Below are positions 1 through 64,000 of a stretch of 64,000 nt of DNA, piece after piece (within the stretch, counting starts at the first letter, position 1; every line of letters begins with the position of its first letter). The stretch covers positions 10,723-74,722 of the forward strand of contig DAIRUQ010000002.1 in NCBI GenBank assembly GCA_036803245.1, in the 5' to 3' direction. The translations under genes and the position numbers were made by a program. The stretch is from Chloroflexota bacterium (GTDB lineage: Bacteria > Chloroflexota > Anaerolineae > UBA1429). The notes under the pieces are model-generated. The model had not been told where the DNA came from. It worked only from the letters and a program-made list of their open reading frames with translations, and did no database searches.

Positions 1-312
1 GAGCTGGCCGATCGGCAGCGACTCTACGCCCAGCCGAGTCATCCTTACACCCAGGCGCTGCTCTCGGCCATACCGATCGCTGACCCAGCCCTTGAGAGGG
101 CCCGTCGGCGCATCATCCTTCAGGGTGACGTGCCTAGCCCTTCCAGTCCGCCCTCAGGCTGTCGGTTCGTCACCCGCTGTCCGTTGGCCATGCCCCTGTG
201 CGCCGAGCAGGAGCCAGAGTGGCGCGAGATCGAACGAGGCCATTGGGTCGCCTGCCACCTCTCGTCGCCGCCAGATGATGCGGCTAAAGGCCACGAGGCA
301 GCCCAACGGTGA
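1..312 (+). CDS. Oligopeptide/dipeptide ABC transporter ATP-binding protein, C-terminal fragment; the 5' end lies outside the window
   Basis: Frame 1 reads [25 protein letters not shown]...[20 protein letters not shown], the conserved OppD/F C-terminal domain with its Cys-rich motif. TGA stop at 310-312. The listed ORF 130..312 is the tail of this frame. Confidence 0.8.
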
Positions 313-322
313 CGGAAGAGAG

Positions 323-688
323 CTAGCTCGCCGCGCGTCCCTTGGCGCGCCAGCGAAAGATCAGCCAGGTGATGGTTGCTGCGATCGCGAGCACGGTGGC
401 ACCCAGGCCGAGCAGGATACCCTCGCGGTATGGGGGAGGGTCACTGATGCTGATGCCCTCGCGCCGCACCAGCTCGGCGCGATCCAGGCTCGAACGCAGA
501 CTCTGACGAAAGTCTGCCGTGGGCGCCACGGGCCGCAACACGTCCTTGACGACGCCCTCGACTTCGTTGAGATTCTCCTGTGGCTCTGCTTCTGGAGACA
601 GGCGCACGCGCAACCCCGAGGCGCCATCACGCATCCGCGCCCAGACGTCGCCGACAGCCTGTCGCAGGTCGGTTCGGTGTAGCTTCAT
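323..688 (-). CDS. Putative anti-sigma factor; small protein with a single C-terminal transmembrane helix
   Basis: 121 aa. Its start codon overlaps the stop of the upstream ECF sigma gene (ATGA at 685-688). C-terminal hydrophobic helix ILLGLGATVLAIAATITWLIF. Position is typical of ECF sigma/anti-sigma translational coupling. Confidence 0.5.
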   Translation of the reverse strand: MKLHRTDLRQAVGDVWARMRDGASGLRVRLSPEAEPQENLNEVEGVVKDVLRPVAPTADFRQSLRSSLDRAELVRREGISISDPPPYREGILLGLGATVLAIAATITWLIFRWRAKGRAAS

Positions 689-1242
689 TCGATCTCTATC
701 CCTCGCTTACTCAGCTCGCGGCGCAAAGCGAGCAGCGTGCGATGATACAGCGACTTGATCGCCCCCTCGCTACGGCCCAGCACGGCTCCGATCTCGGCAT
801 TCGATAGCCCCTCCACATGCTTGAGCATCAGCAGTTCCTGGCGATCCTTATCGAGCGTTTGCACGGCCTCCCGCAGCTCCAGGTTCACATCCGAGCGCAC
901 GGTGACGGCCTCGGGGTTCTCGTCGCCCCTACTCTGAAGCACCAGGTTGTCCAGCGCCACAACGGGACGACGGCCTCGGTCGCGGTGATGGTTGGCCACC
1001 AGATTGTGCGCAATGCGATACAGCCAGGCCGAGATCGGCAACCCGCGATCCTCATACTCGCCAAAGTGGGCATACGCCCGGAAAAAGGTGCGCGAGGTCA
1101 GATCCTCGGCGTCACGTACATTGCCTACGCGGTGGTAGACATAGCTGTAGATACGATCCACATACTGCTCATACAGATCCCCAAAAGCCTGGGTCTGCTG
1201 TGCCGTATGCTGTGGATCCTCAGGCCGCCGATCGTTGGTCAT
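685..1242 (-). CDS. RNA polymerase sigma factor, ECF (sigma-70 family) subfamily
   Basis: 185 aa. Region 2 (YVDRIYSYVYHRVGNVRDAEDLTSRTFFRAY) and region 4 (LLMLKHVEGLSNAEIGAVLGRSEGAIKSLYHRTL) are characteristic of ECF sigma factors. Confidence 0.85.
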   Translation of the reverse strand: MTNDRRPEDPQHTAQQTQAFGDLYEQYVDRIYSYVYHRVGNVRDAEDLTSRTFFRAYAHFGEYEDRGLPISAWLYRIAHNLVANHHRDRGRRPVVALDNLVLQSRGDENPEAVTVRSDVNLELREAVQTLDKDRQELLMLKHVEGLSNAEIGAVLGRSEGAIKSLYHRTLLALRRELSKRGIEIE

Positions 1243-1435
1243 CCTATCCCCATGGCAATGCTACAAACACCGAGGCATCGTGAGCGTTGCACCCATCCTT
1301 CCCACGAGTCTAGCGCAGCCAACGCCGCTGTCAAAGCAGGCTCGCCTCGACCAGGGCCCACGTTGACCCACACCCAGCGCTATGGTACCATCGCCCTGTT
1401 GAGTGGACCATCAGTCAGGTAGGAGAATCGACACG

Positions 1436-2419
1436 ATGGCAGTACGCCGCAACGATCCCTGCCCATGCGGCAGCGGCAAAAAGTACAAGCAGTGCCATCT
1501 CAGGCAGGACCAGGTTGCCAGCTCGCGGGAACACGCGCTCACACCCGCTGAAGCGGCGGCCATGAACGCCCTCTTTGGCTTTGCCACCAGGCCGCGCTTT
1601 GCGCAGCAGCTGATTCAGGCCTTTCAACGTTACTGGGGCGGCAGCTACACGCCGACGAGCGCCTCAACTCTCGGTATGGAGCCATTCCGCCGTATGCTGG
1701 AATGGTTCGCCCTAGACTATGTGGTCGACGATGACGGGCATCGGGTGATCGACCTTCTCTTGGAGGAGGCTACCTCGGCGCCGCCGGCCGCGCGCGAGGT
1801 CCTGCAAGGATGGGCCAGCGCCACCTTGAGCGCCTTTCGGGTCCTCGACATGGAGGGACAGGACCAGGTTCGCCTGCTCGATCTACTGCGCGAGCAAGAG
1901 CTGCGAGCCGTCAACCGCTTCGTTGTCCTCAACGCCCACGAGGGCGACCTCTTGCTGGGTCGCTATGTGGAGTCCGATGGCGACGCGGCCCTCTCACCGA
2001 TGACCGCCATCTACCCGACAGCGCTTGAGGAGCCCTTGCTCTCCTATGTGCGGCGCGCCTATGCCCTCTACCAGGAGGAGCATTATGGCGCCACATGGGA
2101 TGCCTTTCTCAAGACCAACGGCACGATCTTTCAGGCGTTCTTGATCTCGGACAAGGCTGAGCCCTTCCGTCGGTTGCTCGGGCCTGGAACGCCCTACCTC
2201 GACCCGGCGCCCGTCCGCGATCTGCTCCGAGAACGCAGCCGCCAGGAGGCCCAGGAGCAGCGCGAACGCACGCCCGACCCCAGACGGCGCCCGCCCCCCG
2301 GTCAGCGGAGGGCCTCGGGGATCATCGTCCCCGGCGCCACCACACCGCAAACCGAGCCGGGCCCCAAAGGCGATGATGAGGAGCAGCCGCACATTCTGAT
2401 CCCAGGCCGCGACATCTAG
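1436..2419 (+). CDS. SEC-C metal-binding motif protein with a basic, Pro-rich, disordered C-terminal tail
   Basis: ATG at 1436 with AGGAG 10 nt upstream. N-terminal CPCGSGKKYKQCH SEC-C zinc motif. C-terminus is RERTPDPRRRPPPGQRR... and low complexity. Confidence 0.6.
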   Translation: MAVRRNDPCPCGSGKKYKQCHLRQDQVASSREHALTPAEAAAMNALFGFATRPRFAQQLIQAFQRYWGGSYTPTSASTLGMEPFRRMLEWFALDYVVDDDGHRVIDLLLEEATSAPPAAREVLQGWASATLSAFRVLDMEGQDQVRLLDLLREQELRAVNRFVVLNAHEGDLLLGRYVESDGDAALSPMTAIYPTALEEPLLSYVRRAYALYQEEHYGATWDAFLKTNGTIFQAFLISDKAEPFRRLLGPGTPYLDPAPVRDLLRERSRQEAQEQRERTPDPRRRPPPGQRRASGIIVPGATTPQTEPGPKGDDEEQPHILIPGRDI

Positions 2420-2454
2420 CCCGCCCAATCATCCGCGTAGGAGATCGCTTGCTC

Positions 2455-3174
2455 ATGCCGATACTAGCCCTGCTGCTCGACCTGGACGACACGCTGCTCA
2501 TCAACGACATGTCGGTGTTCATGGAGCCCTACTTTCGGGCGTTGACCCAGCGGATGAGCCCGCTCATCCCCATGGAGACCTTTGTGCCCGCGCTGCTCAA
2601 GGGCACCCATGCCATGCAGGCCAACGATGGCACGGACGGGACCAACGCCGAGGTGTTCGAGCAGGTCTTTTTCGGGCAAGTGGACGCCGACCCAGAAGCG
2701 ATTCTGCCGGCCTTTGAGGCGTTCTACCGCAACGAGTTTCAAACCTTGGCGACGCTCACCGAGCCGGACCCCGTGGCCAGCGACCTGGTCGCCGAGGCTC
2801 GGTCGCAGGGCCTCCAGGTAGCCATCACCACGCAACCGTTGTTCCCTCTGATCGCCATCGAGGCACGGCTGGCCTGGGCGGGGGTGGGCACCGACCGCTA
2901 TGCGTACGACATGGTCACCTCCTACGAGACCATGCGCGCCTGCAAACCCCATCCCGCCTTTTTCTCGCGGGTGCTGGCAGAGCTCGGCCGCGAGCCGCAC
3001 GAGTGCCTCATGGTCGGTGACAGCATCTCCAGCGATATGCCCGCTGCCAAGCTGGGCATCAAGACCTTCTGGATCGACCGAGGCCGCGGCGGCAGCTATG
3101 ACGGCGCCGATGGACGCGGCTCACTGAGCGACCTCTACCACCTGCTCAAGAGCGGAGCCATTCATGAACTCTAG
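2455..3174 (+). CDS. HAD-superfamily hydrolase
   Basis: LLLDLDDTLL is the DxDxT motif I of haloacid dehalogenase-like hydrolases; a C-terminal GDSxSD-type motif (MVGDSISSDM) is present. Overlaps galK by 11 nt. Confidence 0.75.
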   Translation: MPILALLLDLDDTLLINDMSVFMEPYFRALTQRMSPLIPMETFVPALLKGTHAMQANDGTDGTNAEVFEQVFFGQVDADPEAILPAFEAFYRNEFQTLATLTEPDPVASDLVAEARSQGLQVAITTQPLFPLIAIEARLAWAGVGTDRYAYDMVTSYETMRACKPHPAFFSRVLAELGREPHECLMVGDSISSDMPAAKLGIKTFWIDRGRGGSYDGADGRGSLSDLYHLLKSGAIHEL

Positions 3175-4324
3175 CAACCGGCTCGATAACCTTGTCCAGC
3201 GCGTTCGCCACGCTTTGGCGGAGGCGTTCGGCGTCCAGCCCAGCGCATTGGTGGCAGCCCCCGGCCGAGTGAACCTGATCGGCGAGCACACCGACTATAA
3301 CGACGGCTTTGTGCTACCCGCGGCCATCGACCGACACGTGGTGATGGCGGTGCACCCTCGGCAGGACGATCTGGTGCGGCTATACGCCTGCGACATGCAG
3401 GCCTCCAGCAGCTTTCGGCTGGGCGAGATCGTCAAGGATGACCAGCACACGTGGAGCAACTATCAGCGGGGCGTCGCGTGGGCGCTGCAGCAGGAGGGCT
3501 ATGACCTCATCGGCATGGACGTGGCTCTCAGCAGCGACGTGCCTATCGCGGCAGGATTGAGCTCATCGGCTGCCATCGAGTTGGCCACCGCCATGGCCTT
3601 TCAGACGGTCAGCGGTCTGGAGCTCGACGGCGTCGCGCGCGCCCAGCTCTGTCAAAAGGCCGAGAACGAGTTTGTGGGCATGCGTTGCGGCATCATGGAT
3701 CAGTACGTGATCTCCATGGGCCAGCGCGACCACGCCCTCCTGATCGACTGCCGCAGCCTGACCTACCAGGCGGTGCCAATCCCCGTCGGCTGCCAAGTTA
3801 TCATCTGCAACACCAACAAGCCCCGAGCGCTAGTAGGCTCGGCCTACAACCAGCGCCGGCTGGAGTGCGAAACCGGCGCTCGGCAGATGGGCGTCGTCGC
3901 CTTGCGCGACCTGACTCCCGACGATCTGGCTACGCACGCGCCCTCGCTCGATCCTATCGTTCTCAAGCGGTGCCGGCACGTTATCACGGAGAACCAGCGG
4001 GTCCTCGAGACGGTCGACGCCCTGCCGCAAGGGGACCTGGCTCGGGTCGGCGCCTTGATGAACGCCTCGCACGTCAGCCTGCGCGACGACTATGAGGTCA
4101 GTTGTGCCGAGCTGGACGCCATGGTCGAGGCGGCGTGGGATCAGCCCGGCGTGTGGGGAGCGCGCATGACGGGGGCCGGTTTCGGCGGCTGTACGGTGAA
4201 CCTGGTGGACGCCGACCATGCCGCGGCGTTTGCCCGCGAGATTGCGCCCCGTTACCAGAAACGCACCAACCTGGAACCCGACATCTATGTGTGCCGGGCC
4301 GAGCAGGGCGTGCGCGTCCTGTAG
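3164..4324 (+). CDS. galK: Galactokinase
   Basis: 386 aa. PGRVNLIGEHTDYNDGFVLP galactokinase signature plus the GHMP kinase glycine-rich motif (PIAAGLSSSAA). Confidence 0.9.
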   Translation: MNSSNRLDNLVQRVRHALAEAFGVQPSALVAAPGRVNLIGEHTDYNDGFVLPAAIDRHVVMAVHPRQDDLVRLYACDMQASSSFRLGEIVKDDQHTWSNYQRGVAWALQQEGYDLIGMDVALSSDVPIAAGLSSSAAIELATAMAFQTVSGLELDGVARAQLCQKAENEFVGMRCGIMDQYVISMGQRDHALLIDCRSLTYQAVPIPVGCQVIICNTNKPRALVGSAYNQRRLECETGARQMGVVALRDLTPDDLATHAPSLDPIVLKRCRHVITENQRVLETVDALPQGDLARVGALMNASHVSLRDDYEVSCAELDAMVEAAWDQPGVWGARMTGAGFGGCTVNLVDADHAAAFAREIAPRYQKRTNLEPDIYVCRAEQGVRVL

Positions 4325-4372
4325 CCACCCTATCGGCCGACAGCGCCAAGCAACAAACGGGACCAAAGCACC

Positions 4373-5500
4373 ATGCGAGCCTTCTGGGTCGTGCTCTTTT
4401 GGCTGTGCGCAGGCACCATCGCCTACGTCTACCTGGGCTATCCTGCCATCATGGCGCTCTGGGCCAAGCTGCGCCCGCGGCGCTACACCCAGGACGATCA
4501 TCGCCCCTCGCTGACCGTAATCATCGCAGCGCACAATGAGGCCGCCTGCATCACCCAAAAGCTCCAGAACACCCTGTCTTTGGCCTATCCTGCGGACAAG
4601 CTCCGCGTGATCGTCGTCGCCGACGGCTCGGACGACGGCACCGAGCAACTGGCCGAGCGCGGGCGCGATCCACGCGTCCAGGTCCTCTATCAGCCAGAAC
4701 GCCAGGGCAAAGCGGCCGCCCTCTCGCGGGCCGTCGCGGCTGCCTCTAGCGAGCTGCTGATATTCACCGACGCCAACGCCATGCTGGCTCCCGATGCGCT
4801 CAAGTCGTTGGTCCGCCCCTTGGCCGATCCGCACATCGCGGCCGTGGGCGGTGCCAAGCGCACACCGCAAGGCGGCGAGGGCCTCTATTGGCGCTACGAG
4901 AACGCCCTGAAACGCTGGGAAAGCGCCGTGGGCTCGGTGATGGGCGTGCCTGGCGAGCTGTGGGCGGTGCGCGCCAGCCTGTATCAGCCGCCTCCGTCGG
5001 ACACCATCCTCGATGACTGGACGGCCAGCATGGGACTGGTGGCGCAAGGCTGGCGCGTGGTACACGCTCCCGAGGCCATCGCGTACGAGGAGCCGCCCAC
5101 CAATCTGCGGGCGGCGTGGGAGCGCCGCGCTCGCAACGCAGCGGGGGGCTGGCAGGCTATCGTCCGCCTCGGCGGTCCCGCTCGCTATGCCGATCTGCTG
5201 GCGTGGTGGCAGTGCTTTTCGCATCGCATCCTGCGATGGATGGTAGTGCCGTGGCTTTGGTTGCCGTTCTTGGTGGCCAGCATCGCCCTGGCGCGGCATC
5301 CGCTCTACCTGGCGGCCGCTTTGGCCCAATGGATCCTGTACGACGTGGCGGTCATGGGCGCGATCCTGGCCGTCTATGACAAAACGGTGCCGTGGCTAAC
5401 GGCACCGTTCTACCTGCTCTTTGGGAATACCGCCGCCGCTGCGGGCGGATGGCGCTACCTCACAAGAAAGCAGACCGTGCTCTGGCGCAAGGCCCGCTAA
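4373..5500 (+). CDS. Family 2 glycosyltransferase, membrane-embedded, with N- and C-terminal transmembrane segments
   Basis: N-terminal TM helix, then SLTVIIAAHNEA...VIVVADGSDDGT (GT2 DXD region), then C-terminal hydrophobic helices. Confidence 0.8.
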   Translation: MRAFWVVLFWLCAGTIAYVYLGYPAIMALWAKLRPRRYTQDDHRPSLTVIIAAHNEAACITQKLQNTLSLAYPADKLRVIVVADGSDDGTEQLAERGRDPRVQVLYQPERQGKAAALSRAVAAASSELLIFTDANAMLAPDALKSLVRPLADPHIAAVGGAKRTPQGGEGLYWRYENALKRWESAVGSVMGVPGELWAVRASLYQPPPSDTILDDWTASMGLVAQGWRVVHAPEAIAYEEPPTNLRAAWERRARNAAGGWQAIVRLGGPARYADLLAWWQCFSHRILRWMVVPWLWLPFLVASIALARHPLYLAAALAQWILYDVAVMGAILAVYDKTVPWLTAPFYLLFGNTAAAAGGWRYLTRKQTVLWRKAR

Positions 5501-5507
5501 CGCCCGC

Positions 5508-6536
5508 CTACCCGCGCGAGAGCACCTCTCTACCCCCATACAGGCGATCATAGTAGCTGCGATAGTGCTCGCCCGACGTGATGGGACGCCACCACCATTC
5601 GTTATCGGCGTACCAGCGAACCGTCTTGGTAATGGCCTCGTCAAAGCTGTGACGCGACCGCCACCCCAACGCCTGCACCTTGGACACATCCAGCGCATAG
5701 CGACGGTCATGACCAGGTCGATCGGTGACCCACTGGAGCAGGCTCTCGGGCTTGTCCAGCAGCCGCAGGATCGCCCGCGCCATCACAATGTTCTGGGTAG
5801 AGATCCCCGTCCCCAGGTTATAGATCTCGCCGATCTCTCCCTTGATCAGCACGGTGTCGATCCCCTCGCAGTGATCAACCACGTACTGATAGTCGCGCAT
5901 CTGCATGCCGTCGCCATAGATGGGCAGCGGCTTGTCATCGATGGCGTTGGTGACAAACAGCGGCACCACCTTTTCGGGGTACTGGTACGGCCCGATGTTG
6001 TTAGAGCCGCGCGTGATGGTCACGGGCAGGCCAAAGCTGGCGTGGTAGGCCAACACCATCAGGTCGCCACCCGCCTTGCTGGCGGAATACGGGCTGCGCG
6101 CCTCCAGCGGATCAGTCTCCACCGAGGCGCCCTCCAGCACCTGGCCATAGACCTCATCGGTGCTCACCTGGTGGTACCGCTGCACGCCCAACTCCTTGGC
6201 GGCCTCCAGCAGCACCCAGGTGCCGCGCACGTCGGTCTCCACAAAGCTGCCAGCATCGGTCAACGATCGATCCACGTGCGTTTCGGCAGCAAAGTTCACC
6301 ACCGTGTCGATGGCATGCTCACGCATGGTCGCCCGCACCAGGTCCGCGTCGCAGATGTCGCCCCTGACAAAGGCATAGCGGGGATCGTCGGCCACGTCCT
6401 TGAGGTTGTCCAGATTGCCCGCATAGGTCAGCTTGTCATAGACCACTACCCGATCGTCGGGATGGGTGGAGAGCACATACCTCACAAAGTTGGAGCCGAT
6501 AAAACCCGCGCCCCCCGTCACCAGCAGCTTGCGCAT
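5508..6536 (-). CDS. rfbB: dTDP-glucose 4,6-dehydratase
   Basis: 342 aa. MRKLLVTGGAGFIGSNFV Rossmann motif, the YxxxK catalytic motif and overall RmlB-like features. Its start abuts the stop of the upstream radical SAM gene (cat-tca at 6534-6539). Confidence 0.9.
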   Translation of the reverse strand: MRKLLVTGGAGFIGSNFVRYVLSTHPDDRVVVYDKLTYAGNLDNLKDVADDPRYAFVRGDICDADLVRATMREHAIDTVVNFAAETHVDRSLTDAGSFVETDVRGTWVLLEAAKELGVQRYHQVSTDEVYGQVLEGASVETDPLEARSPYSASKAGGDLMVLAYHASFGLPVTITRGSNNIGPYQYPEKVVPLFVTNAIDDKPLPIYGDGMQMRDYQYVVDHCEGIDTVLIKGEIGEIYNLGTGISTQNIVMARAILRLLDKPESLLQWVTDRPGHDRRYALDVSKVQALGWRSRHSFDEAITKTVRWYADNEWWWRPITSGEHYRSYYDRLYGGREVLSRG

Positions 6537-7949
6537 TCAGTGCCCTCCTTTGGCCAGTGCCGTTCGCCGCGTCAGCAGCTCCCAGGCCTTTTCCACAGCT
6601 CGCTTGGGGCGAGCATAGCGACGCCAGAACCGCCCCACCGATCGTCTCGCCTGGTTCCAGGTCGTCCTTCGTTGCGAATCCTCCAACGCCTCGGCCAGCC
6701 ACGCATAGTCGATGCCCTTGATCTTGGCCTCGTCGGGATTGCGGCGATAGCTATCGTGGTCGCGAATCAGCGACAGACCGCGCTCCACGCAATAGTCATA
6801 CAGGTCGCTGCCGGGATGCGGCGTGTAAAAGGCCGGCGAGTAATAATCCGGATCGATGCGCTTGAGCATCGAGACCGTCTCCAGCACCTCGGCCTTGGTC
6901 TCCGTTGGCAGGCCGAGCATATAGTTGGCCCAGATGGCGATGCCATAGCGCTTGCAGATCCGTGCCGCCTCGAGGTTCTGGGCACGGGTGGTGCCCTTGC
7001 GAATGAACCGCAACACCCGATCGCTGCCGCTCTCAAAGCCGATAAAGTAGCCCCGCAGGCCCGTCTCGGCCATCAGCGCCACCATATCCTCGTTCTTGAC
7101 GATGATATCCGCTCGACTCTGACAAAAGAACGGCTGAGTGAACCCCGCGTCCGAGTAGGCTCGGCAGAAGGCCTCGACCCAGTCACGATCCTCGGTGAGG
7201 CAGTCGTCGTGGAACATCAGGCTGTTGAACTGGTAGGCATCGCGCAGCATCTCGAGCTCGGCCATGATGTTGGACACGCTGCGCCGACGCACCTTGCGCC
7301 CAAAGACCCACCGCTCGGCCGGCTGGCAGTAGCTGCAGTTGTAGATGCAGCCGCGCCCAGCGATGACGGTGACAAAGGGGCCGGGTAGCTCCTCAGCAAA
7401 GGGCGCCTCGGGTGAATCGGTGGCAAAGCCCTGCCGCCGCCACTCGTCCAGGAACAGGTCCCTATCCGCAAAAGGAAGCCCGTCCAGGTCAGGATGGCTC
7501 CCCGGCAGCAGGCGCGGCACCGCCTCGCCGCGTTCCAGCGCATCCAGGGCTTGCACAAAGGTCTCCTCAGCCTCCCCCAAGAAGACGTGATCGATCAGGG
7601 GGCTATCGACCATCTCTTGTGGCTGGATACTGACATGGGCGCCGCCGACCATGGTGACGATGCTTGGATCGATCTCGCGAACGATCTCCAGCGCCTGTAT
7701 GGCGGGGTTATAGTCCACGCTCATGATGGTGACGGCCACGACCTGCGGCTGACGCTGGATCAACTCCTCGCGCAGGTGCTGCCAGCCGCGCAGCGCCCGC
7801 AGGTCCAGCAGATCCACCTCGTGGCCCGCCCGCTTGGCGCACGCGCTCAGGATCGCCAGGCCGTGGCTGATCCAGCCCGAATCCATGCCCTGGCCGATGC
7901 TGGCCCAACCCTTGCCGATGATGCCCGGGTAGAGCAACGATACCCTCAT
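6537..7949 (-). CDS. B12-binding-domain radical SAM protein
   Basis: 470 aa. N-terminal cobalamin-binding-like Rossmann region (VVAVTIMSVDY...MVGGAHVS). CIYNCSYC matches the CxxxCxxC 4Fe-4S/SAM motif. AAGGAGCGGGG RBS upstream of the start. Confidence 0.8.
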   Translation of the reverse strand: MRVSLLYPGIIGKGWASIGQGMDSGWISHGLAILSACAKRAGHEVDLLDLRALRGWQHLREELIQRQPQVVAVTIMSVDYNPAIQALEIVREIDPSIVTMVGGAHVSIQPQEMVDSPLIDHVFLGEAEETFVQALDALERGEAVPRLLPGSHPDLDGLPFADRDLFLDEWRRQGFATDSPEAPFAEELPGPFVTVIAGRGCIYNCSYCQPAERWVFGRKVRRRSVSNIMAELEMLRDAYQFNSLMFHDDCLTEDRDWVEAFCRAYSDAGFTQPFFCQSRADIIVKNEDMVALMAETGLRGYFIGFESGSDRVLRFIRKGTTRAQNLEAARICKRYGIAIWANYMLGLPTETKAEVLETVSMLKRIDPDYYSPAFYTPHPGSDLYDYCVERGLSLIRDHDSYRRNPDEAKIKGIDYAWLAEALEDSQRRTTWNQARRSVGRFWRRYARPKRAVEKAWELLTRRTALAKGGH

Positions 7950-8013
7950 CCCCGCTCCTTGTGCTAGTCCTTGCCGCTACGAGAGAGACGGTCGGCCCGC
8001 ACCCTCGGTTCCT

Positions 8014-8670
8014 CTAGAGCTCCTCGATGGCGATGGCCCGCGCCCAGCCACTATCGATGACCGCACAGCGGTAAGGCAACGCCATAAAGTAAAAGACATC
8101 GCGCCGCAGCGCGTCGAGGTTTGCCAGGAACTCGACCAAGGTCCCACCTGCCCCCATGTAGATGCGATGCAACTCTCTCCCAGCCTCGATGTCGACGCCC
8201 AAGCGAAAGGCCTGATCGATGCCCACCATCTTGACGGCGTGGTCCACCAGCCAAGCGGCGGCCTCGGGCGTCCAGGACGGATGCGGCACAGCACCAGAGA
8301 GGCTATGCGGATCCGAGTTGCGGCAGATGAGGATATCATCCGTCTGCATCTTGGCGCCAATCAGACCGTCCAGCAGCTGGGGCGTCATCAGGGGCGCCTC
8401 TGTGGCGTCCACGATATCCAAGAGAACGGCGCGCCCCATGAAGGCCGAGAGGTCATAGGCGGTGACATCGCGCCCACCCTCGAAAAAGTGGGCATCCACC
8501 TCCACGTGGGTTCCCACGTGGGTGTGGGTACGAACGTGATGCATGGTCGCCCGATCGGCCAACAGATCCGGCTCGATCTCAAAGTAGCGATCCTTGCTGG
8601 CGCCGGGCACCACCTCAAAGGAGAGGTCCACCACCCGATAGCGTTCCAGGTCGATCTCAAATGTCGCCAT
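8014..8670 (-). CDS. Cyclase-family protein (arylformamidase/kynurenine formamidase-like)
   Basis: Start chosen at MATFEIDL with GGAGGG RBS. HVGTHVEVDAHF matches the HxGTHxD metal-binding motif of the putative cyclase family. It is the first gene of the minus-strand cyclase/rSAM/rfbB run. Confidence 0.7.
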   Translation of the reverse strand: MATFEIDLERYRVVDLSFEVVPGASKDRYFEIEPDLLADRATMHHVRTHTHVGTHVEVDAHFFEGGRDVTAYDLSAFMGRAVLLDIVDATEAPLMTPQLLDGLIGAKMQTDDILICRNSDPHSLSGAVPHPSWTPEAAAWLVDHAVKMVGIDQAFRLGVDIEAGRELHRIYMGAGGTLVEFLANLDALRRDVFYFMALPYRCAVIDSGWARAIAIEEL

Positions 8671-8833
8671 GCTACCCTCCATCCGGCTGCGTTGAGCGAT
8701 TATACCGCTCGCAAGCCCCAGAATACAACTCTGGCCCCAGAAATGCGCAGCCTCTGGAGGCCTTTTTGCAGCCAATGCCCTTGTGCTCTATTATGCAGCC
8801 GCCCAACCCCAGAATCGCAAGAGGAGCAGCAAC

Positions 8834-9199
8834 GTGTACCGTGTCAACGTCCGCCGCCATTTCGAGTCCGCGCATGCCCTGCGAGGTTACCAGGGCAAGT
8901 GTGAGAACGTGCATGGGCATCGCTATCAGGTGGTCGTGTGCCTCGAGGCGGAGCAGCTCAACGACCTGGGGCTGGCCATCGACTTTTGCGAGGTCAAGAG
9001 CGCCCTGGATGCTATCCTGGAGCGTTACGATCACCACCACCTCAACACGGTGCCTCCCTTTGACCAGATGAATCCCAGCGCCGAGAACATTGCCCGGGTG
9101 ATCTATGATGCCTTGGTAGACGAGCTAGAGGGAGTCTCTCTGCGCGAGGTCGAGGTCTGGGAGTCGCCCGACACCTGGGCCACCTATAGCCCACGCTAA
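8834..9199 (+). CDS. queD: 6-carboxy-5,6,7,8-tetrahydropterin synthase (6-pyruvoyl-tetrahydropterin synthase family)
   Basis: GTG start at 8834. YRVNVRRHFESAHALRGYQGKCENVHGHRY is a QueD/PTPS signature including the CxxxHGH zinc motif. Confidence 0.85.
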   Translation: MYRVNVRRHFESAHALRGYQGKCENVHGHRYQVVVCLEAEQLNDLGLAIDFCEVKSALDAILERYDHHHLNTVPPFDQMNPSAENIARVIYDALVDELEGVSLREVEVWESPDTWATYSPR

Positions 9200-9262
9200 C
9201 AGCGCCTTGCCACCGTCGCCGTACGCGGCGGCAACCACTACCTATGGAGGCAACCACGCCGG

Positions 9263-11698
<2,436 letters not shown>

Positions 11699-11766
11699 GG
11701 CGCGCTACCTTGGAGCGTGTTTGACGTATAGACGTTGACACGGAAACACGACAGGGGGTAGCACAG

Positions 11767-12309
11767 ATGCGGCACAAGGGATCGGTCTATGTTGGCACCA
11801 TGCTGGTGCTACTGGGCATCTTTTTCGCACTGGCCCAGAACGGCGGGGCCTTGGTCAGGCTCGTTACCCGGTTCGATTCGGGCTGGGGTGCCTTTTGGCC
11901 GCTGATCATCGTGCTGGCCGGCGTGGCGTTCCTGCTGCCCATCCTCGTTTGGTGGGAGCGACGCAAGGAGCTGGCGGGGATGGCCGTTCCGGGCATCATC
12001 CTGCTGGTCAACGGCCTGATGCTGCAGGTTCAGAACCTCACCGGTTGGTGGCACAGCTGGGCCTACACCTGGGCGCTAGAGCCCGTCGCGGTTGGCCTGG
12101 GCCTGTTGGCCATGTACTTTTTGGGACACCGCTCCGACGGCCTGCTCGTAGCTGCCAGCATCGTTGGCGGCTCGGGCCTGCTGTTCTTTATGATCTTTGC
12201 CTCGGCCTTTGGCGGGATCTTTCGGTGGGTGGGGCCCTTGGCCCTGATCGGCGTAGGCGCCCTGGTCATCCTTCGCGGCGTGGCACAACAGTCCGACAGG
12301 GACGACTAG
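11767..12309 (+). CDS. Integral membrane protein, function unknown
   Basis: 180 aa with at least 4 predicted hydrophobic helices. Its 3' end overlaps the mfd stop by 4 nt (convergent). Confidence 0.55.
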   Translation: MRHKGSVYVGTMLVLLGIFFALAQNGGALVRLVTRFDSGWGAFWPLIIVLAGVAFLLPILVWWERRKELAGMAVPGIILLVNGLMLQVQNLTGWWHSWAYTWALEPVAVGLGLLAMYFLGHRSDGLLVAASIVGGSGLLFFMIFASAFGGIFRWVGPLALIGVGALVILRGVAQQSDRDD

Positions 12310-15300
12310 CGGGCGGGTTGCGCCCGCCCCGCCGCAGAGTGCTCAAGAATACGAACCAGATTGCGCTGCCAGTCACGGATCATCGCCAGCCAGACGCGCC
12401 CACCCTGGGCACGCAGCGGCAGACCCAGGCCCTCGAGAGCCCTCACCTGGCCTGGAGTCAGCGGGCTCTCATAGGTCAGCGCGATCTGGTCGCGCTCCAC
12501 CCCCACCGCCTTGATGCCGCACGCTCGACACAGCGCCTTGACTTTGAGCATATAGACCAGGTGGCTGACTGGCTCTGGCAGCGCCCCGAATCGGTCCTCG
12601 AGCTCGCGTTCCAGCGCCTCGATATCGGCCAGATCTCGCAGCTCGGCCATGCGGCGGTATAGCCGCAGCCGTAGCGAGCTATCGGCAATATACCCCTCGG
12701 GCAGATAGCCAGACACGGGCAACTCCACGGCGGGACCCAAGTCCTGCAGGACGCCATCGACGGCCACCTTGGCACGAGCGCTCAGCGACGCCTCGCCGCC
12801 ATCGTCTCCCTGGCGCATGGCCCAAACCGCCTCGCGCAGCAGCCGTGCGAACAGATCGAACCCAACCGCGGCGATGTGGCCGTGCTGCTCGGCCCCGAGG
12901 ATGTCGCCGACGCCTCGGATCTCCATGTCTCGCATGGCCACCTGAAAGCCCGCGCCCAGGGCCGACGCCTCCTGGATGGTGCGCAACCGCGCCGAGGCCA
13001 CCTCCGACAGAGGACGGTGCGGCGTATGCAACAGGTAGGCATAGGCGCGCTCGACGCCACGTCCCACTCGCCCCCGCAGCTGATAGAGCTGCGAAAGGCC
13101 GAACCGCTCCGCCTGATCGATGATCATTGTGTTGACGTTGGGGATATCAAGGCCGCTCTCGATGATCGTGGTGCACAGGAGCACATCGGCCTCGCCCTGG
13201 GCAAAGGCCAACATCACCCGCGCCAGGTCATCCTCGGGCATCTGGCCATGGCCGATCAGAATCCTGGCCTCGGGCACCAGCTCGCGCAGCGCCTCCGCCA
13301 CACGGTAGATATCATGCACGCGGTTGTGCACATAGTAGACCTGCCCCTTGCGATCGAGCTCGCGGAGGATCGCCCGTTTCACCAGCCCGCGTTCCCAAGG
13401 CGCCACATAGGTCCGTATGGGCAGTCGATTCTCGGGTGGCGTGTCGATAATGCTCATATCACGAGCGCCACCCAGGGCGAGGTGGAGCGTGCGTGGGATG
13501 GGTGTGGCCGTCAGGGTGAGCACGTCCACCTCTCGGCGGAGCTCCTTGAGCTGCTCCTTGTGGCCCACGCCAAACCGCTGCTCCTCGTCGACGATCAGCA
13601 GGCCCAGATCGTCAAAGGCCACGTCCTTGGAGAGCAAACGATGGGTGCCAATGACCACATCCACCTTGCCTGCGGCCAGGTCATCGATCACCTCACGAGC
13701 CTCGGCCCTCGAGCGGAAACGTGACAACATCTCGACGGTCACGGGATAGGCTTGCAGGCGCCGCCTGAAGGTATAGTAGTGCTGCTGCGCCAGTACCGTG
13801 GTCGGCACCAAGACCGCTACCTGTTTGTTGTCCATCACCGCCTTGAAGGCGGCACGCAGGGCCACTTCGGTTTTGCCATAGCCCACATCGCCGCAGATCA
13901 GCCGATCCATGGGCTGCGGCCGCTCCATATCATCTTTTACCTCGGCCAGGGCCCGTTCCTGGTCAGGAGTCTCCTGATAAGGGAAGGAGGCCTCCAGCTC
14001 ATGCTGCCACACGGTGTCGCCGGAGAACGCATACCCCTGCGCGACCTCGCGCTCGGCATAGAGCTCCAACAGATCGATGGCCAAGGCCCGCACCGACCGA
14101 GCGGCCCGTTCCCGAGCGACACGCCAGTCCGCGCTGCCCAACCGGTGCGGCGCCGGCGGGGATCCGGTGCCACCCACATAGCGGCTCACGCGGTCAGTCT
14201 GCTGCACCGGAACATAGAGGCGATCGCCCTCGGCATACTCGAGCTCGAGGTATTCCCGTTCCGCGGCGCCTAGCGTCTTGCGCACCATCCCGCGATAGAC
14301 CCCGATCCCGTGCTCTAGGTGCACCACCAGGTCGCCGGGCGAAAGGTCGGCATAGGAGGTTTCGGGGGCGGTGCGGCGGGGTCGCGACGGCGCCTGGCGT
14401 CGCAGGCGAACCCAGCCAAACAGCTCGGCATCGGTGAGCAGGATCGTCCGTCCAGGTGTCAAGCTCCAGCCCTCGCCCGCGGCGTCATCGACGAGAGTCA
14501 GGGTGCCGGCAGCCGGCGGCTGCTCCAACGACTGCACTGGCGAGACGTAAAGGTCCAGCTCTTTGAGCATCTCGGAAACGCGGTTCGCTTGGCGGGTGAC
14601 CGCCACCACCCGTCTGCCATCCAGGCGCATCTCACCAAGAGCGGCCATGATATCGCGAAGATGGCCCCCTAGGCGCGGAGCCGGCTCAAAGACGCCCTCG
14701 GGCATCAAGGGGACACTCTCGCCTGTACCCAGCCCCAGCTCGACGGCTGTGGCATCCCGCAACGACCGCCGCAAGGCCTCCCAGGCGACATACGGCGTCG
14801 GTGCGTCCTGTGGCAGCTTGCCGGCCGCAACCTGTTCGGCCCGCAGCGCCTGAGCCTGCGTCTCTAGCCTCAAGACCGCATCGCCAATGGAGGCCTCGTC
14901 GGGCATCAGGACCAGAGAGCCATCAGGCAGATGGTCAAGGAGCGTCGCGGGGCGGGGATAGAGGTAGGCAAGGTGCCGCTCCAAGCCCTGCCAACCCCGC
15001 CCTTCTGCCAAGGCATCGGCCAGTTCCATCAAGTTCGCCTGCGTGTCCTCATCGCAGGTCGAGAGGTCGGCGCTGTGCAGCGCGTGAGCGGCGACAGCAC
15101 CATGCGCTGGTAGGGCCTCGGCGGCGGGGGCCACCGCTGCCTCTTGCAGCCGCTCCTCGGAGCGCTGGGTCGCCGGATCAAAAAGGCGCAGCGAATCGAT
15201 CTCCTCGCCGAAATAGTCGATCCGCAACGGTCGGGGCCAGTTGGGCGGATAGACATCCACCACGCTGCCCCGCTGGCAAAAGGTGCCCACCTCCTCCACC

Positions 15301-15824
15301 ACCGTCGCCGCTTCATATCCCAGGCCGACCAGCCGAACCAAAAGCTCATGCTGAGAAAAGAGCTCGCCGGCGCTCAGATGCAGGATCGCGCGGCGGAACA
15401 CTGCTGGCGGCACGGTGCGGGTCATGGCGGCCCAAGCCGAGGTGACCACCAAGGGCGGGTCGCCAGCGGATGGGGGGCGGGCTACGCTATCCAGCACCGC
15501 TGCCCTATCGACGATGGTGTCCCGTGCCCACATGTCGGGCTCATAGAAAAGGTGGTCCGGGGCAGGATGCAGCAAGATCGGCCGCTCGTCACCGATCCAG
15601 AGGCTCACCTCGTCTCGCAGTCGACGCGCTTCCTCGGGATTGGCAGCGACCAGCACGACCGGCGCGGTCCAATCCTGACACAAAGCTCCGACCAGCACCG
15701 GCCACGCTGCTCGGATCACCCCAACGGCGAGGGGTTCACCGCCTCGGCTACGGTCTCGCAGCCCATCCAGCAGCGGAGGGTATACCTCGCTGCGTCGCAG
15801 GGTCTGGACTAGCCCACCCAGCAT
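12306..15824 (-). CDS. mfd: Transcription-repair coupling factor
   Basis: 1172 aa. UvrB-homology N-terminus, RNAP-interacting domain, superfamily-2 helicase motifs (GDVGYGKTEVALRAAF, DEEQRFG) and a TRCF C-terminal domain. Confidence 0.95.
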   Translation of the reverse strand: MLGGLVQTLRRSEVYPPLLDGLRDRSRGGEPLAVGVIRAAWPVLVGALCQDWTAPVVLVAANPEEARRLRDEVSLWIGDERPILLHPAPDHLFYEPDMWARDTIVDRAAVLDSVARPPSAGDPPLVVTSAWAAMTRTVPPAVFRRAILHLSAGELFSQHELLVRLVGLGYEAATVVEEVGTFCQRGSVVDVYPPNWPRPLRIDYFGEEIDSLRLFDPATQRSEERLQEAAVAPAAEALPAHGAVAAHALHSADLSTCDEDTQANLMELADALAEGRGWQGLERHLAYLYPRPATLLDHLPDGSLVLMPDEASIGDAVLRLETQAQALRAEQVAAGKLPQDAPTPYVAWEALRRSLRDATAVELGLGTGESVPLMPEGVFEPAPRLGGHLRDIMAALGEMRLDGRRVVAVTRQANRVSEMLKELDLYVSPVQSLEQPPAAGTLTLVDDAAGEGWSLTPGRTILLTDAELFGWVRLRRQAPSRPRRTAPETSYADLSPGDLVVHLEHGIGVYRGMVRKTLGAAEREYLELEYAEGDRLYVPVQQTDRVSRYVGGTGSPPAPHRLGSADWRVARERAARSVRALAIDLLELYAEREVAQGYAFSGDTVWQHELEASFPYQETPDQERALAEVKDDMERPQPMDRLICGDVGYGKTEVALRAAFKAVMDNKQVAVLVPTTVLAQQHYYTFRRRLQAYPVTVEMLSRFRSRAEAREVIDDLAAGKVDVVIGTHRLLSKDVAFDDLGLLIVDEEQRFGVGHKEQLKELRREVDVLTLTATPIPRTLHLALGGARDMSIIDTPPENRLPIRTYVAPWERGLVKRAILRELDRKGQVYYVHNRVHDIYRVAEALRELVPEARILIGHGQMPEDDLARVMLAFAQGEADVLLCTTIIESGLDIPNVNTMIIDQAERFGLSQLYQLRGRVGRGVERAYAYLLHTPHRPLSEVASARLRTIQEASALGAGFQVAMRDMEIRGVGDILGAEQHGHIAAVGFDLFARLLREAVWAMRQGDDGGEASLSARAKVAVDGVLQDLGPAVELPVSGYLPEGYIADSSLRLRLYRRMAELRDLADIEALERELEDRFGALPEPVSHLVYMLKVKALCRACGIKAVGVERDQIALTYESPLTPGQVRALEGLGLPLRAQGGRVWLAMIRDWQRNLVRILEHSAAGRAQPAR

Positions 15825-15840
15825 TTCATCACCCCACCGA

Positions 15841-16419
15841 TCAGCTGCCCTGGTCAGTCGCGGCGTCCAGCCCGTTGTAGCGGTTCATCGCCTCGCCGAC
15901 GCCATCTTGGAGCACAGAGCGCACCATGGAAGGCACGTCATCTACGATCCGGTCAATCACCGACTGCTCGCTCCGGGTAAAGCGCGACAGGACATAGTCC
16001 ACGGCCTCATCAGAGGGGGGGCGCCCGATGCCGATTCGCAACCGCACAAAGTCAGCCTCGCCGAGGTGCCCCATAATCGAGGCAACGCCCCGGTGCCCGC
16101 CGCTGCTGCCGCCCTGGCGAAAGCGAACCCGGCCGACCGGCAAATCAAGGTCGTCGTGGATGACCAAGATCCGGTTGACAGGAACCTTGAACCAACGAGC
16201 CGCAGGACCCACGGCGTCCCCGCTATCGTTCATATAGGTCTGCGGCTTGACCAGAACCAGACGATGCGCGCCCATCGTAGCCTCGCGCACCAGCGCCCGG
16301 AACCGCCGCCGCTCACGATCGGCTCCGCACTCGTCGACCAAACGATCGACGCACCAGAACCCGACATTGTGGCGGGTCTCCTGGTAGCGTTCGCCCGGGT
16401 TGCCCAGGCCGACGATCAT
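15841..16419 (-). CDS. pth: Peptidyl-tRNA hydrolase
   Basis: MIVGLGNPGERYQETRHNVGF is the canonical Pth N-terminal signature. Start chosen at that Met; the upstream in-frame extension is unlikely. Confidence 0.9.
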   Translation of the reverse strand: MIVGLGNPGERYQETRHNVGFWCVDRLVDECGADRERRRFRALVREATMGAHRLVLVKPQTYMNDSGDAVGPAARWFKVPVNRILVIHDDLDLPVGRVRFRQGGSSGGHRGVASIMGHLGEADFVRLRIGIGRPPSDEAVDYVLSRFTRSEQSVIDRIVDDVPSMVRSVLQDGVGEAMNRYNGLDAATDQGS

Positions 16420-16545
16420 CCACCGGTCGCTGGCCGAATCAGAGGAGGCACGGAAAAGCATGTGACATGACCTCTCAACACAAAGGAGGGGCTAATCGCG
16501 ATGACTAGCCCCCCGCAAGGGCACATGGTTGTCGGGCCAGCTCTC

Positions 16546-17247
16546 TCAGAGCAGGCTACGAATGGCAAACAGCAGCCCGAGCAGCACAAACACCGCCCCC
16601 ATGGACGCCGCACCCAGCAAGAAAGCCTGGTCCCATCCCTCGGGGTCGATCGGCAGGACGCTCTCGTTGGGCACGCTCAGGGTCGGCGTGGGCGTCGCCC
16701 CGCCGATGGGGTCCTGAGGCGCGATTACCCGCGTCGTGGGCGTGGCCGTGGGCAGGCCGGGAGTGGCGGTGGCCGCCGTCTGTGGCGACTGTGGCCCTTC
16801 CTCTGGCAGGGGGGTCTCAGTGACCTCGGGCGTAGGAGTCGAGGTGGGCCGTGTGTTGGCCACTACCACGCCCCTCACGATGAATTCCTCAAAGTTGCCG
16901 TCAGTCTTGACCGCCTGCAGCCGTAGCGTGTAGACGCCATCGGGCACGGTGTTGGTGTCCCACACCTCTAGCTGCCCGTTGATCACAGGGGTCTCGCGCA
17001 GCGACCCGATCAGCGCCCACTGGTTGGGCGACGAGCCGATCCCATACTCGATCTTGTAGAACTGGAACGGCTCCACCGCTGCCGACCCGATGATCGGGAC
17101 CAGACCACGCACCTCTGCGCCCATCTCGGGCGAGGTGATCTGAACGGCCACTTGCTGCTGAACCGGCTGGGCCAGCACAGGCGCTGCCAGAATCAGCAGC
17201 ACCGCCAAGGCCAGGACCAGCTTGTACACGTTGTTGGATATACGCAT
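16546..17247 (-). CDS. Secreted, membrane-anchored protein of unknown function (signal peptide, beta-rich domain, Pro/Thr linker, C-terminal transmembrane helix)
   Basis: N-terminal signal peptide (LVLALAVLLILAAPVLAQP), a PT-rich linker (TPTPEVTETPLPEE...) and a C-terminal hydrophobic anchor (AVFVLLGLLFAI). Confidence 0.6.
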   Translation of the reverse strand: MRISNNVYKLVLALAVLLILAAPVLAQPVQQQVAVQITSPEMGAEVRGLVPIIGSAAVEPFQFYKIEYGIGSSPNQWALIGSLRETPVINGQLEVWDTNTVPDGVYTLRLQAVKTDGNFEEFIVRGVVVANTRPTSTPTPEVTETPLPEEGPQSPQTAATATPGLPTATPTTRVIAPQDPIGGATPTPTLSVPNESVLPIDPEGWDQAFLLGAASMGAVFVLLGLLFAIRSLL

Positions 17248-17288
17248 GCATCACTCCTTCGAGCGGAGCGAGTGTACCATAAAGGCAA

Positions 17289-17319
17289 CCTAGCAGCAAG
17301 CGGCGGGCTTGCTGCTAGG
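17289..17319 (-). terminator. Terminator-like hairpin after degV
   Basis: CCTAGCAGCAAGCggcggGCTTGCTGCTAGG is a perfect 13-bp inverted repeat 30 nt past the degV stop. The minus-strand tail is TTGCCTTTATGG. Confidence 0.45.
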
Positions 17320-17351
17320 CGATAGAGGGACGTCCAACACGTCGCGAGGCG

Positions 17352-18197
17352 CTAGGCCACCATGGCCGCCGCCATCACCCCGGGGCCAGCATGCGCCGAG
17401 AGCGCCGGACCAGCTTCGACCACCAGCGTCTCTGAGAGGGCCACCCCCACCTGGGGCGCCAGGGCCTCGGCCCAAGCGGCCGCCTCATCGGTTCGCCGGG
17501 TGTGCGCCACGGCCAGCATCCGGGCCGGCGCCAACCCAACGAACTCTTCGGTGATCTTGCGCACCGCCTTGGTCATTGACCTGGCCACACCCGTTACCTG
17601 GAGTTCGCCACCAGAGACGCGCAGCAAAGGCTTGATGTTCAGAGCCCTGGCCACACGGTCAAGAATGGGCATGACCTTGCCCGCGCGACCACCGCGCTTG
17701 AGGAACTCGACCGTATCCAGCGCGATTATCATGTGGCTGCGGGCACGGATCCCCTCCAGCCTAGCGATGATCGCGTCCACGCTCAATCCCTCTTTGGCCG
17801 CTCTGGCCGCCGCCAGCACCTGGAAAGCCTGCCCCGCCGACAGTGATTCGGTGTCAAACACGGTGACCTTGCCGAGGAATCGCTGCGCAGCTGCGTGGGC
17901 AGCGTTACAGGTGCCGCTCAGACGCCCCGTGATCAGCGGGCAAAGAACACGGTGCCCAGCCGCCACCAGGGGCGCAAACGCCTCCTCAAACATGCCCGCC
18001 GACGGCTGCGATGTCTCAGGAACGCCGTGCCCGGCCGAGACCCGCTGCCAGAACGCATCCGGAGCAAGGGTGCCATCATCCAGGATGACGTCGCTGCCGA
18101 ACCTGACGATCAATGGCACCACCGTGATCCCATGTTCGCGCTGCTGATCGGGCGTCAGGTCAGCCCCTCGGTCGGTGACGATGACTACCTGGCTCAT
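17352..18197 (-). CDS. DegV-family fatty-acid-binding protein
   Basis: MSQVVIVTDRGADLTPDQQREHGITVVPLIVRFG matches the DegV N-terminal pattern (DSxxDL...VVPL). 281 aa. Confidence 0.8.
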   Translation of the reverse strand: MSQVVIVTDRGADLTPDQQREHGITVVPLIVRFGSDVILDDGTLAPDAFWQRVSAGHGVPETSQPSAGMFEEAFAPLVAAGHRVLCPLITGRLSGTCNAAHAAAQRFLGKVTVFDTESLSAGQAFQVLAAARAAKEGLSVDAIIARLEGIRARSHMIIALDTVEFLKRGGRAGKVMPILDRVARALNIKPLLRVSGGELQVTGVARSMTKAVRKITEEFVGLAPARMLAVAHTRRTDEAAAWAEALAPQVGVALSETLVVEAGPALSAHAGPGVMAAAMVA

Positions 18198-18237
18198 GTG
18201 GCCTCCTCTATCATGCTGCTGCTATCGCGTCTTGCGC

Positions 18238-19416
18238 TCAGCCACGCTGAACCGAGATCTGTGGGGGATGGACAAAGTCCTGGTAGCGCTCCGACAGGCT
18301 AGCCGCGTCGGCATCGCCCGTGTGCACCGCCACGCGCCAGCGCCAGCCCAAGCTCTGGCCCGCCGGCACGACGAGGTCGGCACGTTGCGCGGTATCCCCG
18401 GTAAAGTCATGCAACCCAAAGCAGTTGGCCGTCATCAAGCCATAGTTGCGCACATGCCAGTAGGTCGGATAGCGAGGGTTCTCCATGTGATCCATGAAAC
18501 AGATCCCGCGCCAGCCCGCAGCCGTGGGGCCGGCATAGTCGCACCAGGAAGCTCTCTTTCCCCACGCCTCGTCTTCTAGCACGCTGCCGACGCTGTTCAC
18601 GAACCGGCCGTCCTCGGGCTCGCCGGTGGCGTCCAGGCAAGTTGCCACTCGCACCGAGATCAGCCCGCCCTCCTTGGTATCACCCAGGGTCACCTGACCC
18701 AGGGAGGCATGCAGGGTCACGGCATAGTCGACCAGGCGCAGGCCAGTGGGCGTCCGGTAGAACGTGAGCCGACGTGTCTCGGTCATGTTGGGCGTACCTT
18801 GGGCGTCGACCCAATCCAGCTCCTCTGTGAACCCGCCCGCCACCGGGCCACTGAACAGCCGCGTAAACGCGCGGTGGATCTGCCGGCCGTGGCCGGGCTC
18901 CTCGCTCCAGTTGTCGACACCATTGACGCTGCCGTGTGCCGTATAGATGCCCTTGTGGTGTGGATGGTCTCTGCTATCGCCCGGCGCATCGGGAACCATG
19001 GGCCAGTCTCGCGTGATGCCGACACCCCCCTCGGCCAGCACTGGATAGAGGTAGGGACGCACAACGTCCTCGCCATGGTGATAGGTGGTGAAATGCTCGC
19101 CGTCGATCTCCACCTGCAGCGCACCTGGCCCCGCCTCGACCAGTTCCACGGCCCTCTGGTCACCCGCAGCTTCCGAGCGCTCCAGCAGCCGGTAGGCCGC
19201 CTTTTGATGCCGCTCCAGCGCCTCCACCGTCCACACCAGGCCCACGCTGCCATCGGTCTCACGCCAGGCTTGCACTGGCGCATCTGCGCCACTGCCGGCA
19301 TCGACCAGCGCTAGTCGACCCAGATCGACCTCGGCATCCAGCGCGATCCGCGTCGTCACCGGGCACCATTGCCGTCGATGCCACCCAGCCTCCACCCACA
19401 ACGTCGCCAGTTCCAT
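18238..19416 (-). CDS. PmoA-family (DUF6807-like) protein of unknown function
   Basis: 392 aa, no signal peptide. My recollection of this family (HHKGIY, WHVRNYGL regions) plus the frequent pairing with a xylose-isomerase-like TIM-barrel gene. The family assignment is tentative. Confidence 0.45.
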   Translation of the reverse strand: MELATLWVEAGWHRRQWCPVTTRIALDAEVDLGRLALVDAGSGADAPVQAWRETDGSVGLVWTVEALERHQKAAYRLLERSEAAGDQRAVELVEAGPGALQVEIDGEHFTTYHHGEDVVRPYLYPVLAEGGVGITRDWPMVPDAPGDSRDHPHHKGIYTAHGSVNGVDNWSEEPGHGRQIHRAFTRLFSGPVAGGFTEELDWVDAQGTPNMTETRRLTFYRTPTGLRLVDYAVTLHASLGQVTLGDTKEGGLISVRVATCLDATGEPEDGRFVNSVGSVLEDEAWGKRASWCDYAGPTAAGWRGICFMDHMENPRYPTYWHVRNYGLMTANCFGLHDFTGDTAQRADLVVPAGQSLGWRWRVAVHTGDADAASLSERYQDFVHPPQISVQRG

Positions 19417-19463
19417 CGGTTACTCCTTACCCTCTATCATCGTCAGCGATAGGACGTTCGAGC

Positions 19464-20303
19464 CTACGCCTGCTCTCCCAGATTTGGCTCGGCCCGGCGT
19501 AGATTGGCAATACTCTCGCGTGCGATAGCTTTGATGCCATAGCTCGCATCAAACGCCTCCACCGATACCCAGCCCGCATAGCTGATCTCTGCCAAAGCCG
19601 CCAGGACCGGACCGACGTCCACCGCGCCCATGCCCGGCCCCAGCAGGTTGGGATCATTAACGTGGACATGCCGGATCAGTTCCCCCACCGAGAGGATCTG
19701 GTGGTCCAGCGGTTGCGCCGCATACGACATGGCCTTGACGTCGACCATCATGGAAAAGCCAGGATGGTTCACCTCCCGCACCAGGCGAGCAGCCTCATCG
19801 ACGGTGGTGATGAAATCACACTCGGGAGGAGGCAACGCCTCGATACAAAAGGCCACGCCTCGCTCGAGAGCGCGTTCGCCACAGCGCCTCATGGCCTCTG
19901 CCGTATAGCTCCACGCCTGTTCTTGCGAGACCCCTGGCCCGGGGCTGCGCTGCGCCGGGGATCCCAGCACCAGCGCGTCACCGCCCAGGTCGGCACACAG
20001 GTCGATCTCGGCCAAAAGGTAGGCCACCGTCCGCTCGCGCGTCTCGGCGTCGGCTGCGTTCAGACCGAGACCCTCGGTGCGAGCGAGGAGCCAATGGAGG
20101 CCAGCGACAGTCAGGCCCTCGGACTCGATCTCGCGTCGGATGGCCGCCCTCTCAGCAGGCCCCAGCTCGTACACGCTGGACGTCAGTGTATAGGGCGCCA
20201 GCTCCAGGCCCGCGTAACCAAGCTCGCGACAGAACTGCGCCACTCGCTGCAGAGACCATCCCTCGAAGAGCTCATTGCAGATCGCATAGCGCCACGCAGG
20301 CAT
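19464..20303 (-). CDS. Sugar phosphate isomerase/epimerase (xylose isomerase-like TIM barrel)
   Basis: Start at MPAWRYAICNELF, preceded by GAGGGAGGGGAG RBS. AP-endonuclease-2/xylose-isomerase-like pattern (ICNELF...GYAGLEL...HVHVND). Confidence 0.75.
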   Translation of the reverse strand: MPAWRYAICNELFEGWSLQRVAQFCRELGYAGLELAPYTLTSSVYELGPAERAAIRREIESEGLTVAGLHWLLARTEGLGLNAADAETRERTVAYLLAEIDLCADLGGDALVLGSPAQRSPGPGVSQEQAWSYTAEAMRRCGERALERGVAFCIEALPPPECDFITTVDEAARLVREVNHPGFSMMVDVKAMSYAAQPLDHQILSVGELIRHVHVNDPNLLGPGMGAVDVGPVLAALAEISYAGWVSVEAFDASYGIKAIARESIANLRRAEPNLGEQA

Positions 20304-20413
20304 CTCCCCTCCCTCGGCCATCGCCGCCAGCACACCAGAATGGATAGCCACGTCGGGCGTCCCAGCCGACGGGCTCAGACCCCGCATCTGGCAACACGGC
20401 GCGCCATCCTCTC

Positions 20414-21352
20414 TCAAGGAGCTAGCTGCAATCGCAGCCCTACACCCGCCTCCACATAGTCATCGCCATAGGCCTCGGCAAAGAGGCGCCGAGCAAGATC
20501 GCCCGAGCAATGGGTCGGCGCCACCCGTCGCACCCCCAACCCGCGCAGATCCTCGATGATCGTCCCAATCCGCGTGGCCCCCTCGCCGCTCAGGTGAAAG
20601 CCGCCAATGACCAGGTCCACTGGCCCACCAGCCACCTGCTGCGCTTGGGCCACCATCTCCACAATCCCAGGATGCGCGCAGCCCGTGATCACCACCAGAC
20701 CGTCGGAGGTCTCTACCACCAGCGCATGTTCGGCGATAGAACGGCCCATCTCCCCCGTAGAATGGACGCCCGGGGCGATGGACACAGCCTCAGCCACCGC
20801 AACCACTTGCGCCTTGTCTCCCAAGAGTGCCGCGAGGCGAGATGCGAACGCCTGTGGCGCGTAGACAGAAACCCCATGGTTGCTCGCCAGGATGCCATCG
20901 AGCCCGCCCACATGGTCGCTATGGTTGTGCGACAGGATGATCGCATCCAGTCCGTCGGTATCAACGCCCAGGCCCTCCATATTCGCCAGGAGCGTCAAGG
21001 CATCAGCCCCGGTATCGAAGAGGATGCGCAGATCACCGCGCTCCAGAAGACAGGCGTACCCCCATCCCGTGCGAAGGCTTTCGTTGATAGCATAGTTATC
21101 GTACAGAATTGTAAGAGTCAACGGCTCCTCTGTGGGAGCAGGGCTGGGGGTGACGACCGCCGTGGCCGTCCTCGTCGCCGTCGCCGTCAGATAGGTCGTC
21201 GGCATTGGCGTGGGCGTTCCGGTCCGAGGCGCCAGGGTCGGCAACACCGATGGGCGAGCGACGCCAGCCGGCGCTCTCACCGGCGAGCCGAATGAGCAGC
21301 CGAGTAGCAGCGACGCTAGCCCGAGCAGCGCTAACTGGCCTGACCGCCCCAC
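20414..21352 (-). CDS. MBL-fold metallo-hydrolase lipoprotein
   Basis: HNHSDHVGG matches the HxHxDH metallo-beta-lactamase motif. Proposed GTG start at 21352, preceded by AAAAGGGGGG. It gives a lipoprotein signal (MGRSGQLALLGLASLLLGC, lipobox LLGC) followed by a Thr/Pro-rich linker. The longer in-frame ORF would overlap the sulfatase gene. Confidence 0.7.
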   Translation of the reverse strand: MGRSGQLALLGLASLLLGCSFGSPVRAPAGVARPSVLPTLAPRTGTPTPMPTTYLTATATRTATAVVTPSPAPTEEPLTLTILYDNYAINESLRTGWGYACLLERGDLRILFDTGADALTLLANMEGLGVDTDGLDAIILSHNHSDHVGGLDGILASNHGVSVYAPQAFASRLAALLGDKAQVVAVAEAVSIAPGVHSTGEMGRSIAEHALVVETSDGLVVITGCAHPGIVEMVAQAQQVAGGPVDLVIGGFHLSGEGATRIGTIIEDLRGLGVRRVAPTHCSGDLARRLFAEAYGDDYVEAGVGLRLQLAP

Positions 21353-21377
21353 TAGCCCCCCTTTTCTCGCGACGCGG

Positions 21378-22856
21378 CTAGCGCCCCGGGCGCGTTCGCC
21401 GGCTGGCCCGAATCTCTTCGAGGCGCGCATGCATCTCCTCGACCCGATCGCCCCGCTCGGTCGCGAGATTCCTGATTTGGGCCACATCCTGCGACAGATC
21501 ATAGAGCTGAGGTCCCGCAGCGTTGCCCAGCTCGATATGAGTGGTGGGGCTCACCGCCGGACCCGAATGCGGTGGGATGTAGGACCAAGTCCCCTGCCGC
21601 AGCACAGTCTTCCCTTGGGTCCCCTCGGTCACCAGCTCATGCCTCGCCTGTTCTGTATCGCCCAACAGCGCGGCCAGCAGTCTGATAGAGTCCGGCGCGG
21701 CGTCGTCCTCCAGGGAAACGCCGACCAGATCAGCGAACGACGCCAGGAAATCCACATGGCTGATCAACGCCGCACTGCGGCCCGGCGCCACCCGGCCTGG
21801 CCAGCGCAGGAGCATGGGAACCCGCGTGCCGCCGTCATACAGGCTGTACTTGCCCCCGCGCAACGGCCCCGCCGGCCGATGTGCACCGCAAAGCTCGACC
21901 GCCCCGTCGTCGTAGCCGTCATCAAGAACTGGTCCGTTGTCGCTCGAGTAGATCACCAGCGTATTCTCCGCCAGTCCGCTCACGTCCAGGGCGGCTAGCA
22001 GCTCGCCCACGCACCAGTCCATCTCGGCCAGAACGTCGCCGCGCGGCCCCAACTCGGTGCTCCCCGCGAACCGCTTCCCAGGGATGCGCGGCACGTGGGG
22101 CTGATGCAGGGCATAGTAGAGGAAAAAGGGCCCGCTACGCTGCTCTTGCACGAACGAGATAGCCTGCGAAAGAAAGACCTCGGCCATCTGATCGTCTTTC
22201 CAGAGCGCCGCGGCGCCACCACGCATGTAGCCGATGCGGCTCACCCCGTTCACGATCGCCATATCGTGACCATGGCTGTAGCGCATCGCCAAGAGCTCGG
22301 GGTTGTCGCGCCCCGTAGGCACGCCCGGGAAGGGCTTGTCCGGATCGTAACACACCTCGATGGGATCGTCAGGATCCAAACCAACCACCCGCCGCCCATC
22401 GACATAGACGCAAGGAACGCGGTCGTTGGTGGCCGCCATGATAAAGGAATGGTCAAACCCCACATCGAGGGGCGTGGGCGAGATCTCGGCGTTCCAGTCC
22501 AGGGCACCGTCGCCCAGGCCAAGGTGCCACTTGCCGACAATGCCGGTGTGGTACCCAGCCTGCTTTAGCATCGCTGGCAACGTCTGCGTCCCCGGCGCAA
22601 TGATCAGGGGAGCGTCTCCCGCCAGGATGGCCGCGTAAGGGTTTCGCCAAGGATACGATCCCGTCAGCAGACTGTAGCGCGAAGGGGTGCAGGTGGCCGC
22701 CGTCGCATAGCAGTGGGTAAAAAGCAGGCCCTGCTCCGCCAACCCGTCCAGGTGCGGTGTTGGGACGCCGGTGCCGCCATAGCAGCCGATATCGCCAAAC
22801 CCCACGTCGTCGGCATAGATGATCACGATGTTGGGTGGCGAGGATAGGGGGGCCAT
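21378..22856 (-). CDS. Sulfatase (arylsulfatase family, formylglycine-dependent)
   Basis: PNIVIIYADDVGFGDIGCYGG and CTPSRYSLLTGSYPWRN are the sulfatase signatures (C-x-P-x-R FGly motif). Start at MAPLSS with GAAGGAG RBS. No signal peptide is evident. Confidence 0.85.
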   Translation of the reverse strand: MAPLSSPPNIVIIYADDVGFGDIGCYGGTGVPTPHLDGLAEQGLLFTHCYATAATCTPSRYSLLTGSYPWRNPYAAILAGDAPLIIAPGTQTLPAMLKQAGYHTGIVGKWHLGLGDGALDWNAEISPTPLDVGFDHSFIMAATNDRVPCVYVDGRRVVGLDPDDPIEVCYDPDKPFPGVPTGRDNPELLAMRYSHGHDMAIVNGVSRIGYMRGGAAALWKDDQMAEVFLSQAISFVQEQRSGPFFLYYALHQPHVPRIPGKRFAGSTELGPRGDVLAEMDWCVGELLAALDVSGLAENTLVIYSSDNGPVLDDGYDDGAVELCGAHRPAGPLRGGKYSLYDGGTRVPMLLRWPGRVAPGRSAALISHVDFLASFADLVGVSLEDDAAPDSIRLLAALLGDTEQARHELVTEGTQGKTVLRQGTWSYIPPHSGPAVSPTTHIELGNAAGPQLYDLSQDVAQIRNLATERGDRVEEMHARLEEIRASRRTRPGR

Positions 22857-22964
22857 CGACCAGCTCCTTCTCTCTGCCTCGGCCCGTCTGGCCGAGACGC
22901 CTCTGGCAACGCGCTGCAACCTCATTCTACCGCTCGCACACGCGACGGCAAGGAGCGTCAGCCG

Positions 22965-24262
22965 CTAGATCAGGCGGATCGCTGTCTGGCGGCCATGGAT
23001 GACGCGGCAGCCGCTCTCCGTGTAGCAGACATCCTCCTCTTGGCCCAAGCGCACCACTTGGCCGCCCCACTCGGCGACCGGTCCCCCCACGGAGAGCTCC
23101 ATGGTAAAGGCATAGTTGCACTCGAGCGGCACATCGCCGCGCCCAGCGCAGTGCTCTTGTTCCCACGGCAAGCCGATCAGCGGCCCCGGCTCGTGCAGGT
23201 ACAGGCCCAGCGAATGCGAGTAGACCTTGGGCTGGGGGATTCCCTCACGCCTGGCCCGCGCCAAAATGCGACTCAGCAGCTCGTTCCCCGTCAGCCCCCG
23301 CGCGAACTCGCCCATGAAGACATCCTGCAGCCGAGTGCAGGCCCGCATTAGCGCGTCAAGTCCCTCGGGGGCGGCCGTCTCACCCGGCCGCAACACGTAC
23401 GCCGCTTGCTGATGGTCCGAGTTGAGCCGCAGGTAGCGCAGGCCTACATCGCAATGGAGGAGGTCGCCGGGGCGGATTACACCATCCTCCGTGCCGTGAA
23501 TCTCCTGGTCCGCCTGGCTGCGGATGATGCCGAAATGCGGCCGGAACGACACATCGAGCCCTAGGTCGGCACAGCGCTGCCAGTAGTGCCACACCAGGTC
23601 ATCGATGGTCGTCACGCCGGGAACGATGACGCGATGGCTGTAGCACTCGGCGATGATCGCCTTGGAAAGCCGCACGACGTGCTCAAAGAGCAGCAACTCA
23701 CGGTCGCTCAGGGTGGCCAACCAGCGAGTGACCAGCCTTTCCGCCGAGACCAGTCTCTCGCAGTAGGGCGACGGTAGCTGCTCACACAGCTGAAGATAGA
23801 GGTTGTGGGTCAAGCCGCCAGCCGCCCACTGAACGGCGCCGACGTTGATGCCGATGCGCTGGGGGTCACGCTCCGCGACGATCTCACGCAGCAACCGCCA
23901 CTGGTCGACCTCGACCTGTCCGCGGTAGGGCCAATCGTAGAGACCGCGGGTGTTGGTGCCTGACAGATTGATGCGTTCAACCCCTCGTTCCGGCCCGCGG
24001 TCAAAAAAGACCAGCATCTGCAAGATCGGGCACCAGGTATCCATAGGGATCAGGCTGGTAAACACGGGGTCGAGGTCATCCTCCTGGCACAACACGATCC
24101 ACATATCCAGGCCCGCCTCGCGCATGGCGACCGGCAGGACCTTGTCCAGCCGATCGCCCGTCACCTCCTGAATGATCTGACTCTGCTGCCGCACGGGCAT
24201 CACCCGGGGAAGGTTTCCCGGTTCGTGGTTGCCGTCGCTGGCGCTCGGTGTGCTGGTCATCA
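22965..24262 (-). CDS. M24-family metallopeptidase (Xaa-Pro aminopeptidase/creatinase-like)
   Basis: Start at MTSTPS with GAGGAG RBS. Pita-bread fold motifs (HCDVGLRY, YSHSLGLYLHEPGP, TMELSVGG). Confidence 0.75.
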
Positions 24263-24471
24263 GGCTGCTCCTCGTCTTGCGAGATACAAGTAAATCCTTG
24301 TGCTCAATTGTGACCGGGAACCGCCGAGGGCGCAAGCCCAGCCGTCGCCGACCCTACGTCTTGGCTCTACCGGCCAGGCGGTAACCGGGAGTGTCTCCTC
24401 CTCCGATTGACACGCCCGGAGATGGGCCTATGCTGAGTCTCGCCAATCACTGTCACCAAAGGAGGGCTATC

Positions 24472-27000
24472 ATGGGCGATAGCACGGGATCCAATAGAGG
24501 GCAGAAACCCACCGTACGCGCCACCCGTAGGCGGCGAACGACGGACAGCCAGGGCGCACCACGAGAGCGCGCGACCGCGCCTCGCAGGGAGGGCCGGCAG
24601 ACCCAGCGCACCACGTCTCAGCCAACGCCGGCCGGGAGCACCCAGAGCTCGGCTCCGCTTTCGGGCTTGGGCCAGCTGCTTCAGGGCGCCGCATCCTCAG
24701 GCGGAACGCGCCGTCCGCTGATGGGCCTTTCGCCCATCGTCATCATTCTGATCATCGTGTTCATCTGCGCAGCCCTGATCCTGTGCCGCTGCGGCGGCGG
24801 GTTGGGCGATCTGGCCGATCTCGGCCTGGGCATGGTCGATCAGGGCTCTGGCTCGCTGCTCCCTGAAGCGACGGTACCCTCCTCGCAGCCGACCGTCGCC
24901 CCCACCATCGCCAGCCAGCCGTTCGTGGTGCCGGCCGGTTCCGCCTCTGGCGACACCTGGCTAGTGATGCTCTACCAGGACGCTGACGACAAGATCCTGG
25001 AAAAGGACATCTACCTGGACCTCAACGAGGCCGAACGGGTCGGCTCGACTGAGAACGTGCGCATCGTGAGCCAGATCGACCGCTATAGCGGCGGCTATAC
25101 CGGCGATGGCAACTGGTCTAGCACGCGACGCTACTATCTGACGCAAGACCAGGATCTGACCCGTGTCGGCTCACAGCTCGTGGCCGATCTCGGCGAGCTC
25201 AACATGGCGGATCCAAACACCCTGATCGACTTTGTCACGTGGGCCGTGGAAACCTTTCCCTCGGACAAGTACGCGCTGATCATGTCGGACCACGGCATGG
25301 GCTGGCCCGGCGGCTGGACCGACCCCGATCCAGCGGTGCGCACGCAACCCAGCACGGCACTGGCCTCGGCGCTAGGCAATCAGCTCTACCTGGACGAGCT
25401 CGATGCTGCCCTGGCAGAGATCAGGCAACGCACCGGCATCGGCCAGTTCGAGCTGATCGGCATGGACGCCTGCCTGATGGCCCAGCTCGAGGTCTTTGCA
25501 GCATTGGCGCCTCACGCCCGCTACGCCGTCGGCTCGGAAGAGACCGAGCCCGCCCTGGGGTGGGCCTATACCAGCTTTCTGGGGGACTTGGCCGCCAACC
25601 CTGGCATGGACGGCGCCCAGCTCGGCCACCTGATCGTCGACAGCTATATCCGCGAGGATCAGCGGATCGTCGACGACCAAGAGCGAGCCGAACTGCTACG
25701 ACAGGGATCGCCCATGGGGGGACTCTTGGGCTTTAGCGTGCCCACGGTGGACCAGGTCGCTAGCCAGATGGAACGCGGCGTGACCTTGAGTGTGGTGGAT
25801 CTGGCCGAGGTGCCGGCGCTGGTGACCAGCGTCAACGACCTGTGCCTCACGCTGCAGGGGGCGGATCAGGCCAAGGTGGCTCAGGCCCGCAGCTATGCCC
25901 AATCGTTTACCAGCATCTTTGGTCAGCAGGTACCAGCGTCATTCATCGACCTGGGCAACTTTGTGGGGCTGCTCCAGCAGGCTCGCCTAGGTGGCACGGC
26001 CGACCAGGCCCTGGCCAACGTCTCGGGCGCGCTGCAGCGGGCCGTGATCGCCGAGACGCACGGTAGTGGCAAGCCCGGCGCCACGGGCGTCGCCGTCTAT
26101 TTCCCCAACTCGCAGCTCTATCGTACCGACGCCGCTGGTCCGGCCTCCTATGTCCCCATGGCCGACGCGCTCGCCCGGAGCTCGCTATGGGATGACTTTT
26201 TGGCCCATCACTATACAGGACGATCGTTCACAGCCGGATCTGTCGAGGCGGTGATCCCGGCCGAGAGCGAGGCTGTCACCGCTCCGGGCCAAGGCGACAG
26301 CTCGATCTCGCAGGTCCGGGCCTCGTCCTCGGTGGCCCGGCCTGGCGCACCGGTGCTGCTGAGCGCCGACATTGATGCCAGCAACTTGGGACATGTCCTG
26401 CTGTTTGCGGGCTACTATGACAGCGCTGCCAACTCGCTCTTTGTGATCGACATGGACTATCTCGAGAGCCCAAACACCCGCCAGGTCGACGGGGTCTACT
26501 ATCCCGTGTGGCCCGACGTCGAGTTCACGCTCGAGTTCGAATGGGAGCCTATCGTCTACTATATCGACGATGGCCAGGACTCTGTGTCGGCGCTCCTGAC
26601 GCCGCAAGACTATGGGGTCACCTTTGAGCAAGCGATCTACACGGTCGACGGCATCTATACGTTTGCCAGCGGCGAGACGCGAACAGCGCGACTCTATTTT
26701 GCCAATGGCAGACTACAGCGGGTGTTTGGCTTTACCGGCGATGGCACGGCAGGCGCGCCGCGTGAGATCCATCCAGAGACGGGCGACCGCTTTACCGTGG
26801 TGGAAGAGTGGCTCGATCTCGATGACCAAGGGCGCGTCATCGCGCAGGCGGTGCAGCAGGGTGGGACGCTGACCTTTGGCGATCAGATGTTCACCTGGGT
26901 CGAGCTGGACGCAGCCCCCGGCAACTATGTGGTTGGCTTTATCGCTCAGGACCTGGACGGGAACGCCAAGCAGGCCTTTACTCAGATCACCGTCCAGTGA
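24472..27000 (+). CDS. Clostripain-like (C11, clan CD) cysteine peptidase, membrane-anchored, with an Arg-rich disordered N-terminus
   Basis: ATG at 24472 with AAAGGAGGG RBS. N-terminal basic low-complexity stretch of about 80 aa, a single TM helix (IVIILIIVFICAALILC), then KYALIMSDHGMGWPGGW (His of the catalytic dyad) and ELIGMDACLMAQ (catalytic Cys) as in clostripain. A long C-terminal extension follows. Confidence 0.75.
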   Translation: MGDSTGSNRGQKPTVRATRRRRTTDSQGAPRERATAPRREGRQTQRTTSQPTPAGSTQSSAPLSGLGQLLQGAASSGGTRRPLMGLSPIVIILIIVFICAALILCRCGGGLGDLADLGLGMVDQGSGSLLPEATVPSSQPTVAPTIASQPFVVPAGSASGDTWLVMLYQDADDKILEKDIYLDLNEAERVGSTENVRIVSQIDRYSGGYTGDGNWSSTRRYYLTQDQDLTRVGSQLVADLGELNMADPNTLIDFVTWAVETFPSDKYALIMSDHGMGWPGGWTDPDPAVRTQPSTALASALGNQLYLDELDAALAEIRQRTGIGQFELIGMDACLMAQLEVFAALAPHARYAVGSEETEPALGWAYTSFLGDLAANPGMDGAQLGHLIVDSYIREDQRIVDDQERAELLRQGSPMGGLLGFSVPTVDQVASQMERGVTLSVVDLAEVPALVTSVNDLCLTLQGADQAKVAQARSYAQSFTSIFGQQVPASFIDLGNFVGLLQQARLGGTADQALANVSGALQRAVIAETHGSGKPGATGVAVYFPNSQLYRTDAAGPASYVPMADALARSSLWDDFLAHHYTGRSFTAGSVEAVIPAESEAVTAPGQGDSSISQVRASSSVARPGAPVLLSADIDASNLGHVLLFAGYYDSAANSLFVIDMDYLESPNTRQVDGVYYPVWPDVEFTLEFEWEPIVYYIDDGQDSVSALLTPQDYGVTFEQAIYTVDGIYTFASGETRTARLYFANGRLQRVFGFTGDGTAGAPREIHPETGDRFTVVEEWLDLDDQGRVIAQAVQQGGTLTFGDQMFTWVELDAAPGNYVVGFIAQDLDGNAKQAFTQITVQ

Positions 27001-27020
27001 CGTTGCGCCGGTAGGGAGGA

Positions 27021-27050
27021 GACGAGGCGGGCCTGATGGCCCGCCTCGTG
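27021..27050 (+). terminator. Terminator-like hairpin after the C11 peptidase gene
   Basis: GACGAGGCGGGCCtgatGGCCCGCCTCGTG is a 12-bp stem 20 nt after the stop. The following T-tract is weak (CGCATTTGG). Confidence 0.4.
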
Positions 27051-27122
27051 CGCATTTGGCGCCCTCCGGACCGGCAGCTTCAAAGTAGCCTCTCCGCGCG
27101 GCTCCAGGACCCCGGCATCTTG

Positions 27123-27151
27123 TTGACACTCACCGGCGCGCAACGTATTCT
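27123..27151 (+). promoter_or_regulatory. Sigma-70-type promoter (TTGACA-17nt-TATTCT) for the MoxR gene
   Basis: Direct read: TTGACActcaccggcgcgcaacgTATTCT, downstream of the hairpin that follows the C11 peptidase gene. Confidence 0.4.
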
Positions 27152-27193
27152 CAAGCTCAGGCTGACGCGGGTTCAACCATGACGAGGTGTGGC

Positions 27194-28138
27194 ATGGCGT
27201 CCTTGGCAGAGATCGGCAATCGCATCACCGAGAACGTCGAAAAGGTCATCGTCGGCAAGCATCGCGAGGTCCAGTTTGTGCTGGTGGCCATGCTCTGCCG
27301 TGGGCATGTGCTGATCGAGGATGTGCCCGGCGTCGGCAAGACGGTGCTGGCCAAGTCGTTCGCACGCTCCATCGGGTCGACCTTTAGCCGCATCCAGTTT
27401 ACGCCAGACCTCTTGCCCAGCGACATTACGGGCGTCTCGGTCTATAGCCCCAAGACGCGCGAGTTCGAGTTCCGTACCGGCCCGATCATGGCTCAGATCG
27501 TGCTGACGGACGAGATCAACCGGGCCACGCCCAAGACCCAGTCCGCCCTTCTGGAGGCGATGGAGGAGCGACAGATCACGGTAGATGAGACCACCTACCC
27601 CATGCCGGATCCCTTTCTCGTATTGGCCACGCAGAACCCGATCGAGTACGAGGGTACCTTTCCCCTGCCAGAGGCGCAGCTCGACCGCTTTCTGATGCGG
27701 ATCAGCCTGGGGCATCCCTCTCCCGAAGAGGAGATCGCCATCATGGACGCGCAGCAGCACCGCCACCCGATCGAGACCCTCGAGCAGGTGGTGACCATGG
27801 CCGAGCTGCAAGAGGCCCAGCAGGCCGTCCGCGAGGTCTATGTCGACCCAGTCATCAAGCAGTACATCGTGTCCATCGTCTCGGCGACACGGCACCACCC
27901 CGATATCTACCTGGGGGCCAGCCCCCGCGGCAGCTTGGGCTTGGTGAACACGGCACGAGCCCTATCGGCGCTAGAGGGTCGCGACTATGTGCTGCCCGAT
28001 GACATCAAGCGGCTGGCGGTGCCGGTTCTGGCCCACCGCGTCATCGTGAGCCCGGCAGCCCGCATCCGCGACGTGGACACCCGCGATGTGGTGCAAGAGG
28101 TGCTGAGCCAGACTCTGGTTCCCGGCACCAGCGCCTAG
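27194..28138 (+). CDS. MoxR-family AAA+ ATPase
   Basis: [19 protein letters not shown] Walker [23 protein letters not shown] Walker B/sensor, and a C-terminal MoxR-type lid domain. GAGGTG RBS. Confidence 0.9.
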
Positions 28139-28287
28139 CGCAGGCATGGCGCCAAAGAGGCAGGACACAGAGCCTGGCCCCCAGGCGCCGACCGTATCCA
28201 AGCTCCCAATCCTCGGCCATTGACGCTCCGACGGGCGGTCTCTATACTCGTGCCAGCCCGATCCATGCACCCTGGAGAAGCGCAACC

Positions 28288-29517
28288 ATGCTAGAGATCC
28301 TCGATGTTCCTGACGGCGGCATCACCACGCCCGCCGGCTACCAAGCAGCCGGGCTGGCAGCTGGGCTCAAGCGCAGCGGGGCGCGCGATCTGGCCCTGGT
28401 GTATTCGGAGTCTCCGTGCAACGCGGCGGCCGTATTCACCACCAACCGAGTCAAGGCGGCGCCGGTTCTCTATGATCAACGGGTTCTCCAGACCAACGCC
28501 AGCGCTATCCACGCCTGCCTGATCAACAGCGGCTGCGCCAACGCCTGCACCGGCGCTCCGGGTCTGGCCGCCTCTGAGGCCATGGCCCGCCACGCCGAGC
28601 ACGCCCTGCACCTCGCTGAGAACAGCGCGCTGGTCATGTCAACTGGGGTCATCGGCCAGCAGCTCCCGCTAGACAAGATTACGGCCGCCCTGCCGGCCCT
28701 CACCGCGGCGCTAGGCGGCGATTCAGAGGCGGGGCTGTCTGCCGCGCAGGGTATCATGACCACGGACACCTATGCCAAGTCCTATGCCGTGCGCGTCCAT
28801 ACGGCGGCCGGGTCGTTCTCCATCGGGGGCATGGCCAAGGGGTCGGGCATGATCCACCCCAATATGGCGACCATGCTGGCCGTGCTGACTACCGACGCCA
28901 AGGTGGCCGCTCCCGCCCTGGATGCTGCCCTCCGAGCCTGCTTGGATAGCAGCTTTCACGCCATCACCGTGGACGGCGACACCAGCACCAACGACACCGT
29001 GCTCGTGCTGGCTAATGGGCGCAGCGATGCGCCACCCATCACCGAGCCAGCCGGCGAGCTCTACGAGACTTTTGTGACGGCTCTGCAGCGCGTGGCCCAG
29101 CACCTGGCCCAAGAGATCGTCCGCGATGGGGAAGGGGCCACGCACTTGGTCCAGATCGATGTGCGTGGTGCCACCAGCGCAGCAGACGCCAAGCGCGTCG
29201 CCAAAGCGATCGCTAACTCGCTGCTGGTCAAGACGGCCATCTACGGCCACGACGCTAACTGGGGACGAGTCCTCTGTGCTGCGGGGTATAGCGGGGCCGA
29301 GCTAGATCCAGACCAGGTGGATCTATGGCTGGGCGATCTGCACATCGTGCACGAGGGAAAGCCTCACGAGATCGACGAGGAGCGCGCGCTGGATATTCTG
29401 GCACGCTATGAGGTCACCATCACGGTCGACCTGCACCTAGGTACGGGCGAGGCGACGGTGTGGACGAGCGACCTGACACACCGGTACGTGGATATCAACG
29501 CCCACTATCGCACCTAG
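28288..29517 (+). CDS. argJ: Bifunctional glutamate N-acetyltransferase / amino-acid acetyltransferase
   Basis: 409 aa. ArgJ family pattern including the ATML autoprocessing site (HPNMATMLAVLTTDA). Confidence 0.9.
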   Translation: MLEILDVPDGGITTPAGYQAAGLAAGLKRSGARDLALVYSESPCNAAAVFTTNRVKAAPVLYDQRVLQTNASAIHACLINSGCANACTGAPGLAASEAMARHAEHALHLAENSALVMSTGVIGQQLPLDKITAALPALTAALGGDSEAGLSAAQGIMTTDTYAKSYAVRVHTAAGSFSIGGMAKGSGMIHPNMATMLAVLTTDAKVAAPALDAALRACLDSSFHAITVDGDTSTNDTVLVLANGRSDAPPITEPAGELYETFVTALQRVAQHLAQEIVRDGEGATHLVQIDVRGATSAADAKRVAKAIANSLLVKTAIYGHDANWGRVLCAAGYSGAELDPDQVDLWLGDLHIVHEGKPHEIDEERALDILARYEVTITVDLHLGTGEATVWTSDLTHRYVDINAHYRT

Positions 29518-29529
29518 GCAGGCGCGCCG

Positions 29530-30723
29530 CTAGGCGTTACCGCCAATGAGCCGCTTGGCTAGCTCCACATAGACTTGGGCGGCGGCCTGGAGATCTCGCA
29601 CTTTTACCTGCTCTTGGCTCGTGTGAGCGTATCGCTCTTCGCCCGGGCCAAAGCCGATGGTCGGCAAGCCCGCCACACCCGCCGTGTAGACGCCGTCGGT
29701 AGAGAAATCCCAGCGCGTCACCCGTGGCAGATACCCCAGGGTTCGCTCCACCACCGTCGAGGCCGCCGTCACCAGCGGATGGTTGGCCGGAGTGACCCAG
29801 GCGGCATACTCTTGGCGCGCCTGCACCTCTGCGCCCGTGTAGGTTGTGCCCTGGTACGCGTCTACGCGAATGGACGCGTCCACGCCCTCGCGGCTGACGA
29901 TACTGCGAAGCTCAGCGATGGCCTTGGCCTCGGTCTCGCCGCCAGTCAGGCGTCGGTCGAGATAGAGCGTGCAGGCGTCGGGAACCGCGTTTCGGCTGCC
30001 GGCCGTGCTGCGAATATCGGTCACGGCAATGCTGCCCCGACCCAGGAAGGAATCCTCGCCCAGTTGCGCCGCCAGGAGCTCGACGCCCACCACCACCCGT
30101 GCCGCCTGGTAGATGGCGTTCACGCCCTGGTCCGGCATCGAAGCATGGCTAGCTCTACCCCTTAGGGTGATCTCGAGCGCAATACGCCCGCGGTGCCCCC
30201 GCGCGATCTGGAGGTTGGTCGGCTCGCCCAACACCACCCAGTCGGGGCGCAGTGCATTTGTCTCGAGCACGTGCTGGATGGCCATCCCTTCGCACGGCTC
30301 CTCCTGCACAACCCCAACCAGGTAGCAGGTCCCGCGCAGCTCTGCCTTGGCGGATGCCAGCGCCTTAAGGGCATAGGTCATGGCGGCCAGCCCGCCCTTC
30401 ATATCGGCCGCCCCGCGCCCATACAGCACCCCGGCCGAGATATCGCCACCAAAAGGCGGCCGCTCCCAACTGTCGGGGTTGCTCACGTCGACCGTATCCA
30501 TGTGTCCCTCGAGCAGCAAGATGGGCCCGTCACCGGTTCCGAGCCTGCAAACGACATTGCCCAGCTCGTCGATGCGGACATCGTCGCAGCCGACTGCATC
30601 GAGCTCTGCGGCGAGGGTCTTGGCCAGATCCCCCTCCTGCCCCGAAAGGCTAGGGATCTGCACCAATCGCTGGGCAAACTCGGCCAGGCCTTTGCCATCC
30701 ACCTTGCTCTTGAACAAAGCCAT
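29530..30723 (-). CDS. M20-family metallopeptidase (ArgE/DapE-type deacylase)
   Basis: GHMDTVDV metal-binding motif and GRGAADMKGG of M20 peptidases. Convergent with argJ. Confidence 0.8.
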   Translation of the reverse strand: MALFKSKVDGKGLAEFAQRLVQIPSLSGQEGDLAKTLAAELDAVGCDDVRIDELGNVVCRLGTGDGPILLLEGHMDTVDVSNPDSWERPPFGGDISAGVLYGRGAADMKGGLAAMTYALKALASAKAELRGTCYLVGVVQEEPCEGMAIQHVLETNALRPDWVVLGEPTNLQIARGHRGRIALEITLRGRASHASMPDQGVNAIYQAARVVVGVELLAAQLGEDSFLGRGSIAVTDIRSTAGSRNAVPDACTLYLDRRLTGGETEAKAIAELRSIVSREGVDASIRVDAYQGTTYTGAEVQARQEYAAWVTPANHPLVTAASTVVERTLGYLPRVTRWDFSTDGVYTAGVAGLPTIGFGPGEERYAHTSQEQVKVRDLQAAAQVYVELAKRLIGGNA

Positions 30724-30759
30724 ACGGTTGCTGTCTTCCTTCCCTCAGCGCGCGCTCAG

Positions 30760-32190
30760 CTAGTAGGCGCCGGTCCCCTTGATGACTGTAGGCACGGTCC
30801 TCAGCAAGATACGCAGATCCAGCGTCGGCGACCAGTTCTCGATATAGTAGATATCCAGCAACACCATCTCGTCAAACGTAAGCTCGCTGCGCCCGCTCAC
30901 CTGCCACAGCCCGGTCATGCCCGGTAGCGCGTCTAGGCGGCGGCGGTGCCAGGGAGCATACGCATCGACCTCGCTCTCGAGGGCCGGACGTGGTCCCACC
31001 AGGCTCATCTCACCCACCAGCACGTTCCAAAGCTGCGGCAATTCGTCCATGCTGGTGCGGCGGATCCATCGACCCACGCGGGTACAGCGGGGGTCATCGC
31101 GCAGCTTGAACAGCGGGCCATCGGCCTGGTTCTGGCCACGCAACGTTGTCACTTGCCTGTCGGCGCCATCGCGCATGGATCGGAACTTGAGCAGGGTGAA
31201 CACTCTTCCACCCCGACCGACTCGCCGCTGCTGGTAGATTACGGGGCCGGGCGAATCCAGCCGGATCGCCAGGGCGATCAGAGCCCACAAGGGCGACAAC
31301 ACGACGATGGCCAGGCCGGCGATGCCCACATCCAGAGCCCGCTTGAGCGCAAACTGCCACGCGCGCAACGACGGCTCACGCAAGCTGAGGACCGGAATGC
31401 CGCCCAGATCGTCCACAGCCACGCGCGCCATCGAGATCTGAAAGACATCGGGTACCACCTGGACAGGCACCCGGTAAGCGCGGCACACCTCGACGATCTG
31501 CTGGATCTTGCCGTGCTGCTCCCAAGGCAGCGTGACGATCACCGCGTCGATGCGTGCGTCCGCGAGCACGGCCCGGAGGCGGTCGATCCCACCCAAGGCG
31601 GCAAAGCGCCCGATATCGCTTACGGCCTGATCGGGATCGTCATCAAGGAACCCCATGATCTGATAGCCCAGGTCCGGCCGCGCATAGAGGGTGCGCATCA
31701 CCGAACGCCCCACCTCATCGGCGCCCACCACCAACACGGACGCCACGCCCACGCCTCGCTTGCGCATCCGTGACAAGACGTACTGCTCCGCGAGCCGAGC
31801 GGTTCCCAGGAACAAGACGCAGGTGACGCCGGTGTACCCAAAGATCAGGCGCGAATAGTAGCTGGGCGTCGAGAAAAAGATCACGATAGTCATCGCGGCG
31901 ATCCCCAACAGGACTCCGCGGAATACGATGATCATCTCCTCCACTAGACGTCGTCCACGCTGCGCCCGGTAGGCCCCCTCCACCGCCAAAAAGAGAGCCA
32001 CCAACGCGACCAACCCGACCATGGAAGGCAGATAGCGGCTCAGCGGCACGAAAAAGAGCGGTTCGACCTCGCGCCACCACTGCCAACGGTAGCGGACCAC
32101 ATAGGCCAGCATAAATGCGAGCGCCACAAGCATGGCGTCAACCAGCAGCTTGGCTAGTGACCATACGCGTCCTAAAGTTCCCCGGCTCAT
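30760..32190 (-). CDS. Polyprenyl-phosphate sugar phosphotransferase (bacterial sugar transferase, WbaP/EpsL-like)
   Basis: 476 aa. N-terminal TM helices and a C-terminal bac_transf domain (KRALDVGIAGLAIVVLSPLWALIALAIRLDSPGPVIYQQRRVGRGGRVFTLLKFRSM). Confidence 0.85.
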   Translation of the reverse strand: MSRGTLGRVWSLAKLLVDAMLVALAFMLAYVVRYRWQWWREVEPLFFVPLSRYLPSMVGLVALVALFLAVEGAYRAQRGRRLVEEMIIVFRGVLLGIAAMTIVIFFSTPSYYSRLIFGYTGVTCVLFLGTARLAEQYVLSRMRKRGVGVASVLVVGADEVGRSVMRTLYARPDLGYQIMGFLDDDPDQAVSDIGRFAALGGIDRLRAVLADARIDAVIVTLPWEQHGKIQQIVEVCRAYRVPVQVVPDVFQISMARVAVDDLGGIPVLSLREPSLRAWQFALKRALDVGIAGLAIVVLSPLWALIALAIRLDSPGPVIYQQRRVGRGGRVFTLLKFRSMRDGADRQVTTLRGQNQADGPLFKLRDDPRCTRVGRWIRRTSMDELPQLWNVLVGEMSLVGPRPALESEVDAYAPWHRRRLDALPGMTGLWQVSGRSELTFDEMVLLDIYYIENWSPTLDLRILLRTVPTVIKGTGAY

Positions 32191-33341
32191 GACGCGACCT
32201 CGTCATAGAGGGCGGCCGTCCGGCGCGCCGTGTTCTCCCAGGAAAAGAGGGCCGCCCGCTCGAGTCCCGCCAACGCCAGTAACCTACGGCGTTCTTGGTC
32301 TCCCAGCAGCGCCACCATCTCGGCCGCGATCTGCTCCGGTTCGCGCGGGTTCACGGTGACCCCGGCGCTGCCCACAACCTCTGGCACGGCCGAGACATTG
32401 GATACCAGCACCGGCACCCCACAGGCCATCGCCTCCAGGGGCGGAAGACCAAAGCCCTCGTACAAGGAGGGGTAAACAAACAGAGCGGCGCCGCCATAGA
32501 GTGCGGCCAGGTCGTCGCCCGGGATATAGCCGGGCAGCAGGACGTGCTCGGCCACGCCCGACTCCTGGATGGCTGCATAGATCGGGTCATCGTACCAGCC
32601 CTTGCCACCGGCCAGCACCAGCGTGTGCTCAATCCCCGAGCGACGTGCCCGGGCATAGGCTTGGATCAGCACCGGCAGGTTCTTGCGCGGCTCCAGCGTC
32701 CCCAGGTAGAGGACATAGTTCTCCGGCAAACCAAGACGCGCCCTCAGAGAAGCCACGTGCTCCGTCGTGGGCGGCCTCAGGTCGGGGTTCACCCCGTTAG
32801 GGATCACGCGCACGCGGTCGGGCGGCAGCTTGAGGATCTCGACAGCATCGCGGGCCGTGCTCGCCGACACCGCGATGACGGCCGCCGCGCGACGCGTCGT
32901 CTCTCGGGTGATCCGCTGCAGATAGGCCCGCCGCGCCGGAGGAAAGAGGTGCGGGAACAGGTAGAAACTCAGGTCGTGCAAGGTGACGATCTGCGGGGTA
33001 CGACCGATCAGAGGGCCAGCATACACAGGCGAGTGCAGTAGGTCGAGCCGTTCTCGGCGCGCCTGGCGGGGCAGGCTTAACTGCTCCCACAGGATGCGCG
33101 CCATGGCTCCACCGGACGGCCGGCGAGCCGAGTGGACGCTCCAACCAGGGTAGTCGCGCGCTGCCTCACCGCCGAACGCACTCAAGCACAAGTGCGGCGC
33201 GATGCGCGGCAACGTCGCCATCAGCCAATGGATGTACTGGCTCACCCCGGCGTTGCGATATCCGCTCTCTGATGACAAGAGCTGCGCGTTGAACCCAACA
33301 TGCAGCCGCTTGTTTGGCGTCAGACCAGCATCATTGCTCAT
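32187..33341 (-). CDS. Family 4 (GT-B) glycosyltransferase
   Basis: C-terminal EGFGLPPLEAMACGVPVLVSNVSAVPEVV is the GT4 E-x7-E region. Overlaps the downstream gene by 4 nt. Confidence 0.85.
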   Translation of the reverse strand: MSNDAGLTPNKRLHVGFNAQLLSSESGYRNAGVSQYIHWLMATLPRIAPHLCLSAFGGEAARDYPGWSVHSARRPSGGAMARILWEQLSLPRQARRERLDLLHSPVYAGPLIGRTPQIVTLHDLSFYLFPHLFPPARRAYLQRITRETTRRAAAVIAVSASTARDAVEILKLPPDRVRVIPNGVNPDLRPPTTEHVASLRARLGLPENYVLYLGTLEPRKNLPVLIQAYARARRSGIEHTLVLAGGKGWYDDPIYAAIQESGVAEHVLLPGYIPGDDLAALYGGAALFVYPSLYEGFGLPPLEAMACGVPVLVSNVSAVPEVVGSAGVTVNPREPEQIAAEMVALLGDQERRRLLALAGLERAALFSWENTARRTAALYDEVAS

Positions 33342-33383
33342 ATCGTTCGCATTATACCATCAGCTCGGCGGCTCCCAAACAGC

Positions 33384-34508
33384 CTAGCCGCGCGACTCGT
33401 GCTCATCGGCACCCAGAACGCGCCGATACACCGCCACCGTCTCGGCAGCGATGCGAGCTTGGGTGTAGTGATCCAATACGCGCTGGCGCCCTCTCGAGCC
33501 CAGAGAGCGCTGCAGCTCGGGCTCATCCACCAGCCGCTGTAGTGCGTCTCTCAGGGCCATGGCGTCGCCCTCGCGCACCACCAGGCCAGCATCGCCAATC
33601 ACTTGCGGGATCTCGCCGGAATCCGAGCCCACCACCGCCACCTCGCAGGCCATCGCCTCCACCAGGACCCGACCAAACTGCTCCGCCCAGTTGGCCTGCG
33701 TCAGCGATGGCAGGGCTAGGATGTCCAGCTCTGCTAGCCGCTGAGGCATCTCCCCAGAACCGGCCTGCCCACAAAACACAACCCGCTGCGCCAGCCTGCT
33801 CCGCGCCACACGATCACGCAGCGCGCCTTCCAGCGGCCCCTGGCCGATCAGGCGTAGCTCCCAATCGCCGGCCAGCTGCTCCAGCGCCTCGATCAGCAGC
33901 CAGAGGCCCTTTTCGGGCACCAGGCGGCCGGCATAGCCGATGACCACCCTAGAAGACGGCGGTCGACCACCTGACGGCCGAAACAGCCCGGGATCGACGC
34001 CAAACTGAGGGATGACGGTCGCGGGGCCAGCATAGCCCTTGGCCCGCAGCACGTCCACGGCCGCCGCGTTGCCAGCGATCGCGGCATCGACGCCACCATA
34101 GACCGAGCGCTCCATCGCCCCAAAGGGCCAGGGATAGCGCCGCAACAGATTCTGCCACGTGAAAAAGAGACAGCGAGCTCCCTCGGCGCGGCATGCCCGC
34201 ACCGCCAAATAGGTGGCCAGGTTGTAGGGCTCCTCGTCAATGTGGACCAGGTCTGGCCCTAGTCGGCGCAGCTCGCGACGCAACGTGGGGTAAAAGTGGG
34301 CGTGGAACGAGCCGTTCAGGAAGATGGGCAGCTCACGCAGATCGTATCCCTGCAGGTGGGCCCGCTCCAGGACGGCTTGGCGCCGACCCTCTCGCCACAG
34401 CGGGGGCACCAGGGCCGTCAGCGCCACGTCGTCATAGGCCGCTATCGCCTCCAGCTTGGTCTGGTAGCTACCCACCACCAATGCCTTGGAGAGCATTACG
34501 ACCCGCAC
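33384..34508 (-). CDS. Family 4 (GT-B) glycosyltransferase
   Basis: FGRVLVEAMACEVAVVGSDSGEIPQVIGD GT4 motif. Start is uncertain: GTG at 34508 (preceded by GAGAGGGGG) or ATG at 34496. The ORF-track ATG at 34535 is less likely. Confidence 0.8.
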   Translation of the reverse strand: MRVVMLSKALVVGSYQTKLEAIAAYDDVALTALVPPLWREGRRQAVLERAHLQGYDLRELPIFLNGSFHAHFYPTLRRELRRLGPDLVHIDEEPYNLATYLAVRACRAEGARCLFFTWQNLLRRYPWPFGAMERSVYGGVDAAIAGNAAAVDVLRAKGYAGPATVIPQFGVDPGLFRPSGGRPPSSRVVIGYAGRLVPEKGLWLLIEALEQLAGDWELRLIGQGPLEGALRDRVARSRLAQRVVFCGQAGSGEMPQRLAELDILALPSLTQANWAEQFGRVLVEAMACEVAVVGSDSGEIPQVIGDAGLVVREGDAMALRDALQRLVDEPELQRSLGSRGRQRVLDHYTQARIAAETVAVYRRVLGADEHESRG

Positions 34509-34582
34509 GCCAGCCCCCTCTCGCCGCGCCCACATCGTCGCGCTTTGACACAGCCAGGCCGCTGCGATAGCATCAGCCCACT

Positions 34583-34664
34583 GGGGCGGTGGCGGAATGG
34601 CAGACGCTGCGGACTTAAAATCCGCTGGATTACATCCATGAGGGTTCGAATCCCTCCCGCCCTA
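34583..34664 (+). tRNA. tRNA-Leu, anticodon UAA, type II with long variable arm; 3' CCA not encoded
   Basis: Cloverleaf folded by hand. Acceptor GGGGCGG/CCGCCCU with discriminator A. Anticodon stem GCGGA/UCCGC with loop CUUAAAA. Variable stem-loop GGAUuacAUCC. T-arm GAGGGUUCGAAUCCCUC. Confidence 0.85.
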
Positions 34665-34867
34665 CTCTTCGCGCGGCGATCACCACGGCCCTAGCAACTC
34701 TGCCTATCATAGCCTGGTGCCCCCGTCTTGCCAACGCCCCGCCTCTCGACCTGGTTCTGCCGTGGCGCGCCAGACTTGCGCGCTCTGCCTTTTGGTGCCA
34801 TGATCTGCCGAGTGCGCGTCGAGCCGCCGACCGAGGCACCGCCAACAGATCAGGGAGACCCCGATTC

Positions 34868-35848
34868 ATGCTCAAGATCGCCGAAGTGCTGCCCCCGTAC
34901 CCAACCCCCTTGTGGCGGCTGGCCCGCCAGTGCGGCCTCACCCACGTGGTGGGCGGCATGGATTTTCGGCGGGGGCTGGATGTCGACGCCGAGGCCCTGC
35001 CCTGGAGCTATACCTCGCTGCTCCACGTCAAGACGCAGTACGAGGACGCCGGGTTCCGCCTCGAGGTGCTCGAGAGCCGTCCGCCCATGCACAAGGCCAA
35101 ACTGGGCTTGCCGGGCCGCGATGAGGAGATCGAGGCGGTGCGGACCCTGATCCGCAACATGGGCGCCTTGGGCATTCCGGTCTGGTGCTATGAATGGATG
35201 CCCGTCTTTAACTGGCTGCGAACCTCGCTGGCACTCCCCACGCGAGGCGGCGCCCTGACCACTGCCTATGACCACAGGCTGATGCAGAACGCACCGCTGA
35301 CAGAGTACGGCCAAGTGACCGAAGAGTCGCTCTGGGAGAACCTGGGATACTTTCTGGATGCCGTCATCCCGGTAGCTGAGGAGGCCGGCGTCAAGTTGGC
35401 CATGCATCCCGATGATCCGCCGCTATCGCCCATTCGCGGCCTCGGACGGATCATGCGCAGCATCGACAACTACCAACGGCTAGTCGATCGCTGGCCTAGT
35501 CCCGTCAATGGCATCGCCCTCTGCCAAGGCAACTTTGCCCTCATGACCGACGATCTCCCCGCCGTGATCCGCCGTTTCGGGTCTCAAGATCGCATCTTTT
35601 TCGTCCATCTCCGCGATGTGCGCGGCACCGCCGAATGCTTTGTGGAGACGTTTCACGACGACGGACAGACCGACCTGCTGGCCTGCCTGCGCGCCTACCG
35701 CGACGTCGGCTACGAGGGCGTGCTGCGCCCCGATCACGTGCCCACCATGGAGGGCGATAGCCACAACGACCCCGCCTATTCGACGGTGGGAAGGCTCTTT
35801 GCCGTAGGCTACATCAAGGGCCTTTGCCAAGCCGTCTATGCCGACTAG
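34868..35848 (+). CDS. uxuA: Mannonate dehydratase (UxuA family)
   Basis: 326 aa. Xylose-isomerase-like TIM-barrel dehydratase with HPDDPP and RPDHVP motifs, as recalled for the UxuA family. Confidence 0.65.
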
Positions 35849-35897
35849 GCCAGGCCACGACAACTAGAACGCGTCTCATCAAGCGGAGCACTTCTGT

Positions 35898-37271
35898 ATG
35901 ACCAACCGACCCTTTGAGTCTACCCTGGCCCATGTGAACACCTTTTCGCGCCCATCGCAGCTCTGTATCACAGACATGCGCCTAACCGACATCGTCGGCG
36001 CACCCATGCACTGCATCCTGCTCAAGATCGAGACCAACCAAGGCCTGACCGGCTTTGGCGAGGTCCGTGACGGCGCCGACCGCCTTTATGCCGAGATGCT
36101 CAAGAGCCGCCTTCTGGGTGAGAACCCCTGCGATGTGGATCGGCTCTTTCGCCGCATCAAGCAGTTCGGCGGGCACGGTCGGCAGGGCGGAGGCGTCAGC
36201 GGCGTCGAGGTAGCCTTGTGGGATCTGGCCGGCAAGGCATACGGCGTGCCCGTCTACCAGATGCTTGGCGGCAAGTTCCGCGACCGCGTGCGCCTCTACT
36301 GTGATACCGATGCCCGCGGTGACCGCTCAGCTCGCGCCATGGGAGAGGCCATCACTGAGCGCGTAGAACGCGGTTTCACCTTTGCCAAGATGGATGTCGG
36401 CACCAGCCTGGTTGCACGAGAACCAGGCGCCCTCAGCGCGCCGTTAGGCCACCTGGAGGAGCTGCGCCAGGCCGCAGCCGCTACCCGGCATGCCGCAGGC
36501 ATCACGCCTGAGGACACGCGCACGGCCCGCAACCGCTGGTATGACCTCAACAACGTGCCCCATCCGTTCTGCAGCGTCCATCTCACTGAAAAGGGGCTGG
36601 ACCTGCTGGAGCAGTACGTGGCCGAGGTCCGTGCTGCGGTAGGCTACGAGTTGCCCTTGGCGGTGGATCATCTGGGCCACATCGCCATCGAAGACTGCAT
36701 TCGACTGGCGCACCGACTGGAAAAGTACAACCTCGCCTGGATGGAGGATCCCGTCCCCTGGCAGTACACGGCCCAATATCAGCGCTTGACGCAAACGAGC
36801 ACCGTGCCCATCTGCACGGGCGAGGACATCTACCTCAAGGACGCCTTCCGACCCCTGCTGGAGGGCCAGGCTGTGGCGGTCATCCATCCCGACGTGCTCA
36901 CCGTGGGCGGCATTCTGGAGACGAAAAAGGTCGGCGACCTGGCCGAGGAGCATGGCATCGCCATGGCGATTCACATGGCCGAGAGCCCCATCGGCTGCAT
37001 GGCGGCGGTGCACGCCGCAGCCGCCACGGCCAACCTCCTGGCCGTCGAGTTCCATTCGGCCGACTGCCCTTGGTGGGAGGATCTGGTCACCGGTCTGCCC
37101 GCGCCGTTGATCCAGGCCGGACATATCACCCTACCCGATGAGCCGGGCTTGGGCATCGAGTCCCTGAACGATGATGTCATCGCCGAGCATCTCGATCCCG
37201 CCATGCCCGAGCTGTGGGCCAGCACCGAGCAGTGGGATCACCGCTGGTCGCATGATAGACTGTGGAGCTAG
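35898..37271 (+). CDS. Enolase-superfamily enzyme (mandelate racemase/muconate lactonizing enzyme; possibly ManD/GalD-type acid-sugar dehydratase) with a roughly 60-aa insertion
   Basis: N-terminal capping domain. KIETNQGLTGFGE...VEVALWDLAGKAYGVPVYQMLGG is typical of MR/MLE members. 457 aa, longer than the usual about 400. Confidence 0.75.
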   Translation: MTNRPFESTLAHVNTFSRPSQLCITDMRLTDIVGAPMHCILLKIETNQGLTGFGEVRDGADRLYAEMLKSRLLGENPCDVDRLFRRIKQFGGHGRQGGGVSGVEVALWDLAGKAYGVPVYQMLGGKFRDRVRLYCDTDARGDRSARAMGEAITERVERGFTFAKMDVGTSLVAREPGALSAPLGHLEELRQAAAATRHAAGITPEDTRTARNRWYDLNNVPHPFCSVHLTEKGLDLLEQYVAEVRAAVGYELPLAVDHLGHIAIEDCIRLAHRLEKYNLAWMEDPVPWQYTAQYQRLTQTSTVPICTGEDIYLKDAFRPLLEGQAVAVIHPDVLTVGGILETKKVGDLAEEHGIAMAIHMAESPIGCMAAVHAAAATANLLAVEFHSADCPWWEDLVTGLPAPLIQAGHITLPDEPGLGIESLNDDVIAEHLDPAMPELWASTEQWDHRWSHDRLWS

Positions 37272-37316
37272 GAAAGTAGCATCCGGATCCGCGATCCCCA
37301 TAGGAGGCCAAGCGCC

Positions 37317-38165
37317 ATGAAGTTCAGTTGCCGAGAGGATATCATCCAGCTAACGCCTTTGTGGACGGGCGAGCGTTTTGACGACGGCAGGCCCCGCGTC
37401 CCTGATGACATTGTCGAGCGGATGGTCTATGTCACCACCGAAGAGGCCTGGGGCGTGCTCTGGCGGCACGGGTTCCAGTACCAGTTCGAGGGCAACTGGC
37501 TCAACCTCCACCCCGACCAGGTGCTGGTGGGCCGCGCGGTGACGGGCGTCTTTGTGCCCAAGCGACCCGACCTCCACGATGGCCTGATGAAGTACGGCCA
37601 CGAGCAAGAGGGCCGCGTGGGAGAGATGAATTCCTGGGTGATCCAGACCCTGGTCAAGGACGATGTCATCGTCATCGACCTGTTCGGCAAGATCCGCAGC
37701 GGCACTTTTTCGGGAGGCAACCTCTCTACGGCCATCGCTGCCCGCACCCAGCGAGGACAGGTGATCTATGGCGGGATCCGCGACGCCCAACAGATCCTCC
37801 AGATCCCTGATTTCTGCACGTTCTGCCGCGGCATCGATCCCACCGGCATCGACGACGTGACGTTGGTAGGCATGAACGTGCCCTGTCGCATCGGCAACGC
37901 CACCTGCCTGCCCGGCGACATTGTCCTGGGCACCTACTCGGGCATTCTGTTCATCCCGCCCCATCTGGCCCAAGAGGTAGTCGAGCACTCGGAGACGATG
38001 CGCCTGCGTGAGGCCTTTGGCTTTACCCGGCTGCGCGAGGGAGTCTATACCTCCAGCCAGATGGATACTGCCTGGACCGACGAGATCGAGGCGGACTATG
38101 CCGGCTGGCTGGCCCAACGCACCGACGAGGAAAAGGCGCGCATCCTTTGGGAGGAGCGCAGCTAG
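37317..38165 (+). CDS. RraA-family protein (4-hydroxy-4-methyl-2-oxoglutarate aldolase / oxaloacetate decarboxylase-like)
   Basis: Core resembles RraA/MenG-like proteins (GDVIVID...GGNLSTAIAARTQRGQVIYGGIRD). 282 aa with an N-terminal extension. Confidence 0.55.
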   Translation: MKFSCREDIIQLTPLWTGERFDDGRPRVPDDIVERMVYVTTEEAWGVLWRHGFQYQFEGNWLNLHPDQVLVGRAVTGVFVPKRPDLHDGLMKYGHEQEGRVGEMNSWVIQTLVKDDVIVIDLFGKIRSGTFSGGNLSTAIAARTQRGQVIYGGIRDAQQILQIPDFCTFCRGIDPTGIDDVTLVGMNVPCRIGNATCLPGDIVLGTYSGILFIPPHLAQEVVEHSETMRLREAFGFTRLREGVYTSSQMDTAWTDEIEADYAGWLAQRTDEEKARILWEERS

Positions 38166-38276
38166 TAGAATCGAACAAGCCCACGAGGGGCGAGACCGCC
38201 CATGCGGCAGACCCAAGGGCGAGTTGGTTGATCGCATCGGTTCCTTTCGCTGATGGCACTTTGGTTAGGAGGAAAC

Positions 38277-39068
38277 ATGGCCTTCAGGACACCGGCAGAG
38301 ATCGTGGCTAGCGCAGAGCAGGCGGCTTGTAGCAAGACCGCGCTAAGCGTGCCCAGAGTTCTAGTTCTCGGCTTTCTGGCGGGCGCCTACATCGGTTTTG
38401 GGGGGCTACTGGCCATCGTCGTGGGCCGAGGTAGCCCGGCGCTTCTGGCCGCAAACCCCGGCTTGGCCAAGTTCCTGTTCGCTGCCGTGTTCCCCGTCGG
38501 GATTGTGATGGTTGTGATTGCCGGATCGGAGCTGTTTACCGGCAACTGCAGCGTGATCCTCCCCGGCTGTCTATGCGGGCGAACCTCCTGGGCCTCCATG
38601 CTCCGGAACTGGGTGTTCGCGTATGTGGGCAACCTGCTCGGGTCACTCTTTATGGCGATCTTTATGGCCTACCTGACCGGCATCGTGCGTGGCGGTGGCC
38701 TAGGCGAGGCCACGGCGGGCATCGCCCAAGCCAAAGTGGAACTAGACTTTTGGACGCTACTGCTGCGCGGGATCGGGTGCAACTGGCTGGTGGGCCTAGG
38801 CATCTGGCTCGCCCTGGCGGCCGATGATGTCGCGGGCAAGATCTTGGCGCTCTGGTTCCCCGTCATGGCGTTTGTCGCCATCGGCTTTGAGCACTCGGTA
38901 GCCAACATGTTCTTTATCCCCCTGGGCATGCTGAACGGCGCCGAGGCCAGCATCGGTGATTTCTTACTCCATCTGATCCCCGTCACCCTCGGCAACATCG
39001 TCGGGGGGTCCGTGATGGTCGGCGGCATCTATGGGTGGCTGTACGGCTCCCGACGGGCCAAGTCCTAG
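38277..39068 (+). CDS. Formate/nitrite transporter (FNT) family channel
   Basis: ATG at 38277 with AGGAGG RBS. LAGAYIGFGG, the GSELFTGNC FNT signature and multiple TM helices. Confidence 0.85.
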   Translation: MAFRTPAEIVASAEQAACSKTALSVPRVLVLGFLAGAYIGFGGLLAIVVGRGSPALLAANPGLAKFLFAAVFPVGIVMVVIAGSELFTGNCSVILPGCLCGRTSWASMLRNWVFAYVGNLLGSLFMAIFMAYLTGIVRGGGLGEATAGIAQAKVELDFWTLLLRGIGCNWLVGLGIWLALAADDVAGKILALWFPVMAFVAIGFEHSVANMFFIPLGMLNGAEASIGDFLLHLIPVTLGNIVGGSVMVGGIYGWLYGSRRAKS

Positions 39069-39100
39069 CCAACCCCCGACCGCGACTCTACTTCCTGCTC

Positions 39101-39135
39101 GGGGGCGCATCCGCCCGAGACGCCCCCGAGCAGAA
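39101..39135 (+). terminator. Hairpin after the FNT transporter gene (possible terminator or processing site), splitting the catabolic cluster into two transcription units
   Basis: GCTCGGGGGCG-13nt-CGCCCCCGAGC is an 11-bp inverted repeat with no clear U-tract. A strong promoter follows 110 nt downstream. Confidence 0.3.
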
Positions 39136-39245
39136 CGCGCCCAGCCGTGTCCCGAGGCTCTGTTTCCGCGCCATCATGCCCTGACGGCAGTCCCCGCGCT
39201 CTCGACATCATGGCGCTGGAACCCCTGAGCGCTCACATCCTGCGA

Positions 39246-39275
39246 TTGACACGCCTTGAAGCGGCCCGCTATAAT
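39246..39275 (+). promoter_or_regulatory. Near-consensus sigma-70 promoter (TTGACA-18nt-TATAAT) ahead of the cyclophilin-like/MhpD/TIM/FAD sub-operon
   Basis: Direct read: TTGACAcgccttgaagcggcccgcTATAAT, 30 nt upstream of the GGGAGG RBS of the 39306 gene. Confidence 0.5.
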
Positions 39276-39305
39276 CGTTCCCGCCGTTGCAGACGGGAGG
39301 TTGTT

Positions 39306-39689
39306 ATGCGTACCATTCAGATCACCGCCGGCGACGTGACCGTGATCGCCGAGCTGGACGATTCCAAAACCGCCGACGCCATCTGGCAGGCGCTCCCCAT
39401 CGAGGCCCGCGCCAACACCTGGGGCGACGAGATCTACTTTGGCATCGATGTGCACCTGGACGCCGAGGATCCGCGCGAGGTGGTCGATCTCGGGGACGTC
39501 GGCTACTGGCCGCCGGGGCATGCCTTTTGCCTCTTTTTCGGACGCACGCCCATGAGCCTGGGCAACGAGATCCGCCCGGCGTCGCCTGTGAACGTTTTCG
39601 GCCGCATCCAGGGGGATGCGACGGTTCTGCGCGAGGTCGCTTCGGGGGCCACGGTCAGGATCGAGCCCGCCGATGAATCCGCATCCTGA
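39306..39689 (+). CDS. Cyclophilin-like-fold protein (DUF3830-like), function unknown
   Basis: 127 aa, GGGAGG RBS, resembles small bacterial cyclophilin-like proteins as I recall them. Follows a near-consensus promoter. Confidence 0.5.
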   Translation: MRTIQITAGDVTVIAELDDSKTADAIWQALPIEARANTWGDEIYFGIDVHLDAEDPREVVDLGDVGYWPPGHAFCLFFGRTPMSLGNEIRPASPVNVFGRIQGDATVLREVASGATVRIEPADESAS

Positions 39690-39716
39690 CCGCCAACAGT
39701 AGCATTGGAGAGCATC

Positions 39717-40493
39717 ATGACCCTTGAAAAAGCACGAACCATCCTAAAGCGCGCCGAGGCCGAACGACAGGCCATCGGCCCCGTGTCCGATCTCTTTGAG
39801 GGAGGGCTGACCCTGGATCAGGCGCACGATATCTGCGAGGCCAGCATCGCCGAGCGCATCGCCGCGGGCGACCCGCTACGCGGCTTTAAAGTGGGTTTTA
39901 CCAACATCCCCGTCCGCGACAAGATGGGGCTGCCCGATTCGACCTATGGCTATCTGTTGGAGAGCATGGTGCTGCCTTCGGGTGGCACGCTGGCCATGAG
40001 CGAGCTGATCGCCCCGCGCATCGAGTGCGAGATCTGCTTTCGCCTGGCCAAGCCGCTCTCGGGCAAAGGGCTGTCGATTGAGCAGGTGCTCGACGCCACC
40101 GATGCCGTGGCCGCCGCCTTTGAAATCTGCGATGCGCGCATCCGCGACTGGAAGTGCCCCTATCCGGACTTTTTCGCGGACAATGGCTTTTCGGCGCGGA
40201 TCGTCCTCGAGGGCAGCTGGCATGACGTACGCGACGTGGACCTCTTGGGCGAGTCGGTCGTTCTGAGCCAGGACGGCGTGCAGATCGCCGAGGGGCGTGG
40301 CGAGATGGCCATGGGCCACCCAGCCAACGCCGTCTCCTGGCTGGCTGGCAAGCTGGCCGACCGCGGCAAGGGTCTGGAGGCAGGTCAGCTCGTCATGACG
40401 GGCACGCTGACGCCGATCCTGACCATCGAAGCCGACAGCACCTACGAGGCCGCTTTCTCGACGCTGGGCACCGTCACCAAGGCCTTTGCCTAG
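39717..40493 (+). CDS. 2-keto-4-pentenoate hydratase / 2-oxo-hepta-3-ene-1,7-dioate hydratase family (MhpD/HpcG-like, FAH fold)
   Basis: ATG at 39717 with GGAGAG RBS. LRGFKVGFTNIPVRDKMGL...IAPRIECEICFRL is typical of MhpD-like hydratases/decarboxylases. Confidence 0.75.
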   Translation: MTLEKARTILKRAEAERQAIGPVSDLFEGGLTLDQAHDICEASIAERIAAGDPLRGFKVGFTNIPVRDKMGLPDSTYGYLLESMVLPSGGTLAMSELIAPRIECEICFRLAKPLSGKGLSIEQVLDATDAVAAAFEICDARIRDWKCPYPDFFADNGFSARIVLEGSWHDVRDVDLLGESVVLSQDGVQIAEGRGEMAMGHPANAVSWLAGKLADRGKGLEAGQLVMTGTLTPILTIEADSTYEAAFSTLGTVTKAFA

Positions 40494-40504
40494 GAGCGAG
40501 GCCC

Positions 40505-41320
40505 ATGGGCACGGCCCAGATCAAGCCATCCATTTGTAGCATCGCCTGGCGCGACGAGCCGATCGAGGTAGTTCTGCCGATCGCGGCCCAGGCGGGCTAT
40601 CTTGGCGTTGAGGTGTGGCAGCCTCACGTGCAGCGCCATCTGGAGTCGCACGGCAGCCTGGAGACGCTCGGTGCACTCCTGGCGCGACACCAGTTGGCCG
40701 TGCCCATGGTGAGCGGGTACTATGACCTGGCGCTGCAAACCCAGGAAAGCCTGGACGCTCTGGCGACCCATGCACAGCAAGCCGTGGCGCTGGGCGCTCC
40801 CCTCTTGCGCATGTTCACGGGCGGCGAGTCGTCCCGTGAGGCCACCCTCTCCGTATGGAGCCAGGTCGTCGCGGCGCTACAACAGGCCTGCGATCAGCTC
40901 GCGCCGATGGGGCTGGCCATCGCCTTGGAGACCCACGAGGGCAACCTGCACGACGCCACCCCCAGTACGCTTCGCCTGCTAGAGCGCGTGGATCGCCCCA
41001 ACCTCTGCATCAACCTGGATATCTTTAACCTGTATGCCATCGGCGAGGATCCTTGCGAGGCCTGGCTGCGGTTGCGCCCCCACGTGCGCATGATCCACCT
41101 CAAAAACGCCGTGCGCCAGGGCCAGAGCCGTCGCCTGGGCATCCCGCTAACCGAGGGCGAGATGCCGTATAGACCGTTTCTGGATGCAGTTGGCGGTAGC
41201 GACTATGACAGGTTCGCCTCGGTAGAGTGGTTCGGACCCGAGCCAGCCCAAGCGGCCGTTGGCGAAATCAGCTATCTCCGCCAGGAGCTGGGAGGTCGCC
41301 TTGCGCAACGGCCCGCCTGA
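40505..41320 (+). CDS. Sugar phosphate isomerase/epimerase (xylose isomerase-like TIM barrel)
   Basis: 271 aa. GYLGVEVW...LALETHEGNLHD...RMIHLKN pattern of the AP_endonuc_2 family. Confidence 0.75.
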   Translation: MGTAQIKPSICSIAWRDEPIEVVLPIAAQAGYLGVEVWQPHVQRHLESHGSLETLGALLARHQLAVPMVSGYYDLALQTQESLDALATHAQQAVALGAPLLRMFTGGESSREATLSVWSQVVAALQQACDQLAPMGLAIALETHEGNLHDATPSTLRLLERVDRPNLCINLDIFNLYAIGEDPCEAWLRLRPHVRMIHLKNAVRQGQSRRLGIPLTEGEMPYRPFLDAVGGSDYDRFASVEWFGPEPAQAAVGEISYLRQELGGRLAQRPA

Positions 41321-43124
41321 TCGCTGCGACGTCCTGATCATCGGCGGCGGCGGGGCGGCGCTGCGGGCGGCCATCGCTGCTCACGAGGCGAATCGCTCGC
41401 TGGGCATCCTGCTCGTCACCAAGGGTACCCTCGGCGCCAGCGGCGTAACCGCCACGGCTTGCTCTGACCGCATGGCGTTTCACGCCACCCTCCCCACCAC
41501 CGAGCCTGGCGGCCCCGACGCCTGGCGCTATCATGCTGACGATATCTATCGCATCGGCGGCTATGTGAGCGACTGGGATCTGGCCGAGGTGCTGGCGCGT
41601 GAGGCCGCGGGAGCCTTTACCTACCTCGAGTCGCTAGGCGTGCCCTGGGCACGCAACCCCGACGGCAGCCCAGCGCAGTTTGTCACCGATGGCTCAGCCT
41701 ATGCCCGCGCCTGCTACACGGGGCCACACACCGCCAACGAGATCGAGGCCGCCCTGCTGGCGCGGTTGCGGCAGCTTCCCGTTCGCGTGCGCGAACACAC
41801 CATGGTCGCCGAGCTGCTGCGCGATAGCAACGGCGACCTAAGCGGCGCCATCCTCGTATCCGAAGCAGCGCCGGTAGCCGCCATCGTCTCCGCTCCTACA
41901 GTAATCCTGGCGACCGGGGGCGCCGGTCGTGCCTTTGCGGTCAACGTCTTCCCGCCCGACTGCACCGGCGACGGCTATGCCATGGCGTTTCGGGCCGGCG
42001 CCGAGCTGGTCAATCTAGAGTTCATCCAGTTTGGCCTCTGTTCTCTGGCGACGGGGCTGGCCTGCTCGGGAAGCATGATGCGGGCGCTGCCGCGACTGGT
42101 CAACGACCTGGATGAGCCGTTCTTGCAACGCTATCTCGGCCCCGAGCAGCGCAATACGGCTTGCGATCTTCTCTACGCCAAAGGCGCCAGCTGGCCCGTC
42201 TCCTGGGAAGAGCCCACCCACATCATCGACATCGCGGTCTCGGCCGAGCTAGCCCGCGGCCGGCGCGTGTACCTGGACTATGGACGGAATCCGGTCGGGT
42301 ATGCACCGACCGCGCTGGCCCAGCAGATTCGCCGTTGGTACCAGGATCGGGGCTATGCGCTCACCCCCACGGACACCCCGCTGGATCGGTTGCGGGCCAT
42401 CAATCCCCAGTCGATCGCCTGGCTGGCCGAACGGGGCCTGGATCTCGCTCGCGACGCCGCCATCGAAATTGCACCGGCGGCCCAGCACTTTCAGGGGGGC
42501 GTCAAGATCGGCCCAGATGGCGGCACCAGCGTACCAGGCCTCTATGCCGCCGGCGAGGCCGCAGGAGGACAGCACGGCGCCAACCGGCCGGGCGGCAACG
42601 CTCTGCTGGATAGCCAGGTCTTTGGGGGGATCGCGGGGCGATCAGCCGCGGCGAGAGCCTCGGCCACGGCGACGCCGGAGACGCCGGCGCACACAGACCC
42701 GCTGGAGGTCATCGCCAGCATGACCGGCGCACGGGGAGCATCGCCCACGGCCGTGATCGAGCAGGTTGGCCAGTGCATGTCAGCCACCTGCGCCGTCCAC
42801 CGAACCAAAGCGGGGCTCTTGCAGGCTCTGGCCAAGCTCGACGCACTGCTGCGCCAGGGTGTGGCCTTGGATGCGAATCAGCCCAACCTCTCGCTGGAGG
42901 CGATCAACGTGCTTCAGGTGGCCAGCCTGGTGATTCGAGCCGCGCTGGGCCGCGATGAAAGCCGCGGTCCCCATCTCCGCTTTGCCGACGAGCAAAGCAC
43001 CGCGCCGCACCCGCGCGATGACGCGCGCTGGTGTCGCTACCAGGTGCTAGAGGCCGATCGCGTTGGACGCCCCTGGCGTGGTGTCCGCATCGCTATACGA
43101 GAACCCGTTCGTAAGCCTGGCTAG
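41259..43124 (+). CDS. FAD-dependent oxidoreductase of the succinate dehydrogenase/fumarate reductase/L-aspartate oxidase flavoprotein family
   Basis: CDVLIIGGGGAALRAAIAA dinucleotide-binding motif and a C-terminal GLYAAGEAAGGQHGANRPGGNALLDSQVFG motif. Start is uncertain; the listed ATG overlaps the upstream gene by 62 nt. Confidence 0.8.
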   Translation: MAKSAISARSWEVALRNGPPDRCDVLIIGGGGAALRAAIAAHEANRSLGILLVTKGTLGASGVTATACSDRMAFHATLPTTEPGGPDAWRYHADDIYRIGGYVSDWDLAEVLAREAAGAFTYLESLGVPWARNPDGSPAQFVTDGSAYARACYTGPHTANEIEAALLARLRQLPVRVREHTMVAELLRDSNGDLSGAILVSEAAPVAAIVSAPTVILATGGAGRAFAVNVFPPDCTGDGYAMAFRAGAELVNLEFIQFGLCSLATGLACSGSMMRALPRLVNDLDEPFLQRYLGPEQRNTACDLLYAKGASWPVSWEEPTHIIDIAVSAELARGRRVYLDYGRNPVGYAPTALAQQIRRWYQDRGYALTPTDTPLDRLRAINPQSIAWLAERGLDLARDAAIEIAPAAQHFQGGVKIGPDGGTSVPGLYAAGEAAGGQHGANRPGGNALLDSQVFGGIAGRSAAARASATATPETPAHTDPLEVIASMTGARGASPTAVIEQVGQCMSATCAVHRTKAGLLQALAKLDALLRQGVALDANQPNLSLEAINVLQVASLVIRAALGRDESRGPHLRFADEQSTAPHPRDDARWCRYQVLEADRVGRPWRGVRIAIREPVRKPG

Positions 43125-43142
43125 CCCACGAGCAGGGCGCCG

Positions 43143-43883
43143 TCACTCCAGCCTCTCCAGCGCCCGCCGCACTTTTTGGACGCAGGCGTCAGTCTGGCAC
43201 ATGATCTCTGCCCGCGAGAGGTACAGCCACACCCAGGCCATCTGGTCAACGTCGGCAGAGGCATAAGCCAGCGTCGCTTCAGACACGGTCTCGCCGGCAC
43301 AGTCGATGGCCACGCCGCCGCGACGCGCCGGCACCGCCACATCCGCCACACAGTGCCCGTTCTCGTGCAAGAGCACGTGGTCGCGATAGGCATCAAGCCC
43401 CTCTTCGTGCAGCGCCTGCCAGAGCCGATCCTTGGCCGTCTCGCGCAGCCAGAGATCGTTGATCTCGTGCGCCGCCAACAGCCGATCCAGGGTGGTATGG
43501 ATAAAGGTGACGCGGCGTAGCTTGGCCGCGGCGATGGGCCGGGGAAGGCTGTGGAGAGGGCCGAGCTCCAGCTTCAGGTAGCGCTCCTCGGCCCGGGGAT
43601 GGTCGGGCTCATCGGGCAAGAGCTCTCGTCGCGTGGCCAGCCGATACCGCTCGACGGACGCATAGTAGCGAATGCTACAGCCCATCTCGCCAAATCGCGA
43701 GGGATGGTAAAACGCCAGATACTCGGCGCCTACCCGTTCCGGCGCGCGGGCCAGCGGGATGCGGTACCACCGCTCGTCTAGCACGCGCTGCCAGTCCTCC
43801 AGGCGCGGCACGATCGCCACCAGCACCCGCTCGGGATCTCGACCTTCCGCCTCTTCGAGGTACGCCTCGTCCCAGTCCATCAT
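43143..43883 (-). CDS. Hypothetical protein; the C-terminal region may adopt a restriction-endonuclease-like fold
   Basis: Start at MMDWDEAY directly preceded by GGAGGG. No confident family. The C-terminal segment (HENGHCVADVAVPARRGGVAIDCAGE) loosely resembles DUF559/Vsr-like proteins. Confidence 0.5.
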   Translation of the reverse strand: MMDWDEAYLEEAEGRDPERVLVAIVPRLEDWQRVLDERWYRIPLARAPERVGAEYLAFYHPSRFGEMGCSIRYYASVERYRLATRRELLPDEPDHPRAEERYLKLELGPLHSLPRPIAAAKLRRVTFIHTTLDRLLAAHEINDLWLRETAKDRLWQALHEEGLDAYRDHVLLHENGHCVADVAVPARRGGVAIDCAGETVSEATLAYASADVDQMAWVWLYLSRAEIMCQTDACVQKVRRALERLE

Positions 43884-43957
43884 GCCCTCCAACCGGTCCC
43901 AGATGCAGCAACGCCCTCCCAAGAGGGAGGGCGCGCTAGCGGGCTGCGACCGTGGGC

Positions 43958-44989
43958 TCAATCCACGGCGAAAAAGGCGAACCGCATCCCGACATAGACA
44001 AAGTAGAGCACCATCAGATAGATCGCGCCCGCCCTATTCAGGCGTCCCTTGGTAAGCCACAGGATACCCCACAAGATCAACCCCGTGCCAGTCTCCCAGG
44101 GCAGATCCCAACGCACCAGCGGCCCCGGCACCCAGTAGCCCGAAACCAACGCTCCGCCGCCGATGGCGACCAGCGGATTGGTGATATTGCTGCCGATCAG
44201 GGTCCCCAGTGAGATGCCGTGCTCTTTGTTGCCGATGCCCGAGATGGCCGTGCTGAGCTCGGGCAGCGCCGAGGCGATGCCCAGCGTCATCACGCCGATC
44301 AGAGAGCCACTGACCCCCGTGGACTGGACGATCCCTTCGGTGACCCGTAACACCATGTCGGCACTGATGATCGTCACCACCATGGCGGCCATCGCATAGA
44401 GCCCCCAGATAAGCGCCTCGCGGCCCGTCTTGGGGACATCTTCCTCTTTGCCCGCGGCCTCGGCCGGCTCTTCCTTCTGATAGTGCTTGCGCTCATCACG
44501 ATACAGGTAGTAGGTGTACACTATGAACGTACCAAACAGGATCAGCCCATCCCACCGCGAATAGTGGCGATCCCATCCCAGAATGATGCACATGACGGTC
44601 GTGCCGATCATGGGCAGCATGCTCTTCCACAAAAAGTAGCGCCGAAAGTAGAGCGTTCCCGCAAAAAAGACGACCATGCCCAGGATCAATGTCTGCTGGA
44701 CCACATCCGAGCCGATATTGGCGCCCAACACAATGGCCGAGGCGATCTTGGGATCCATGGTACCACGCAAGATGCCAGCAGAGGCGGTGAGGTGAGCGGT
44801 GATCTCGGGAATGCTGGTGGCCAAGGAGACCACCGTCATACCCATAAAGGTTGTGGAGAGATCAAAGTAGGTGGCCAGGCCGATGAGGCGTTTAACGGCT
44901 TGATCCGCGGCGGCTATCAGAAACGCTATCCCCACCACGCCAGCGACAATATTGATCCCCAACGGCTGTGTGTGAAGAAAGCTGAACAT
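43958..44989 (-). CDS. Sodium/calcium exchanger (CaCA family) membrane protein
   Basis: 343 aa. Two alpha-repeat regions (GNKEHGISLGTLIGSNITNPLVAIG and GANIGSDVVQQTLILG) and about 10 TM helices. Confidence 0.85.
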   Translation of the reverse strand: MFSFLHTQPLGINIVAGVVGIAFLIAAADQAVKRLIGLATYFDLSTTFMGMTVVSLATSIPEITAHLTASAGILRGTMDPKIASAIVLGANIGSDVVQQTLILGMVVFFAGTLYFRRYFLWKSMLPMIGTTVMCIILGWDRHYSRWDGLILFGTFIVYTYYLYRDERKHYQKEEPAEAAGKEEDVPKTGREALIWGLYAMAAMVVTIISADMVLRVTEGIVQSTGVSGSLIGVMTLGIASALPELSTAISGIGNKEHGISLGTLIGSNITNPLVAIGGGALVSGYWVPGPLVRWDLPWETGTGLILWGILWLTKGRLNRAGAIYLMVLYFVYVGMRFAFFAVD

Positions 44990-45151
44990 GTTTTCCCGCC
45001 ATTCCCTATGCGCTTGCTGGCGCCCCCAACCGGCTCGTTTGGCCCGTTACTGTGGATTGCCAAGAAGATAGTATAGATTATTCCGGCCCCGCCTCCAAAA
45101 GCGCCCTAGGGTTGATATTCCCTCCTCTTCAAAGCCTACGAACTCCCCGCG

Positions 45152-45180
45152 TGGACACCCCTTGGGCGCAGCCCTATAAT
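45152..45180 (+). promoter_or_regulatory. Sigma-70-type promoter (TGGACA-17nt-TATAAT) for the 45219 gene
   Basis: Direct read: -35 TGGACA, 17-nt spacer, -10 TATAAT. Sits within an unusually AT-enriched 200-nt intergenic region. Confidence 0.5.
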
Positions 45181-45218
45181 CACCTCGGTAGACTGCACCG
45201 CGAATGAGAGGATATAGC

Positions 45219-46598
45219 ATGGAACAGCTCGAGCTCGTTCGTCAGATCCTGGATGCCTTGCCCCCCCTAGACCATTCTGTGGGCGACCGCCTGCCCTTGT
45301 ACTTGTGGGGCCTACGGGGGATGCCAACCTCCAGCGAAACCATGGCCCGTGAACTGCTTCAGGAGGCCGCTGCGCGAGGGTTGGCCTTTGTGGCGGTGTG
45401 GGACCACGATAATCTGGCCGAGTCGGTGGCCGAGGCCCTCAAGCTGGGACGTCTTCAGCAAGAGCTCGGCCTCAGCATAGGTGCCGACGCCATCAAGCCG
45501 CTTTACGCCTTTTGCGATGGCAGCCCAGAGACGGCCCATGTGGACGAGGCCGGCGAGCCGTTCTTTGATCATTCCCATAGCCCGAACCGCCCCATCGGCT
45601 GCCCGTTTGCCCTAGGCCATCGCTATGCAGAGATCTCTGGCCGCATCCACGCCTTTGCGCAAGCCTACCAAGATGCTGGCCTCCCGCTGGATTTCGTCTA
45701 CAGCGACTGGGAGATCGACGGCCCGCTGGAATGGAACGATGCCTTGGAGCACATCCGCCGCTGTACCCGCTGCCAGGCCGAACTGAGCGACCTGGATGAT
45801 TTCGGTCATGTGCAGCGCACCCTGCGGCGCATCCGGGCCAAGATGCAACGCGAGTGCTTCGCCCAGCCTATCCTGCAGCGCTATCCACGCGCTCTGGTGG
45901 GCAACTATGCCGTGTACAACCACGGCGGGATGCGCTACTGGTACGACTATTTCGAGCGCGTCAATCTCGACCTGCCGCATACATGCGATCAGCGTGAGCC
46001 CTCCCGCCCCTGGGCCCACGAATACCCCGAAACCGGCTATACCTTTGGCATGCCCGTCCTCTACACCTGGTATCGCACGTATGACTGGTATGACTTTGAG
46101 AACGCCGACTATCACTGGTTCTACAACATGCTCAAGGTGGCCAGTAACGCTGGACGCCACAAGCCAGCGGGCCACACTTTGATCACCTTTGTGCACCATA
46201 CGCTCACCGATCCTCCTGAAGGGGGTGCCGAGCCGCATATTCAGCCGATGAGCGTCGAGGCCTACCAGGAGCTCCTCTGGCACGCGCTCCTTCGTGGTCA
46301 CGACGCGTTCTTTTCCTGGAGCCCCAACGACGTCGCGGTACACGAGGCGGTGGTCGCACAGCAAGTCTATAACCAGTCACTGGCCTATGGTGATTTCCTC
46401 GCGCACGGGCAGCCTGTGACTTTTGCCATCCCCCCAGAGCCAGGCACGGTGGTCTCGGCTCTGCGCGCAGGCGGTCGCCTCTTGGTGCGGCGCACCGACT
46501 TTGGGGGCGATGGCCGGCCCCACTCCCTCGTCGTCGATGGCCACCGCATCGAGGTGCCAGCGGCGCCGGGTGTCTGCCAGATCCTCGATCTGCGCTAG
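45219..46598 (+). CDS. Hypothetical protein (about 460 aa), no recognisable family
   Basis: ATG at 45219 with GAGAGG RBS, downstream of a near-consensus TTGACA-like/TATAAT promoter. Rich in W/Y/H. No motif identified. Confidence 0.6.
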   Translation: MEQLELVRQILDALPPLDHSVGDRLPLYLWGLRGMPTSSETMARELLQEAAARGLAFVAVWDHDNLAESVAEALKLGRLQQELGLSIGADAIKPLYAFCDGSPETAHVDEAGEPFFDHSHSPNRPIGCPFALGHRYAEISGRIHAFAQAYQDAGLPLDFVYSDWEIDGPLEWNDALEHIRRCTRCQAELSDLDDFGHVQRTLRRIRAKMQRECFAQPILQRYPRALVGNYAVYNHGGMRYWYDYFERVNLDLPHTCDQREPSRPWAHEYPETGYTFGMPVLYTWYRTYDWYDFENADYHWFYNMLKVASNAGRHKPAGHTLITFVHHTLTDPPEGGAEPHIQPMSVEAYQELLWHALLRGHDAFFSWSPNDVAVHEAVVAQQVYNQSLAYGDFLAHGQPVTFAIPPEPGTVVSALRAGGRLLVRRTDFGGDGRPHSLVVDGHRIEVPAAPGVCQILDLR

Positions 46599-46617
46599 CC
46601 GCGATTGGAGAGGCACC

Positions 46618-47436
46618 ATGTCATACCAAGAGCGAGACCTGATGATCCGCGGCGCCACGTTGCACCTCTACGAAATGGGCGATGCGGGGCCGCTGCTGAT
46701 CCTGGCACACGGCTTTACCGATCACGGCCTCTGCTGGCTGCGTCTCGCTCAAGAGCTGGCCCCCCACGCGCGCGTCGTCATGTACGATGCGCGTGGTCAC
46801 GGGCGCTCGGATTCCCCTCCGACCGCCTTCACCCGCGAGGAGCTGGCCAAGGATCTGGTCGCTCTGGTAGATGCCCTCGGCGGGGAGCCTCCCGTCATCA
46901 TGGGCCATTCCTTGGGAGCGGATACGGCCGCCTGGGCCGCCGCCCTGGCGCCCGAGCGCTTCCTTGCCGTCATCCTGGAAGATCCACCCTGGAATGCGGC
47001 CCTTTATGCCCGCCACGACGCCGAGCGCCGCGCCAGGGCCGACCGCGAGCGGGCCCAAGTCGAGAGCAACCGCGAACGCAGCGTCGGCGAGCTTGAAGCC
47101 TTTATCCGCCAACACTCGCCCAACTGGCACGAGATCGAGTGGCGCACATGGGCGGAAGCCAAGGCTTTGATGGCTCCCGAGGCGGCAGAGATCATTGCCA
47201 GCCCGCGAGCTCCTTGGGAGACTCTAGTCCCACGCATCACCTGCCCCGTGCTCTTGCTCACGGGCGACAACGATCTGGGCGCCCTAACCACGCCCGAGGC
47301 CGCCGCCGAGGTCGTTCGCATAGGGCGTCGTGTTCAGCACGTTCATATTGCCGCTGCCGGCCACTCGTTGCGCCGCGACCAGTTTGAACCTGTTCTGCGA
47401 GCCGTCCAGCAGTTCCTCGGCGATCACGGGAGCTGA
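46618..47436 (+). CDS. Alpha/beta-fold hydrolase
   Basis: Start at MSYQERDL with GGAGAGG RBS. HGFTDHG oxyanion region and GHSLGA nucleophile elbow (GxSxG). Confidence 0.8.
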   Translation: MSYQERDLMIRGATLHLYEMGDAGPLLILAHGFTDHGLCWLRLAQELAPHARVVMYDARGHGRSDSPPTAFTREELAKDLVALVDALGGEPPVIMGHSLGADTAAWAAALAPERFLAVILEDPPWNAALYARHDAERRARADRERAQVESNRERSVGELEAFIRQHSPNWHEIEWRTWAEAKALMAPEAAEIIASPRAPWETLVPRITCPVLLLTGDNDLGALTTPEAAAEVVRIGRRVQHVHIAAAGHSLRRDQFEPVLRAVQQFLGDHGS

Positions 47437-47521
47437 GAACGTTGCGCCCCCTCAAGCAAGCGACTAGACTGGCCCCCGGACGACAGCCCGCAGGCGACAC
47501 GCCGGGGAAGGAGATGGCACC

Positions 47522-48571
47522 GTGAAGCCCTTGCGCCGACATGTAGCCCTGGCCGTTGATGGTGGCGGAATCCGCGGGGCCATGGTCACCAGGGCGCTCT
47601 CTATGCTCGAGGAGCACCTGGGGACGCCGTGTCCCGAGCTGTTTACGCTCGTAGCCGGCACGTCCACCGGTTCGGTCATCGCTGCCGGCATCGGCGCGGG
47701 CATTACGGCGCAGCAGATGCATGCGCTCTATCGCGAGCTGGGAGGCAGCATCTTTCGCAAGAGCTGCCGTTCACGCCTCTGGCCCTTGACGCGGTACCGC
47801 TATCCCATCGAACCGCTGCGCGAGGGGCTGCAGCATGCTCTGGGTGATCTGACCCTGGGCGACCTCTGGTCCGACCAAGGCGGCATCGATCTGGTCATTA
47901 CCGCCTACGATCTGGTGGAGCAACGCACCCGCTTCATCAAGCCCTGGAAGCCCGAGTACGCACAGTGGCCCCTCGCCACAGCCGTTCTGGCCTCGTGCGC
48001 GGTGCCCACCTATTTTCCCGTCGTGGAAGGCCGCTACGTGGATGGTGGCGTAGGCTCGTACGCCAACCCGTGCTATCTCGCCGCCTACGAGATAGCCTTT
48101 TGCCTGGGCTGGGATCCCGCCGAGACCACCTTGATCAGCCTGGGCACCGGTCGGGCCCCGCGCACCCTGCCGTTGGGCGGCGCGGACCGACTGCGCCCCT
48201 GGCAGTGGTTGGGGCCGGTGTTGGATGCTTTCGGGGCCTCGGCCCAAGACCAACAGGTGCATCTGGTCGAGACCTTTTTCGGCGAGCTGGACTTTCGGCG
48301 ATTCCAGGTAGACCTCGAGGCGCCCATCGCCATGGATGATGCCTCAGCGCTCGATCTGCTGGAGAGCTATGGCGAACGACTAGGCCAAAAGCTGCTCAAT
48401 GACGAGCTAGATCAGGCCCAGTTCGTCACCGCGCCGCTAGCGCCCGGCTATCGCCAGCCCGAGCCCACGGACCTACTCAAGCCTCAACCCTCAAGGCCCT
48501 CATCGCTCCCGCTCTGGCTCGTCATGGGAGGGTCGTTGATCGGACTCTGGCGGCAACTACGCAAGCACTGA
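47522..48571 (+). CDS. Patatin-like phospholipase
   Basis: GTG start. LAVDGGGIRG glycine-rich motif and GTSTGS (GxSxG with catalytic Ser). A DGG-type Asp region follows. Confidence 0.85.
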   Translation: MKPLRRHVALAVDGGGIRGAMVTRALSMLEEHLGTPCPELFTLVAGTSTGSVIAAGIGAGITAQQMHALYRELGGSIFRKSCRSRLWPLTRYRYPIEPLREGLQHALGDLTLGDLWSDQGGIDLVITAYDLVEQRTRFIKPWKPEYAQWPLATAVLASCAVPTYFPVVEGRYVDGGVGSYANPCYLAAYEIAFCLGWDPAETTLISLGTGRAPRTLPLGGADRLRPWQWLGPVLDAFGASAQDQQVHLVETFFGELDFRRFQVDLEAPIAMDDASALDLLESYGERLGQKLLNDELDQAQFVTAPLAPGYRQPEPTDLLKPQPSRPSSLPLWLVMGGSLIGLWRQLRKH

Positions 48572-48605
48572 GTGAAATCGCATCGATCTAGAAGGAGTCT
48601 CTAGC

Positions 48606-49820
48606 ATGAACACAGATCGTCTCGCCCAACAAGCCCTCGACCAAGGACAGGGGATACTACGCCTGGCCCCCACCTGGGTACCCCGCTCGTTCTGCATCCC
48701 TGGCCGCCGACTCAAGCTGGACCCGCGCGATCTCTATGCCTTTGGCGCCATCCGCGGGGGCATCGACGAGCGGTGGTTCGCATCGACCACGCCGGCGGAC
48801 AATGGCCCGCTGACCACCCCTGATGAGGGGCTGAGCTATGCGGTGTTGCAGGATGGTGCCGAGACCAAGCGCGTGCTCCTCCGCGACGCCGTGGAAAGCC
48901 TGAAAGATGCGTTGCTCGGCGAGAGGCTCTGGTCACAGTACGGCCGTTGGCCCATGTTCTCCAAGTTCTTTGACAACCAAGGCGCGCTGCCGCACCACCT
49001 CCATCAACGCAAAAAGCATGCCGAGGCGGTAGGCGAGAGGCCCAAGCCGGAAGCCTATTACTTTCCACGGCAGGTCAACAACCACGGCGGGGACTTTCCC
49101 TTTACGTTCTTTGGGCTCAAGCCCGGCACCACCCGCGAAGACCTGATCGCCTGCCTACGCCGTTGGGACCAGGGCGACAATGGCATCCTGGGGCTCTCAC
49201 AGGCTTACAAGCTAGAGCTAGGCGCTGGCTGGGATGTCCCGGCCGGCGTTCTGCATGCGCCTGGTAGCCTCTGCACCTATGAGCCGCAGGGCGATAGCGA
49301 CGTCTTTTCCATGTTCCAGTCGCTGGTGAACGACGTTCCCACACCGTGGGAGAACCTCGTCAAGAACGTGCCGGAAGCTCACAAGCAGGACCTCGACTAT
49401 ATCGTGGATATGGTCGATCTGTCCGCCAACCTCGACCCAGACTTTGCCCGCAACCGCGCCATGACGCCGCAGCCGATCGGCGATCCTGCTGTCACTGCCG
49501 AGGAAGGCTATGTTGACCAGTGGATCGCCTACCGCTGCGCAGACTTTTCGGCCAAGGAGACCACCATTCTGCCCGGGGCCACGGCCACGCTCGTGGATCA
49601 AGCCTGTTACGGGCTGATCATGCTGCAGGGGCATGGCCAGATGGGTCCGTGGCAGGTAGAGTCGCCGAGCCTGATCCGGTTTGGGCAACTCACCAACGAC
49701 GAGTTCTTTGTCAGCGAGGCAGCCGCCAGAGCCGGCGTCGTCGTCACCAACCCCAGCGACTGTGATCCGCTCGTGATGTTGCGGCACTATGGACCCGGCA
49801 ACCCGGATCTGACGATCTAG
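48606..49820 (+). CDS. Hypothetical protein, possibly a type I phosphomannose-isomerase-like cupin
   Basis: 404 aa. Weak resemblance to class I mannose-6-phosphate isomerase motifs (ERWFAST..., HHLHQRKKHAE, VLHAPGS). The assignment is speculative. Confidence 0.5.
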   Translation: MNTDRLAQQALDQGQGILRLAPTWVPRSFCIPGRRLKLDPRDLYAFGAIRGGIDERWFASTTPADNGPLTTPDEGLSYAVLQDGAETKRVLLRDAVESLKDALLGERLWSQYGRWPMFSKFFDNQGALPHHLHQRKKHAEAVGERPKPEAYYFPRQVNNHGGDFPFTFFGLKPGTTREDLIACLRRWDQGDNGILGLSQAYKLELGAGWDVPAGVLHAPGSLCTYEPQGDSDVFSMFQSLVNDVPTPWENLVKNVPEAHKQDLDYIVDMVDLSANLDPDFARNRAMTPQPIGDPAVTAEEGYVDQWIAYRCADFSAKETTILPGATATLVDQACYGLIMLQGHGQMGPWQVESPSLIRFGQLTNDEFFVSEAAARAGVVVTNPSDCDPLVMLRHYGPGNPDLTI

Positions 49821-49876
49821 CGGATCGCGGAGGGGCGCTCGAGCGAGCGCCCCTCCATCTCCAAAGGGGGAGTTGC

Positions 49877-50764
49877 ATGCCTGACCAGGCGGTCGCACAG
49901 CCCTATCCCTCGCCCAAGCCTACCCGGCAGGAGCGGCTAGCCGGCGTGGATGGATGCACCCTGTTCTATCAGACTTGGGAACCCGCTGCGAACGCTCGCG
50001 CCCTGGTGATCATCTGCCCAGGCATCGACGATCACTGCGACCGCTACCCGCACCTAGTTCGCGCACTGCTCGCAGAAGGCTATGCCGTATTGGCCTACGA
50101 TCACCGGGGCAACGGGCGCTCCGAGGGAGCGCGCATGCACGTCGATAGCTTTGACCAGTACGTGCGCGATCTGGATCTCGTGCGAGAGCGAGCGCTAGGC
50201 CTCTGGCGGGGCATCCCCTGGTTCCTCTTTGCCCATAGCATGGGCACGACAGTGGCGCTCACCTACCTGGCCGAGGGTCTATCGCCGCCGCGAGGGCTGA
50301 TCGCCTCGGGCACGGCCTTGGCGGCCGGTACAGGGTTCCCTCCCGTCATGTTGGCGCTTAACCGCAGCTTGGCGCGCATCGCGCCCCGCCTGCGTTTGGT
50401 GGGATTGCCTCGCGAGGGCATCTCGCGTGACGCGGACTGGAGCGCATGGGGAGATATCGATCCGCTGGTTGCCCGCCAACGCGCTACGGCTCGACTCGGG
50501 AACGAGCTTCTGACCGCGCTCGAGCGTTTGCGGGCCCAACTGGATCGGATCTCTGTGCCGCTGCTGATCCTGCATGGCACCGCGGACCAGTTGACGGATC
50601 CGCAAGGGGCTCGCTTGCTCCATGACCAGGCATCCAGCCCCGACAAGTCGCTGCGCCTCTACCAAGATGCGTACCATGAGGTCGTGAACGATCTGCCAGA
50701 GACGCGTGAAGCCGTCCTTTGTGACATTCTTGCCTGGCTGGGCGAGCGAGTCACCCTCAGGTGA
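49877..50764 (+). CDS. Alpha/beta-fold hydrolase (lysophospholipase/monoacylglycerol lipase-like)
   Basis: HRGNGRSEG and FAHSMGTTVAL (GxSxG), with a C-terminal HGTADQLTD...YHEV matching the Asp/His positions of the triad. Confidence 0.8.
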   Translation: MPDQAVAQPYPSPKPTRQERLAGVDGCTLFYQTWEPAANARALVIICPGIDDHCDRYPHLVRALLAEGYAVLAYDHRGNGRSEGARMHVDSFDQYVRDLDLVRERALGLWRGIPWFLFAHSMGTTVALTYLAEGLSPPRGLIASGTALAAGTGFPPVMLALNRSLARIAPRLRLVGLPREGISRDADWSAWGDIDPLVARQRATARLGNELLTALERLRAQLDRISVPLLILHGTADQLTDPQGARLLHDQASSPDKSLRLYQDAYHEVVNDLPETREAVLCDILAWLGERVTLR

Positions 50765-50825
50765 TGGCGCTTTGTCGGCCCGCCCGTCGCATGGTAGAAT
50801 CCAACCGCAGCCGCTCGGTCGCAGT

Positions 50826-50898
50826 GGGCCCATAGCTCAGTGGTAAGAGCGACCGGCTCATAACCGGTTGGTCCCTGGTTCGAGCCCAGGTGGGCCCA
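50826..50898 (+). tRNA. tRNA with CAU anticodon (elongator tRNA-Met, or tRNA-Ile2 if lysidinylated); 3' CCA not encoded
   Basis: Acceptor GGGCCCA/UGGGCCC with a G1-C72 pair (so not an initiator), discriminator A. Anticodon stem ACCGG/CCGGU with loop CUCAUAA. T-arm CCUGGUUCGAGCCCAGG. Confidence 0.85.
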
Positions 50899-50944
50899 CT
50901 CCCCTATCACCAGCGACACCACAATCCAAGGACTCGAGGCATCC

Positions 50945-51736
50945 ATGACCACCCCAACCAGATGGCTGCATACCGTCGTCCTGGCTGGTGGCCCGGCAGA
51001 GCCCGATCCGCTTTCGGTCGAGGCGGGGGTCGCCACCAAGGCGTTGCTCCCCATCGCTGGCCGCCCCATGGTCGCGCATGTATTGCAGGCCCTCCAGCGT
51101 TGCGACGCGATCGGCCCCATCACAGTCGTCGGCCTGGAGGCGTCGCTCCTCGAGGTGATCTGCGAGGGGCCTCCTCTGCGCTGCCTACCTAACCATCACG
51201 GCATCGTCGACAATATCCTGGCGGCCACAGAGGGACTGGATGATGCCACACCGGTCCTTGTAGTTTCAGCCGATATCCCCCTCTTGACGCCCGAGGCAGT
51301 ATCGAGCTTTATTCAGAGTGCCGAGCTATCAGGCGGTGAGCTGTGCTATGCCGTCGTGGAACGTGCGGTGATGGAGGCACGGTTCCCCGGCTCTGGTCGG
51401 TCCTTTCGTCACACCCGTGAGGGAGACTTTGCTGGGGGCGACCTGTTCTTGGCCACCCCCCGCCTATTTCGTACCCATGCCGGGCTGGCGCGAGGGCTGT
51501 CCGATCAGCGCAAGAGCGCCTGGGGGCTGGCGCGTCTGTTGGGGTTAGGCGTTCTGTGGCGGCTGGCCACGCGCCGCCTGACGATCCGCAGCCTGGAGGC
51601 GCGCGCCAGCACGTTGCTGGGCTGTGACTGCAAAGCGATCATCTCCGAGCACCCCGAGCTGGCGATGGATGTGGACAAGCCACACCAGTTGACCATGATC
51701 CGCCACGCCCTGACCTTGCCCGCTGACACCAGATGA
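50945..51736 (+). CDS. MobA-like nucleotidyltransferase-domain protein
   Basis: HTVVLAGGPAEPD...KALLPIAGRPMVAHVLQAL resembles the NTP_transf_3 (MobA/CofC-like) N-terminus. Overlaps the next gene by 4 nt. Confidence 0.65.
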   Translation: MTTPTRWLHTVVLAGGPAEPDPLSVEAGVATKALLPIAGRPMVAHVLQALQRCDAIGPITVVGLEASLLEVICEGPPLRCLPNHHGIVDNILAATEGLDDATPVLVVSADIPLLTPEAVSSFIQSAELSGGELCYAVVERAVMEARFPGSGRSFRHTREGDFAGGDLFLATPRLFRTHAGLARGLSDQRKSAWGLARLLGLGVLWRLATRRLTIRSLEARASTLLGCDCKAIISEHPELAMDVDKPHQLTMIRHALTLPADTR

Positions 51737-52272
51737 CTGGAGCCCTTTCTGACCAGCCTTGCTCGGGGTTGCTGGACGCTGATACCCGCCTGTCGGCAGC
51801 TCTGCGTAGCCCCCTGAAGGGACGCCCTCGGCTGGCCCGATTCGCCGCAATCGTCGCCCACAGCGGGGATGGCCTCCTATGCTACCTGACCATGGCGATC
51901 ATCGGTCTCCGGGCTCCGCTGGCTCGCCCAGCCCTGTGGCGGACGGTCTTGGCCACGCTGGTGGCCGCGGCCATCGTGGCGGCGGGCAAGATGGCGTTCC
52001 GTCGCTCCCGCCCGCTGGGAGACGAGAGCGCCCGCTGGAGCTCTCTGGGCAAGCATGATGCCCATGCGTTTCCTTCCGGCCACGCCGCTCGCACCGCGGC
52101 CATCGCCACCATGGCCTGGGCGGCATCGCCTCACCTGGGCCTGGCGACAACCGCCTGGTGCCTAGCGGTTAGCCTGAGCCGCGTCATGCTGGGAGCCCAC
52201 TATCTGGGCGACGTTGTCGCGGGCACGCTGGTCGGCGTGGTCGCGGGCCTAGCCGTTTCCTGGCTCGCCTAA
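51733..52272 (+). CDS. PAP2-family phosphatase (phosphatidic acid phosphatase type 2 superfamily), membrane protein
   Basis: KMAFRRSRP, PSGH (FPSGHAARTAA) and HYLGDVVAG match the three PAP2 motifs (KxxxxxxRP, PSGH, SRxxxxxHxxxD). Confidence 0.85.
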   Translation: MTGALSDQPCSGLLDADTRLSAALRSPLKGRPRLARFAAIVAHSGDGLLCYLTMAIIGLRAPLARPALWRTVLATLVAAAIVAAGKMAFRRSRPLGDESARWSSLGKHDAHAFPSGHAARTAAIATMAWAASPHLGLATTAWCLAVSLSRVMLGAHYLGDVVAGTLVGVVAGLAVSWLA

Positions 52273-52293
52273 CCCCTAGCGCATCCCACACGC

Positions 52294-52326
52294 AAAACGA
52301 GGCGCCCCGTGGGGCGCCTCGTTCAA
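52294..52326 (-). terminator. Rho-independent terminator for rpoD (hairpin ACGAGGCGCCCC..GGGGCGCCTCGT followed by a U-tract on the minus strand); weakly bidirectional
   Basis: Perfect 11-12 bp GC-rich inverted repeat 20 nt after the rpoD stop. The minus-strand read continues TTTTGCGTG. Confidence 0.6.
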
Positions 52327-52345
52327 TCTCACATGTTCGCAGCGG

Positions 52346-53587
52346 CTAGAGATAGTCCCGGAGTTGTCGCGCGCGGCTGGGATGCCGCAGCCGGTCCAGC
52401 GCTTCGTGCTCGATCTGACGGATGCGCTCACGCGTCAGCTTGAACTTGCGCCCCACCTCTTCCAAAGTGTAGCTGTGGCCATCCTGTAGCCCAAAGCGCA
52501 TGCGCAGGATCCGCGCCTCGCGCGGCGTCAACGTCGTCAGCACGTCGTCCAGGCGCTCTTGCAGCAGGTGCTGGTAGGCCGTATCCGGCGGCGTCGGCGC
52601 CTCGTCATCGGGGATAAAGCTTCCCAGCTCGCTATCCTCTTCCTCGCCAACCGGCTTTTCCAGCGACAGCGGTCGCTGCGATACCTTGAGCATCCACTGC
52701 ACCTTGGCGGCCGGTAGGCTCAGCTCCTCGGCGATTTCCTCAGGGGTGGGCTGTCGCCCCCAATCCTGCTCGAGCTGCTGCGCCACCTGATAGACCTTGC
52801 GGATTCGATCGCTCAGATGCACCGGCAGACGGATCACGCGGCCCTGATCCGCCAAGGCACGGGTGATGGACTGGCGGATCCACCAGGTCGCATAGGTGCT
52901 GAACCGGTGGCCCCGATGGTAGTCGAACTTTTCGACGGCCTTGATCAGGCCCAGGTTCCCCTCCTGGATCAGATCCAGGAACGGCACGCCCTGCCCTAGG
53001 TAACGCTTGGCGATGCTCACCACCAGGCGCGTGTTTGCCTTGATCAGGTGCGCTCGGGCGTTCTCGCCACGCACCGCAAGCCGAGCGAGGTCGTCACGGG
53101 CGTCCTCGTCGAGGTCGTGATTCGTGTCGAGACGCTTCTGTGCCTCCAGGCCCTGCTCAAGCGCCTTTGAGAGGGACACCTCTTCCTCGGCTGTAAGCAG
53201 AGGTACCCGGGCCATCTCTTTTAGGTATAGGCTAATCGTGTCATCGCTAGAGATCTCGCTCAGATCAAAGCCCTGCCGCTTGCGATTGAGCAGATCATCA
53301 GCGATGGTGTCTCCATCGTCATCGACGTCCGGCTCCTCTTCAGCCTCGACGGCGGCCAGCGCAGCCGCGTCGTCGGCGCCAGCATGCTCGCCACGGTCAT
53401 AGATGATCTCAACGCCTTGCTTGTCCAGCAAGGTAAGCAAGTCCTCTAGCTCCGTGAGGCAGTCCTCGACGTCAGGAAAGACCTCCATCATGTCGTCGAG
53501 CGTAACAAAGCCCTGGCGCTCGCCCTTGGCTACGAGTCCCTTTACGGCCGGGTTCGCCTCCAAGCAGAGTTGTGTGTTGTCTGTCAT
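52346..53587 (-). CDS. rpoD: RNA polymerase primary sigma factor (sigma-70)
   Basis: 413 aa. Regions 1.2 to 4 including [40 protein letters not shown] (region 2) and a region 4 helix-turn-helix ([20 protein letters not shown]). Confidence 0.95.
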
Positions 53588-53651
53588 AGTTTCACCACCC
53601 GAAATGCAACATGCAGCTTAAGCTGCCAAATGACCAAAGCACGGCGCACAA

Positions 53652-53679
53652 AACCGCCGAGGAGGCTCCTTCGGCGGTT
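53652..53679 (-). promoter_or_regulatory. Stable GC-rich hairpin with a downstream U-tract inside the rpoD 5' leader (attenuator/terminator-like)
   Basis: Minus-strand read AACCGCCGAAGGAGCCTCCTCGGCGGTTTTGTGC, located 60-90 nt upstream of the rpoD start codon. Confidence 0.3.
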
Positions 53680-54057
53680 GGGAAGCATCTGCCAGCGCGT
53701 GATTGCATCACCCTACCACCGCCGGCCTCTTTCTAGACCGTCACGGGTACTCTGTACCCTGCACCGGCCAACCTCTCCTCACGGGAAGGCACCTCTATCC
53801 TACTACGCTGTAGCTCTATATGTCAAGTCCCAGCCTCGTAAAGACCGTGCCGATTGCTCGCGTGTGGCATACCATCGGCGCAACGATGCGTCGATGCCGA
53901 CACACGAGCAACTCATTATACCATACGAGCGACACCCTGTCCACTATTCGGTTGGGAGCAAAACCACTCAGTTCGGGCTCGCAGCGGTTACATTGTGACT
54001 GGCCCATCGCCGTGCTATACTCAGCCGCATAGGCTGTCGACAGGGAGATACCCACGC

Positions 54058-54804
54058 GTGGCGAAAAAGCTTGGCAAACACACACCCTATTTTGAGCTGC
54101 TTGAGGCCCAGGCAAAGGCCGGATGCCCCCTATGCCGCTTAGTCTACCGTGCCACCGACCGCTACCTCGATAGCTTGCTCTATGAGGCGGTCCTGGATCC
54201 GGATGTTCGCGACAAGCTCAAGCAATCCCAAGGGTTCTGCCGAGAGCATGTGGCCATGCTTAGCCGCCAACCGGGGCGGGCCCTTGGCATCGCCCTCATC
54301 TACCGCGACATAGTGCGGGATCTGTCCGTCGGCCTTCACAAAGCGCAGATCCAAGAACGAGGATGGATCGATCGGCTACGGGAGCGCCTGCCCTGGCATC
54401 GGCGCCAGGCCACGCTGCCGGCCACCCGTCAGTGTCCCGCATGCGACATCGCCCAGCGCCACCAGGATAGCTATATTGAGCTGCTGCTGGCCCACCTCGA
54501 CGACGTCAAGCTGAGCGCCGCCTACGCAGAGGGAGAGGGGCTCTGCCTGGATCATCTCATCCTCGCCATCGACCGCGCCCCCGACCAGGCCACTGTCCAG
54601 CGGCTTGTCCAGCCGCAGATCGAGCGCTATACGGTGATGCTCCATCATCTCGACGAGTTCATCCGCAAGCGTGATCACCGTTTCCGCCACGAGCCGATGG
54701 GCGAAGAGGGCGACGTCTGGCTGCGGGCCATGAACGCAGTGGCTGGCGGCGCCGGGCTGGGCCTATCACCCAAAAGCGGCGGCCGCCAGACCGAGGACGT
54801 CTAG
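54058..54804 (+). CDS. Hypothetical zinc-binding protein with an internally duplicated CxxC-(N~35)-CxxH module
   Basis: GTG at 54058 with AGGGAG RBS and a TTGTGA-17-TATACT promoter upstream. Motifs CPLCRL...CREH and CPACDI...CLDH. Transcribed divergently from rpoD. Confidence 0.6.
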   Translation: MAKKLGKHTPYFELLEAQAKAGCPLCRLVYRATDRYLDSLLYEAVLDPDVRDKLKQSQGFCREHVAMLSRQPGRALGIALIYRDIVRDLSVGLHKAQIQERGWIDRLRERLPWHRRQATLPATRQCPACDIAQRHQDSYIELLLAHLDDVKLSAAYAEGEGLCLDHLILAIDRAPDQATVQRLVQPQIERYTVMLHHLDEFIRKRDHRFRHEPMGEEGDVWLRAMNAVAGGAGLGLSPKSGGRQTEDV

Positions 54805-54823
54805 TCAGGCGCGGGCCCGACGC

Positions 54824-55942
54824 CTATTCGATCGTCACATCCATATCAACGGGCACGATCTGGAACCAGCTTTGGCCCGGGCGCAGCGCAACCTGCTCAC
54901 CATCGTCATCCCAGAACACCAGCGGTTCGTTCTTGACCACGCGTTCCCAGGTCACCTCAAGACCCACGCCATCGCGGCAGATCACCGCCGGTCCGCGATC
55001 CTGCAGCCAGATGTCGATGGCGGTGCTACCCAGGCTATCCTCAACGATGTCGGTCGCCCGGTGCTCGGCATAGACGATCACCACGTTGGCCGCCGTGATC
55101 TGCTCATCAGTTAGCGCGTCCAGGTGCGGCGTTCCGGCCACCGAGCGTCGGTAGAGTCCCGTGCCCTCGTCATACTCCCATCCCACGGCCGACGAGCCCG
55201 AGTAGGGAATCGCGACCTGTTCGGCCGGGGGACCTGCGGGAACTGTCTCGTCAAATAACAGCGGCGTCACGGCGGGTTCGCCCTCCCAGTCCCTCTTGGC
55301 CAGAAAAGCGTGGACCGCCTCCACCGAGGTATACATCCGCCCGCGCCAGTCATACCCCGCTAACACACCGTACGGCTCGGCGTAAAAGTACTGGTCGAGG
55401 TCGGTAAAGTCCTCCTGACTGATCAGCCAGCGAATCGGGTCGCTGGCGCCGCTGTGGACCAGGACCGCGTTGAACATGGGAACGATCTGGAGGCTGCTGA
55501 GACGTGCGCTACGGATGGGCCGAATGCGCGTTGCATCGTTGGCCAGATAGAGGGCCGTGAACCGCGTCACGCTGTTGCCCTCCATGATCTCCTCAAAGAC
55601 GATCTCGGCCTGGCCCAGCCCCTCCTGAGGGCGAATGATCGGATCGTTGCCCACCCGTACCGCCAGGACGCGTCGCTCCAAGAGACTCAGGTCCTCCTCG
55701 CGGAGACCCGTCAACGGGTTGATGTGAGCGTCTGGGGTTGGTGTCGGCACCGGCGTCTCGGTAGGAGTCGGCGTGGCAGTGGCATCGGGCGTAGCGGTGG
55801 GAGGGACGCTCGTCGGCACTGGGGTAAACGTCGGCTTGGCAGTCCTCGTGGGATCGATCTGGGGCTCCACGGTCGGATCGGTCCCCGTACAAGCCACCAA
55901 CACCAGCATCGCCAGGCACAGAATCCAGAACGCTCTCTTCAT
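54824..55942 (-). CDS. DUF3048-domain lipoprotein
   Basis: Start at MKRAFWILCLAMLVLVAC (lipobox LVAC) with GGAGAAGAGG RBS. Pro/Thr-rich linker, then a domain I recall as DUF3048 (ITAANVVIVYAEH). Confidence 0.7.
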   Translation of the reverse strand: MKRAFWILCLAMLVLVACTGTDPTVEPQIDPTRTAKPTFTPVPTSVPPTATPDATATPTPTETPVPTPTPDAHINPLTGLREEDLSLLERRVLAVRVGNDPIIRPQEGLGQAEIVFEEIMEGNSVTRFTALYLANDATRIRPIRSARLSSLQIVPMFNAVLVHSGASDPIRWLISQEDFTDLDQYFYAEPYGVLAGYDWRGRMYTSVEAVHAFLAKRDWEGEPAVTPLLFDETVPAGPPAEQVAIPYSGSSAVGWEYDEGTGLYRRSVAGTPHLDALTDEQITAANVVIVYAEHRATDIVEDSLGSTAIDIWLQDRGPAVICRDGVGLEVTWERVVKNEPLVFWDDDGEQVALRPGQSWFQIVPVDMDVTIE

Positions 55943-56068
55943 CCCTATCCTCTTCTCCATGTTGATCTGAGCGTTGCATCCATTGGACGCCAACCAGCCG
56001 CGGTTTGATCCAACCAGATGGTGAGCGCGTATCCTATGGGGTGAGCCGTATGGCAGGCCGCAGCGGCC

Positions 56069-56527
56069 CTACGGCTCTGACGGAGGGGCCAAGCCGCCAG
56101 GGTCAGATGGCGGGTCTCCTAGCAGCAGAGCCTTCCAAGCGCGCCAGGTCTCGTTTCGGAAGAGCGCCGTGCTCTCGAGCGCTTCAGTCATGCGAGCCGG
56201 CGAGGACGGGGCTGGAGTGGCTGGCACGCCGGCCGTGACAGGGATGGCCCGCACGCGGACCTCGTCAGGCGCCAGCAATCCCATGGCGTGGAGCTGCTCC
56301 ACCACCCAAGCATCGGTCCCGCGTCGCTCCAGCTCGAACGAAAACTGGGCCACCTGCCGCTCGATCTCGGCGTTCTCGGAGACCAGTTGGTCGCGCCAGG
56401 CACGCAGGCGCACCAGCTCGACCACCTGCTTGATGTACATCCGCACCACCAGCAGCCCCACAATGGCCAAAGCCACCGGAGCCAGGCGCCGCAGCCGCGA
56501 TTTGGTTTGGGGCCGCATGTTCTGCAT
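56069..56527 (-). CDS. Septum formation initiator family protein (FtsB/DivIC-like)
   Basis: N-terminal TM helix followed by a coiled-coil (LVRLRAWRDQLVSENAEIERQVAQF) and a Pro-rich C-terminal tail. Confidence 0.65.
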   Translation of the reverse strand: MQNMRPQTKSRLRRLAPVALAIVGLLVVRMYIKQVVELVRLRAWRDQLVSENAEIERQVAQFSFELERRGTDAWVVEQLHAMGLLAPDEVRVRAIPVTAGVPATPAPSSPARMTEALESTALFRNETWRAWKALLLGDPPSDPGGLAPPSEP

Positions 56528-56577
56528 CTACACCTCGCCCGCCATGCTACCGACAGATGGCCGCGCCGTCAACTACG

Positions 56578-56606
56578 TTGCCTTTACGCCGTGAGGACGG
56601 TATAAT
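56578..56606 (+). promoter_or_regulatory. Sigma-70-type promoter (TTGCCT-17nt-TATAAT) for the response regulator / hybrid kinase operon
   Basis: Direct read: TTGCCTttacgccgtgaggacggTATAAT. Confidence 0.45.
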
Positions 56607-56668
56607 CCCGCCCATGACGCCGCCAAAATCGGAGGATGTGCGCATCGTCATCGGGAGGAGGTGTCGGT

Positions 56669-57373
56669 ATGGCTGATCTGGTACTGGTCGTCGACGATGA
56701 GGTCGATGTCACCAACATGATCTCACGCTCGCTCATGATGGGGGGGTTCGAGGTGATGGTCGCGCATCGCGGCGCTGACGCGTTGCAGCTGACGCGTCAG
56801 CGAACGCCCGATCTCTTTATCCTGGACATCATGATGCCCGGCATGAACGGCATCGATGTCTGCCGGCACGTCCGCGCCAATCCCGAGCTGCGGGCCGTGC
56901 CGATCCTCTTTCTCACCGCTCGCCACGAGATCGAGGACAAGATCGACGGATTCGAGGCGGGAGCCGACGACTATCTGACCAAGCCGTTTGACCTGCGTGA
57001 GATGGAACTGCGCGTGCGCGCGTTGCTCCGCCGCAGCCGCCACGACCTCACCTCCGCCGATCTTGAGCGCATCGAAGTCGGCGACATCGCCCTAGACTGT
57101 AACAGCTACGAGCTCACCACGCCCGACCGCGTGGTGCTCTTGACGCCGGTCGAATTCGAGCTGGTCCAGTTTCTCATGCGCCATCCCGGCCATGTCTACT
57201 CTGCCGATGACCTGCTGCAAGAAGTCTGGGGCTATCCCCCAGGCACTGGGATGCCGGATCTGGTGCGCGTCCATATCAAGAACCTGCGGGACAAGATCGA
57301 GCTGATGCCCAAGGAGCCCAAGTACGTTCGGAACGTGCTCCGTCGCGGCTATATGATAGTGGGCGGCAGATAG
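56669..57373 (+). CDS. OmpR-family response regulator (REC + winged-helix DNA-binding)
   Basis: Start at MADLVLVVDDE. Receiver domain with phospho-acceptor Asp (DLFILDIMMPGMNG) and a C-terminal Trans_reg_C region (VYSADDLLQEVWG...VRVHIKNLRDKIE). Confidence 0.9.
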   Translation: MADLVLVVDDEVDVTNMISRSLMMGGFEVMVAHRGADALQLTRQRTPDLFILDIMMPGMNGIDVCRHVRANPELRAVPILFLTARHEIEDKIDGFEAGADDYLTKPFDLREMELRVRALLRRSRHDLTSADLERIEVGDIALDCNSYELTTPDRVVLLTPVEFELVQFLMRHPGHVYSADDLLQEVWGYPPGTGMPDLVRVHIKNLRDKIELMPKEPKYVRNVLRRGYMIVGGR

Positions 57374-57423
57374 CGAGCTGGTTCGTAGAATGAGCTGTCG
57401 CCGTGTAGCGTAGGTGGTCAACT

Positions 57424-58998
57424 ATGCCAAGGGAACGCATCGTCGTTGCCGATGACGTCACCGAGATCCGAGAGCTTTGCCAGAGGGCACTAGAGGCCCA
57501 GGATTATCGCGTGTTCACCGCTCAGAACGGCGAAGAGGCAGTTGCCATCGCCTCGGAGCATCCAGTCGACCTGCTGATCACCGACCTACGGATGCCGCGG
57601 CTCACCGGGCTAGATGCCTACCGACGCATGCGCGAGCACCGCCCCGACCTGCTCGCCATTGTGATGACCGGCTATGGCACCATGGATAGCGCCATCGAGG
57701 CGCTCAAGTTGGGAGCTTACGAGTTCCTTCTCAAGCCCTTTAGCCCACGCGATCTCATCAGCGCCGTGGAGCGGACCCTATCTCGGCGTCGGCTCGAATT
57801 GCAGAACGCCCGGCTAAAGGCCTTTATCCCCTTGTTCGACCTGAGCCAGGTCGCTAGCAGCGCCAAAGCGGCCAGCGCCCTGCCACAACGCACCCTAGAG
57901 ATCGCTCACCAAGAGACCGCAGCCACCAAGGCCACACTGGTCCGCCTGGATGGCCAGCAGAGGTTGGTGCTCCATGCCAGCATCGGGTGCGACGGAGGCG
58001 ACCTCGCAAGCTGCTTAGGCCACGGATCCGCCACTCCAGCCATGCTGGCGACACGCGAACCAGTCGTGTTCGACCGCACAACCGCGGATGAGTGGTCGCC
58101 CCTTTTGGGCGACGGCGCGTTGGGCCCAGGCATCGTGCAGCCGCTCGTTCACCGAGACCAACTTCTGGGCTATATCTCGGTGGCCCGTCAGCCAGGCGAT
58201 CCTGCCTTCACCCGAGACGAAGCCGAGTTCCTCTCGGTGCTCGGCAGCCAAGCGGCCGTCGCCCTCGAAAACTCTGCTTTGCTGCGCCAACTGCAGGATG
58301 CCTACGACCGCCTCGCAGAGATGGACCACCTAAAGAGCGAGTTCATCAGCATCGCCGCACACGAGCTACGCACCCCATTGGCCGTCATTCTGGCCTATGC
58401 CGCCCTCCTCGAAGAAGAAGCCACGGGCTCCGTGCAAGAGCACCTCGGCCAGGTGGTCATGGCCGCCATGCAGCTCAAATCGATCATTGACGAAATGGTG
58501 AGTCTGCGGCGGATCGACACTGGCGAACAGCAGATCGAGCTGACCTCGGTGTCTATTCCAGCGATCGTTCAGGGAGTCCTGCAAGAGCAGCAGCCCCTTA
58601 TCCACCAGAAGAACCAACAGGTCGCCCTGGAGATCGCCCCCGACACGCCAGCCGCGTGCGCCGACGATCAGGTGGTCTCGTTGATATTGAGCAATCTGAT
58701 CTCCAACGCCATCAAGTTCACGCCCGCGGGCGGCGCCATCGGCATCAGCGTCTCGTGCAACGGCGAGACGGTGGTCTCTTGCATCCGCGACTCGGGCGTC
58801 GGCATCCCTCCTGACCAACTGGAGCGGGTGTTCGAGCGGTTCTACCAGGTCGAGCCGTCGCTACGCCGTCGGCATGGCGGGATCGGCCTAGGCCTCTCCA
58901 TCGCACGCGAGATGGCGGACCTGATCGACGGCCGCATCTGGGCCGAGAGCCCGCCCGATGGCGGCGCAGCGTTCTACCTGAGCCTGCCCCGCGCCTAG
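57424..58998 (+). CDS. Hybrid sensor histidine kinase: N-terminal receiver domain, GAF-like domain, HisKA and HATPase_c
   Basis: REC (VDLLITDLRMPRLTG), H-box IAAHELRTPLAVI, N/G-box regions (LISNAIKFTPAGGAI, DSGVGIPP, GGIGLGLSIAREM). Confidence 0.9.
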   Translation: MPRERIVVADDVTEIRELCQRALEAQDYRVFTAQNGEEAVAIASEHPVDLLITDLRMPRLTGLDAYRRMREHRPDLLAIVMTGYGTMDSAIEALKLGAYEFLLKPFSPRDLISAVERTLSRRRLELQNARLKAFIPLFDLSQVASSAKAASALPQRTLEIAHQETAATKATLVRLDGQQRLVLHASIGCDGGDLASCLGHGSATPAMLATREPVVFDRTTADEWSPLLGDGALGPGIVQPLVHRDQLLGYISVARQPGDPAFTRDEAEFLSVLGSQAAVALENSALLRQLQDAYDRLAEMDHLKSEFISIAAHELRTPLAVILAYAALLEEEATGSVQEHLGQVVMAAMQLKSIIDEMVSLRRIDTGEQQIELTSVSIPAIVQGVLQEQQPLIHQKNQQVALEIAPDTPAACADDQVVSLILSNLISNAIKFTPAGGAIGISVSCNGETVVSCIRDSGVGIPPDQLERVFERFYQVEPSLRRRHGGIGLGLSIAREMADLIDGRIWAESPPDGGAAFYLSLPRA

Positions 58999-59031
58999 CC
59001 GTTCACCAGAGCCGTGCGCCTCGCGAGCCTA

Positions 59032-59040
59032 TGGTATAAT
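59032..59040 (+). promoter_or_regulatory. Extended -10 element (TGgTATAAT) upstream of the FemAB-family gene
   Basis: Direct read. No good -35 at 17 nt, but a TG dinucleotide sits 1 nt upstream of TATAAT. Confidence 0.35.
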
Positions 59041-59081
59041 CCCCTCATAGCTGGAATCCACCCTTCCAAAGGAGGCCCTCT

Positions 59082-60119
59082 TTGCGTGTCCTGGATTCGA
59101 CCAGCGACAGCTTTCCCGCGCCGATCTCTTGGGACGCGTTCGTCGCCCAAGACTCGCGCGGTCATCTCTTGCAGACCTGGGCTTGGGGAGAGCTCAAGGG
59201 CGCGTTCGGCTGGACCCCCATCCGCGTCGGGGTTGAGCGCGATGGCTCTTTGGTAGCAGGCGCCCAGCTCTTGTTTCGACGCATGGGTCCCTTTACCGTC
59301 GGCTATGCCCCCAAGGGGCCCGTCCTGCTCGACGACGACCCCTCCACGGTGAGCGCCTTGTTCCAGGCGTTGCATGACCAAGCCTCACGTCGCCGTTGCG
59401 CTTGGTTAACGGTAGAGCCCGAGTGGTTCGATGACGAAGACGACCGCGTGGCCTGGCTGACCACACGAGGGCTACAGCCCAGCCCCCTCTGCGTGCAACC
59501 GCGGCGCACCGTGATGGTCGACCTGGCGCCCGACGAGGACGAGCTCCTGGCGGCCATGAAACCCAAGTGGCGCTATAACATTCGGCTCTCTATGCGACGC
59601 GGCGTGCAGGTCGACCAGGTGGAGGCCGACGGCCTGGACGCCTTCTATCAGCTCATGCGCATCACTGGCGCCCGCGACGATTTCGGCATCCATAGCGAGA
59701 GCTACTACCGAGCCGCCTGGGAGCTATTTGCGCCGCTGGGACGGGTAACGCTGCTGCAAGCTTCCTACGATGGCGAACCCCTGGCCGCGCTCATGCCCTT
59801 TGCCTATAACGGGCAGGCCTGGTACATGTACGGAGCATCGTCCAACGAGCGCCGCGAGCTGATGCCCAACCACCAGCTCCAATGGCGCGCGATGCTCTGG
59901 GCCAAGGAGCGGGGCTGCTCCGTGTACGACCTGTGGGGTATCCCCGACGTGGAAGGCGATGACAGCGGAGACGACGATCTCTCTGGGGTCGGGCGCTTCA
60001 AGGGCGGGTTCGGCGGGCGTGCCGTGCGCTATGTGGGCGCCTATGCCGACATCCTGCTATCGCCCGTCTACCGCCTGGCGATGTGGGCCCGTCGGTTCCG
60101 TTCGCAGCGCGGAGGATGA
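59082..60119 (+). CDS. FemAB-family protein (peptidoglycan interpeptide bridge aminoacyltransferase-like)
   Basis: TTG start with AAAGGAGG RBS. WAWGELKGAFGWTPIRV...MKPKWRYNIR matches the FemX/lipid II glycyltransferase (Acetyltransf_6) pattern. Confidence 0.75.
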   Translation: MRVLDSTSDSFPAPISWDAFVAQDSRGHLLQTWAWGELKGAFGWTPIRVGVERDGSLVAGAQLLFRRMGPFTVGYAPKGPVLLDDDPSTVSALFQALHDQASRRRCAWLTVEPEWFDDEDDRVAWLTTRGLQPSPLCVQPRRTVMVDLAPDEDELLAAMKPKWRYNIRLSMRRGVQVDQVEADGLDAFYQLMRITGARDDFGIHSESYYRAAWELFAPLGRVTLLQASYDGEPLAALMPFAYNGQAWYMYGASSNERRELMPNHQLQWRAMLWAKERGCSVYDLWGIPDVEGDDSGDDDLSGVGRFKGGFGGRAVRYVGAYADILLSPVYRLAMWARRFRSQRGG

Positions 60120-60135
60120 TCTACGCAGCAAGATA

Positions 60136-60170
60136 AAGAGGGTGGCGCATCGAGCGCCACCCTCTTTTGA
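60136..60170. terminator. Bidirectional rho-independent terminator between the FemAB-family gene (+) and gap (-)
   Basis: AAGAGGGTGGCGCatcgaGCGCCACCCTCTT is a perfect 13-bp stem. It is followed by TTTGATT on the plus strand and TTATCTT on the minus strand. Confidence 0.6.
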
Positions 60171-60191
60171 TTCGCGAGACAGCCAGAAGGG

Positions 60192-61205
<1,014 letters not shown>

Positions 61206-61362
61206 TTATGCTGCCCCTTTCCTCTGTACTGCTTCTTGCTAGACCCGACCAACAACCACCACTGTCCAATGGGTGGCAAGCCAGCAGGTCGCCAAGAATT
61301 CAGTCGTGACTCACTCCGAACCTAGTATAGGAGATGCCCACGCCATCGTCAAAGCAGCGACC

Positions 61363-63192
61363 CTAGAAGACCATGGACTCGGCGAACTGGTCCTGGAACT
61401 CGGGCAGCGTCGATAGCTCCAGGTACTCGACCAGATCGACGATCTCGTGCGTCTCCTCGCGGGCCGCTCGCGAAAGCAGCGCCAGCTTGGCCCCCGATCC
61501 CGCCGCATTGCCTACCGGCACGATCTCGGCGTTGGGCAGAACGGGAATCAGGCCGATCCTCAAGGCGCTCTCGGGCTTGATATAGTTGCCAAAGGCCCCG
61601 GCCAGATACACACGAGTCACATCACCATAGCCGATGCCGAGCTCTTTCAGCAGGATCTCGATGCCTGCCCGGATCGCTCCCTTGGCCAGCTGCAGCTCGC
61701 GGATGTCGCGCTGGCTCACGCGCACCGGACGACCGTCCGCGCCCTCATGGGGCAGCACGAGATCAAAGGCCCGATGCCGCCCCTCGCTACGGATGCGCTC
61801 TGCCAGGCAGTTCTGCCCCAGCTCAAGAAGCTGCTGGGCATCACGCATCATGCCCGATTCGCGCAGGATCTGCGCCTCCAGCATCTGAGCCACCAGGTCC
61901 ACAAGCCCCGATCCACAAATGCCCCGAGGAGGCGTGTTCTCGATAGTCCGCCAATGCACGTCGCCGTTGATCGAGACCTGATCGATAGCGCCGCTGGCCG
62001 CTCGCATGCCACATGAGAGGTGCGCCCCCTCAAAAGCCGGGCCGGCCGCCGTCGAGCAGGCCACCAGGCGGTGACGCGATCCCAGCGTCATCTCACCATT
62101 GGTGCCGATATCGATGGCCAGGCTGATGCCCTCATCCCGATGCTGCCCGGTGGCCAGGATGACGCCGACGGTGTCGGCACCCACCCACCCCGCAATGCTT
62201 GCCAGCGCCCACACAGGCGCCTCGGGATGGATCGCCAAGCCCAGCCGCTGCGCGGGAAGGGACACGGCCTCAGCCACCACCGGTACATAGGGCGATCGGG
62301 CCAGCGCCGAGGGATCAACACCGAGGAGCAAATGCTGCATGGTGGTGTTGCCCACCAAGGTTAGCCCATAGACGCGTTGCGAGGGCACGCCGGCCTGTTG
62401 ACATGCAGCGATCGCGAGGCCATTAATGGCGCCGATCACGCTCTTCTGTAGCTGCTGAAGACCGTTAGCGGACGCCGTGATATGCTGAATCCGCGAGACC
62501 ACGTCGTCGCCGAACTGGGTCTGCGGATTGAGCGCCGACGCCACTGCCAGCTCTTTGCCCGTGACCAGATCCATGAGGTAGCCGACGATGGTGGTTGTGC
62601 CCAGGTCGTAGGCCATCCCCAGTAGCGGACCGTCATCTGTGCCAGCAAGGACGTCGATCACCTCGCCGTCGGCCACGATCAGGGTGATGAGCCCATCCTG
62701 ACCGCGCAAGGCGGCTGGCAAGGACTGCAGCGCGCCGAGGCTGATCCGCAGCTCATCGGAATCGAGTGCCCGCCAGGCCCGACGAAGGGCTTCGGCATCG
62801 TTCGTCTGATCCTCCAGGGTCGCCGGCGGCACGTACAAGGTCACCCGACGGATCCACGGGTCCAACGTCACCTCGCGGGTGAACCCCTGCGAGAGAATGC
62901 TGACACTGTACACCTGGGAGCCCTCGGGCACCCGTACCAGGAGGTCATCCTCCACCATCGCCTGACAGGCCAGGCGATACCCATTCTCGATCTCTTCGGG
63001 CGATAGGTGCCGCCGCTCGGCCTCGGTTAGCGGCCCCGCATCGCCGCTAACCACCACGCGGCACTTGCCGCAGGTGCCCCGCCCCCCGCAAGGGGACTCG
63101 AGGGCCACTCCCGCCTCGCGGGAGGCATCCAGTAGCGATGTATGCGCAGGTACCTCGATGAGGGCCCCGCTGGGCTGGAACTTGACTCGCAT
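61363..63192 (-). CDS. ASKHA-fold protein with N-terminal plant-type 2Fe-2S ferredoxin domain (RACo-like corrinoid reductive activase, DUF4445 family)
   Basis: N-terminal CGGRGTCGKCRV...LACQ 2Fe-2S motif followed by a roughly 500-aa actin/HSP70-like ATPase region, as in reductive activators of corrinoid proteins. Confidence 0.75.
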   Translation of the reverse strand: MRVKFQPSGALIEVPAHTSLLDASREAGVALESPCGGRGTCGKCRVVVSGDAGPLTEAERRHLSPEEIENGYRLACQAMVEDDLLVRVPEGSQVYSVSILSQGFTREVTLDPWIRRVTLYVPPATLEDQTNDAEALRRAWRALDSDELRISLGALQSLPAALRGQDGLITLIVADGEVIDVLAGTDDGPLLGMAYDLGTTTIVGYLMDLVTGKELAVASALNPQTQFGDDVVSRIQHITASANGLQQLQKSVIGAINGLAIAACQQAGVPSQRVYGLTLVGNTTMQHLLLGVDPSALARSPYVPVVAEAVSLPAQRLGLAIHPEAPVWALASIAGWVGADTVGVILATGQHRDEGISLAIDIGTNGEMTLGSRHRLVACSTAAGPAFEGAHLSCGMRAASGAIDQVSINGDVHWRTIENTPPRGICGSGLVDLVAQMLEAQILRESGMMRDAQQLLELGQNCLAERIRSEGRHRAFDLVLPHEGADGRPVRVSQRDIRELQLAKGAIRAGIEILLKELGIGYGDVTRVYLAGAFGNYIKPESALRIGLIPVLPNAEIVPVGNAAGSGAKLALLSRAAREETHEIVDLVEYLELSTLPEFQDQFAESMVF

Positions 63193-63207
63193 AGCCTGAC
63201 TCTTTTC

Positions 63208-63924
63208 TTAGGTCGCTTTCTCGAACACAAGCAGATGGGACAGACCGAACCACTGAAGCGGCGTGGGCTCTAGCGCGTACGTCACCCGCCGCAGGAACCG
63301 CGCCAGTCGTGGGCGACGCTCCATGAGCTCGTCGTACCCGGCATAGATGCAGCGATGCTCGACGATGCGCCCTGGCAGCTCCGCAAAGAGCGAGCGCAAC
63401 CCCCGCCGGGTATAGGCCCGGACGTGCGGACAGAATCGGTTGCGGAGCGGGTTGGGCAAGTAGTTGACCAGAGGGACATTGCCAAAGTGGTACGAGCCGC
63501 CCCAGAAGGCACCATGCGTCTCAAAGGGGTACCATCGGTTGGGGCAGAAAACGACCATGCGGCCGCCAGGTTTGAGAACGCGGAACGCCTCTCGCACCGC
63601 CAGGGCATCGTCGTCCACATGCTCGATCACCTCGTGCGAGAGCACCAGATCGAACACGCCATCCCTGTAGGGAAGCCCCGTGACCGACGCCACCAGGCAC
63701 CCCTCCACCGCCGTCGCCTTTTCCAGGTCCAGGTCCACCCCGTAGGTTTCTGCGCCAGCTTCGCGCATCTGAGCGACGTACAGGCCCAGACCGCTGCCAG
63801 CGTCCAAGACGCGAGCGCCCTCTAGCACAGCGTACCGCTGGATGAACCCGAGGCGACGAGACTGGCCCTCTCGCCACACATAGCTGGGATGACCTAGTAC
63901 AATGGCGTCGTCGTTGTTTGGCAT
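63208..63924 (-). CDS. Class I SAM-dependent methyltransferase
   Basis: VLDAGSGLGLY motif I (GxGxG), acidic motif II (YGVDLD) and FDLVLSHEVIEHV motif. Lies 15 nt upstream of the RACo-like gene on the same strand. Confidence 0.85.
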   Translation of the reverse strand: MPNNDDAIVLGHPSYVWREGQSRRLGFIQRYAVLEGARVLDAGSGLGLYVAQMREAGAETYGVDLDLEKATAVEGCLVASVTGLPYRDGVFDLVLSHEVIEHVDDDALAVREAFRVLKPGGRMVVFCPNRWYPFETHGAFWGGSYHFGNVPLVNYLPNPLRNRFCPHVRAYTRRGLRSLFAELPGRIVEHRCIYAGYDELMERRPRLARFLRRVTYALEPTPLQWFGLSHLLVFEKAT

Positions 63925-64000
63925 GTCTGCTCCTGAGGCAGAATCTTATACCCCTCCGACGCATGGGGCAAGTCATCCCAGGCATACGCGCGTTTGGTGA

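What the first reader, a model, noticed from the sequence alone, without database searches (positions are those of the whole stretch)
45152..50764. Promoter-to-tRNA block of five co-oriented genes: two unknown proteins, a patatin-like phospholipase and two alpha/beta hydrolases
From a near-consensus promoter in an unusually AT-rich intergenic region to tRNA-Met(CAU), five same-strand genes are separated by only 19 to 85 nt. They are an unknown 460-aa W/Y/H-rich protein, an alpha/beta hydrolase, a patatin-like phospholipase, an unknown 404-aa protein with faint type I phosphomannose-isomerase/cupin-like motifs, and a lysophospholipase-like alpha/beta hydrolase. Three predicted lipid esterases surrounding two proteins of unknown function suggest an uncharacterised (glyco)lipid remodelling or degradation module. 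The two unknown proteins matched nothing I could recognise and are the novelty. I checked for a CBASS-like arrangement (patatin effector plus nucleotidyltransferase) but there is no CD-NTase-like gene adjacent.
Basis: partly seen in the sequence, partly recalled or inferred. Interest (0 to 1): 0.6.

Follow-up and report, generated by a model that had tools for sequence, protein, structure and literature searches.

The report
Lineage-specific gene string, not lipid module
Five same-strand genes in an uncultured Anaerolineae genome are real and probably share a promoter, but they sit together only in close relatives, so they are not a conserved lipid module; the two "unknown" proteins have sugar-enzyme folds and belong to large unstudied families.

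Summary
Five + strand genes (45219-50764) are separated by 19, 85, 34 and 56 nt. They follow an 11/12 sigma-70-like promoter and precede tRNA-Met(CAU).

The five-gene order occurs only in Anaerolineales relatives with at least 75% P1 identity, and it is eroding even there. The patatin gene is deleted to a 90-aa remnant in a 90% relative. In a 75% relative an extra gene is inserted and the last hydrolase is absent. In 75 other P1 loci and 80 P4 loci from many phyla, the only other block gene within 10 kb is one patatin gene, non-adjacent to P1, in L006.

Neither unknown protein looks lipid-related. P1 models confidently as a TIM barrel plus beta-sandwich resembling glycoside hydrolases, and its relatives sit beside GH123, GH106 and GH116 genes. 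P4 has a type I phosphomannose-isomerase fold and retains the matching catalytic positions. In 42 of 65 loci elsewhere it lies with aldose-1-epimerase-like, xylose-isomerase-like TIM and Gfo/Idh/MocA genes.

A structurally conserved hairpin after P4 suggests the transcription unit ends there. Overall interest is modest. The P4 family is the most worthwhile lead.

The parts
45152..45180 (+). Sigma-70-type promoter-like site, TGGACA-17-TATAAT
   Evidence: It matches 11 of 12 consensus positions. The -35 GTGGAC, the -10 TAyAAT and the 17-nt spacing are conserved in L002, L003 and L004, while the flanking intergenic sequence has diverged. Function is inferred, not shown.
45219..46598 (+). P1: 459-aa protein of an unannotated family, with a glycoside-hydrolase-like (beta/alpha)8 barrel plus a C-terminal beta-sandwich
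   Evidence: No Pfam, NCBIfam or PDB sequence hit. The AlphaFold model has pLDDT 92.7 and pTM 0.93. The best Foldseek PDB matches are GH29, GH36, GH164, GH30 and GH35, with E 1e-7 to 1e-5 and TM 0.35-0.47. More than 1146 homologues are all labelled hypothetical. Neighbours elsewhere include GH123, GH116, DUF2961, sulfatase and GH106.
46618..47436 (+). ABH2: generic serine alpha/beta hydrolase (GHSLG nucleophile motif)
   Evidence: Abhydrolase_1 at 3e-27. The PDB relatives are a mix of esterases, epoxide hydrolases and C-C hydrolases with E of about 1e-15 or weaker. The motif is shown.
47522..48571 (+). Patatin-like phospholipase, CapV-like, with a hydrophobic C-terminal tail
   Evidence: Patatin at 8e-22. 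It has GGIRG at residue 15, GTSTG at 46 and DGG at 174. It hits the PADLOC CBASS phospholipase effector profile at 1.8e-46. NCBIfam CBASS_lipase scores 118 bits, below the 200-bit cutoff. PDB CapV-type chains score 5e-14. The N-terminus from the GTG start is conserved in L004 and L005.
48606..49820 (+). P4: 404-aa type I phosphomannose-isomerase-like bicupin of an unannotated, very large and highly conserved family
   Evidence: No Pfam hit. There is a faint PMI hit over residues 87-141. The model has pLDDT 78.9. Foldseek gives E 5e-15 and TM 0.58-0.60 against Salmonella PMI, and also hits 1qwr and 1pmi. hhalign against E. coli ManA aligns K120 to K86, H131 to Q97 and H133 to H99. The motifs PKPE149 and LH217AP resemble ManA HKPE134 and PH255AY, and all of these residues are invariant in alignment A2. 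All 8000 scored candidates are homologues at E <= 0.001, so the family is at least that large, and identity is 56-90% across phyla.
49829..49856 (+). 12-bp perfect GC-rich hairpin starting 9 nt after the P4 stop codon, with no U-tract
   Evidence: The 76-nt junction folds at -39.8 kcal/mol with z -3.7, and 0 of 200 shuffles fold as well. Perfect stems of different sequence lie in the same position in L002, L004 and L005. No comparable structure is found at the other junctions. A role as terminator, attenuator or stabiliser is inferred.
49877..50764 (+). ABH5: monoacylglycerol-lipase-family alpha/beta hydrolase
   Evidence: Hydrolase_4 at 2e-65. It matches human MGLL 3jw8 at 1e-43, M. tuberculosis MGL 6eic at 1e-40 and another monoacylglycerol lipase entry (7p0y) at 2e-41, nearly full length. 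An HSMG nucleophile motif is visible in the translation.
50772..50800 (+). Weaker promoter-like site, TTGTCG-17-TAGAAT with an upstream TG, just ahead of the tRNA
   Evidence: It matches 9 of 12 positions. It suggests the tRNA has its own promoter. This is inferred.
50826..50899 (+). tRNA-Met (anticodon CAT)
   Evidence: Called by ARAGORN. It is kept in the same place in L002.

Best explanation
The block is a lineage-specific string of functionally heterogeneous, native chromosomal genes in an uncultured Anaerolineae bacterium. It is not a conserved pathway module. Transcription most likely starts at the conserved sigma-70-type promoter at 45152-45180 and runs through P1, ABH2, the patatin gene and P4 to a structurally conserved GC hairpin at 49829-49856. 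ABH5 would then be read by leakage through that hairpin, and the tRNA from its own promoter. Each gene belongs to a family with its own separate evolutionary context. P1 is a cytoplasmic member of an uncharacterised glycoside-hydrolase-like TIM-barrel family. I infer that it cleaves a glycosidic bond, with unknown substrate. ABH2 is an unspecific serine esterase or hydrolase. The patatin protein is a catalytically intact CapV-like phospholipase A of a family that is a stand-alone gene in every relative examined. P4 is a metal-dependent aldose-ketose isomerase built on the type I PMI scaffold, with His-x-His, Lys-Pro-Glu and His in the ligand and catalytic positions. In other phyla it works in a cytoplasmic operon with an aldose-1-epimerase-like protein, a xylose-isomerase-like TIM-barrel enzyme and a Gfo/Idh/MocA oxidoreductase, so it probably acts on a free sugar in an oxidoreductive sugar or glycoside pathway. 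ABH5 is a monoacylglycerol lipase. What is shown: gene content, folds, motifs, conservation of the promoter and hairpin, and the presence or absence of synteny. What is inferred: co-transcription, the reactions catalysed, and the absence of a shared pathway.
For: Synteny. tblastn and phmmer of the five proteins against 80 P1 loci from GTDB genomes and 80 P4 loci from metagenomes find the five-gene order only in L001-L005, where P1 identity is at least 75% and all are Anaerolineales. L006 (56%) has P1 and a patatin gene 2.5 kb apart, with unrelated genes between them. None of the other 75 P1 loci or the 80 P4 loci has any of the other four genes within 10 kb. Decay within the clade. In L002 (90%) the patatin gene is reduced to a 90-aa remnant. 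L004 has an inserted 199-aa gene and no ABH5. L003 has a different ORF after ABH2. Further Anaerolineae P1 loci at 54-57% identity lack the partners, and so do P4 loci at about 70%. Patatin homologues at about 65% identity are stand-alone genes with variable neighbours. P1: model and fold hits; neighbours are GH123 in 9-10 of 70 loci, plus GH116, DUF2961, sulfatase and GH106, the last overlapping P1 by 4 nt; one relative is fused to a GH42M-like domain. P4: fold and catalytic positions. Partners lie within 3 genes in 42 of 65 loci: XylIso-like 35, Gfo/Idh/MocA 29, DUF4432 23 and DUF1080 18. DUF4432 matches the aldose-1-epimerase-like structure 3ty1 at 3e-19. These partner families include the components of the published 3-keto-glycoside pathway (bioRxiv 10.1101/2024.03.25.586180; PMC8121099). 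ABH5 matches MGL structures. The promoter is conserved and the hairpin is conserved in structure. GC3 is uniform across the genes.
Against: Short gaps, a shared strand, one conserved promoter and Shine-Dalgarno sites are what a real operon looks like, and co-transcribed genes often share a theme. Synteny loss over large distances does not exclude a clade-specific pathway. The five activities can be arranged into a plausible glycoglycerolipid breakdown route. Only 80 loci per family were sampled, the best-scoring ones. ORFs in the loci were called by a simple longest-ORF rule. No expression data exist. The xylose-isomerase-like partner of P4 has no close solved relative, so the link to the published 3-keto-glycoside enzymes holds only at Pfam-family level.
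Confidence: 0.6

Rival explanations
1. This is the reader's hypothesis made specific: a clade-specific glycoglycerolipid catabolic operon. The patatin enzyme and the monoacylglycerol lipase (with ABH2) strip the acyl chains from a glycosyl-diacylglycerol. P1 hydrolyses the resulting glycosyl-glycerol. P4 isomerises the released aldose to a ketose for central metabolism.
For: The genes are tightly spaced, co-oriented and behind one conserved promoter. The patatin has an intact catalytic dyad and ABH5 is a clear MGL homologue. P1 is glycosidase-like and P4 is isomerase-like. GH123, the commonest P1 neighbour elsewhere, is known from my own knowledge as a glycosphingolipid beta-N-acetylgalactosaminidase family. 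L006 again has P1 and a patatin gene within 2.5 kb.
Against: Outside the at-least-75%-identity clade the only co-occurrence of any pair is P1 with a non-adjacent patatin gene in L006. The patatin gene is deleted in a 90% relative while the rest of the block stays intact, and ABH5 is absent in a 75% relative. In L006, P1 and the patatin gene are separated by an RRM-protein gene and other ORFs. The strong conserved context of P4 is oxidoreductive sugar metabolism, not lipids. A conserved hairpin separates ABH5 from the rest.
Confidence: 0.17
2. P4 is simply the housekeeping mannose-6-phosphate isomerase of these bacteria. It would be a divergent type I PMI feeding GDP-mannose and cell-envelope synthesis, and its position in the block has no meaning.
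For: It has the PMI fold, with residues matching K86, H99, K132, E134 and H255 of ManA. Identity is 56-70% across phyla. In other Anaerolineae it stands alone among cell-wall and housekeeping genes such as PBP, LytR, Rho, sigma-70 and FtsH.
Against: In 42 of 65 loci it is linked to aldose-1-epimerase-like, xylose-isomerase-like and Gfo/Idh/MocA genes. That pattern points to a free sugar in a catabolic route rather than a sugar phosphate. The first metal ligand is His rather than Gln. It fails the Pfam and NCBIfam PMI models. A phosphate-binding arginine equivalent could not be identified.
Confidence: 0.15
3. The patatin gene is an orphan or degenerate CBASS-type anti-phage effector, and the block is a defence-island remnant.
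For: The best PADLOC and NCBIfam hits are CBASS phospholipase effectors, and the nearest solved structures are CapV-type. The gene is lost in a close relative, as accessory defence genes often are.
Against: There is no cyclase or other defence-protein hit in the five genes or two of their neighbours (43143-43961 and 50945-51736). The score is below the NCBIfam cutoff, 118 against 200 bits. The family is conserved at about 65% identity across Anaerolineae as a single gene in varied housekeeping contexts, without cyclases. Codon composition is native.
Confidence: 0.05

Closest known systems
Type I phosphomannose isomerase (ManA; PDB 3h1m/5zv0, 1pmi, 1qwr), compared with P4
   Same: Same bicupin fold (Foldseek E 5e-15, TM about 0.6). 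The aligned segment carries the K86 equivalent and the x-H ligand motif. KPE and H-A motifs sit at the positions of E134 and H255. The length is similar, about 400 aa.
   Different: Sequence identity is about 13%. P4 fails the Pfam and NCBIfam PMI models. The Gln97 ligand is replaced by His. Spacing between ligands is shorter (16 and 68 residues against 35 and 121). The genomic partners are an aldose-1-epimerase-like protein, a xylose-isomerase-like TIM enzyme and Gfo/Idh/MocA, not mannose metabolism genes.
3-keto-glycoside (oxidation-elimination-hydration) pathway clusters, AL1-AL4 / BT2156-BT2159 (bioRxiv 10.1101/2024.03.25.586180; PMC8121099), compared with the usual context of the P4 family
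   Same: The Pfam families are the same: Gfo/Idh/MocA oxidoreductase, 'sugar phosphate isomerase' TIM barrel (AP_endonuc_2) and DUF1080. A cytochrome c protein is sometimes present.
   Different: The published clusters contain no PMI-like cupin and no DUF4432 protein (one search found no cupin or epimerase mention). The TIM-barrel partner of P4 has no detectable sequence match to any solved structure, including the published lyases. In this window, none of these partners lies near P4.
TIM-barrel glycoside hydrolases with a C-terminal beta-sandwich (GH29, GH36, GH164, GH30, GH35, GH42-like), compared with P1
   Same: (beta/alpha)8 barrel followed by a beta-sandwich. Invariant acidic residues follow barrel strands, for example D163-W-E165-x-D167. 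About half of the aligned homologues carry hydrophobic, signal-peptide-like N-termini. Neighbours are carbohydrate-active enzymes. One relative is fused to a GH42M-like domain.
   Different: There is no sequence match to any Pfam, NCBIfam or PDB entry, even with a profile. TM scores are only 0.35-0.47. The catalytic residues are not assignable. An invariant trio C128, C182 and C185 suggests a metal site of unknown role.
CBASS CapV patatin effectors, compared with the patatin gene
   Same: They are the best profile and structure relatives. The Ser-Asp dyad and oxyanion motif are present.
   Different: There is no CD-NTase partner. The score is below the curated cutoff. The family is widely conserved as a stand-alone gene in Anaerolineae. 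This copy has an extra hydrophobic C-terminal tail of about 40 aa.
Monoacylglycerol lipases (human MGLL, M. tuberculosis Rv0183), compared with ABH5
   Same: Near full-length homology at E 1e-40 to 1e-44. Hydrolase_4 scores 221 bits.
   Different: Substrate specificity was not tested. ABH5 scores far below the NCBIfam equivalog cutoffs for lysophospholipase L2 and BipL.

Membership tests
Conserved operon or functional gene module (the five genes as one unit) | Gene set and order are kept across divergent genomes | tested here: not met
   The set is together only in L001-L005, where P1 identity is at least 75%. None of 75 further P1 loci or 80 P4 loci has any partner within 10 kb. More Anaerolineae loci also lack the partners.
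Conserved operon or functional gene module (the five genes as one unit) | Components are retained together within the clade that has them | tested here: not met
   The patatin gene is deleted to a remnant in L002 (90%). L004 (75%) has an inserted gene and no ABH5.
Conserved operon or functional gene module (the five genes as one unit) | Co-transcription from one promoter | not testable with these tools
   The promoter is conserved and the gaps are short. However, a conserved hairpin lies between P4 and ABH5. RNA data are needed.
CBASS | A CD-NTase cyclase is encoded next to the effector | tested here: not met
   No PADLOC hit in the other four block genes or in the two neighbours scanned, 43143-43961 and 50945-51736. 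Pfam domains of the neighbours are unrelated.
CBASS | The effector reaches the curated CapV/CBASS_lipase model cutoff | tested here: not met
   NF041079 scores 117.7 bits against a cutoff of 200. The PADLOC effector profile does match, at 1.8e-46.
Patatin-like phospholipase (PF01734) | Pfam domain above the gathering score, GGxR/KG oxyanion motif, GxSxG serine and DG[GA] aspartate | tested here: met
   78.9 bits against a cutoff of 27.7. GGIRG at 15, GTSTG at 46 and DGG at 174.
Type I phosphomannose isomerase | Sequence-family membership (Pfam or NCBIfam PMI models) | tested here: not met
   No Pfam hit at E <= 1. NF011710 gives E 0.21 and 10 bits against a cutoff of 571.
Type I phosphomannose isomerase | Bicupin PMI fold | tested here: met
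   Foldseek E 5e-15 and TM 0.58-0.60 against Salmonella PMI. It also hits 1qwr, 1zx5 and 1pmi.
Type I phosphomannose isomerase | Metal ligands Gln/His, His, Glu and His, and the catalytic lysines | tested here: inconclusive
   K120, H131 and H133 align to K86, Q97 and H99 by HMMER and hhalign. E149, K147 and H217 are assigned only by motif resemblance. All are invariant in A2. No residue-level structural superposition was available.
Type I phosphomannose isomerase | Man6P/Fru6P isomerase activity | not testable with these tools
   An enzyme assay or manA complementation is needed.
3-keto-glycoside pathway cluster | Gfo/Idh/MocA oxidoreductase plus TIM-barrel lyase (plus DUF1080) adjacent to the gene | tested here: not met
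   In this window there is no Gfo/Idh/MocA, DUF4432 or DUF1080 gene at all, and the only xylose-isomerase-like match is at 19551-20297. For P4 homologues elsewhere the feature is met in 42 of 65 loci.
Glycoside hydrolase (P1) | (beta/alpha)8 catalytic barrel resembling known GH families | tested here: met
   Model pLDDT 92.7. All the top Foldseek hits are glycosidases, although TM is only 0.35-0.47.
Glycoside hydrolase (P1) | Identifiable catalytic acid/base and nucleophile; membership of a CAZy family | tested here: inconclusive
Monoacylglycerol lipase / Hydrolase_4 (ABH5) | Full-length homology to characterised MGLs and a serine nucleophile motif | tested here: met
   3jw8 at 1e-43 and 6eic at 1e-40 over residues 2-292. 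PF12146 scores 220.8 bits. HSMG is visible in the translation.

The most novel reading that the evidence does not exclude
The P4 family would be a previously unrecognised metal-dependent sugar isomerase that forms the missing cytoplasmic step of a widespread oxidoreductive sugar or glycoside pathway. The family is large (all 8000 scored candidates matched at 90% clustering), has no Pfam model, and shows 56-90% identity across Chloroflexota and other phyla; named hits include Armatimonadota, Planctomycetota and Hydrogenedentota. Its usual operon is aldose-1-epimerase-like DUF4432, then P4, then a xylose-isomerase-like TIM enzyme, then Gfo/Idh/MocA, often with DUF1080 and a cytochrome c protein. 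Separately, P1 would found a new glycoside hydrolase family. In this Anaerolineae lineage the two would have been recruited, together with lipases, into a glycolipid-degrading operon.
Probability: 0.12. Interest if true: 0.6.

Novelty: new variant of a known kind. Interest (0 to 1): 0.3.

Why it matters
The five-gene 'lipid module' should not be carried forward as a system. It is a local gene arrangement in one Anaerolineales lineage. The work did expose two large protein families without any annotation. One is a PMI-fold isomerase-like family tightly linked in many phyla to the enzyme families of the recently described 3-keto-glycoside route. The other is a glycosidase-like TIM-barrel family found next to GH123, GH106 and GH116 genes. 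Characterising either would annotate thousands of 'hypothetical proteins' in polysaccharide-degrading environmental bacteria. For P4, it might also add a step to an emerging non-Koshland glycoside catabolic pathway.

Tried and rejected
1. The CBASS reading was rejected. No cyclase or other defence hit was found in the block genes or the two neighbours scanned with PADLOC, the patatin scores below the CBASS_lipase cutoff, and its homologues are stand-alone genes in housekeeping contexts.
2. A profile search of the P1 alignment against PDB sequences gave only chance-level hits to NmrA-like and unc-80 proteins.
3. A profile search of the P4 alignment against PDB sequences added nothing beyond the same 55-residue PMI segment.
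5. An HMMER profile search of 1.84 billion representatives with the P1 alignment returned 359 clusters. These included a more distant sister group of similar length and a few fusions. Pfam scans of 10 of them gave only one weak GH42M/GLMA_2nd hit in a fusion partner, so there is no bridge to a named family.
6. Literature searches for DUF4432 and for PMI-like or cupin proteins in 3-keto pathways found nothing relevant.
7. The xylose-isomerase-like partner of P4 has no solved relative by sequence, so identity with the published 3-keto-glucoside lyases could not be claimed.
8. Recent horizontal transfer of the block was considered and rejected on uniform GC3.
9. Canonical intrinsic terminators at the gene junctions were looked for. 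None has a U-tract. Only the hairpin between P4 and ABH5 stands out.

Full report
OBSERVATION. The five + strand ORFs are present as described. They are:
- P1, 45219-46598, 459 aa
- ABH2, 46618-47436, 272 aa from the ATG that has a Shine-Dalgarno sequence
- patatin, 47522-48571, GTG start, 349 aa
- P4, 48606-49820, 404 aa
- ABH5, 49877-50764, 295 aa

The gaps between genes are 19, 85, 34 and 56 nt. A further 61 nt separate ABH5 from tRNA-Met(CAT) at 50826-50899. Each start codon is preceded by a Shine-Dalgarno-like purine run. The GTG start of the patatin gene is needed to include the GGIRG oxyanion motif, and that N-terminus is conserved in relatives.

The promoter-like site TGGACA-17-TATAAT at 45152-45180 matches 11 of 12 positions. 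An alignment of the intergenic region with three relatives (90%, 75% and 75% P1 identity) shows that the -35 GTGGAC, the -10 TAyAAT and their spacing are kept, while most of the surrounding spacer has diverged. That is a phylogenetic footprint in favour of a real promoter. The spacer has GC 0.568 against 0.643 for the window, which is in the lowest 2% of 229-nt windows but only modestly AT-rich. GC3 is 0.74-0.77 for all five genes and their neighbours, so the block is native.

ORGANISM. The window is 99-100% identical at protein level to an ENA metagenome contig (L001). P1 is 90% identical to the copy in 'Anaerolineae bacterium AnMBR.bin280' (L002). The source is therefore an uncultured Anaerolineae (Chloroflexota) genome.

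THE THREE ANNOTATED ENZYMES.
- ABH2 is a generic serine alpha/beta hydrolase. It scores Abhydrolase_1 at 3e-27 and has a GHSLG motif. Its solved relatives are a mix of esterases, epoxide hydrolases and C-C hydrolases. Nothing about it is lipid-specific.
- The patatin protein has all the defining motifs: GGIRG at 15, GTSTG at 46 and DGG at 174. It resembles CBASS CapV effectors most closely, with PADLOC 1.8e-46 and PDB CapV-type 5e-14. It falls below the NCBIfam cutoff, 118 against 200 bits. No cyclase or other defence protein was detected in the block genes or the neighbours examined.
- The patatin family is about 65% identical across Anaerolineae. In the four distant homologue contexts examined it is a single gene with unrelated neighbours.
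- ABH5 is a clear monoacylglycerol-lipase homologue. It matches human MGLL at 1e-43 and M. tuberculosis MGL at 1e-40, nearly full length.

P1. There is no Pfam, NCBIfam or PDB sequence match, even with a family profile. With a 28-sequence alignment, AlphaFold gives a confident model with pLDDT 92.7 and pTM 0.93. The model is a (beta/alpha)8 barrel followed by a C-terminal beta-sandwich. All the top Foldseek PDB hits are glycosidases (GH29 fucosidase, GH36, GH164, GH30, GH35), but with E 1e-7 to 1e-5 and TM only 0.35-0.47. The fold class is therefore clear, while no close solved relative exists.

Invariant residues include a D163-W-E165-x-D167 motif after a barrel strand, several further acidic residues, and C128, C182 and C185. 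The family has more than 1146 members at 90% clustering, all labelled hypothetical. It collapses to only 359 clusters at 50% identity. About half of the aligned homologues carry hydrophobic, signal-peptide-like N-termini, but this copy does not.

Immediate neighbours in 70 other loci are dominated by carbohydrate-active enzymes. GH123 occurs in 9-10 loci, and GH116, DUF2961, DUF4838, sulfatases and an apiosidase-like protein also appear. In one Anaerolineae contig P1 overlaps a GH106 gene by 4 nt. One relative is fused to a GH42M/GLMA-like domain. I infer that P1 is a glycoside hydrolase of an undescribed family. The catalytic residues and substrate are unknown.

P4. Sequence searches give only a 55-residue marginal hit to type I PMI. 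The model (pLDDT 78.9) matches Salmonella PMI with Foldseek E 5e-15 and TM 0.58-0.60. It also matches B. subtilis, A. fulgidus and Candida PMIs ahead of other bicupins. hhalign against E. coli ManA aligns P4 K120, H131 and H133 with ManA K86, Q97 and H99. The motifs PKPE149 and LH217AP mirror ManA HKPE134 and PH255AY. All of these P4 residues are invariant in the family alignment. P4 is therefore a PMI-scaffold metalloenzyme with a His-for-Gln ligand change.

The family is very large. All 8000 scored candidates were significant, and identity is 56-90% across phyla. It has no Pfam model.

In 80 metagenomic loci P4 has a strongly conserved context. The typical order is [cytochrome c protein]-[DUF1080]-[DUF4432]-[P4]-[xylose-isomerase-like TIM]-[Gfo/Idh/MocA], or alternatively [TIM]-[Gfo]-[P4]. 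At least one partner lies within three genes in 42 of 65 loci that have enough flank. DUF4432 is homologous to an aldose-1-epimerase-like structure (3ty1, 3e-19).

Gfo/Idh/MocA, 'sugar phosphate isomerase' TIM barrels and DUF1080 are the families that carry out the oxidation-elimination-hydration route of glycoside cleavage (bioRxiv 10.1101/2024.03.25.586180; PMC8121099). Those published clusters contain no PMI-like or DUF4432 protein. The TIM partner of P4 has no detectable solved relative, so the link holds only at family level.

A mutarotase-like neighbour argues for a free aldose as substrate; this is an inference. In Anaerolineae at about 70% identity, P4 stands alone among housekeeping genes. 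In this window none of its usual partners is nearby.

SYNTENY TEST.
- I fetched 80 P1 loci from GTDB species genomes, covering many phyla, and 80 P4 loci from metagenomes.
- I searched them with all five proteins by tblastn and phmmer.
- The five-gene order exists only in L001-L005, which are Anaerolineales with P1 identity of at least 75%.
- Even there it is unstable. In L002 (90%) the patatin gene is reduced to a 90-aa fusion of its N- and C-terminal ends, while the other four genes and the tRNA remain. L004 (75%) has an extra 199-aa gene between ABH2 and the patatin gene, and has no ABH5. L003 has a different ORF after ABH2.
- L006 (56%) has P1 and a patatin gene 2.5 kb apart, separated by an RRM-protein gene and other ORFs.
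- None of the remaining 75 P1 loci or the 80 P4 loci has any of the other four genes within 10 kb.
- Three further Anaerolineae P1 contigs also lack the partners, as do two P4 contigs.

TRANSCRIPT ARCHITECTURE. Of the six junctions folded, only the P4-ABH5 spacer has significant structure. It forms a perfect 12-bp GC stem at 49829-49856, 9 nt after the P4 stop codon. The 76-nt junction folds at -39.8 kcal/mol with z -3.7. Relatives L002, L004 and L005 have equally perfect stems of different sequence at the same position, including L004, which lacks ABH5. There is no U-tract, so this is not a canonical intrinsic terminator. The conservation of structure still suggests a transcript end, attenuator or stabiliser after P4. 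The likely unit is therefore promoter, P1, ABH2, patatin, P4 and hairpin. ABH5 would be expressed by read-through. The tRNA would be expressed from its own weaker promoter-like site at 50772-50800. All of this is inferred.

CONCLUSION. The best reading, at about 0.6 confidence, is a lineage-specific and probably co-transcribed string of unrelated functions: a glycosidase-like protein, a generic esterase, a stand-alone CapV-like phospholipase, a PMI-fold sugar isomerase detached from its usual operon, and a monoacylglycerol lipase.

A clade-specific glycoglycerolipid breakdown route remains possible at about 0.17, because the five activities can be ordered into one. It has no comparative support, however. 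Both are known folds in unannotated families, and their contexts point to carbohydrate metabolism rather than lipid metabolism. The P4 family, with its conserved operon, is the lead most worth following.

Noticed in passing
window 49829-49856; L002 about 13887-13932; L004 about 7625-7655; L005 about 4265-4290: A perfect GC-rich hairpin lies immediately after the P4 stop codon. The structure is conserved in four relatives, but the sequence is not. There is no U-tract. It may be a factor-independent terminator of the U-less type, or an mRNA stabiliser.
   Followed up: partly
window 45060-45099: This is a second conserved block in the divergent intergenic region: CCAAG..AGTATA at 45060-45075 and TCCAAA at 45094-45099. 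On the - strand it reads TTTGGA-18-TATACT. It could be the promoter of the divergently transcribed Na/Ca-exchanger gene (43958-44989) or a regulator site.
   Followed up: no
L002 12309-12581: In the 90%-identical relative the patatin gene is reduced to a 90-aa ORF that joins its first 35 or so residues to its C-terminal end. This is a recent internal deletion, and the flanking genes are intact.
   Followed up: partly
L118, L121, L137, L139, L140, L150, L151 and others (P4 at about 10001-11212): A conserved operon recurs in metagenomic contigs: [cytochrome c, about 900 aa]-[DUF1080]-[DUF4432, aldose-1-epimerase-like]-[P4 family]-[xylose-isomerase-like TIM]-[Gfo/Idh/MocA]. SusC/SusD-like genes probably lie upstream in some loci, though this rests on sequence appearance and they were not scanned against Pfam. 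The arrangement is an undescribed elaboration of the 3-keto-glycoside type of cluster.
   Followed up: partly
L170 4029-8377; P0362: In one Anaerolineae contig the P1-family gene overlaps a GH106 gene by 4 nt. Another family member (P0362, 1185 aa) is fused to a region with a GH42 trimerisation/GLMA-like domain.
   Followed up: partly
window 50945-52272: Just after the tRNA lie a MobA-like nucleotidyltransferase gene (NTP_transf_3) and a PAP2 phosphatase gene, overlapping by 4 nt. The pair is conserved with the block in L001 and L002. It may be an envelope or lipid head-group function.
   Followed up: no
window 34868-43124 (+ strand): A cluster resembling a sugar-acid catabolic pathway. It encodes UxuA/xylose-isomerase-like, enolase-superfamily (MR_MLE), RraA-like, formate/nitrite transporter, cyclophilin-like, FAA-hydrolase, a second xylose-isomerase-like TIM and a fumarate-reductase-type flavoprotein.
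   Followed up: no
window 43143-43961 (- strand): A 272-aa ORF with no Pfam or PADLOC hit. It is conserved next to the Na/Ca exchanger gene in L001-L004.
   Followed up: no
window 53854-54804: A DUF6062 protein gene lies next to the primary-type sigma-70 gene (52346-53587, - strand).
   Followed up: no
window 45219-46598 (P1 residues C128, C182, C185): Three invariant cysteines, one pair forming a CxxC in a helix after barrel strand 4, suggest a structural metal site. From memory, this resembles the Cys-Zn site of GH42 beta-galactosidases. It was not tested.
   Followed up: no
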